From Raillietiella orientalis (taxonomy: Eukaryota): a DNA stretch of 33,552 bases. Below the pieces are notes generated by a model, which made no database searches, was not told the DNA's origin, and saw only the letters and a program-made list of their open reading frames with translations. Numbering within the stretch: position 1 is the stretch's first letter; each line of letters begins with the position of its first letter. The position numbers and the translations under genes are program-made. Location of the stretch: assembly GCA_036172245.1 (NCBI GenBank), contig JAYWIR010000124.1, forward strand, positions 62,001 to 95,552, given 5' to 3'. This document shows, piece by piece, positions 1 to 33,552 of this stretch.

Positions 1-118
1 AAGGGATGGGGTAAATTTATGTTTCTATAAAAAAACACTTTTTACATTCAAATTCTCATTCACTCAATATAAACACTTTTCACTTGGGAGTCCTTGGGTT
101 GCACAGGAGTTCTGATTT

Positions 119-3100
119 TCAAGGGGGGAATCCAGCTGGATGGTCCCGGGCGTCGTCATTGATCCTCCTCAGGGATCCTCCCGCAGTTCCTGATACCGAT
201 TTCACTCTTTAGGAGCCCTTGTAGGATATCCATCGGTGGTGCGGCTATCCTGGCTTTCCTCATTTTCCACCACCGCACAAGTATGCCGGTGATAAAGAGA
301 GGGCTATGTTCGTCCTCAGCATAAGATTCTAACAGGGATCATTACAATCCTTATGAAACATCCAGGCGAGGATCTCCATAACGGACTTGTTGGTAAGTCC
401 TATGATCCTTTTCAGGATCAGCCAGTCATGCAGCAATGTGGGACACGTCAAAACGTGAAGTCTCGTGAGGGTGTCTCCACATGCTGCGCAGTCTCGGTCT
501 TCCCCTCTTCCGGTGAAGTGCTTCCACCGGGACCCACTCTAGATTCCTCCATTATGAAACATCAGGAGGTCGTCCTGGGTCCCCGGCGGAAGGGTACTCC
601 TCCAGACCGTCGTGCCGATCGCTAGCAGGTTGATGCGATCGCTCCCGTAGCGGTCGGCGGTTTCTTGGAGGGCACTAATGTCTCTTTCGTACTCCTTGAT
701 CAATCTGCGGAGGTTCATTTTGGTAACCCTCGACCCCGCGAAGTCGTTGTGGTTGATCCACACCTCGCGTGTGTAATGGGTGAACCTCCCTTACATCATC
801 TCCATGTACCGAAGTACACGAAAGTGATGTAGGTACCCTCTTCGTTTCCACTCCTGGATTCGTTGAAGGGTAACTCTGGACCGCTGGTGGATCCAGCTTC
901 TCGTGTCCTGCGGGACAGGAAGCATCCAAGCGATCACCAAGATGCACTCGTCCTGCCAGAGTTCCCCACTTCTCAGCACGATCTTGATTTTGTGCTTTCG
1001 CACCAGCCGTTGCTTCCTCGTCCAGGTTGGCTCGATTTTTTTCCATTCGCCTGCTTGGCCTAGCAGCGCAGTAATCAGGCCTTTCGAGTTGTTCAACAAC
1101 AACGCGTAGGCCCTGTGCGCCGCATACGGCAGGTCAACCCAGTAAGTGGCAATGTCCCGGATGTGTCGCGTATCCATGATTTCTGTGGAGTGTGCAAGCG
1201 ACTTCATCCCGGAACCGCCTTCTTCCCAGGGACGACACAGGGGTTTTAGTCGGACTCTTGGTCTATAGTGGCCCCACAGTGTTTTTCTCTGCAGCTTGTC
1301 GAACTCCCTCGTGGTGTCCTTGTTCATCCTCGCGAAGGCCGCTCCGAAAAGCACTTTTGGAAGGAGAACTCCGTTCCATATGTTGGCCTTTCGTTTCATT
1401 CCAAGGTCCGTTCGGGTGTACTTGGCTGCTTTCCTGGCCGCTTTCCCTAGGATCTTGGTCCAAAATAGCTTCGACGCGGAGACGTAGCCAATCTAGGCAC
1501 CCAGGTACTTGGCCTTGTCCACCGTTGGAAATCCTCTCGCCGCTAGAGTGAAGAGATCGAGGATCCCAACTGGCAAAAGCAGGCTTTTCTTGGCGTTGAT
1601 CTCTAAACCCAGGCCTTGATCCATCAGGTCTACCACATCCGGAAACGCTCGTTGATTTCTCGCTCCCTTGATACAGAAGAGTAGATCATCAGCGTATGCC
1701 AGATGGGTAAGACGCTGGCCATCGATTGTTATGCCTTTCAGCCGTCCGTTCTTCTCGATAAAGGACGACAACGCCTCCATGTAAATTACGAACGGCATCG
1801 GACTTTGCGAATCGCCCTGCTGGACTCCCCGTTCTATCCGGATTGCTGCCGTCTCCTGGCCGTTGATTTTGATTCGGCAGTACTGGTTCTATAGTACCAC
1901 CCTCACGAAGTTGCTGAAGTGTTCCAGAAGGCCTAGCATCTCCAGAACCTTCAGCAGCATCTCATGGTCGGTGGAGTCGAAAGCCTTCTCCATGTCAGTG
2001 AAAACCAGCGCCAGGTTCTCTCCAACGTATCGGCTGAGCCCGACGGTGGTCTGAGCACACTTGACATTGTCCGACATGTAACGTCCAGAAACTGCACATG
2101 TTTGGACCAAGGAGATGAGCCTCGACATGACCTTGCCTAAGCGGTTGGACCAGATCTTCGCCAACCACTTGGCATCGGAGTTCAGGATCGAGAATCGCCT
2201 CCATTGAGCGACCTGCGTGAGATCGCCTACTTTTGGCAACAATATCATGGGACTCTCCTAGAAGGACTGTGGAAGTCTTCCTTCTTCGCGGATGCAGAGG
2301 GTCAACTGGTGGAACAAACGCAGGTAGGACTGCAGATACCGCTGATAGTGAGTGATGGGTACGGTGTCAGGGCCCGATGCCACGTCCTTGCGCAGTTGTC
2401 CAAAAGCAGACTTCACCTCGTATTCGGAGAATTCCTCCTACAGTCTGTTCCGCTGAAGGTCGTCGGTCCTCTTCTCGAGATAGCTCAGAAAGGTCTGTTG
2501 ACTAGAGCGACAGAGATGTTGTCGCCTGAAGTGTTTCGTGTAATGCCTGTGAAAGGCATCCACGATGTTTTCGGACGACTGTCGCTTTTGACCGTCGTAC
2601 TGGATGCAGAAGATACCTGTTGCCAGATTTCTCTTCTCCAGCACGCCGACTTCCCCTTTTATGTTCTTAAAGACGTACCGACTCTCGTGCTGATCGAAGT
2701 ACTTTGAGAGTGAGCGATCTTGGATGTTGAGCAACCGGTACTCCTCCTGCCTCAAGCGCCTATCTTCGAACTGCATGTTTGCAAACAGGTGTATCCTGTG
2801 TTTCAGGCTGTCCCAGTCGGCGACTCTTCGGATCGTTGTTGCCTTCAGAATCGTCTCCAAGACAGCCTGATGTCCGGGATGGGTTCCGAACCAGGCGTGC
2901 ATGCTGATGAGCTCAGCCCTGGTGCATTGTTTTCGCCGAGGATTTTCCGTTCTTATGGAAAACAGCACTAGGGGGTGAACGGAGACCGTCGACATAATGA
3001 GTTGAAAACCCTGGATGCGATTCCCAAGTTGAATGCTGTGTAGGACGTGATCAATCGGCTTGTGAACTGCTGTTCGCCACACCAGTTCGAACTTGTCGGA

Positions 3101-3585
3101 TAGCCGCCGATACGGCGTCCTTCCTCTGGCGTCTTCCGAATGAATGATCTCATCCAATATGTTGAGATCGCCAGCAACAATCACGACGTCCTTGGAAGCA
3201 ACCTTTTCACGAAGTGCTGCATGCAGCGCCTCCGCACAACGATGTTTTAGCCTGTGCGGCCCGTACACGTTCACCAGGATGAGGTGCACAGTAGTGGACC
3301 AGGCCAGTCGTACGCCGATGATTCGTCCGGGTTGGGAACAGAACACTTCCGGAATAGTGATAACCAAGTTGTTCTTGATTAGTACTGCCACACCCTGCGT
3401 GTGCCGTTCTCCCTCGCTGACGAACATCCGCCCGTTGAATCGCCGTTCCAGTTGCTGACTAATCTCGAGACCCATCTTGTGGGTCTCCTGCAGGTACACT
3501 ATGTCTTGTTGTGCGATGATCCGCACAAACCTTTTTCTTTTTTAATGGTCGACCACACCGTTTGCATTGCAGTAGGCGATTCCTT
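119..3585 (-). pseudogene. A1 ORF2: APE endonuclease + reverse transcriptase + C-terminal Cys/His finger, interrupted by several nonsense codons
   Basis: ORF fragments 2438-3526, 1889-2248, 1493-1798, 791-1399 and 539-763 give successive LINE ORF2 motifs. EN begins IAYCNANG near 3580; final TGA at 119-121. Confidence 0.88.
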
Positions 3586-4973
3586 TTCTTTCCTTCCTTT
3601 CTCTTTCCTTTCTTCCCTACCTGTATGAAGCCGTCTTCCGATACCGGGACGGCTTCTTTCACCTTCTTCGGCCTTCCTGCCTTCTTAGGCTGTTCCGCCT
3701 TCTTGGTGTTTCTCTCTCTCACGGGAGAGAGACCTCGAATCCTTCTGCAGTTTGCAAACTCCGAACAGTTTTATTTGGCATGTCCGTGTTTCTTGCAGAA
3801 GGAGCACCCCTCCGGCTGCGGGCAGTTTCGGACTTGATGTCCTACTTTGCCGTAGCGGAAACAACGACACGTTGGGCAAACGCCCGCCCTGTGGCCGAAC
3901 TGCTTGCACTTGGTGCAGAATATCGGTTGTTGCCGGTTACGCACGTTCACTTCCTGGGATTGTTCGTCAAGAACGGCTAATCCAGGGATCACAGCTCCCT
4001 CTTTCAACTTCATTTTGGCGATCATGTCGCCAGAAAATATATTTCCAGAGAAGTTCTGGAATTCAAAGTCCAGAACTTCCTTATACTGCTCCAAAAAGTT
4101 CCAAACCGTTAGTTGCGGTGTGAGGATGGAGATGCCGTTCAGAAACACGGTTGTGTATGGCATCTCGCTAACACCACGAACCATCCTCCCTTGTATATTG
4201 ATCCCCTTCTGGATCAATCGCTCCCTAATCTTTTCACAGTCTGTGAAGACTGTGAACCCGTTGTTTGCTGGTATGATCGCCTCTATGCGATCAAAATTCA
4301 TGTCCGTTTTATCGAGGGACAGATACACCTCCCTGATATTATTGAACTTGATCAGCCCAGTCTTGAAAATGATGGGCTTCACATTCGTCCCTAACTCCAC
4401 GATCGGCCGATCCACCTTTTGGACTTTACCGCATAGCGGCTTCCCGAATTTTCTTGGTGGGTGGACACTCGCTTGTCCAGCCGCCATAGACGCATAGGAA
4501 AAGGGCTGCGCCGCCGCAGCCGAACAAGATGGCGTCTCGCCCTCAACCGCGTGGACGCCCGCGTGTCCTGCCTGGCACGCCGCCGCTCCGAGCGCAACCC
4601 TCGACGTCGCCACCGTTGCCGCCGCAGGCGCTACCTTCCCCGCCGCGGGCACGATCCTCGGCGTCGCCGCCGTGGGCACGACCTCCGCCGTCGTCGCCGC
4701 GGGCACGACCCTTGGCATCGCCTCCGCAGGCGCAGCAAAGCCCGCCGCGGGCGCGATCCTCGGCATGCCTGCCACCGCCTCGCCGTTGCCGCACGTTACC
4801 TCCATGGCTTCCATTGGGGACGACGGTCTCTCCACTCCTCCTCTAGGTGCCTGCTTCCTTACAGCTGGTCTTGCTGCACGGGACCACTGCAGGTCTTTTG
4901 CCGCGATCTCCTCGCCTCTTCTTTTGTAGTTTCGTCTGGAAAACTTCCCCTCTCCGGGCACACACGAGCACAA
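3580..4973 (-). pseudogene. A1 ORF1: gag-like nucleic-acid-binding protein with three CCHC zinc knuckles and an in-frame TAA at 3771-3773
   Basis: CTKCKQFGHRAGVC, CFRYGKVGHQVRNC, CSFCKKHGHAK*NC; FSYASMAA motif. The same frame continues into the Lys-rich segment of ORF 3459-3722. True start uncertain (possibly an ATG near 4814). Confidence 0.8.
4639..4770 (-). repeat. Degenerate 27-bp (9-aa) coding repeats in the A1 ORF1 N-terminus
   Basis: Units such as GCCGCGGGCACGATCCTCGGC; protein MPRIAPAA / MPRVVPAA / TAEVVPTA / TPRIVPAA. Confidence 0.7.
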
Positions 4974-5005
4974 TCAACTGATTAAGTTGTCGAACGCACA
5001 ATACT

Positions 5006-6504
5006 TTGAGCCGCGAAGCAAGTTCACCGACTCAGCAGGAGAGGAGCGATCTCCCGTCTGTCAAGAAGGTGACTCCGTTGACGCCTTTTAAAGGCGTAAG
5101 GAAAGCAACGATCCCAGAGAACGTTGCGAAAATCCCGGTGGTTTCCGCAACTACTGTAGCGGAAGCCTCTAAAAATCGCGAAGGCGAATGAAAGGTTGTG
5201 AAGAGCAGAGAAGAAATATCTCCAAAAAAGCTCCGCAACCTCCATCCCTGAGCTCTTCCAAAGGAAAAAGGAGTCGCGCGAATACGAAAACACGCGCGGC
5301 TTGTGCCTCTTCCCAGGAAGAAGCCAGCGCCTTTAACGCGTGCAAGTCCGCTTCTGTGACCGCCGAGAAGACCATTCCGGTGCAATCGGACGGATGCAAG
5401 CGCACGTCGATCGTGCGAGCATCAGACTCCGCAAAGGAGTTCCATAGCGTTGCTGAACGACGCGTTACTCACGCGGGAGCGAGTGCTTGCAGGGCTGAAG
5501 CCATGAAACGGACACACTCGCTGCAGAACGGCGAGTGCTCACCCCGGAACGCACAGGTTCTGCACCCGGGGAGGAGCACCCGATTACGTGCAGCACAGTT
5601 GAGGCCGGTGGCCACTGCGCCCTCCAGCCCGTCGTGCTGCTTACTGCCCGCTCGCCGGGTGAGGCGAGCACCACGGCCTCGCTTTCCCAGCCATGATGAG
5701 GGCAATCGCGTCTTCTCGTCGTGTTGCCGTGACGTCTTGGAACGTGAACGGGCTCCAACACAAGCAGAAGAGGCGACTAGTGGCTCACGCTTTGCGCGCC
5801 TTCGACTTGACGCTCCTGGAGGAGATTCACAGCATCTCCGAAGAGCAGGCTGCCGAAATCGAACGGCGCGCGGGCGAAACGCTACTTTATAGGTGCGACG
5901 TTGCACGTACGTGCGGCGTTGCTTTCCTCGTGCGAGGAACTTTGGCGGGAGCGGTGCGCTGCGTTCGTTTCGACACGGAAGGCCGAGTGGGACAGCTTGT
6001 ACTCAAGTGGTCCTACTCGATCGACCTTGTGGTAACCAACATGTACGCGCCGAGCGGTGCTGGACGATGAACCGAAAGGATTGAGTGCTTCGGTACCCTT
6101 CAAAGCCAGTGGTTCACTCGATTTCACCCTTCTGTGGCCCATCTCATTGCAGGGGACTTTAACGTCCACCTGCTTTCCAAGAATAGCTCCCACAAAAGGG
6201 AAAAGTTGCTAGCGGAAGTGATGTGCGCGTCCGTGGACGCGTGCAACTTGTTCGCTAGCTACCCTGTTATGGCAGCAACGCCAGAATACGTATACCTTGA
6301 TGAACACTTGCTCTCTCGAGTGAGTCGGAGAGGTCCCTTGCCGTCCCTGCTTTCACACCAAAACAGGCTCGAGTTCGAGTTGCCCCCGCCAGGCAAGGGG
6401 CCTCCAAACTCTTTTTGGAGGATGCCTGCAGACTGAATAAGCCACCCGGATGCGGTGGAGTATCTTCACCAGTACCTCCTCGGCTTTGTTATAAGTGTGC
6501 ACGA
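5006..6504 (+). mobile_element. Element D fragment: ORF1 C-terminal tail + APE endonuclease (decayed)
   Basis: 5693-6436 encodes SWNVNGL, LLEEIH, NMYAPS, HLIAGDFN and WRMPAD, preceded by a low-complexity ORF1-like tail. Cut at 6504 by the 3' end of element C. Confidence 0.82.
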
Positions 6505-6644
6505 TTCTCACCCGGTTGCGCCGGGCGTTTATTCTTGCGAATAACACGAGTTTCTGTGGCTAAACGGGTGGTTTAGCCAAATACAACTAAACTACAAGCT
6601 TGCCGGGTCACCGGCTCGCAGTCCGGTACGGGCCACCACGGCAG
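6505..6644 (-). other. Structured 3' end of element C (CTGCGA-loop stem, second hairpin, AATAAA, terminal hairpin)
   Basis: Minus strand: ACCGG-aCTGCGAg-CCGGT; TGGCTAAAC-caccc-GTTTAGCCA; AATAAA-CGCCCGG-cgcaa-CCGGGTG-AGAA. Confidence 0.7.
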
Positions 6645-8851
6645 CAGAAGGGGCTGTTACAAAACGAAAAGATATAAATAAAAATAAAAAAAAAAATAAA
6701 AACAACATCTGGTGGGCACGGGAAGGGATCACAGTCTGCTGCGGGGCCGTTCCATACTTTCTAGAATGCCGGCAAGCTGTATTTGGATTGATGTATCCAG
6801 ATGGGTCCATCCTGTCGCTGTCCTCATAAATTTGGCTGCGTACTGGACGGCACGCTTATCGTTTGGTCCTTGCGTCGCCTTGCTCCATGCCGCGATGATC
6901 CCGCGAAAGCAGCACATGGCTGCTAACGAGGCCGCTGGCTGAAGGGCGTTGCAGACGAAGGGGGACATAACTGCGTCTCTGGGGTTGCCACAGGGGTTAC
7001 CGATTACCGCGGCAAAACGGTTCCAAAGGAACCGAAGAGCAGCGCTATCCATAAGGAGGTGGAGAAGTGAGTTCCTTTCCCCACACCTCACACAATTAGG
7101 GTTCACCGCTCCTTAGTTCCAATGGTGCCGGTGGGCGATGCAAGGGAGTCCCCAATGCAGCAACAGTAACGCCGACTCCTGCCACTTTAAGGGGAGGGTG
7201 GAGGTGTTCATCTGCACTGGGGGCCACTTAAGTTGTTCCGTCGGAACGTTTAGCAGCTCGCCTCAGCGCGAAATTCTAATAGGAGTGGTAATCCGGGGTA
7301 GTATCACAAAGGATGCCCGTTTTCCATTCCCCGATCTTCTTCTCCGTACCGGAGATTCTAGCAAATACTTCCTATGCCACCGCAGTTTTGCTGTCCAGAT
7401 GGTCCACGAGGGAAAACAGCATTGCAGCGAGGAGATTTTCCTCGCCACACTCGTTTTTGGAAGTTCTTCAGGACCTCCCGGAGCGTGAGGCGGTCATTAA
7501 GGGCAAAGAAATGTCTCTGCCTTTCTTAAGTGCGTTGCTGGTTGCTCCTTGCCCACGCTTGAACAGTTTCCTGCAGCCATGCAGGTCCGTTAACAAGGCG
7601 ACAGCAGAGCCATCTTGCGTTCTTTTTCATCAGGTCAGCCACTCTCCGCAACTGCAATCCGCAGTGACCGACTTGGCGGCGTCGACGGAGCGCAAGGAAG
7701 GATAACAGTCCCACCTTGCCTGTAGCTTGTTCGACGAGGAGACGTGCGGGCTCGCACCAGCTGGTACTCCAATACTTCGTCACTAGGGCGATTAACCGAA
7801 ACTGGAGCTGGAGCTTTTAGCCGCTCCAGCGTCAGGAGGCCGAGACCGCCGTCCCGACGCGGAGCGCTCAAGTCCACAAGCCGGACTCGGGCCCTCCCAT
7901 TACCCCACAGGGTAATCCTTAGGAGGTCCTTCGTCCGCTTTTTAGTCTCTGTGGTGGGGACACAAACAAAAAGTAGGGAACGGAGGAGGGGGGCCGCGGA
8001 CGCGTTTCACACCGCGGCCCGTTCCGGTAGGAAAAACCTGCGTCCTTGGAACGGGCCGATTGCCGTCTCCACCTTCTGAAGGCAGCTGGACCACGCATCC
8101 GAAGAAAGATAATCCCTAATCGGTACAGCGAGCTACTTGGAGCACCGTACCGTGGGGATTCCCAAACGGACCCAGTCCGGTTGCCCTGCCCACGCCGCAC
8201 CGACTGGCATTACGGACGACTTCGTCTTTTTCACCTGAAGCCCGGTTGCCCGACTAAGCTGGTCGAAGAACTCCTCTACCGCCGGAGCCGGGATGCACAT
8301 GGGGAGCAGCAGCAAAAGGTCAACAGCGTATGCTGACACCGTAGGCGTGCCAAGACAGTCGCGTGGCAGGTGCGCTGGAGTTTCCCTGTATGCTCTTAGT
8401 ACCAACTCGAAATAGGTACTGAAGAGCAAGGAAATCAGGCTGTCTCCCTGCCGTATACCGCGTCGCAACGGTACGCCGTGCACGGTGTGTCCATTAAAAA
8501 AGATCTGGATGAGCGCGTCGTGCCAGCAGGATCGCAGGTAGGTCAGTAAAGTGACCAAGAAGCACATGCGTTCCAGGAGCTCCAGAAGGAGCCTCTGGTC
8601 GACACAGTCGAATGCTTTATGCAAATCGACTGCGACTGAGAGGGCTCCCTCCCCACCCCAACCATCCCGTTTCCTAGCGGAGGACATTCCGGAAGTCCGG
8701 TTGCACATCCTGACCCTTTCCTGTTGGAGGGCGAAAAAGGTGCTGGCGAGGAACAGGTTGGCATCCATGCTCCGCCCGGGAACAGCATATGTCTGCTCCG
8801 GGATAATGAAGCTTTCCGCTAATCGCACCAGGCGTTCAGCCCACAATTTCG

Positions 8852-8866
8852 CCAGCAACTTGGCGT
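8852..8866 (+). repeat. Left 15-bp target-site duplication of B1
   Basis: CCAGCAACTTGGCGT, identical to 16038-16052. Confidence 0.93.
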
Positions 8867-8869
8867 GCG

Positions 8870-8890
8870 GACGTGTTTTTGTAGCGCTCC
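8870..8890 (+). promoter_or_regulatory. Conserved 5'-terminal motif GACGTG-N9-CGCTCC (candidate internal promoter / start signal)
   Basis: Begins 3 nt after the TSD. The same motif occurs at 16636(+), 25014(-), 30764(-) and 31837(+). Confidence 0.6.
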
Positions 8891-8954
8891 TCCGCGCCTG
8901 GTGTAAAGCGTTTGGTTTCTTTTGTGTTTGTGTGTGAAGCATCTGCGGTGTCCA

Positions 8955-10949
8955 ATGGCAGAAATGCCTGAGGACACCGTGATGGATATAGGAGGGGGAG
9001 AGGCTTGCTCCTCTCCCCAACCCACGGAGGCGGGGGCAACCGCACCCCTGAAAAAAAGGGCAACCGCCGCCTCGGAAGAGAGGGCAAAGACCCCCTTGAA
9101 AAAGGGGGCAAAAGCCCCGCTGGAACAGGGTGCAACCGCACCCTTGAAAAAGGGGACAACCGCAACCCTGGAAAAGGGCGCAACCGCCTCCTTGAAAAAG
9201 GGGGCACCTGCACCCTCGAATGCGTCTTCGGCATCGCCGAAGACCTGGAGTTCAGTGCCTGCAGCCCCATCTTCTGCAGCCCTCGCCGAGCAGAAAGCCT
9301 ACCTGGAGCAGGGATACAAGGCGTCCCTGATATACAAGGAAGGCAATCTCTTTGTCGGGAACACCGCTCGCAACTTCGAAAGGGAGTTGCAGCGGTTGAA
9401 CGTAAAAGGGGAAGACCTGGAAGGTCTTTCCGTGTTGAGTGGTGGTCTGCGGGTGAAGCTGACTTGCAGAAATGCAAGCCTTGCTCAACACCTCCTGAAT
9501 ACGCCAATCACACTGGAAGGCCGAAAGATTTTCCCGGTAACGGAGGATCGCTCCGTGGTGACGCACCTCACGGGCGTCACCCTCCGCATGTCGAAAGCCG
9601 ACGTGCAGGAGGAACTCGGAAAATACGGAACGGTTCACGCGCTATGGCCCAAGCCCAACGTCTTCCAGAGTTACGGAAGACTGTTTAGTGGCATGGCTGG
9701 TGCGCGAGTAACCGTCCACGAAAACGGTGGGCTACCCCACAAACTAGACGTCGGCAACGAGACCGTCGAAGTCTGGTACGTGGGCACGCCCAAGTACTGT
9801 GGACACTGTGATGCCACAGGGCACCTGAAAAAGCGGTGCCCTCACATCCAGTCTTTCCACTGTGGAGAGAAGGGCCACCTCCGCAAAGTGTGCCCGAAGC
9901 GCGAACCCCCGAATCCCGCTGCCTTGAAAAAGGCCAAAGGGAAACGCGCGGAGGCTACGGAAAACCCTGCGAAGGCACCCGTGAGGCGGAACCCACAGGC
10001 GGAGCCCGAGCCCGTACAACAAACGCCGGTCGTGGAATCTACCGACGACGCTCAAAAGAGCGAAGGCTGGCAGAAGGCGAAGCCTAAAGCTAAGAAAGCA
10101 AAGAAAACCGAAGGATCGAAAGCGGAACCCGCGACGTCTTTTTTAAATAGGACACAACGCCGCGCGTTGATCCGCGAATGTTCGGTCGCTTTGGAGCGTG
10201 TGGAGGTACCCGAGACCGCCACCGGGGAAGATATCCCTCGCGTCGACGCTGACGATAACGCGATCACGGAAGGCGCACCCTCTGTGCAAACAGAGGGGGA
10301 ACCGCGCGACGCGCTCGCCGCGATCGACGAGGCCGCCTTCCAGCAGGCGGCGGAAGAGCTCGCGGCCGAACTCGCCGACCGTGAGAACGGCGCGCGAAAG
10401 GCCTTGCGAAGGCCGACCGCGACCAGGGCACCTCCGACAGGTGACCACGACCCGGATGCCGGAAGTGCGTCCTCTTCCACGGAGGCGCCTCCGAAGAAGA
10501 CTGGACGGAAGTGCAAGAATCCCAAGAGGCACATCCCGACGAAGAGCGAGGGGGACGCACCGACAGCCGAGGGGGAAGCCGGCAGCGTGGGAACGGAGGG
10601 AGGAATTTTCCCACCCTCCGCCACCGAGCAGCCGGCCACCCCCATGGAGGAGGGAGAGCAGGTAGGGCATTGCCTCCCCCTTCCACCGGTGGAGCCTGCG
10701 AAGATGGTCATGGAAGAGGGGGAGCAGACAGCTGAGAACCGCTCCCCCCTGCCGTCCATCGCAGTCGAGAAATCGGCCCCCATGGAAGAGGGGAAGCAGG
10801 TGCGTGAAGCATGCTCCCTTCAACCGTTGCAGTCCGCCGAGGAATCGGCCCCCATGGAGGTGGGATAACCGCTGGGCGGTGCCCCCATGCCTCCATCCGT
10901 CCCGCCCAACCAGGTGGCGGGAGCCCCATTGCCACTTTCCCAGGAGTAA
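8955..10949 (+). CDS. B1 ORF1 gag-like protein, two CCHC knuckles (second degenerate); open to TAA 10866-10868, ancestral stop probably 10947-10949
   Basis: ATG at 8955 aligns with the B2 ATG at 16721. CGHCDATGHLKKRC, SFHCGEKGHLRKVC. The downstream peptide PPSVPPNQVAGAPLPLSQE* aligns with B2 PPRVPPQQVADAASPFSQD*. Confidence 0.85.
9033..9218 (+). repeat. 24-bp (8-aa GATAPLKK-like) tandem repeat, about 7.5 copies
   Basis: GGGGCAACCGCACCCCTGAAAAAA and variants; not expanded in B2. Confidence 0.85.
10640..10865 (+). repeat. About 69-72-bp coding repeat (PMEEGEQ units x4) in the ORF1 tail
   Basis: TPMEEGEQ, MVMEEGEQ, APMEEGKQ, APMEVG; related units in B2 near 18355-18500. Confidence 0.75.
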
Positions 10950-13900
10950 CACCTGGGCTCGCCAGTCGCCGTCGATTAAGGGTGGCCTGCTGGAACGTGA
11001 ACGGGCTGCGCGACGACGGCAACAGACGGGACACGGCCGCCACCCTGCGTGACTTCGACCTGGCACTCCTGCAGGAGATCCACGTGATCACCGCGGAGAA
11101 TGCCCAGGACATAGAAAGGATCGCAGGGAGGCGGCTGGTTGTCACCCGGGTGCGCCGGGGCGTTTATTATAAACTATCCGGGAACAGGGTTCCTGGACAA
11201 AGGGGAAAACAAGAGACGAAGGGGGTGGGATCCCCGACACGCAGGTCGGTATGCCGAAAGTCCGGAACGGGAGGAAAGAGACCACAAACACACTACTATA
11301 TAAAAAAATTAGAGAAAAATATGGAGGGCAGGGGACAGGGGTCTTTGGTAAATCCGTTCCTTCCTTTAAAAACCGGCGATCGATGCCGGCGATCTCTCTC
11401 CTTACGCCCTGTGGCAGATGGGCCCACTGGGCAGCCGACGACATGTTTGCGCTGGCTAATCCGGTGGGCTGACGAAGGATGGCCAGCTTCTCCAACTCTC
11501 GGTGGGCCTTGTCGATGGCGCGGATGGAACACACGGTTGCAACGACAGCACCCAATGACAGGCCGCCTGGCTGGAGAAGCGGCGCATCAACTCCCTCGCG
11601 GTGTCCCCCTGGTGCAGGAGAGCTGAGGCTAGCCTCCGCCAGAGACCTAGAAGAACACCGCAGTCCAGGAGCAGGTGCGGGAGCGTTTCCAGGGCTGACA
11701 GTGCGTCTTCGAGGGGGGTGACGAACAGGCGGGTCCACTTCTCCTGGCTGTTGCACACCTCATCCACCGTGCAGTACGGGGAGAGGTGAGCGCAACGGAG
11801 TTCCAGGAGGGAAACATCCTGGTGCTTTGCCCAGCCATGCAACGGTTCCTGCCGCCAGGCTTGAAAGTTCGTTGGGCGGCAGGAGATCCATTCCTGGGCT
11901 TGCAGGAGCCGATACAATGGTTTCAAGGGGAAACCAAAGCTTCTCGTGGCGCGCTCCGTGTGCGGCCGCAGCGACAGAAGTCCATCGCTGCCTGTGCAGC
12001 GCCGCAGAAGCAGGCGCGCGGGAGCACACCACGGAGTGGACCAAAGGTTGGTGCACAGGGCCAACATCCGAAGCTGCACCTGCAGCTCGATTCTCTCCAG
12101 CGTCAGGATGCCTAAGCCAGCATCCCGACGCGGAGCCGCCAAGTCTTTGAGGCGGATCCTGGACCTCGCAGGTCCCCACAGAGCGTTCCTCAACAGGCTG
12201 TGCGCCTGGAGCTTGGCCGAGTAGGGGGGCGGGCAAACAAAAAGCAGGGGGCGCAAGAGAAGGGCAACGAAGGTGTTCCATATCGTGGCCCGCTCCGGCA
12301 GGACGAACCTGCCATGGTGGAACGGGCTCAGGGCATTCGAAGCCTTCCGAAGGCAGTCCGACCACACTTCCACTGAGCTGATGTTCCCCAGCGGAACGGA
12401 CGGTTGATGGGGCGGTTGGATGGGGGACGGTTAATGTGGCAATGCGGAACCCGATACATCTGCGGCGTCGCGTTTTTTATGAAGCCGGCAGTCGACGCAG
12501 CCGTGAAGGGCGTGCGCTTCGACGAAGCCGGTCGTGTCGGCCAGCTGATTCTCAGGTGGTCCGATACGTTCGACCTCGTCGTAACAAATGTGTACGCTCC
12601 GAGCGGTCCTACCAGGTACCAGGAACGTAAGGCGTTCCTGGAAACCCTGAAGCGCGACTGGCTGGTGGAAGCGAACGTGCGCGTGGCTCACCTGATAGCG
12701 GGAGACTTTAATCTCCGCCTGCTATCAGGTGAGCCACATGCACAGGAACGGACGGCTAACGAGTTGTGCACCGCCATGCGCACGCGCAACTTGTTAGGGG
12801 ATCTTTCGGAAATGGTCAGCAGCATCGACCACGTCTTCCTGGATGTCGACATGTGTTCACGGGTCGGCAAACGGGGGAAAGTTGCGTCAGAGCTGTCTGA
12901 CCATTCCCGGCTGATATTCGAGGTGTGCCCGCGCGACACGGGCCCCCCATCCAGGGCGTGGCGTCTGCCTGGGGACTGGACGCGACTCTCAGGTGCGAAG
13001 GAACACCTTCGCGAATTCCTGAGAGGCGTCACCCTCCGCAGTCTCAAAGATTGGGACCTCTTCAAGGCCTCGGTCCGCGAGTTCTGCGAGGAGTTCCCCC
13101 TGCACCGCCTGCCCCCCAGATTTGGGGAGAAGGCTCGGAACCATAGGGCCTATTTACAGGCCCGCCGGTACGAGAGGACCCCCAATGTCCGTCGCCTGGC
13201 AGAGTGCCGAGCCGGGGCCGAACGTCAAGCCTAGCAATGCAAATCGGCCAGCTTGCTGGACGACCAGGGCCGGGAGCACTCGGCTCCGGCTAGAATACGG
13301 CACCTCGTGCGGCGTTTTTATTCCTCCCTTTACGCCAGGGCGCCCCCGGACCAAGATGCCTCTCGGCGCTTGCTTCCAAACGGTGCCCCGGCAATAGGGG
13401 AGGAGGAGAAGGAAAGCCTCGACGAGCCTTTTACCACCGGCGAAATTCTCGCCGCTATCAAAAGGCTCAAGAGGCGGAAAGCATCAGGGGAGGACGGCCT
13501 GCCTGCGGAGTTTTTTCAATGCTTCGCGGCAGAGTTGGCACCCCTGGTGCTTGAGTTGACAAGGCTGATCCGAGATGAAGGCGATGTACCCGCCTCGTTT
13601 CGGTCAGCCAGAGTGATGCTCCTTCCGAAAGGAGGAGACCTCAGGAAACTCAGCAACTGGCGTCCGATCACAATTGTGAACATGGACGCCAAGTTGATCG
13701 CCGGACTGTGGGCTTCGCGTCTGGGGCAGGTGGCCAATTCCATAATTAGCCCGGAGCAGACCTACTCTGTTCCCGTGCGAAGTATGGAGGCCAACCTCTT
13801 CTTCGCGAGCACATGGTTTCATGTGCAGAGTAGTCAAGAAAAGGAAGAGGGAAGTTTTCTCAGCCACGCTTTGGGAGCGTCAGCCGAGCAGGGACAGGAC

Positions 13901-15831
13901 TCCCAGGTGGGGAAGGGAGCCCTAGCGATCGCAGTCGATCTGCACAAAGCGTTTGACTGCGTGGACCAGGATCTCCTGCTGGAGCTCCTGGGACGCAAGG
14001 GCTTCCCTCCCTCCCTACTGACCTACCTGCGCTCTTGCTTTCGCAGCGCGCTGATCAATATCTCTTTCAGAGTTCAAATGGCGTACGGCGTGCCGGTACG
14101 GCGGGGCATACGGCAGGGCGACAGCCTCAGTCCCCTGCTCTTTAGCACGTACTTTGAGTTGGTGCTGAGAGCGTACAGGGTGACTTTGGCCCCCTTGCCG
14201 AGATCGTGCCCCGGCACGCCCGCCGTAGCAGCATATGCCGACGATCTTTTGCTTCTGTTGCCGATGTCCACCCCGGCGATGGCGGTCGGGGATTTCTTCG
14301 ATCTGCTTAGCCGCGGGACCGGACTTACGGTGAACAGGGCGAAGTCGACGGTGGTACCAGTCGGTGCGGCGTGGGCTGGGCAGCAGGACTGGGTCCGCTT
14401 GGGAATCCCCACGGCGAGGTGCTTGAAGTACCTTGGTGTGCCGTTGGGGGACTACTCCCCTGCGGAAGCGTGGTCTGGCTGCCTCCAAAATGTGGAAACG
14501 GCGATCGGCCCGTTCTTGGAAGACAAGTTTCTCCTTCCGGAACGGGCCGCGGTATGGAACGCGTTCGCGGCTCCTATCCTCCGCCCCCTGCTTTTTGTTT
14601 GCCCCGTCCCCAGAGAGTTGAAAAAACGGACGAAGGACCTCCTGAGGATTGCCCTTTGGGGAAGAGGGAGGCTCCCAGTCCCGTTGAAGGACTTGTGTGC
14701 TCCACGTCGGGATGGCGGTCTCTGCCTCTTGACGATGGAGCGAGTAGAGATTCAGCTGCGGTGGCGAACCCTCGCCATCGCTGCGAAGTTATGGAGCACC
14801 CCTTGGTGCGTTCCGGCCCGACTCCTTGCCAGCCGTGTATCCGGAACGGAGGGTCTCGCGTCCTATCTTCTGTGCCGTGGCAGGAAGATCAAGAGATGCG
14901 GATTTCTCCTGGGACGCATGGAAACTCTGGCTAAGGAAAACGGCTGGATGGTATGCAGCCCCGCCAACTCCTCCGCATGGCTAGAGGAGACAGCTGGCAC
15001 GTGGGCGAAGATTAATGAAAAGAATCAAGAGATGTGGAACTGCCTGCGACGCGGCGCCTATTCCCGCTGCACTCTGCGGAAGATACTCCAGTGTCCCGCG
15101 AGAAGCACGTGGGCAGAGACAACCTCCCTAGCTACGGCGATGCCCTTCCTGAGGAGGGCGCTCTCCAGCAGCCGCAAGCCTAGGTGGCAAGTCTCCTGCC
15201 GCATCGCAGGCAAGGAGAAGTTGATCAGCGGCTGGTCCACGGGTGAACTGGCGGACGCCAGTACCCCCAGTGTCCAGCCAAGAGGACTTCAGAGATGGGG
15301 CGAGCTACTCGGCATACAGCCGGATGACCTGAAGTGGTTCCGGTATTAATTGGTTCTAGGATCCTCCCCCTGAAGTGGCAGGAGTTGGCGCTTCTGTTGT
15401 TGCATTGGGGTCTACCCTGCAACGCACGCCGCCACCACTGGACCAGGGGTCGAGTAGATCCTACCTGCATCAGGTGTGGGGAACGGGAAACTCTCCCCCA
15501 CCTCCTTGTTGATTGTGCTGCACTCAGACCCCTGTGGGAACGTCTTCATGCCTCCCTACGGATCCAGGAGGGCAGCCAGCCCAGATACGTTTTTCGGCTT
15601 CTGTTCGTGCATGATGCCCTGCGTCCAGCCGCTACCCTGGCTGCACTTTGCTGCGTACGCGGGATTGTGACGTGCTGGAGCAACGTCGGAAGACCGAGCC
15701 ACGACAGGGATGCCGTCGTACTTGCAGTCCGCTACCTGCGGATTGTGACCAGATGGCCCCAACTGGGAATTATACGGACGGACCTCGAGGGCATCCTGCG
15801 AAGGATGGACCCTCCTCCCAGTGGTCAGTGA
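10949..15831 (+). pseudogene. B1 ORF2 (APE-RT-Cys finger), split by J (11139-12397), with a TAG at 13232 and a frameshift near 15340
   Basis: ACWNVNGL..LLQEIH (10985-11085); NVYAPS, AGDFN, IDHVF, SDH (ORF 12404-13234); 698-aa RT ORF 13253-15349; CIRCGERETLPHLLVDC in ORF 15334-15831. Confidence 0.92.
11139..12397 (-). mobile_element. Element J: 5'-truncated LINE (post-RT region + 3' UTR) inserted antisense into the B1 endonuclease
   Basis: ORF 11456-12373 is homologous to the post-RT region (PERATIWN, APRRDAGLG, ETLPHLLLDC). Ends AATAAACGCCCCGGCGCACCCGGGTGACAA. Confidence 0.88.
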
Positions 15832-15907
15832 TCCCTTCCCAACCCTCCCAAATCTTTTTGTTTTTATGTTTTATTTTTCTTTTTGTTTTTTCCCTTACCC
15901 CCTTCCG

Positions 15908-16037
15908 CTGCCGAGGAGAGTCGCGCCGGTCTGCGTACCGGCGACCCGGCAGGTCCAGTTTAGTTCGCCGTAGTGGGGCCTCGTACCACGAATCAGAGAG
16001 AATTTTTAATGAACGCCCCGGCGTGACCGGGTGGCAA
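15908..16037 (+). other. Structured 3' end of B1
   Basis: CTGCCG..GCCGGT-ctgcgt-ACCGGC..CGGCAG; AGGTCC..GGGCCT; AATGAA then CGCCCCGG-cgtga-CCGGGTGGCAA directly followed by the TSD. Confidence 0.72.
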
Positions 16038-16052
16038 CCAGCAACTTGGCGT
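16038..16052 (+). repeat. Right 15-bp target-site duplication of B1
   Basis: CCAGCAACTTGGCGT, identical to 8852-8866. Confidence 0.93.
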
Positions 16053-16633
16053 CCGCGTTTATCACGGTAATCGGCCGCCAGTTGCTTATGCTCCAAAGGT
16101 CTCCTTGCTTAGGTAGGAGACGCACCTATGCCGATCGAAACGAGGCGGGGACGTCTCCCGTTTCGCGGATCAGCAAGGTGAGCTGATATACCAGGGGAGT
16201 AAGCTCTGCCGCGAAAGTTTGATAAAACTCCGCAGGCAAGCCGTCCTCCCATAGAGCCTTGCGCCTCTTGAGCTTTCTGATGGACGAGATGATCTCGCCC
16301 ATCGTGATAGGCTTGTCGAGGGCCCTCCTATCTTCCTCCCCGAAAGCCGGAGCGCCTTTCGGAAGAAGAAGTCACAAGACATCCCGTTCCAGTGAAGCGC
16401 GCGCTTACAGGGAGAAGTAGAATTTTCTTAATAAGCCTTTTACCTGTGCGTAGGCCGAGTGCTCCGAGCACTTGTACTCCAGCAATCTGGCCGAATCGGA
16501 TTGCCATGCCTGCCTCTCGGCTCCCGCGCGGTATTCTGCTAGCCTGCGAACGTCTCGAGTTCGCGAGTAACGTCGAGCTTGTAAATATGCTCTCTCGTTA
16601 CGGACGCCTCCTCCAAATCCCCTCTGTGGAGAG
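16053..16633 (-). mobile_element. Element C, upstream part: EN-RT linker and start of RT
   Basis: Minus strand reads RAYLQARRY..RRLAEYRAGAERQAW..EDGLPAEFYQ..SNWRPITVINAD and continues across the B1 TSD into 8866. Confidence 0.85.
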
Positions 16634-16720
16634 AGGACGTGCTTTTACTGCGCTCCGCCTGCGTGGCAAGGCGAGTGGTTTTTTGCTGAGTGGTTTGTGC
16701 GTGCACATCGTCGGTGTCCG

Positions 16721-18598
16721 ATGGCAAAGTTGCCAGACGACACCGCGATGGAAGTAGGCGTGGGGACGGCTTGTTCGTCCCCACAGCCTACTGGATCAGG
16801 GGCATCCGTCCCGGAATCATCCCCGACGACGCCCAGGTCATGGAGCCCAATGGTGGCCGCGCCTAGCGTGAAAGCCATGGCCGAGATGAGAGCCTACAAG
16901 AAAGCAAGGTATAAGCCCTCGCTAGTCTACAAGGTAGGCAACCTTTTCGATGGGCGAACTGAACGCGCCTTTACGAAGGCGCTGCAGAACGCCAATATCT
17001 TCGAAAAAGATCTTGACGGCCTCTCCGTCCTCAGCGGTGGGCAGCGGGTCGAGGTGGTATGCAAGGATATCACCTTGGTAGGACGCCTGATCACCGACCC
17101 GCTGATCGCTGATGGTCGGAAGATCTTGCCAGTCACGATGGACCGCTCGGTGGTGGTACATCTCACTGGGATCCCTAGTCGCATGACTAGGTCAGCGGTT
17201 CGTGATCAGTTGCAAAAGCACGCAGAAGTGCATGCGTTGTGGCAGAAGTCCACGATTTTACAAGGCTACAATAGCATTTCCGCAGGACAATTTGCGGCGC
17301 GTATCACCGTAAAAGAGGGTGGTGCGCTTCCCCACATGCTATAGGTCTGTCGAGAAGCGGTGGACCTGTGGCACGTGGAGAAACGCCAATTTAGCGGCTA
17401 CTGCAATGCAGTAGAGCATCTAGGAAAAAGGTGCCCCAACATTGTGTGCCACCTATGCAAGGAAAAGGGTCACGTTCGGCGCGTGTTCCCCAAGCGCCTC
17501 ACCCCAGAGCCTTCTGCCGCCAAAAAAACTCAGGGAAAACGTGGAAAGCTGGTAGAAGGACCAACTCGCGAAACTGGCCGTTCCCAACTGCCAGCCTACC
17601 TTCCTCCCGTACAGACGTCGGAAAAAAGAGCTCCCGTGAACGCGGAAATGGAGGAGGCTTGGCAGCTGGTTCAGGCCAGAAAAGAAAAAAAAAAGAAAGT
17701 GATGCCAGAAGAAAAGTCGGAGAAGAAAACTGCCGGCAACAAGAAAAAAGTCGCGCCGCTTTCAAAAAAAAAAAAACTCCGCCCATGCTCGGTGGCACTG
17801 GAGCGCTTAGCCGTTCCTGCCGAGGCCGCTTGCGGCAATGTTCAGCAAACAGCTAATGCGGACGCGATGAATACTCTCGTGGACGAGCCCATTCTACGTT
17901 TAGAGGGTGAGACGCGATACTCGCGCGCCGACAGCCAGGACGGCGCGCTCGATAATGTCGCGGAGGAGCCCGCGGCAACGTTCGCCGTCAGCGATAACGC
18001 CGCGTTCGATAAGGTCGCGGAGAAGCCCGCGGCAACGGTCGCCGCTGGCGAAGACGCGGTTTTCGAGAAAGCGGCGGAGGTGCTCGCAGCAGCGCTCGCC
18101 AAACGCGAAACCCCGTCGCGAAAGGGCATACGGAGGTCGCCTCCGACGAAGAAGGCCCCCGCAGGTGAGTGCGACCTGGGGGCCGGAAGCGCATCCTCCT
18201 CCTCGAAGGCACCCCCCAGGAAGTCGGGACGCAAGTCCCAGAAACCCAGGAGGCGCCTCCCCTCCACCAGCGAGGAGGAGATGCCGGAAGGAAGCGGCAG
18301 CGTTGGAATCCCGGATCGGGAACATCCACGTCCGGATGCAGTCAAGTCGGTCACCCCCATGGAGGAGGGTGAGCAGGGGGGTGAAGTCCTCCCTGCAGTC
18401 GCCAAACCTGAGTAGCCCGAACCCATCGAGGAGGGCGAACAGGTAGGAACGACTCCACCTGTGGGTGATCCGGCCGACGCGCCGGCACCGATGGAGGAGT
18501 AGAAAAAGGTGCCTACAGTACCTGTCCCCCCTCCCCCTCCACCAAGAGTCCCGCCCCAGCAGGTGGCGGACGCCGCATCGCCGTTTTCCCAGGACTAA
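16721..18598 (+). pseudogene. B2 ORF1 gag-like protein with nonsense codons
   Basis: Colinear with B1 ORF1; CHLCKEKGHVRRVF knuckle; internal TAGs at about 17342, 18413 and 18500; terminal TAA 18596-18598. Confidence 0.85.
17939..18100 (+). repeat. 57-bp (19-aa) coding triplication in B2 ORF1
   Basis: DGALDNVAEEPAATFAVS / DNAAFDKVAEKPAATVAAG / EDAVFEKAAEVLAAAL. Confidence 0.75.
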
Positions 18599-21500
18599 CA
18601 CCTGGGCTCGCCAGTCTCCGTCGGAATCGCGCGGCTCGTTGGAACGTCAACGGACTGCGCGACGACGTCATCTGGCGAGATACGGCCGACACTCTGCGTG
18701 AGCTCGACCTGGTGCTGCTGCAGGAGATCCACCTGATCACCGCGGCAGACGCCCAGCAGATCGAGACGATCGCAGGGGGTTGGTTGTATTGGCGATGCGG
18801 CCTCCGCAACACCTGCGGGGTAACGTTCTTCTTGAAGCCGGCCATCGACGCTGCCGTAAAGGGCGTGCGGCTTGATGACGACGGTCGGATCGGTCAGCTG
18901 ATTCTCAGCTGGTCCGACTCGATCGACCTAATCGTTACAAACGTGTATGGCCCCAGCGGCAAACAGGGGTACCGCGACCGCACCAGGCTGCTGGAATCCC
19001 CGAAGCGCGACTGCCTGGCGGATACCAATGTGCGAAAGGCTCAATTGATAGCAATAGATTTCAATCTCCGCCTGCTAACAGGTGAGGCTGAAACACAAGA
19101 GAACGCGATGAACGAGTTGTGCGCCGCCATGCGTGCGCGCAACTTGTTCGCGGGTGAGAGGGGAATGGTCCGCAGCATTGATTACGTCTTCCTCGACGCT
19201 GACCTGTGTTCACGGGTCGGCGAACGGGGGAGGGTTGCGTCGACGTTGTCGGATCATTCCCGGCTAATTTTCGAGATGCGGCCTCGCGACATAGGAACGC
19301 CATCAAGGGACTGGCGTCTCCCCGGGGACTGGATGCGCCTCTCAGGTGCAAAGGTGCACCTTCGCGCATACCTGAGAAGTGTCACGTTAAAAAATCTCCA
19401 GGACTGGGACCTTTTTAAGGATTCGTTTTGCGAGTTCCGCGAGGAGTTTGCGCTCGATCGCCTGCCCCCCGGATTTGGCGAGGGTCCTTGCAACCATCGG
19501 GCCTATTTACAGGCCCGTCGTTACGAGAGAGCACCTAATGTCCGTCGCTTGGCCGAGTACCGCGCATGGGCTGAACGCAAAGCCTGGCTATCCGGGTCGG
19601 CCAGCTTCCTGGACGACCAGTGCCGGGAATTTTCTCTTCCGGCGTCGGTACGGCATCTTGTGGGTAGATTTTATTCATCCCTCTACGCCAGGACGCCACC
19701 GGACCAAGATGCCTCTCGACGCTTGCTACCGGATGGTGTACCGTCAATAGGGGAAGAGGAGTCGGTAAGCCTCGACGAGCCTTTCACTACCGGGGAAATT
19801 CTTGCCGGTATCATAAGGCTCAAGAGGCGTGAGGCGCCAGGGAAGGACGGCTTGACCGCGAAGTGCTCTCAGTGCTTCGCGGAAGAGCATGCAGCCCTGC
19901 TGCTCGTGTTGACAAGGCTGATCCGAGACGAAGGCGATGTTCCCGCCCCGTTTCGGTCAGCCAGAGTGAGGCTCCTTCCAAAAGGGGGAGACCTCAGGAA
20001 ATTCCACAACTGGCGTCTGATCACCATCGTGAAGACGGACGCCAAGTTGCTAGCAGGACTATGGGCTTCGCGTTTGGGGCAGGTGGCAGAGTCCATAATC
20101 AGCCTGGAGCAGACCTATGCTGTTCCCGGGCGAAGTATGGACGACAACCTCTTCTTCGCAGGCACGCTAATGCAGCTGCAAAGGAGAGAGAAGAAAGGGA
20201 AAGGGAAAATCGGCAACCGCACATTGGGGCCGCTAGCGTGGCTGGGAAGGGACACCGGGGCGGGGAAGGGAGCCCTAGCGATCGCAGTCGATCTCCATAA
20301 GGCGTTCGAATGTGTAGACCATTAACTCCTCTTGGAGCTCCTGGGTCGCATGGGCTTCCCACCCACCTTGATTTTCTACCTGCGTTCTTGCTGGCGGAAC
20401 GCGAGAATTTCGATCTTTTTGAGCAGTCAAAAGGTGTATGGCCTGCCGGTGCGGCGGGGCATACGGCACGGAGATAGTCTCAGTCCCCTGCTCTTTAGCA
20501 CCTACTTTCAGTTGGTGCTGAGAGCGTACAGGGTGACTTTGGCCCCCTTGTCGAGCTCGTGCCCCGGCACGCCCGTCGTAAGTGTTTATGCCGACGATCT
20601 TCAGCTCCTGTTACCTATGTGCACCCCGACGAAGGCGGTCAGAGATTTCTTCGACCTACTCAGCCGCGGGACCTGACTGCAGGTGAACAGGGCGAAGTCG
20701 TCGGTGGTGCCTGTTGGTGCGGCGTGGGCAGGGCAGCAGGACTGGGTCCGTTTGGGGATCCCCACGGCGAGGTGCATCAAGTACCTTGGTGTGCCGTTGG
20801 GAGACTTCTCCCCTGTGGGAGCGTGGTCCAGCTGCCTCCAAAAAGTCGAGACGGCGATCGGCCCGTTTCTGGAAGGCAAGTTTCATTTGCCGGAACGGGC
20901 CACGGTTTGGAACGCCTTTGCGGCCTCCATCCTCCGCTCCTTGCTTTTTGTTTGCCCCGCGCCAGGAGTTGTTAAAAAGAGGAAGAAGGACCTCCTTTGC
21001 ATCGCCTTTTGGGGCGAGGGGAGGCCCCGAGTACCTTTGAAGTACCTATGCGCTCCTCGTCAAGACGGCGGACTTAGCCTCCTGACGCTGGAGCGCGTGG
21101 AGAAACAGCTGCGATGGCGTACCCTCGCCATCGTAGCGAAAATGTGGAGCACCCCGTGGTGCATTCCGGCTTGCATCCTTGCCAGTCGTGCGTCCCGATG
21201 CGAGGGACTTGCGTCTTTTCTTCTGTGCCCCGGCCGGAAGATCAGAAGATGCGGCCTACAGCTCGGGCGCATGGCATCGTTGGCCATGGAGAACAGCTGG
21301 ATGATTTGCTGCCCCGCCAACTCCGCCTGGCTGGAGGAGGACATCGGAACGTGAGCAGTGGTGAATCAGAAAAGCCACGTAACGTGGAATCGTCTCTGAT
21401 GCAGCCCCTACGCCCGCTGCACTCTGAGGAATCTCCTCGAGAATCCAGCTAGAAGCATGTTGGCAGAAACAACCTGCCTGGCTACGGCGCTGCCTTTCCT

Positions 21501-22191
21501 GAGGAGGACGCTTCACAGCAGTCGGACGTCAAGGTGGCAAGTCTCCTGCTGCATCGAGGGATGGGAGAAAAGAATGAGCGGCTGGACCATGGGTCAACTG
21601 GCGTACGCCACGACTCTGAGCGTCCAGCCGCGAGGACTAAGAAGATGGGGCGTGCTGCTGGCCATCCCTATGGATGTGCTGAAGTGGCTTCCGCTTCTTC
21701 AGGGATCCAGGATCCTGCCTCTTAAGTGGAAAGAGTCGGCGCTGCTGTTGTTGCATTGGGGTTTACCCTGCAACGCACGCCGTTCCCACTGGACAAGAGG
21801 AGTTGTGGATCCCTCGTGTGTCAGGTGCGGAGAGCAGGAATTGCTGTCTTACCTTCTTGTGGACTGTGCTGTTCTTGGTCACCTTTATGAACGGTTTGGG
21901 ACGACCCTCGGTCTCCCTACGGGCAGTTACCCTAGAGACCTTCTTCGGCCCCTCTTCGTGAAGGACGCTTTGCAGCCAGCCGCAGCCCTTGCAGCCTTGT
22001 GCTGCGTCCGAGGTATCGTGGCGGCATGGAGCGACACCAGCAAGGAAGGAGTGGGTCAACACGCGAGGGATGTCATCGCATATGCCCAACGCTTCTTGCG
22101 GAGAGCTGCTGGATGGCACCAGCTGGGGAACATACGGATGGACCTCGAGGGCTTCCTTCAACGGATGGGCCTTCCTTTCACCGAACAGTGA
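18598..22191 (+). pseudogene. B2 ORF2 (APE-RT-Cys finger) with nonsense codons
   Basis: RWNVNGL, LLQEIH, SDH, VDLHKAFECVD, HGDSLSPLLF, YADD, CVRCGEQELLSYLLVDC, TGA ending 22191. Confidence 0.9.
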
Positions 22192-22267
22192 TCCCTTCCC
22201 TGCTTTCTAACCTCTTTTGTTTGTTTGCTTTTTTATCTTTACTTTTGTTTTTTCCCATCCCCTTTCG

Positions 22268-22400
22268 CTGCCGGGGAGTTCCACGCCAGGCTGCGTCCCG
22301 GCGTCCCGGTAGGTCCCGTGCATGAGGCCGTGAGCGGGGCCTGGTACCGTGATTGTAGAGTTTTTTATCATTTAACGCTCCGGGAGTACCCGGGTGGCAA
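22268..22400 (+). other. Structured 3' end of B2
   Basis: CTGCCGGG..ACGCCaGG-ctgcgt-CCcGGCGT-CCCGGTAG; AGGTCCC..GGGGCCT; CCGGG-agta-CCCGG-GTGGCAA. Confidence 0.7.
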
Positions 22401-25017
22401 CGTCGAACCCCGCAGGCAACAGGTTCACAGGAAACTCTTCGCAAAACTCCCGGACCAAGCGCTTAAAGCGATACCAGTCCTGAAAAGTGTGCAAGCTGAA
22501 AGTTCGTATGAATCCGCGGAGATGTTCCGCGGCTCCGGGAAGTTTCAGCCAGTCCCCTGGTAAACGCCACGCAGTGGACGAGGGACCCCTGTCGCGTGGT
22601 CGGAACTACTGCACGATTTGGTCATGGTCCGACAGTTCCGACGGTAACTTGCTGCGCCTGCCCACGCGTGAGCAGAGGTGCTGGTCAAGAAACACGTGAT
22701 CTATGCTGTTGGCCATTCCCGGATCTCATGCGAACAAGTTGTGCGTGTGCATCTCTGCGCACAGCTCGTTAACGCGTTCCCGAAGTGTATCGGACGCACC
22801 TGAAAGCAGGCGAAGATTAAAGTCACCTGCGTTCAGGTGCGCTTTGCGCACTCTTGCTTCGTCCAGATATTCGCGCCTCAGGGTAAGGAAGAAATCTCTC
22901 CTTGCCTTAGCCTTTAGCGCGTCGCTGCCGCTTGGAGCGTACACGTTGGTAATGACCAGATCAATGAAGTCGGACCACCTGATGGTCAGCTGCCCGACGC
23001 GACCAGCACTATCGAACCGTACGCCCTTTGCCGCGGCCTCGACAGCTGGCCGAAGCAGGAACGCGACACCGCAAGTATTAACGGTGCCGGAACGCCACAG
23101 CAGCCGTCCACCCGAGATGCGCTCGATCTCCGTTGCTCGGTCTGCGGAGATCACGTGGAGCTCTTGCAGTAGCACCAGGTCCAACGATGCCAGGGTGGCG
23201 ACCACGTATCGCCTCTTGCCGTCATTGCTCAGCGCGTTGACGTTCCAACAGGCAATTCGCAGACGGCGGCAAGCGGCGATTCCCGACATTATGGCTGGGA
23301 ACGTGGCGTTGCAGCACCTGTCAACGGACGGGTGGGAGGGGTGAGTAAGGGGACCGCGGCCATCTCAGGCACTTGAAGCACCTGGGGCACAGATTTTACC
23401 CTTTCCTCCTCACCGAGTTCGCGGCGTAGGGTTACTTCTGGAGGCGACTCCCCGGAGTTCGCCACTTGGTTCGCACCCTCGCTTGCCTCGATTATTTCTC
23501 CCTTTTTTACGGAGGAGGTGATCTTCCGGCTAGCCTTCGTCATGCGACTTGGCTTCGAGAGGGGTACCGCGATGCCGCAGGCTAAGGTTTCCTTCTAGGC
23601 GGCACAGTTCCTATGCTCCGACTTGGAGATCGGACGCCTTAGGACCTTTTCCGATGCCTTGTAGGGACGTTGCAGGGACGCAGCGAGCTCGTCTGCCGCT
23701 TGTATAAAGGCGACGTCATCGAGCAGGCGTTCAGCGACGGACGCCACCGCCGGGTCGATAGCCTCCGGCAATGATTTGCCGGAGGGCTGAGATTCGGCAG
23801 CGACGAGTGCAACTTTGCCGTTCCGTTCGACCGCGGGAATGCGCTCGATGACGACGAAGAAGCGTTTTATTTTTTCGCGACGCGGCAAATTCTCGCTGCG
23901 TTTGGCGAAAATTTCTTTAGTTCGTTCCTTGAGGTTTTTCTGCCTCTTGGATTTCACTACCTGCCATCCAGGTTCCGGACCGTTCTCCTCGACCTTGAAC
24001 GCGTTTTCCGGGATCTCGGAGCTTACATTCACCTCGGGTACGATAGCTTCTTTAGTGGCGGTTCCCGCTCGCGCTGCTGAAACAATTAATTTTTTTTGCC
24101 GCGCGCTTCTTCGCATTACGTGCGGACGCGACGCGGACTTGATTTTGCTGGCACAACGAAAGAGTGTGCCCGGGTTGCTTGCATTGCTTGCACTGCAAGT
24201 GGGGGCACCTTTTTTTCAGGTGACCTGAAGTGCTGCAATGCCCGCAGAAATGCAGCTTAACAACATACCAGATGTCAACGGATTCGGCGTTGACCTCCAG
24301 CTTGTTTGGTAGGGAGCAACGCTCGCGGACCGTAATGCGCGCGGAAGCCATACCGCAATTCAGGAGATCGTACTCTCAAAACGGAGTCGGCCTTTTCCAC
24401 AACGCGTCGACGGTTCCAAATTTAACTAATTCCTTTCGGAAAGCCTCTTCGGCCATCCGGAAGGTGATTCCGAGGAGGTGGATCACGATAGATCTATCCT
24501 CCGTGATGGGGAGGAGCCGGCGATTTCCTAAAGGAACAGGTGTACGGAGCAGACGCTGGGCAAGACTTCCTTCTTTGCAAATCACTTCAACGTACTGTCC
24601 ACCGCTCCTGATGGTCATTGCCAAAAGCTCATTCTCAGGAACTTTCAGAGAGTTTCGCTTTTCATCGCTTTCTAGAAAGCGCGTGCACACTCAAAGTTAT
24701 AAAGGTTCCCTATCTTATAGAGAAGCGGGGGATTGTACCCCTCCTCCAGGTAGGCTTTTAAATCAGCCGCAGCCGCTTACGTTGGTGCCGCAGCCACGGA
24801 ACTCCAGCTTCTCCCTAGCGAGGGAGTCGCTTCTGTGGGGGCGGTTGCCCCCACATCCATTGATTCAGGAGGCGACATAGACGTCGCCCCCTCCTTAACA
24901 TTGGTGGTGGTCCGAGGAATTGCTGCCTAGCCACCACCGAATCCACTGACACACCAAGAAAAAAAAGAAAAAAAAGAAAACTACAAACGCTCAAGAGCGA
25001 AACAAAAACCCGTCCGC
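22401..25017 (-). mobile_element. Element E: 5' half (5' motif, ORF1 from ATG near 24878 to TAA 23289, APE 23289 to about 22401), decayed
   Basis: GCGGACGGG-TTTTTGTTT-CGCTCT start; CGHCSTSGHLKKRC/CKQCKQPGHTLSLC; IACWNVNAL, LLQELH, NVYAPS, AGDFN. Confidence 0.88.
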
Positions 25018-26282
25018 TCTCGCTCGAGGACTGGGACGATCTGAAAAGATCGGTCCGCGAGTTGTGCTGCCGGTTTCCCTTGCACCAGCTTCCGCGCGGC
25101 TTCGAAGAGGCAGTAGCCAACAGCAGAAATTTTCTGCAGGCCCGCTCCTTTTCCAGGCGCGCGGACGTTGGTCGATTATCCGAGTACAAGGCCAAGGCCG
25201 AGCGCCAGGTATGGCAGTCAGGGGCGACAGTTCTGCTCGACGACCATGACCGGGAATGCTCGGCTCCTGCCGACGTGCGACGGATAGTCAGGCGCTATTA
25301 CTCTTCTCTGTATGCAGAGGCACCGACGGAACGCAGCCTCTTCGGGCTGCTTCTGCCGATTGATGCACCTGTTGTAGACGAGGAGGAACGCGCGCGTCTT
25401 GATGAGCCCTTTACGGCAGAGGAAATTTCCTCGGCCATCTCGGGGCTCAAGAGACGAGAAGCGCTAGGCGAAGATGGACTCCCAGCGGAATTCTTCCTTT
25501 GTTTTGCGGCGGAGCTCATCCCCTTGGTACTCAGACTCTCGTCGCAGATTCAAGACACGGGCGATGTCCCCGCCTAGTTTCGCTCAGCGAAGGTGCGTCC
25601 ACTGCCGAAAGGCGCAGATTTGAGCCAACTGAACAACTGGCGTCCGATCACGTTAGTACAGGCGGACGTCAAGTTGTTCTCCGAACTTTGGGTGGCAAGG
25701 ATGTGTAGGATCGCGGAATCCTTGGTAAGTCCAAAGCAGACGTACGCTGTTCCTGGGCGGTCCATGGACGCGAATCTCTTGTTCATCCGCACATGGCTGC
25801 AATTGCGGCATCGTGTGGCAATGGATCGTCTTGCGGAAGCAACGCATTTGATCTCTTACCGACGAAGGCGCAAGACGCAAAGGGAGACGCCGGGAGCCTT
25901 GGCGGTTGCAGGCGATTTGCACAAAGCTTTCGATTGCGTGAACTAAAAGCTTCTTCTTGAGCTTGTGCAACGTCTGGGTCTTCCAACATCCCTGTTGACG
26001 TACTTGCGCTCCTGCTGGCTCCACGCGATTACATCCATTGTTTTCAGTGGTTGGCGCGTGTAAGGCTTGCCGGTACGACGAAGAATTTGGCAGGGTGATA
26101 GCTTAAGCCCGCTGATCTTCAGCATCTATTTTGAATTGGTACTGGAGGCTTACAGGCGAACGCTAGCCAACGCGCCGAGCTCCTGTACAGGTACGCCGGC
26201 CGTGGCAGCCTATGCCGACGACCTGCTTCTCCTGTTGCCCATGTCCACCTTGGCGACATCGCTTGAAGACTTCTTTGAGTTG
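25018..26282 (+). mobile_element. Element F fragment: EN-RT linker and RT up to YADD (decayed)
   Basis: EDGLPAEFF, NWRPITL, GDLHKAFDCV, QGDSLSPLIF, YADD; cut at 26282 by A2. Confidence 0.87.
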
Positions 26283-29200
26283 CGTATCGGCGGCTATCCG
26301 ACAATTTCGGACTGGTGTGGCGCACAGTAAGTCACAAGCCGATCGATCAAGTTCTCCACAGCACCGAGCTAGGGAATCGCATTCAGGGTTTACCAGACAC
26401 ATTGTCCAATCAGTCCGATCACCTGTTGGTACGGTTTTCCCGAAAAACGGAGAATCCTCGGAGGAGGCGAGGCACCAGGGCGGCGCTCATCAGCATGTTA
26501 GCCTGGTTCGAGACACATCCTGGACATCAGGAGGTCCTGGAGACGATTCTGAAGACCACAAAAATCGGAAGAGTCGCCGACTGGGACAGCCTGAAACACA
26601 AGTTACACCTGTTTGCAAACATGCAGTTCGAAGATAGGCGCTTAAGTTAGGAGGCGTCCCGGGAGCTGAACATCCAAGATCGCTCACTCTCAAAGTACTT
26701 CGATCAGTACGAGAGTCGGTACGTCTTCAAGAACATAAAAGGGGAAGTCGGCGTGCTGGAGAAGAGAAATCTGGCAACAGATATCTTCTGCATCCAGTAC
26801 GACGGTCAAAAGCGACAGTCTTCTGGAGACATCATGGATGCCTTTCAAAGGCATTACACGAAACACTTTAGGCGACAACAACTCTGTCGGTCTAGTCAAC
26901 AGGCCTTTCTGAGCTACCTCGAGAAGAGGACCGACGATCTCCAGCGGAACAGACTGAAGGAGCAATTCTGCGAAGACAAGGTGAAGACTGCTTTTGGACA
27001 ACTACGCGAGGACGTGGCAGCAGGCCCTGACAGCGTACCCATCACTCACTATCAGCGGTATCTGCATGCCTACCTGCGTTTGTTCCACTAGTTGACCCTC
27101 TGCATCCGCAAAGAAGGAAGACTTCCACAGTCCTTCTACGAGAGTCGAATGATATTGTTGCCAAAAGGAGGCGACCTCACGCAGGTCGCTCAATAAAGGC
27201 CAATCTCGATCCTGAACTTTGCTGCCAAGTGGTTGGCGAAGATTTGGTCCAACCGCTCAGGCAAGGTCATGTCGAGGCTCATCTCTCCGGTCCAAACGTG
27301 TGCAGTCCCTGGACGTCACATGTCGGACAATGTTAAGTGTGCTTAGGCCACCGTCGGACTCAGGCGATACGTCGGAGAGTACCTGGCGCTGGTGTTCACT
27401 GACATGGAGAAGGCTTTAAACTCTATCGACCATGAAAAGCTGTTGAAGGTTCTGGAGAACCAAGGCCTTCCGGAACACTTCAGAAACTTCTTGAGGGTGG
27501 TACTCCAGAAGCAGTTCTGTCGAATCAAAATCAACGTCCAGGAGACGGCAGCAATCCGGATGGTACGGGGAGTCCTGCAGGGCGATTCGCTATGTTCGAT
27601 GCTGTTCGTCATCTACATGGAGGCGTTGTCGTCCTTTATAGAGAAGAGCGGACGACTGCAAGGCATAACAATCGATGGCCAGCGTCTTACCCATCTGGCA
27701 TACGCTGATGATCTACTCTTCTTTATCAAGGGAGAGAGAAATCAACAAGCGGTTCCGGATGTGGTAGACCTGAGGGATCAAGGCCTGGGTCTAAAGATCA
27801 ACGTTCAGAAAAGCCAGCCCTTGCCCATTGGAATCCTCGATCTCTCCGCTCTAGCGGGGAGAGGATTCCGAACGGTAAACAAGACCAAGTACCTGGGTGT
27901 CTACATTGGCGACGTCTCCGCGTCGAAGCTATTGTGGACCGAGATCCTAGGGAAAACGGACAAGGAAGCAGCCAAGTACACGCGAACGGACCTTGGAATC
28001 AAGCGAGAGGCCAACATATGGAACGAAGTACTCCTTCCAAAAGTGGTCTTCGAAGCGGCCTTCGCGAGGATGAACAAGGAAACCACGAGGGAGTTCGACA
28101 AGCTGTAGAGAAAAACACTGTGGGGCCACTATAGCCCAAGAGTCCGACAAAAACCCCTTTGTCATCCCTGGGAAGAAGGCGGTTCCGGGATGAAGTCGCT
28201 TGCACACTCCACAGAAATCATGGATACGCGACACATCCTGGACATTGCCACTCACTGGGATGACTGGCCGTGTGCGGCGCACAGGGCCTACGCGTTGTTG
28301 TTGAACAACTCGAAAGGCCTGATGACTGCGCTGCTAGGCCGGGCAGGCGAATGGAAAAAAATCGACCCAACCTGCACGAGGAAGCAACGGCTGGTGGGAA
28401 AGCACAAAATCAAGATCGTGCCGAGAAGTAGGGAACTCTGGTAGGACGAGTCCATCCTGGTGATCCCTTGGATGCTTCCTGTCCCGCCGGATACGAGAAG
28501 CTGGATCCACCAGCGGTCCAGAGTTACCCTTCAAGGAATCCAGGAGTGGAAACGAAGAGGGTACCTACATCACACTCGTATACTTAGGTATATAGAGATG
28601 ATGTTAGGAAGGTTTATTCACATGACCCGCGTAGTGTGGTTCAACCTCAACGACTTTGTGCGGTCCAGGGTAACCAAAACAAACCTCCGAAGACTAATTC
28701 AAGAAGAAGACAGTGATATCAGTGCCCTCCAGGAAGCCGCCGCTCGCTACGGGAGTGACCGGATCAACCTGTTAGCGATAGGCACGACGCTCTGGAGGAG
28801 TGACCTTCCGCCGGGCACCCAGGATGACCTCCTGATGTTTTATCATGGAGAAATCTAGAGTGGGTCCTGATTGCAGCACTACACCGGAAGAAGGGAAGAT
28901 CGAGACTGCACAGCATGTGGAGACATCGACACGAGACTTCAGGTCTTGACGTGTCCCACATTGCTGCATGACTGGCTGATCCTGAAAAGGATCATCGGAC
29001 TCACCACCATGTCCGTAATGGAGATCCTTGCCGGAATGTTTCAGGGAGATGGTAATGTTCCCTGTTACAATCCCATGGTGAGGACGACCATCGCTCTCTT
29101 TATCAGCGCCATACTTGTGCGGTGGTGGAAAGTGAGGAAAGCCAGAAGAGCCGCACCACTGATGGAGATCCTACAAGGGCTCCTGAAGAGGGAAATCGGC

Positions 29201-29430
29201 ATTAGAAACTGTGGGAATATCCAAGCCTGGACGTACCAATTTATCCTGAAGAGGATAGAAGACGACGCCCGGGCCCAAACAGTAGGAAACTTACCATGAG
29301 TGGAGAACTTTTGAGAACCCAAGGACTTCATAGTGGTGAAAAAAAAGTGCTAATGGAATGCATGAGATTGTAGTGTGAACGTTTTTATAGAAAAATTTTA
29401 GAAAAATAGATTTACCCCACCCCTTGTGGG
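26283..29430 (+). mobile_element. Element A2: 5'-truncated family A copy (late EN to 3' UTR), inverted relative to A1
   Basis: Starts CGTATCGGCGGCTATCCGAC, matching the reverse complement of 3095-3114. RT ORF 27392-28108; TGA at 29299; ends TTTACCCCACCCCTT like positions 1-15. Exact 3' end uncertain. Confidence 0.9.
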
Positions 29431-30766
29431 ACTTGGGGAAAACTGGCTCGGTAGGGAGGATGCAGTTGGTTGCTGCGCGTTTTCGAGCAACGCATTGCTG
29501 CTTTCACCGGTTTTTCTCGCCGGAACTCCAGCCGCCTTTGTGAGGTCTCCTACGGAAGCCCCCGAAATGGACAGAGGGCGCAAGAAGACGGTGACGGCGA
29601 AATTTTTATTTGCGTGTCCTCCTTTGGAGCTGTCGCACGGTGCGACTGGTTTCACTGACCCAATTCTGCCAGCAGAATTTCCGCGTCCATCTGCGGGGTT
29701 AGCGACGGTACGCACGGAGCCTTCTAGTCTTCTTTTAATAGGCTTTCCTGCCGCGCGATTGCCCTTTTGGGGCTTTGATGCTAAGGAAGCCGACTTTGAG
29801 ATCCCGTTCGCGTTTTTTTTAGTTTCAGCCTTTCGCGAGTCTACCTGTTTATTTCAGGATGATGTTTTCTCCTCTGCGTACTGTTTGGCATGCCATAGTC
29901 TAGCAGCCTCCTTTTTTTTTATGTCCGGGCACTTTCTAATTCCGTGCCTGGACTCCTTACAGTAGCGGCACTTCGGGGAAGGGCATTCTTTACCCCGATG
30001 CCCTTCTTTGTTGCATTGCTCGCACGCGCCAGTTTTGTCAACGAACCACAGGTGAACGACCGTTCCGTTGACCTGTAACGTGGCAGGCAGCGTGCGGCGG
30101 TTAGGAACCATTACCCTAACCGCAGCAAATCCTGTGTGTACGGAAGGGAATTTCCAGTAGGAACTCTCCTCCCTCCACACCGCATGAACTGTTGCGAATT
30201 TCGCCAACGTGTCCATCAACTGTTTGTCGTTGATTTCCGGCTCTACGTCCGAGAGAACAACGACAAAAGACTCGTCCATCGCGGAAGGAAAAACTTTCTT
30301 TCCGAGGATGGACAAAGGAGTGCGGAGGAGCCTCTGCACAAGTGCAGCCTGCTTTCATCGGACCTTCACATAGCCCAATGCTGGAACAGGCATCAGTGCT
30401 ATGAGGTCCTTTCTCGCACTCCCACACGGTAGAGTTCGTCCGCGAACTTCTCATCAGCCTTACCTACCCCACTTACGTTATAGAGGAGAGCAGGCTTGTA
30501 GCCCTGGGCTACACAGGCTTGCATCTCAGCCTGGTAGGGGAGGCATCCTTGTACGGCTACAGAAGCAGCCACGTTCGCAAAGCTCCTTGCCGATGGCGCG
30601 GGGCTTGTACACGTTGTCGCCATCACCCCAGCTGCGGAAAGTTCCTGAACCACAGGCTCGAGGTCTTCCACGTTGCGTTGTTCACTGCTCATCCTTAGGG
30701 ATGTGCAGTGGGATGCACAAACACAACCAAACAGCAAAACCACGGAGCGACACGAAATCACGTCGG
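29431..30766 (-). mobile_element. Element G: 5' motif + ORF1 (ATG 30692), truncated by the A2 3' end
   Basis: GACGTG-ATTTCGTGT-CGCTCC at 30764-30744; RSFANVAA; CEQCNKEGHRGKEC/CRYCKESRHGIRKC. Confidence 0.83.
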
Positions 30767-31836
30767 ACTCGTATGAAGGCGAACGTTGAAATCGCCTGCA
30801 ACCAGATGGGCATTCCTCACGCCTGCTTCGGTACAGCCAGTCGCGCCGGAGGGCAAGGAAAAACACTTTTCGTGCCCTCCTGGTCATAAGGTCCGCGCCG
30901 CTCGGTGCGTACACGTTCGTGACGATCAGATCGATCGAGTCGGACCACCTGAGAGTCAGCTGGCCGACACGACCGTGATCGTCGAACTGCACGCACCGAG
31001 CCTCCGCCTCGACGGCTAGCCGAAGCTGGTAGGCGCAAACCCAACTTTTCGGTCTCCAAAATCTCCACCATAGCCGCCCTTTGGAGATCCGTTCGATCTC
31101 TTGCGCTTGTTCTGCAGAGATCACGTGGATCTCCTGCAGCAGCGCAAGGTCGTAGGACTCCAGAAGCGCGGCCATGTCTCGTCTCTTGCCGGCGTCTGTC
31201 ATGCCGTTCGCGTTCCGAACAGCGATGCGCAGACGACGGCGGGAGGAGAATCCCGGCATTACTGCAGGGAAGATTAAGGTGTGGGGGAGACCGCCTCCTG
31301 CGAGGCGGGCGGGATGTCCATACGGGTTTCAGCCTTCTCAGGCACCTGAGGCACCTGTTCGGCCTCCACCCCCTCCATCTCCTCCGTGTCCGTGCGTGGG
31401 AGTCTTTCGGGCGACAAGTCCCAAGAGCTTCCCACGCTCATGGCACCCTCGCTTGCGGAAGCTATCTCTTCCCCTTCGACGGGGGAGACGAGCTTCCTAG
31501 GCTTTGTGGATTTACGTCCAGCCTTCTTGCGCGGTGCCGTGGAAACGGAGGCTGCGCTTCCGGCCTCCACCTCGGGGTCGGAAGTGGGGGACACCTGAGG
31601 GGAGGCTTGACGCCTTACGGCCTTCTTGCCAGCCTTGGAGTGTTCTGGCTGCAACGAGGCAGCCAGTTCCTTCGCGGCTCGCGCGAAGGCTACGTCATCG
31701 ATGGTGGTGTCGATGACGGACGCCGCCGCCGGCTCGCTCCCCTCGCTCTTGACAGAGTCAACAGAGGGGTTGTCGTCGGTAGCGGTGAGTTCTTTTTCGC
31801 AGCGGTCGGCAATACGCTCGACGACAACGGTGCACT
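30767..31836 (-). mobile_element. Element H fragment: ORF1 tail + N-terminal APE
   Basis: IDDVAFARAAKELAASL and AGSAAS..PRKKAGRK match B1/B2/E ORF1 tails; from 31259 IAVRNANG, LLQEIH, NVYAPS, GDFN. Confidence 0.83.
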
Positions 31837-33405
31837 GACGTGTTCTGTGTTGCTCCTCGATCGTGATTCCTTTCCGTCTTCTTGTGTGTGGTGTGCCCGA
31901 GTGCGTCCACTGGGATGTCCACGGAGCTTCTGCAGCAAAAATGGATGCGAAGGCTGCTACTAACAGTGGAGACTCTACTCCAGATGTCCGGTCCGCCTCT
32001 GATTCTTGTGTCTCGCCACCGGCGAGAAGCTTCGCCGCCGTCGTCAAGGCGGCGGCAGCCAACGGAGCACCGCCCGACGAAGCAGAGCTGCAGACATATG
32101 CAGCTCATGCCTACAAGCCTGCGCCCTGCTATGCCGTGAGAGCTTCTATCTCCAACGGAGTCGGAGAAAATTTGTAGGACGAGCTTTTGCGCGTCGGGGT
32201 CCGACAGGACAACCTCCTGGCCGTCATGCCGGTAAATGCGCTCGGACACTGGGAGGTGCACTGCAAAGAGGCATCCCTTGTCCAGCGCGTTCTCCGCACC
32301 CCGCTAAATATCCGCGGGAAGGAGGTCGTCCCGTCGGCCATGGACCAGTCATTCGTGGTCCGAATATCCGCCGTCCAGGTGGACACGACAGATTACGTGC
32401 TCGTCGCTGCACTGAGTGCATTCGCCACGGTGCACGCGCTGTGGAGAGCAGGAAATCCGATAAAAAGGATTGCATCTCTCCACAGCGGACTTGCCATGAC
32501 GCGTGTCACCATGGCGGATAGGAGGCAAATGCCTCCGCACTTGCAGGTGGGCGATGCAATCGTCCACCTTAAATTTGCCGGTCAGCGATGGCTTGCGGCA
32601 TTTGCGAGGCCGAGGGCCACCGTCCGTGGACGTGCCCTTCACGCAACTGCCGGTATTGTAAACAGCTCGGGCACTCCATCAAAGAGTCCGCCGAGATGAA
32701 GAGAAAGAGGCGAACGAAAAGCCGCCAACAATCAACCCTGTCCGCGCCGAAATGATCCCCCATTTTGCCACGGGAGAAATCGGGCGCGAAGGGCAAAGCA
32801 TCTTCGAGTGGAGGTCCCGCGAAAAAGGGCGCGGTTTCTTCAGGAAAGCCACCATCCCAGACAACCGCGAAGACGGGAAAGATGCCACGTCGCCCTAAGG
32901 GCAAATCGCCCCCTTCGAAGCAGCCGAAGAGTGCAAGCACGCACTCAATCAAGGCTGCTGAACCGTCCGCGTCCGCTTGCGCGTCCAGCGGAGCACACGG
33001 GAAACCGTGCGCGGGTACCCTCGGAGCTGCCTCTGAACGGCAGTCTCCTCCTACGGCGGTGGAGATCACGTCTTCCACGCCGAACGCACGAGCAGCGAAG
33101 GCTGCAATAGCGCCTCCCGGGACGACAGCAATGACCGCCGTTTTGCCCGCATCGGCTAAGGAGCAGGTGCAGTGCGTAACGGGGACGGAGCCGTCTCCCG
33201 CCGCGAGCGCGAAACGTGAGCCGGCATCTGCGGCCAAACAATTGAGGTAGGCGTCGGCCTCCCAGGAGGGCGTCCCCGACGCGGGCTGGACTCGAGTCTC
33301 CAGGACGCTTACAAAGGGGAAGAAGAAGGTTGACCCTTCAATATTCCCCATCCTTAAGGTAGGTGGGAGGCAAAAGAGAAGCACGCCGAAGAAGGTGCGT
33401 ACCTG
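31837..33405 (+). mobile_element. Element I: 5' motif + decayed ORF1
   Basis: GACGTG-TTCTGTGT-TGCTCC; RSFAAVV; LVQRVLRTPLNIRGKEVVPSAMDQSFVV homologous to G; frameshifted knuckles near 32595-32680; basic tail. Confidence 0.8.
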
Positions 33406-33430
33406 GGTACGCACCTTCTTCGGCGTGCTT
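33379..33430. repeat. Perfect inverted repeat, 25-bp arms, 2-nt spacer
   Basis: AAGCACGCCGAAGAAGGTGCGTACC-tg-GGTACGCACCTTCTTCGGCGTGCTT. Confidence 0.95.
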
Positions 33431-33444
33431 TGAATGCTTTGAAT

Positions 33445-33488
33445 GGCGTTCCAAGCCGCCTCGAGGGATCGTGGCGGCTTGGAACGCC
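33445..33488. repeat. Inverted repeat, 16-bp perfect arms, 12-nt spacer
   Basis: GGCGTTCCAAGCCGCC-tcgagggatcgt-GGCGGCTTGGAACGCC. Confidence 0.92.
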
Positions 33489-33552
33489 TTCAGAAGAAGA
33501 CGTCAGCCAATTGGCAACGCCTTACGGTTCACTCGCCTATTCGTCGATGCCG
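33462..33552 (+). mobile_element. Element K: start of a heavily 5'-truncated LINE (extreme ORF2 C-terminus), running off the window
   Basis: Translates RGIVAAWNAFRRR..., matching VRGIVAAWS (B2) and FRGIIAAWS (C). Confidence 0.6.

Follow-up and report, generated by a model that had tools for sequence, protein, structure and literature searches.

A shared 3' UTR with a conserved stem-loop in four diverged L1-like LINEs: a candidate stringent-type recognition module

Four related L1-like LINEs with an APE endonuclease and a reverse transcriptase (RT) lie in a single 33,552-nt stretch of the Raillietiella orientalis assembly GCA_036172245.1 (contig JAYWIR010000124.1, positions 62,001 to 95,552; the whole 33.5 kb stretch is referred to as the window), nested inside one another. 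Their 3' UTRs are homologous, and the exact 3' ends of the four independent insertions carry no A-tails. We propose that this common UTR serves one L1-like LINE lineage as a stringent-type module for 3' recognition and initiation, a reading towards which we lean on balance; from the features described below we infer that a protein binds it, that it has a role in initiation, and which protein the binder is.

A UTR profile run against the window with nhmmer recovered exactly four copies, belonging to the LINEs denoted B1, B2, C and J, and none further above noise. The elements and the main parts of B1 are:

8870..16037, plus strand: LINE B1, full length, from the tblastn map.
8922-10868, plus strand: ORF1 of B1, also from the tblastn map, upstream of the endonuclease, RT and C-terminal CCHC domain.
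15829-15831, plus strand: stop codon of B1, after the endonuclease, RT and C-terminal CCHC domain.
16636..22402, plus strand: LINE B2, full length, decayed, with four stops in its RT reading.
6505..25015, minus strand (running from about 25015 to 6505): LINE C/D, the oldest full-length element, which the insertions of B1 and B2 have split.
11139..12410, minus strand: LINE J, a 5'-truncated copy inserted into B1.

J interrupts B1 at about 11143-12410. In a contig of sequencing run X1, 31 other letters separate 11128 from 12456, a weak hint on the J insertion. Rather than a separate truncated copy, C is the 3' part (8891 to 6505) of the minus-strand C/D. B1 and B2 are sister elements, the 5' end of B2 (GGACGTGCTTTT) being similar to that of B1, and RT identity to B1 ranges from 44 to 73% across the LINEs (tblastn). 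A second LINE family also occurs in the window, at 298-5000 on the minus strand and from 26283 to about 29420 on the plus strand; its 3' end is different and A/T-rich, and has none of the stem-loop motifs described below.

The proteins have an L1-like layout, with an APE endonuclease, an RT and a C-terminal Cys/His motif in ORF2 and a separate ORF1. In B1, Pfam detected RVT_1 (1.9e-21) and Exo_endo_phos (1.4e-05); zf-RVT reached 23.4 bits, under the cut-off of 27.5, and a C-x2-C-x7-H-x4-C motif is present in the translation. ORF1p gave a weak zinc-knuckle match. The best solved match of the RT is human L1 ORF2p (1.6e-39, versus 5e-16 for R2), and the best named relatives are L1-type proteins of frog, fish and plants, at 23-30% identity. 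By these matches the RT is L1-like, and its membership of the L1 clade is putative. Only one close protein relative, P0001, was found. A search with the RT alignment of B1 and P0001 yielded no confirmed loci in metagenome_contigs (465 pattern hits), and a search with the C-terminal domain alignment yielded none in viral_contigs (27 pattern hits) or metagenome_contigs (337 pattern hits). Sequencing run X1 contained 13% of sampled words and gave 545 contigs at least 80% alike to the window, 375 of these below 90%; among the best-supported rows of this comparison, none concerned the UTR columns.

The target-site duplications of the nested LINEs measure about 11-18 nt. That of B1 is the 18-nt CCAGCAACTTGGCGT(G/C)CG at 8852-8869 and 16038-16055, and that of J is decayed, about 12-13 nt long (11130-11142 and 12411-12422), the last four letters of J, ACAA, being equally possibly of target origin. 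In all four copies, each an insertion with target-site duplications, a conserved hairpin is followed by UG and then (G/A)(C/G)AA, and the element ends 4-6 nt past the UG; the final letters are always ...AA or ...AAC (tail GCAA at 16034-16037 in B1, GCAAC(G) in B2, AGAA at 6508-6505 in C). None of the four copies has poly(A) or a run of A where the element meets the duplicated target, and none closes with a short tandem repeat, the tails being unique UG(G/A)(C/G)AA(C) sequences of 6-8 nt. The initial annotation of this DNA had suggested a template-recognition signal, and poly(A)-less ends just past a conserved hairpin do fit the stringent type. No partner SINE with the same tail was found in the window by nhmmer with the UTR profile. 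One contig of run X1 matches 16002-16033 and then continues with sequence like that at 19054, which weakly suggests the same end point, at the hairpin, for the copy of a relative.

Upstream of this end lies a stem-loop, SL1. The four SL1 hairpins that the initial annotation had listed agree with the DNA in position and in every letter: GCCGGT-CTGCGT-ACCGGC in B1 (15925-15942), ACGCCAGG-CTGCGT-CCCGGCGT in B2 (22283-22304), CCGAC-CTGCGT-GTCGG in J (11249-11234, minus strand) and ACCGGA-CTGCGA-GCCGGT in C (6627-6610, minus strand). An outer helix, P1, encloses SL1 in B1, B2 and C and is not kept in J. In the consensus structure these parts are:

15907..15954, plus strand: B1 helix P1 (15907-15917 with 15944-15954), enclosing SL1.
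15924-15930 and 15937-15943, plus strand: arms of B1 SL1, loop CUGCGU at 15931-15936.
22267..22314, plus strand: B2 helix P1 (22267-22277 with 22304-22314), enclosing SL1.
22284-22290 and 22297-22303, plus strand: arms of B2 SL1, with one A.C mismatch, loop CUGCGU at 22291-22296.
6598..6645, minus strand: C helix P1 (6645-6635 with 6608-6598), enclosing SL1.
6628-6622 and 6615-6609, minus strand: arms of C SL1, with A.G at the closing position, loop CUGCGA at 6621-6616.
11232..11251, minus strand: J SL1, arms 11251-11245 and 11238-11232, loop CUGCGU at 11244-11239.

As had been claimed, the CUGCG loop is invariant in all four copies and sits on stems that change with compensation. Three of the seven pairs of the SL1 helix show changes on both sides, and the closing pair is U-A, G-C, C-G and A.G across the four copies. 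The column-shuffle z-score of the SL1 consensus fold is -3.6 (a value reached by 1 of 500 shuffles), with a structure conservation index of 1.10. When the sequences are folded singly, SL1 is in the minimum-energy fold of one of the four (B1, where P1 plus SL1 is exactly the minimum-energy fold of its 50-nt piece), with B2 and C in other registers and J losing SL1. Taken together, the four sequences modestly support SL1 as a predicted structure.

A terminal hairpin follows SL1 in all four copies, where the initial annotation had placed it. From SL1 to the AACGC that opens it there are 69-81 nt, and it lies 6-8 nt from the element end in every copy:

16014..16037, plus strand: B1 terminal hairpin and tail, arms 16014-16021 and 16027-16033, loop CGUGA (CGTGA in the DNA) at 16022-16026.
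22376..22402, plus strand: B2 terminal hairpin and tail, UCCGGG with CCCGGG, loop AGUA (AGTA in the DNA) at 22385-22388.
6505..6534, minus strand: C AAUAAA hexamer, terminal hairpin and tail, 6527-6521 with 6515-6509, loop CGCAA at 6520-6516.
11143..11167, minus strand: J AAUAAA hexamer and terminal hairpin, 11162-11155 with 11149-11143, loop CGCAC at 11154-11150.

Its column-shuffle z-score is -3.7 (1 of 500). We detected no covariation in this hairpin, six of its seven pairs never varying among the four sequences, and its conservation could reflect a constraint on sequence rather than on structure.

RNAalifold, applied to a sequence-only MAFFT alignment of the UTRs (mean column identity 69%), returned SL1, the outer helix and the terminal hairpin, with 24 pairs of which 5 show compensatory change. 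The longest invariant runs of this alignment are CTGCG, in the SL1 loop, and AACGC and CCGGGTG, in the terminal hairpin. In this structure, which was derived from the same four-sequence alignment on which it was tested and in which B1 and B2 are sisters, 90.2% of cells are paired, a value that none of 500 shuffles (84.9%) attains, and slid controls give 28-39% paired cells and 0-1 pairs changed on both sides. Pairs of the G.U type occupy 10 of the 96 non-kissing cells, and read from the opposite strand they would be C.A mismatches; since they exist on the LINE sense strand only, the structure is strand-asymmetric. A middle hairpin, SL2, was seen in B2, C and J (z of -2.1, -2.1 and -2.7) and not in B1 (z of +1.07); we do not claim it, because the middle hairpins fail to align.

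It is conceivable that the UTR has no function, its similarity reflecting common ancestry and its covariation and loop conservation arising by chance in GC-rich, CCGG-rich sequence with only four copies to compare. The UTRs of B1 and B2 are about 70% identical, much like their coding DNA (71-77%); single-sequence z-scores over the whole UTR are weak (+0.44, -1.00, -2.62 and -0.89, three of the four unremarkable); and CCGG is self-complementary, so that alternative pairings abound. We nevertheless judge this explanation improbable: SL1 (-3.6) and the terminal hairpin (-3.7) stand out against a middle segment with a column-shuffle z of about 0 and no alignable structure left, five pairs are changed on both sides where shuffles average 1.8 (2 of 500 reach five), and the 3' end is identically placed in all four copies.

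A combined DNA pattern of the SL1 loop with its flanks, AACGC and CCGGGTG had no hits in viral_contigs. The same pattern hit genome_contigs 18 times, always in bacteria and mostly in actinobacteria; we take these hits to be chance, because none has LINE protein or UTR similarity.

The constraint on the UTR could instead stem from RNA processing, the hexamer, the hairpin and cleavage at ...AA forming a signal for 3'-end formation or stability in which the hairpin guards a tail-less or short-tailed RNA. A canonical AAUAAA indeed lies just 5' of the terminal hairpin in C and J, about 20-25 nt before the element end, B1 has AAUGAA at that place, and the ...AA or ...AAC ending of every copy would suit such cleavage. 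B2, however, has UUUAAC there, and AAUAAA, though canonical, may not be the poly(A) signal of the host; the Rfam histone 3' stem-loop, like all other families, gave no match. A processing signal alone would also leave unexplained why an A-tail is absent from all four copies and why an invariant SL1 loop lies 70-80 nt upstream. We therefore regard this explanation as unlikely.

The initial annotation had also raised the possibility of self-cleavage, in which a ribozyme would release the 3' end of the LINE RNA. Ribozymes are reported from non-LTR elements, HDV-like at the 5' end of L1Tc (PMC3185411) and as twister variants in Schistosoma (PMC8501958). The conserved parts of the present UTR amount to two simple hairpins, in which no catalytic core can be recognised; Rfam 15 has no family at gathering score in the whole window, and with E up to 5 there are 15 matches in 6400-22500, none of them within a UTR and none to a ribozyme. 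This possibility is accordingly a very faint one.

A further proposal was that the SL1 loop (UGCG) and the terminal loop (CGCA) form a kissing-loop pseudoknot that would join the two hairpins into one compact domain for ORF2p, an arrangement that could hold in addition to the stringent-type recognition module. The complementarity itself is as described, being perfect in C and J, containing two wobbles in B1 and reaching three of four positions in B2. In C and J the SL1 loop is the sole Watson-Crick 4-mer partner within the 113-122 nt upstream of the terminal loop; among 124 aligned 4-column windows it is the best partner, with 15 of 16 cells pairing (12 of them Watson-Crick) as against 12 of 16 for the runner-up; and two of the three changes in the terminal loop still pair by wobble. 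A precedent is the pseudoknotted 3' UTR element of R2Tg, reported to be bound by the LINE protein (PMC12222951).

However, the contact would be a helix of four pairs, none of which has a compensatory change, and three of the four pairing columns of the terminal loop have changed while the SL1 loop is invariant, contrary to mutual constraint. By chance, a stretch of about 120 nt should contain roughly one Watson-Crick 4-mer match, with a probability of about 2% per sequence that this match lies inside the 6-nt loop, and the four sequences count in effect as a single ancestral observation. The terminal loop of B2 has 4 nt and breaks one of the pairs, and in the fold of that copy GCGU of the SL1 loop pairs with ACGC of the 5' SL1 arm. 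For the terminal loop of B1, CACG at position 93 is a better Watson-Crick match than the SL1 loop. An equal alternative partner for the SL1 loop is ACGC at the foot of the terminal hairpin, also invariant (alignment columns 132-135), with 15 of 16 cells, all Watson-Crick. The literature searched contained no kissing loops in LINE 3' UTRs, only the pseudoknots of R2. We consider the kissing contact, which these data do not support beyond chance, doubtful. Equally doubtful to us is the broader idea built on it, that a deep L1-like APE-type lineage replaced poly(A)-dependent priming with an R2-like, tertiary-folded 3' UTR whose hairpins are locked by UGCG/CGCA or by the SL1 loop and ACGC, and which is read by ORF2p to start near the RNA end; if true, L1-type elements would thereby gain their first example of recognition through a kissing loop or pseudoknot.

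The earlier interpretation is therefore retained in part: the homologous UTRs of four diverged LINEs, the SL1 loop and stem pattern and the poly(A)-less ends stand, and the kissing loop and self-cleavage are not supported. For the stringent-type recognition module that we favour, we propose that the 3' UTR would be bound by the element's own protein, ORF2p being the likeliest and ORF1p a possible binder, and that binding would select the element's own RNA and fix the start site of target-primed reverse transcription (TPRT). SL1, carried on the outer helix P1 with its invariant CUGCG loop exposed, would be the sequence-specific recognition determinant, and the terminal hairpin with UG(G/A)(C/G)AA would present the RNA 3' end to the RT. 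The cDNA would start within a few nt of the hairpin, and therefore no poly(A) would be copied.

If the module works as proposed, this would be a lineage of L1-like LINEs in which RNA structure determines the choice of template and poly(A) is not copied. Okada and Ohshima reportedly asked whether the relaxed mode of mammalian L1, which depends on poly(A), evolved from an ancestral stringent 3' recognition, and a working module would be a useful data point for that question. It would also give experimenters a short, well-delimited 3' sequence for bringing an L1-type RT to its template. For now its practical value is modest, this being a known kind of element in four copies.

The stringent-type LINE 3' tail is said to be a functional class of Okada and co-workers, and such 3' modules are already known in L2, R2 and plant and algal L1-clade LINEs. 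Stringent LINEs are described as requiring a 3' stem-loop, with specificity coming from its loop (PMC4176376), and in eel UnaL2 and zebrafish ZfL2-1 and ZfL2-2 of the L2 clade retrotransposition is reported to need recognition by the ORF2 protein that the element encodes (PMC4176376; PMC1636434). The likeness to these three lies in a stem-loop near the 3' end whose loop must be kept and whose stems may change. The L2-clade stringent tails have one stem-loop and end in short tandem repeats, for example TGTAA (PMC3747384); such repeats are not universal in the stringent class. The present LINEs, in contrast, have a unique tail of 6-8 nt, a second stem-loop 70-80 nt upstream and an L1-like RT.

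The R2 endonuclease is restriction-like, and R2 inserts site-specifically in rDNA, whereas the present LINEs have variable insertion sites, an APE-type endonuclease and only a candidate pseudoknot; the R2 protein also matches the present RT far more weakly than L1 ORF2p does. What is shared with R2, as described for R2Bm and R2Tg, is a 3' UTR element of several helices that stops a few nt short of the template 3' end. In R2Tg this element includes a pseudoknot, and its binding by the LINE protein is reported to initiate TPRT (PMC12222951).

Mammalian L1 provides the closest solved RT and shares ORF1 plus ORF2, the APE endonuclease, the C-terminal Cys/His motif, target-site duplications and frequent 5' truncation. 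It is described as depending on its poly(A) tail and needing no specific 3' sequence (PMC4176376), unlike the present copies, which have a conserved structured end and no poly(A).

The statement in the initial annotation that L1-clade elements typically rely on poly(A) needs correction on one point. Most plant L1-clade LINEs are indeed reported to end in poly(A) (PMC3472496, PMC3747384), but stringent-type L1-clade hairpins are described in the maize LINE1-1_ZM lineage, with compensatory stem changes, a conserved loop UCU and the flank CGAG (PMC3472496), and in Chlamydomonas the L1-1_CR/SINE pair shares a 3' end and ends in poly(A) repeats (PMC3747384). With these maize and algal lineages the present LINEs have in common an L1-type RT and a conserved 3'-end hairpin. 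As described, the maize and algal lineages share their 3' ends with SINEs, whereas the present LINEs lack poly(A), and no SINE partner was detected in the window. Their proteins are only 23-25% identical to plant L1-type proteins, and they carry motifs of their own, the CUGCG loop and the CCCGG/CCGGG hairpin.

The window consists of nested non-LTR retrotransposons, and a Pfam family match was found in 7 of the 14 long ORF translations scanned. Insertion order was read from a tblastn map, with B1 protein pieces as query, together with junction alignments. A full-length element, C/D, was inserted into an older plus-strand element left as remnants at 5873-6493 and 25020-26282.

Elements of the nest and Pfam matches
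~25015 down to 6505, minus strand: C/D, full-length, host of the B1 and B2 insertions
8870-16037, plus strand: B1, inserted into C/D
~16636-22402, plus strand: B2, inserted into C/D
~12410 down to 11139, minus strand: J, 5'-truncated, inserted into B1
12404-13234: Exo_endo_phos, 1.4e-05
13253-15349: RVT_1, 1.9e-21
15334-15831: zf-RVT, 23.4 bits, under the cut-off of 27.5
8133-9020, minus strand: RVT_1, 8.8e-10

Because of this nesting order, the copy named C in the initial annotation is the 3' part of C/D, the element split by B1 and B2. RT pieces are 73% (B2), 64% (C) and 44% (J) identical to B1 by tblastn. The B1 target duplication is clear (CCAGCAACTTGGCGT(G/C)CG at 8852-8869 and 16038-16055), and the remaining three are decayed yet recognisable at ~11-17 nt. 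B1, B2 and C/D have in common the 5' terminus GGACG(T/G)G(T/C)TTTT, which is suggestive of a fixed start of transcription or of a cis-acting element at the 5' end. It extends as GGACG(T/G)G(T/C)TTTT..GCGCTCC at 8870-8900, 16636-16665 and 25015-24990 (minus), and in B2 ~8 additional letters separate it from the target duplication.

The lineage appears to be L1-like, as judged by the best solved relatives of the RT. Among 10 distinct solved sequences at E up to 0.01, human L1 ORF2p entries come first (1.6e-39 to 1.3e-38), followed by R2 proteins at 5e-16 or weaker. Only one close protein, P0001 at 66% identity, was found among ~5.8 billion; identity does not exceed 30% in the 23 remaining matches of 24, nor in any of the 29 matches among longer proteins. 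Those distant relatives that bear names come from frog, fish, bee, green algae and plants, with zf-RVT present in the plant proteins, and the ORF2 C-terminus has a C-x2-C-x7-H-x4-C motif. ORF1 contains in-frame tandem repeats in B1 (9032-9230; six overlapping family members, 24-nt spacing) and B2 (17926-18096; three 57-nt units), and its zf-CCHC match is weak (16.9 bits, under the cut-off of 20.8).

Each 3' UTR had been described as carrying an upstream stem-loop with a CUGCG(U/A) loop (SL1) and a terminal hairpin, and all coordinates and letters given for both proved correct in the four copies. UTR profiles (nhmmer) match exactly these four copies within the window. The junctions fix the 3' ends precisely: the terminal hairpin is followed by UG and then by a short tail.

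3' tail after UG
B1: GCAA
B2: GCAAC(G)
C: AGAA
J: ACAA, also matching the target (microhomology)

An A-run was found at the 3' end of none of the four copies in the junction alignments. AAUAAA lies directly 5' of the terminal hairpin in C and J, the same position holding AAUGAA in B1 and UUUAAC in B2; that the conserved region is a signal for transcript 3'-end formation or stability we regard as unlikely. The targets of both J and B1 have CCAGC directly after the element end (11139-11142 with 11130-11142 / 12411-12422; 16038-16045), which, with the J ACAA match, hints at microhomology priming or an endonuclease target preference at two of the four junctions only. Each UTR opens after the stop codon with a pyrimidine- or T-rich tract of ~50-60 nt that aligns poorly between families.

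T-/pyrimidine-rich tracts
15850-15905
22210-22265
6715-6655, minus strand
11320-11285, minus strand

In a sequence-only MAFFT alignment of the UTRs, mean column identity is 69% and the longest invariant runs are CTGCG (the SL1 loop), AACGC and CCGGGTG. RNAalifold returned SL1, its enclosing outer helix P1 and the terminal hairpin as 24 pairs, 5 with compensatory change. Tested on the same four sequences from which it was derived, this structure has 90.2% paired cells against 84.9% in shuffles (reached by 0/500), 5 pairs with a change in both partners against 1.8 (2/500) and a covariation score of 0.274 against 0.189 (1/500); slid controls gave 28-39% paired and 0-1 two-sided-change pairs. It is improbable, in our judgement, that this reflects inherited similarity without function. 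G.U pairs make up 10 of the 96 cells outside the kissing helix, an indication that the RNA is the LINE sense strand.

The proposal that stems vary around one kept loop is modestly supported for SL1, where 3/7 pairs are compensatory (closing pair U-A, G-C, C-G, A.G) and the column-shuffle z is -3.6 (1/500). In the terminal hairpin 6/7 pairs are invariant (z -3.7, 1/500). P1 has 2/10 compensatory pairs and is missing from J; P1 with SL1 gives z -3.1 (2/500), and the middle segment ~0. Whole-UTR single-fold z values were +0.44, -1.00, -2.62 and -0.89. When 50-nt pieces were folded, SL1 as drawn was the minimum-energy fold in B1 only, with other registers in B2 and C and SL1 lost in J. SL1 is probably real. 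For the terminal hairpin a function is very probable, though it may reside in the sequence and not in the structure.

A kissing interaction between the SL1 loop (loop 1, UGCG) and the terminal-hairpin loop (loop 2, CGCA) had also been proposed. This helix pairs in 15/16 cells, 12 of them Watson-Crick, and across 124 aligned windows the SL1 loop is the top partner of the terminal loop columns (runner-up 12/16); neither C nor J offers the terminal loop another Watson-Crick 4-mer. However, a stretch of ~120 nt should contain roughly one such 4-mer by chance, and the four sequences are effectively one ancestral observation. The four pairs show no compensatory change: loop 1 is unchanged throughout, whereas loop 2 is altered at 3/4 pairing columns, two of the changes being wobble-preserving transitions and one a break in B2's 4-nt loop. 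For the B1 terminal loop a better Watson-Crick partner lies at another site, and an unvarying ACGC at the foot of the terminal hairpin is as good a partner for the SL1 loop (15/16, all Watson-Crick; 303 window pairs); in B2's own fold the SL1-loop GCGU is engaged with ACGC from its 5' arm. Real as it is, the complementarity lacks specificity, no kissing loops in LINE 3' UTRs were found in the literature searched, and we doubt that this fold is an added feature.

Self-cleavage, likewise suggested earlier, fared worse. Rfam gave no match in the window at gathering score. With the limit relaxed to E 5, 15 matches fell within 6400-22500, miRNA-like or other noise inside coding regions and none of them in the UTRs; a ribozyme is very improbable. 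Most likely by chance, a near-palindromic hairpin in the B1 endonuclease coding region (12683-12737) resembles mir-3926 on both strands below threshold (35.7 and 35.2 bits; gathering score 82).

Protein-anchored scans of viral and metagenome contigs yielded no confirmed loci, and the UTR motif pattern had no matches in viral contigs; 18 bacterial pattern matches, without LINE similarity, were dismissed as chance. One sequencing run (X1) contains relatives, with 545 contigs aligned to the window (6661-6711 and 15853-15900 left out as repeats), 375 of them less than 90% alike; the best-supported rows of that comparison include none for the UTR columns. One contig matches 16002-16033 and runs on in sequence like 19054, a weak hint of another copy's 3' end at the hairpin; in another, 11128 and 12456 are linked through 31 letters of different sequence, weakly hinting at a B1-like copy that lacks J. 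Two copies of a second LINE family, a distant one, are present (298-5000, minus; 26283-~29420, plus), 88% alike over 2817 nt and with RT 26-27% identical to B1. This family has another, A/T-rich sequence at its 3' end (...ATTTACCCCA(C/T)CCCTT), and both the CUGCG stem-loop and the CCGGGTG hairpin are absent from it. At 33379-33430, within LINE-derived sequence, two perfectly inverted 25-nt repeats separated by 2 nt form a 52-nt palindrome, possibly a foldback or inversion junction.

The four 3' ends match stringent-type LINE tails in all three anatomical features: an exact, common end lies a few nt past a conserved hairpin, no A-tail is copied, and an upstream stem-loop keeps an invariant loop on compensating stems. 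Given this anatomy and the precedents below, we lean towards a putative stringent-type recognition and initiation module. PMC4176376 describes cognate ORF2 protein binding the 3' stem-loop in ZfL2 and UnaL2, with specificity from the loop; PMC3472496 and PMC3747384 report a maize L1-clade lineage whose 3' hairpin combines compensatory changes with a conserved loop, and a Chlamydomonas L1 tail common to a SINE; and in PMC12222951 R2Tg starts TPRT by binding a small pseudoknotted element of the 3' UTR. Since this kind of 3' end is already known in the L1 clade too, it was too broad to suppose that elements of that clade depend on poly(A). New here are the motifs themselves, the bipartite arrangement, and the lack of both poly(A) and a terminal repeat in an L1-like element from a host lineage that has hardly been sampled.

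Follow-up and report, generated by a model that had tools for sequence, protein, structure and literature searches.

An AUG-less ORF2 junction, flanked by predicted RNA hairpins, in a clade of LINE elements from Raillietiella orientalis

The window, that is, the whole stretch of 33,552 nt analysed here (Raillietiella orientalis, GCA_036172245.1, contig JAYWIR010000124.1, positions 62,001 to 95,552), contains decayed APE/RT LINEs. These are L1/Tx1-like, a label taken from the identity and domains of their relatives. Five of the copies (B1, B2, D, E and H) have a recognisable junction between ORF1 and ORF2, with up to four predicted hairpins (SL1 to SL4).

5650..5865, forward strand: junction of AUG-type copy D; TGATG at 5694-5698, SL1 and SL3 present, SL2 weak
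8955..10949, forward strand: ORF1 of LINE copy B1, CCHC zinc-knuckle type, with the family stop TAA at 10947-10949
10811..10813, forward strand: AUG in the ORF2 frame, 126 nt upstream of the junction, in a sub-lineage only
10900..10922, forward strand: SL1, upstream hairpin within the final codons of ORF1, its end about 25 nt short of the stop
10939..10957, forward strand: SL2, stem CCCAGG/CCTGGG with a 7-nt loop that holds the stop, predicted at -9.7 kcal/mol
10947..10951, forward strand: TAACA, the ORF1 stop overlapping ACA; the same codon is AUG in sister families
10960..11031, forward strand: SL3, predicted hairpin of about 70 nt that begins 10 nt past the stop, within the first codons of ORF2
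11052..11118, forward strand: SL4, second predicted downstream hairpin, over the LLQEIH codons
11138..12421, reverse strand: antisense insertion of 1.28 kb, the 3' part of a related LINE, splitting the B1 endonuclease
12422..15831, forward strand: remaining B1 ORF2 (endonuclease, RT, C-terminal part), its frame broken by a stop and a frameshift
18548..18765, forward strand: junction of copy B2; SL1 18548-18571, SL2 18588-18606, TAACA 18596-18600, SL3 18609-18677, SL4 18703-18765
23120..23346, reverse strand: junction of AUG-type copy E; TAATG 23291-23287, SL1 to SL4
31090..31316, reverse strand: junction of AUG-type copy H; ORF1 stop 31276-31274, TAATG 31261-31257, SL1 to SL4

The elements are APE-type non-LTR retrotransposons with an APE endonuclease and RT in ORF2 and a CCHC ORF1. 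PF03372 (residues 19-224) and PF00078 scored above cut-off in the ORF2 of L153, L157 and L165, and PF00098 (zf-CCHC) in the ORF1 of L163 and L165, the former being homologous to B1 ORF1. The closest relatives of ORF2 share 22-30% identity; many carry PF13966 (C-terminal zf-RVT), which was found below cut-off in one of the three ORF2s, and one is named Transposon TX1. The B1 copy in the window is damaged in both frames: its ORF1 has a premature TAA (10866-10868) where 27 of the 30 nearest B1 copies have GAA, and its ORF2 is broken by the insertion at 11138-12421.

Genome-wide, the junction pattern was detected at 548 URAUG and 382 URACA places and never in reversed controls, while the heptamer TTCCCWG by itself showed no enrichment within the window, with 15 occurrences against 12.1 expected. 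About 260 of these roughly 930 junctions were read in detail. Nested insertions distorted a first DNA tree, in place of which we used a protein tree built from 183 colinear copies, 159 of which fall into 16 subfamilies of at least three; rooting on family M is unreliable (branch 3.97). The five subfamilies with ACA at the junction form a single clade (UFBoot 100). In all ten sister subfamilies with this junction, codon 5 is AUG, and in nine it overlaps the ORF1 stop. URAUG overlaps are present in 9 of the 11 AUG subfamilies and, counting both types, a stop-start overlap is retained in 14/16. The exceptions are families H and M, in which ORF1 stops 14-17 nt before the AUG.

A first-pass annotation had placed the pentamers of D, B1, B2, E and H exactly where we find them and had read each AUG form as an ORF1 stop overlapping the ORF2 start. 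This does not hold for H, whose true stop (31276-31274) lies 15 nt before the UAAUG in 30/30 nearest H copies (28 TAA, 2 TGA); the 611-codon ORF1 frame of one H copy ends there. The ACA that the same annotation noted at the Met position of B1 and B2 proved to be a family trait, with TAACA in 30/30 nearest B1 copies and 29/30 nearest B2 copies (TGACA in one), window copies included. It had named ATG-bearing family-B copies as a counter-indication, and none of the 13 exceptions in the family-B junction context has an AUG. Using a slightly different pattern, we found 0 ATG and 1 ACG among 30 exceptions. A natural ACC variant of the codon also exists (15 places for ACA/ACC). Positions 1-9 and 11-20 of the ACA junction are invariant in 5/5 subfamily majorities, and the last ORF1 codon varies (GAG, GAA, GAC, GAU). 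An invariant TTCCCAG precedes the start site; in the ORF2 frame it reads F-P, and sub-lineages differ at its third position in that frame (CCA/CCT/CCG).

Outside this genome, 80 of 117 metagenome matches were kept (22-34% identity); TTCCC was at the site in 0/80, and no RT match was seen in the flanks examined, so these relatives are uninformative. Related copies are present in the DNA run X1 (share 0.10), which may itself be the source, and added no independent support, and the sequencing-run search listed no RNA run as containing the element.

ORF2 of the ACA clade evolves like a working gene. Its dN/dS is 0.19-0.34 (10 pairs), similar to the 0.14-0.36 of the AUG subfamilies (8 pairs), with dS in ACA-clade comparisons reaching 0.87. 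Within the clade, pN/pS is 0.30 in codons 61-174 and 0.24-0.28 in codons 5-18 and 32-60, all upstream of codon 182, the first AUG common to the five subfamilies. Conservation sets in abruptly at the junction, and neither frame is under constraint in the 13 codons that precede it. In six B copies ORF2 stays open over 1199-1257 codons; an in-frame stop lies just 39-57 nt upstream, and no AUG occurs before +201 or +522. No near-cognate codon is common to the five ACA subfamilies. An AUG in the ORF2 frame of B1 (10811) had been described as unshared; it is indeed absent from B2, and from B3, B4 and B6, but occurs in 12/30 nearest B1 copies. As 15/30 of these copies have an in-frame stop between it and the junction, we regard it as the trait of a sub-lineage, and the ACA subfamilies share no upstream AUG, another counter-indication that had been named. 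On sequence evidence, a LINE clade that appears to be active lacks an AUG for ORF2 at the very site where its sister families have UAAUG or UGAUG.

Alternatively, family B might lack an ORF2p of its own, or have a short one begun at a downstream AUG, and be moved by the ORF2p of AUG families, or its RNA might be edited to AUG. Among 14 B-type regions no B copy was seen with both ORFs complete, as this would predict. The purifying selection on codons 5-174, at dS up to 0.87, largely refutes this explanation. If edited RNA were copied in cis, copies with AUG or ACG should turn up, and there are 0 ATG and 1 ACG against 382 ACA places; we consider the explanation extremely improbable.

The first-pass annotation centred on SL2, the small hairpin over the stop. 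Its stem sequences are as claimed, and the B stem folds at 10939-10957, but its conservation is limited: pairs follow i+j=23 in AUG families and i+j=24 in ACA families, the hairpin is weak or absent in D, L and M, and 16/30 nearest B2 copies, one propagated sub-lineage, carry a U.U mismatch. The covariation check proposed for it yielded no two-sided change across subfamilies. Against a null that keeps the F-P..P-G codons, the possibility that the annotation itself had named as undermining, SL2 is significant in only 1/15 subfamilies; with those bases coding for ORF1 only, it is significant in 10/16. Its status therefore hinges on where ORF2 translation starts, and the F-P..P-G codons account for SL2 if they are translated. 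SL2 is the weakest structural element of the junction. We also considered it as an anticodon-arm mimic (6 bp stem, 7-nt loop) and dropped the idea, because the second base of the loop varies freely and no partner triplet in common was seen; by eye, alignments A2 and A3 revealed no conserved partner for the loop.

The structure that covaries is SL3, absent from the earlier annotation. It has p<0.05 in 16/16 subfamilies (mean z -4.3), 92.9% of its cells are paired, two-sided changes occur in 6/16 pairs, and its covariation score was reached by 0/500 shuffles; its tip is formed by the WNVNG codons (10991-11005). By these predictions SL3 is the better supported hairpin, with real covariation that SL2 does not have. 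SL4 has p<0.05 in 15/16 subfamilies, and its consensus fold shows two-sided changes. SL1 beats a codon-preserving null in 12/16; its position is retained and its sequence is family-specific, and no column-wise consensus was recovered. A consensus structure emerged only on 15 copies near their subfamily majority. RNAalifold gave no consensus pair on 32 and 29 diverse single copies, sets that included several decayed or interrupted copies and in which SL1 and SL2 shift register. SL3 and SL4 could alternatively serve packaging or cis-binding.

The conserved TTCCCAG could be read as a 3' splice acceptor, with an upstream exon supplying the AUG of ORF2. YYCCCAG fits the acceptor consensus and is present in 72/96 ACA copies examined and in most AUG families. 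However, TG or GG replaces AG in 21/96 of these ACA copies, and the 15 copies with TG make up a propagated sub-lineage marked by linked diagnostic sites, to which L151 with its 1257-codon ORF2 belongs. A genome-wide pattern for ORF2 starts without CC, which would overlook exons whose own sequence ends in C at these two positions, found six places, none joined to a 5' exon (five point-mutated copies and one joined to an antisense ORF2 piece). We judge splicing very unlikely.

ORF2 lies in the -1 frame relative to ORF1, and in 5/5 ACA subfamilies this frame stays open over at least 39 nt upstream. A fraction of ribosomes could slip by -1 at or just before the ORF1 stop, stimulated by SL3, and so produce a fusion of ORF1 with ORF2; all or the end of F-P-G-[VIL]-T would then be read as ordinary codons. 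The open frame suits this, the natural variants ACA/ACC and CCA/CCT/CCG are silent in the ORF2 frame, and SL2 needs no further explanation once codons 1-8 are taken as ORF2-coded (1/15 significant). SL3 begins 10 nt past the stop, a spacing for which there is no shift site to measure from. ORF2 of the Dictyostelium elements TRE5-A and TRE3-A is reported to be expressed by -1 frameshifting (PMC5911963). Yet the five ACA subfamilies have no slippery heptamer near the junction; the sole candidate in the ORF1 frame lies at -30 in B4, is of poor quality and is not common to the others, and X XXY YYZ heptamers amount to five scattered loose candidates in 16 subfamilies, none shared. The last ORF1 codon also varies, and the AUG kept on the stop in sister families is a mark of restart. 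Families H and M retain TTCCC past their ORF1 stop, and the motif is therefore independent of ORF1 ribosomes. The -1 recoding that the first-pass annotation had offered finds no support in its classical form, and slippage is doubtful in our estimate. Similarly doubtful, and slightly more so, is that the ribosome at the ORF1 stop, held between SL1 and SL3, steps back by one base, either while terminating or immediately afterwards, and keeps elongating without an initiator tRNA. If true, this would be a LINE recoding signal that has neither AUG, near-cognate codon nor slippery heptamer and that arose directly from a UAAUG restart signal, AUG-bearing versions of which persist in this genome.

The four hairpins, kept over about 220 nt across subfamilies, might jointly form an internal entry site that brings a new ribosome to the junction independently of ORF1 translation. 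IRES-like entry has been proposed for ORF2 of non-LTR elements (PMC3894237, PMC11485995), and H and M tolerate an ORF1 stop that lies 14-17 nt upstream of their AUG. Independent entry would nevertheless not need the overlap seen in 14/16 subfamilies, the strongest structures lie downstream of the start within coding sequence, and the SL2 loop has no conserved partner visible by eye. We judge internal entry unlikely.

A working ORF2 amid conserved hairpins probably points to restart without AUG at the stop, and the reading that we favour, with moderate confidence, is a structure-assisted, position-defined coupled termination-reinitiation that would yield ORF2p from the bicistronic RNA, one of the two options that the first-pass annotation had suggested. 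The ribosome would terminate at the ORF1 stop; SL3, about 10 nt downstream, roughly at its leading edge, would hinder departure or sliding, and SL1, about 25 nt upstream, would likewise hold it in place. Restart would follow in the -1 frame on whichever codon sits at the stop. Loss of the AUG (to ACA, and to ACC in some copies) would be tolerable with replication because position picks the start. The layout, the fixation of ACA, the want of an alternative shared AUG and the purifying selection on ORF2 are observed, as are, within the limits of prediction, the folds and the SL3 covariation. We infer from these that the hairpins act on translation and that restart is coupled to termination; the first codon may be ACA or the overlapping NUA codon, presumably read by Met-tRNAi.

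In favour of restart we counted the sister AUGs, selection in the ACA clade, the lack of a shared near-cognate codon, the abrupt onset of conservation and the SL3 covariation. On the other side, ACA and ACC each agree with the initiator anticodon at just one position, the CHV1 mutants described below count against restart, and translation that begins further upstream would equally account for the invariant TTCCCAG, which reads F-P with third-position changes. The SL3 folds of ACA families, at -38.6 to -50.2 kcal/mol, have no greater strength than those of AUG families, at -31.1 to -45.1 kcal/mol, RNAalifold was null on diverse copies, SL3 and SL4 may have other roles, and there is no conserved TURBS-like motif. 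Candidates for TURBS motif 1 (18S helix 26 loop complement, 40-90 nt before the stop) were seen in 3/16 subfamilies at no shared place, with the host loop putatively assigned from the local fold. Pairing of TTCCCAG with the host 18S 3' end was set aside as speculation: although the junction falls within the top 1-33% of local windows, its 16 occurrences are all of a single conserved motif, and the rRNA strand concerned self-folds at -13.9 kcal/mol.

These junctions bear on how LINEs translate ORF2, for which the known AUG-independence comes from engineered mutants of human L1. The present genome represents a natural paired experiment with hundreds of UAAUG and UAACA junctions within one family, including a clade that has long persisted without the AUG and under purifying selection, another whose stop has shifted by 15 nt and a predicted covarying hairpin at a fixed distance from the stop. 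In practice, ATG-based gene calling truncates the endonuclease N-terminus of such elements.

Among known systems, SART1 of Bombyx mori uses UAAUG translational coupling (Kojima et al. 2005, as cited in PMC5972666, PMC10275272 and PMC3894237) and requires structure downstream of the stop-restart site (PMC5972666, PMC10275272). It resembles our elements as a two-ORF APE-type LINE with a UAAUG/UGAUG overlap and downstream RNA structure (here the predicted SL3 and SL4), a likeness of layout, known on our side from sequence alone. Here, in contrast, an entire clade has UAACA, so that family B falls outside the SART1-type URAUG definition, and there are additional hairpins upstream of and over the stop. 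The TURBS of caliciviruses and influenza B also combine a stop-start overlap with a tolerant start that is set by its position and with a stem that precedes the stop (PMC5972666), and calicivirus restart is reported to survive two or three start-codon changes (PMC5972666, PMC10275272). In our elements, however, no conserved complement of the 18S helix 26 loop lies upstream, SL1 (12/16 subfamilies) is nearer the stop and without motif 1, and the dominant structure is downstream. The hypovirus CHV1 has the identical pentamer and tolerates short stop-start insertions, as in family H, but it needs the AUG, since the mutants UAACG and UAAGC are reported to impede translation (PMC2699510). The dictyostelid non-LTR elements TRE5-A, TRE3-A and NLTR-B likewise enter the ORF2/RT frame without a normal start; they differ in having long overlaps with reported -1 frameshifting, or separate ORFs, and the relevant passages of PMC5911963 describe no stop-start pentamer. 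Human LINE-1 is similar in that ORF2 translation is AUG-independent (PMC11485995): ORF2 can be made without its AUG, although translation of ORF1 is thought to be required (Alisch et al. 2006, as cited in PMC5972666, PMC11485995 and PMC5009743). In human L1 the AUG is kept in nature and follows a 63-nt spacer, whereas here it has been lost naturally, there is no spacer, and AUG-bearing sister clades share the genome.

The window, part of a 210-Mb eukaryotic assembly, is a cluster of decayed non-LTR retrotransposons with two ORFs. Long-ORF genomic copies encode a CCHC knuckle in ORF1 and an APE endonuclease and reverse transcriptase in ORF2, and sequence affinities point to the L1/Tx1 group, with 22-30% identity to the closest database proteins. 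Five copies (B1, B2, D, E and H, letters that also name their families) carry a stop-start pentamer (URAUG, or URACA in family B) at the ORF1/ORF2 junction, and all five pentamers and their stems lie where the first-pass annotation had placed them. An M-like element (~3541-3600, minus strand) shows no junction because an internal deletion removed its ORF1 end and ORF2 start.

Features around the junction (position 1, first T of TTCCC, is window 10937 in B1)
-45 to -12: SL1, hairpin upstream of the junction
positions 11-13: ORF1 stop
positions 13-15: ORF2 codon 5
+24 to +95: SL3, hairpin in the first ORF2 codons
position 55: start of the WNVNG motif
+116 to +182: SL4, a further downstream hairpin
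~+200 from the junction: shared antisense LINE insert, at the GGRL codons

The B1 copy is dead: a stop at 10866 closes ORF1 early, and an antisense LINE piece lies at 11138-12421 (minus strand). A similar piece occupies the same site in about 20 examined B copies, other subfamilies included (L008, L010-L012, L014-L018, L022, L024, L260 and L261, all regions elsewhere in the genome). In 22 B copies a second, different insert lies at ~+480, at the GDFN codons; the break in H/J copies falls at ~+170. This recurrence suggests site-specific insertion into the endonuclease genes of kin, or amplification of already interrupted copies. B2-type elements stand head to tail in three regions (L153, L159 and L163; period ~5.66 kb, junctions at 4000 and ~9660). 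A dense cluster resembling the window (L171-L190, G000:C5:2340001-2540000) holds 36 junctions within 200 kb, on both strands and from many families, and is possibly centromeric or subtelomeric.

ACA in place of AUG is a trait of family B: in the 30 genomic copies closest to each element, TAACA was found in 30/30 for B1 and 29/30 for B2 (one TGACA), against TGATG in 27/30 for D and TAATG in 29/30 for E and 30/30 for H. Across the genome, 548 places match the exact junction pattern with AUG and 382 match it with ACA; the reversed pattern gave none. The upstream AUG of B1 at 10811, earlier described as unshared, is present in 12/30 of the nearest B1 copies; 15/30 have a stop downstream of it.

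Of 261 junction copies, 183 are colinear and 159 fall into 16 subfamilies of at least three. The five ACA subfamilies form a single clade (UFBoot 100) and the remaining 11 have AUG, so that a single AUG loss is the simplest reading of a tree whose root is unreliable. Between ACA subfamily majorities, ORF2 dN/dS is 0.19-0.34 (10 pairs, dS 0.32-0.87), and 0.14-0.36 for the AUG comparison (8 pairs). The earliest AUG common to all five ACA subfamilies is codon 182; upstream of it, pN/pS in the clade is 0.28 (codons 5-18), 0.24 (32-60) and 0.30 (61-174). No near-cognate codon is common to all five. Among 14 B-type regions chosen for long frames (out of 20), six keep an uninterrupted ORF2 that runs from the junction for 1199-1257 codons. 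In every one of the six an in-frame stop lies 39-57 nt upstream, and the first AUG comes after WNVNG, at +522 in five and at +201 in one; in none of the 14 were both ORFs demonstrably complete in one copy. Because selection reaches upstream of codon 182 and no near-cognate is shared, ORF2p was apparently made without an AUG, from the junction or slightly upstream. This presupposes cis preference, which is usual for LINE proteins. Supply in trans, or editing, is barely credible: the dN/dS values contradict it, as do the family-B variants, with no ATG among the 13 places with non-C at position 14 (6 ATA, 6 AAA, 1 AGA) and one ACG among the 17 with non-A at position 15 (15 ACC, 1 ACT). Many of the 15 TAACC places (including L260-L262) are dispersed on large contigs, most with AUA as the overlapping codon; the three examined, from at least two variant groups, all keep SL1-SL3.

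The hairpin noted over the ORF1 stop (SL2; CCCAGG/CCTGGG, 10939-10957 in B1) fared less well. Junction positions 1-9 and 11-20 do not vary across the five ACA majorities. By comparison, the 13 preceding codons can change freely in either frame, and only 4/23 four-fold sites further into ORF2 are invariant. Swapping CA into AUG-family stems weakens them, from between -8.3 and -10.6 kcal/mol to between -4.3 and -5.1 kcal/mol; native ACA-family stems reach -7.4 to -9.7 kcal/mol in a shifted register, which looks like compensation, yet as a single event on one long branch. D, L and M have a weak SL2 or none, and a U.U mismatch (-5.1 kcal/mol) occurs in a B2 sub-lineage that has propagated (15 copies sharing linked sites). 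In family N (L169:2398-2517, minus strand; junction TCCGCAGCAG TGATG, where another in-frame AUG precedes the overlap AUG by five codons) a stem still folds, capped by a GUGA tetraloop and containing a bulged A. Tests for covariation gave no two-sided change in 15 representative copies, and 29 diverse copies showed no excess either. SL2 would be real only if the first F-P..P-G codons go untranslated, because 10/16 subfamilies pass a null keeping ORF1 codons up to the stop, versus 1/15 when F-P..P-G are kept as ORF2 codons.

Stronger folding peaks flank SL2 in a sliding codon-preserving scan of 12 family majorities. SL3 passes in 16/16 subfamilies (mean z -4.3), SL4 in 15/16 and SL1 in 12/16, against 0, 1 and 3 of 16 for three control windows, with p-values that are generous because windows were picked after the scan and subfamilies are related. 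A further peak in ORF1 (~-85 to -55; z under -1.5 in 7/12 families at offset -85) did not pass in a wider control window. On 15 real copies, 92.9% of SL3 cells are paired and 6/16 pairs show two-sided changes, a covariation score matched by 0/500 shuffles and 0/6 slid controls, for a structure derived from the same alignment. RNAalifold returned no consensus pairs for two sets of single copies (32 and 29) that are more diverse and in part decayed; even the 15-copy alignment did not yield SL1 column by column.

SL1 ends ~25 nt ahead of the stop and SL3 starts 10 nt past it, a gap of about one ribosome footprint, so that a ribosome terminating on ORF1 would be bracketed by the two. We somewhat favour coupled termination-reinitiation with the start set by position. 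A -1 step at the stop, which fits the silent ORF2-frame variants, is unlikely: a slippery site is absent, and in H and M ORF1 closes upstream of TTCCC. The TAA of H had been taken as its ORF1 stop, whereas ORF1 closes 15 nt before TAATG in 30/30 copies; its sister H2 still ends ORF1 at the pentamer, and the distant family M (4 copies) ends it 14 nt before the AUG with TTCCC still present. Internal ribosome entry, quite improbable, would leave the kept stop-start overlap unexplained. Splicing onto TTCCCAG as acceptor, a very remote prospect, fails on AG-less sub-lineages, and a genome-wide search for ORF2 starts lacking the CC gave no processed copies. Mechanisms outside those named keep a slim share. 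The conserved (C/T)TTCCCAG(G) (window 10933-10945 and homologs; L197) nearly complements the 3' strand of the final helix in host 18S rRNA, 7-8 nt ahead of the start codon, as in Shine-Dalgarno spacing; its pairing ranks within the best 1-33% of local windows and is not evidence of function.

We found no relatives bearing this junction outside the R. orientalis genome, a metagenome scan included. LINE frames that lack a start codon have precedent (PMC5911963); a natural LINE clade in which a non-cognate codon replaced the UAAUG start is apparently unreported, as no paper was found in a search thin in subscription literature. Against reinitiation count the lack of a conserved TURBS motif, predicted SL3 folds no stronger in the ACA clade than in AUG families, and CHV1, whose UAAUG restart is described as impeded by UAACG and UAAGC (PMC2699510). 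Human L1 is described as translating ORF2 independently of AUG (PMC11485995, PMC5009743). According to reviews, SART1 needs downstream structure (PMC5972666, PMC10275272), and calicivirus restart still takes place, and inserts Met, when two or three positions of the start codon are changed (PMC5972666).
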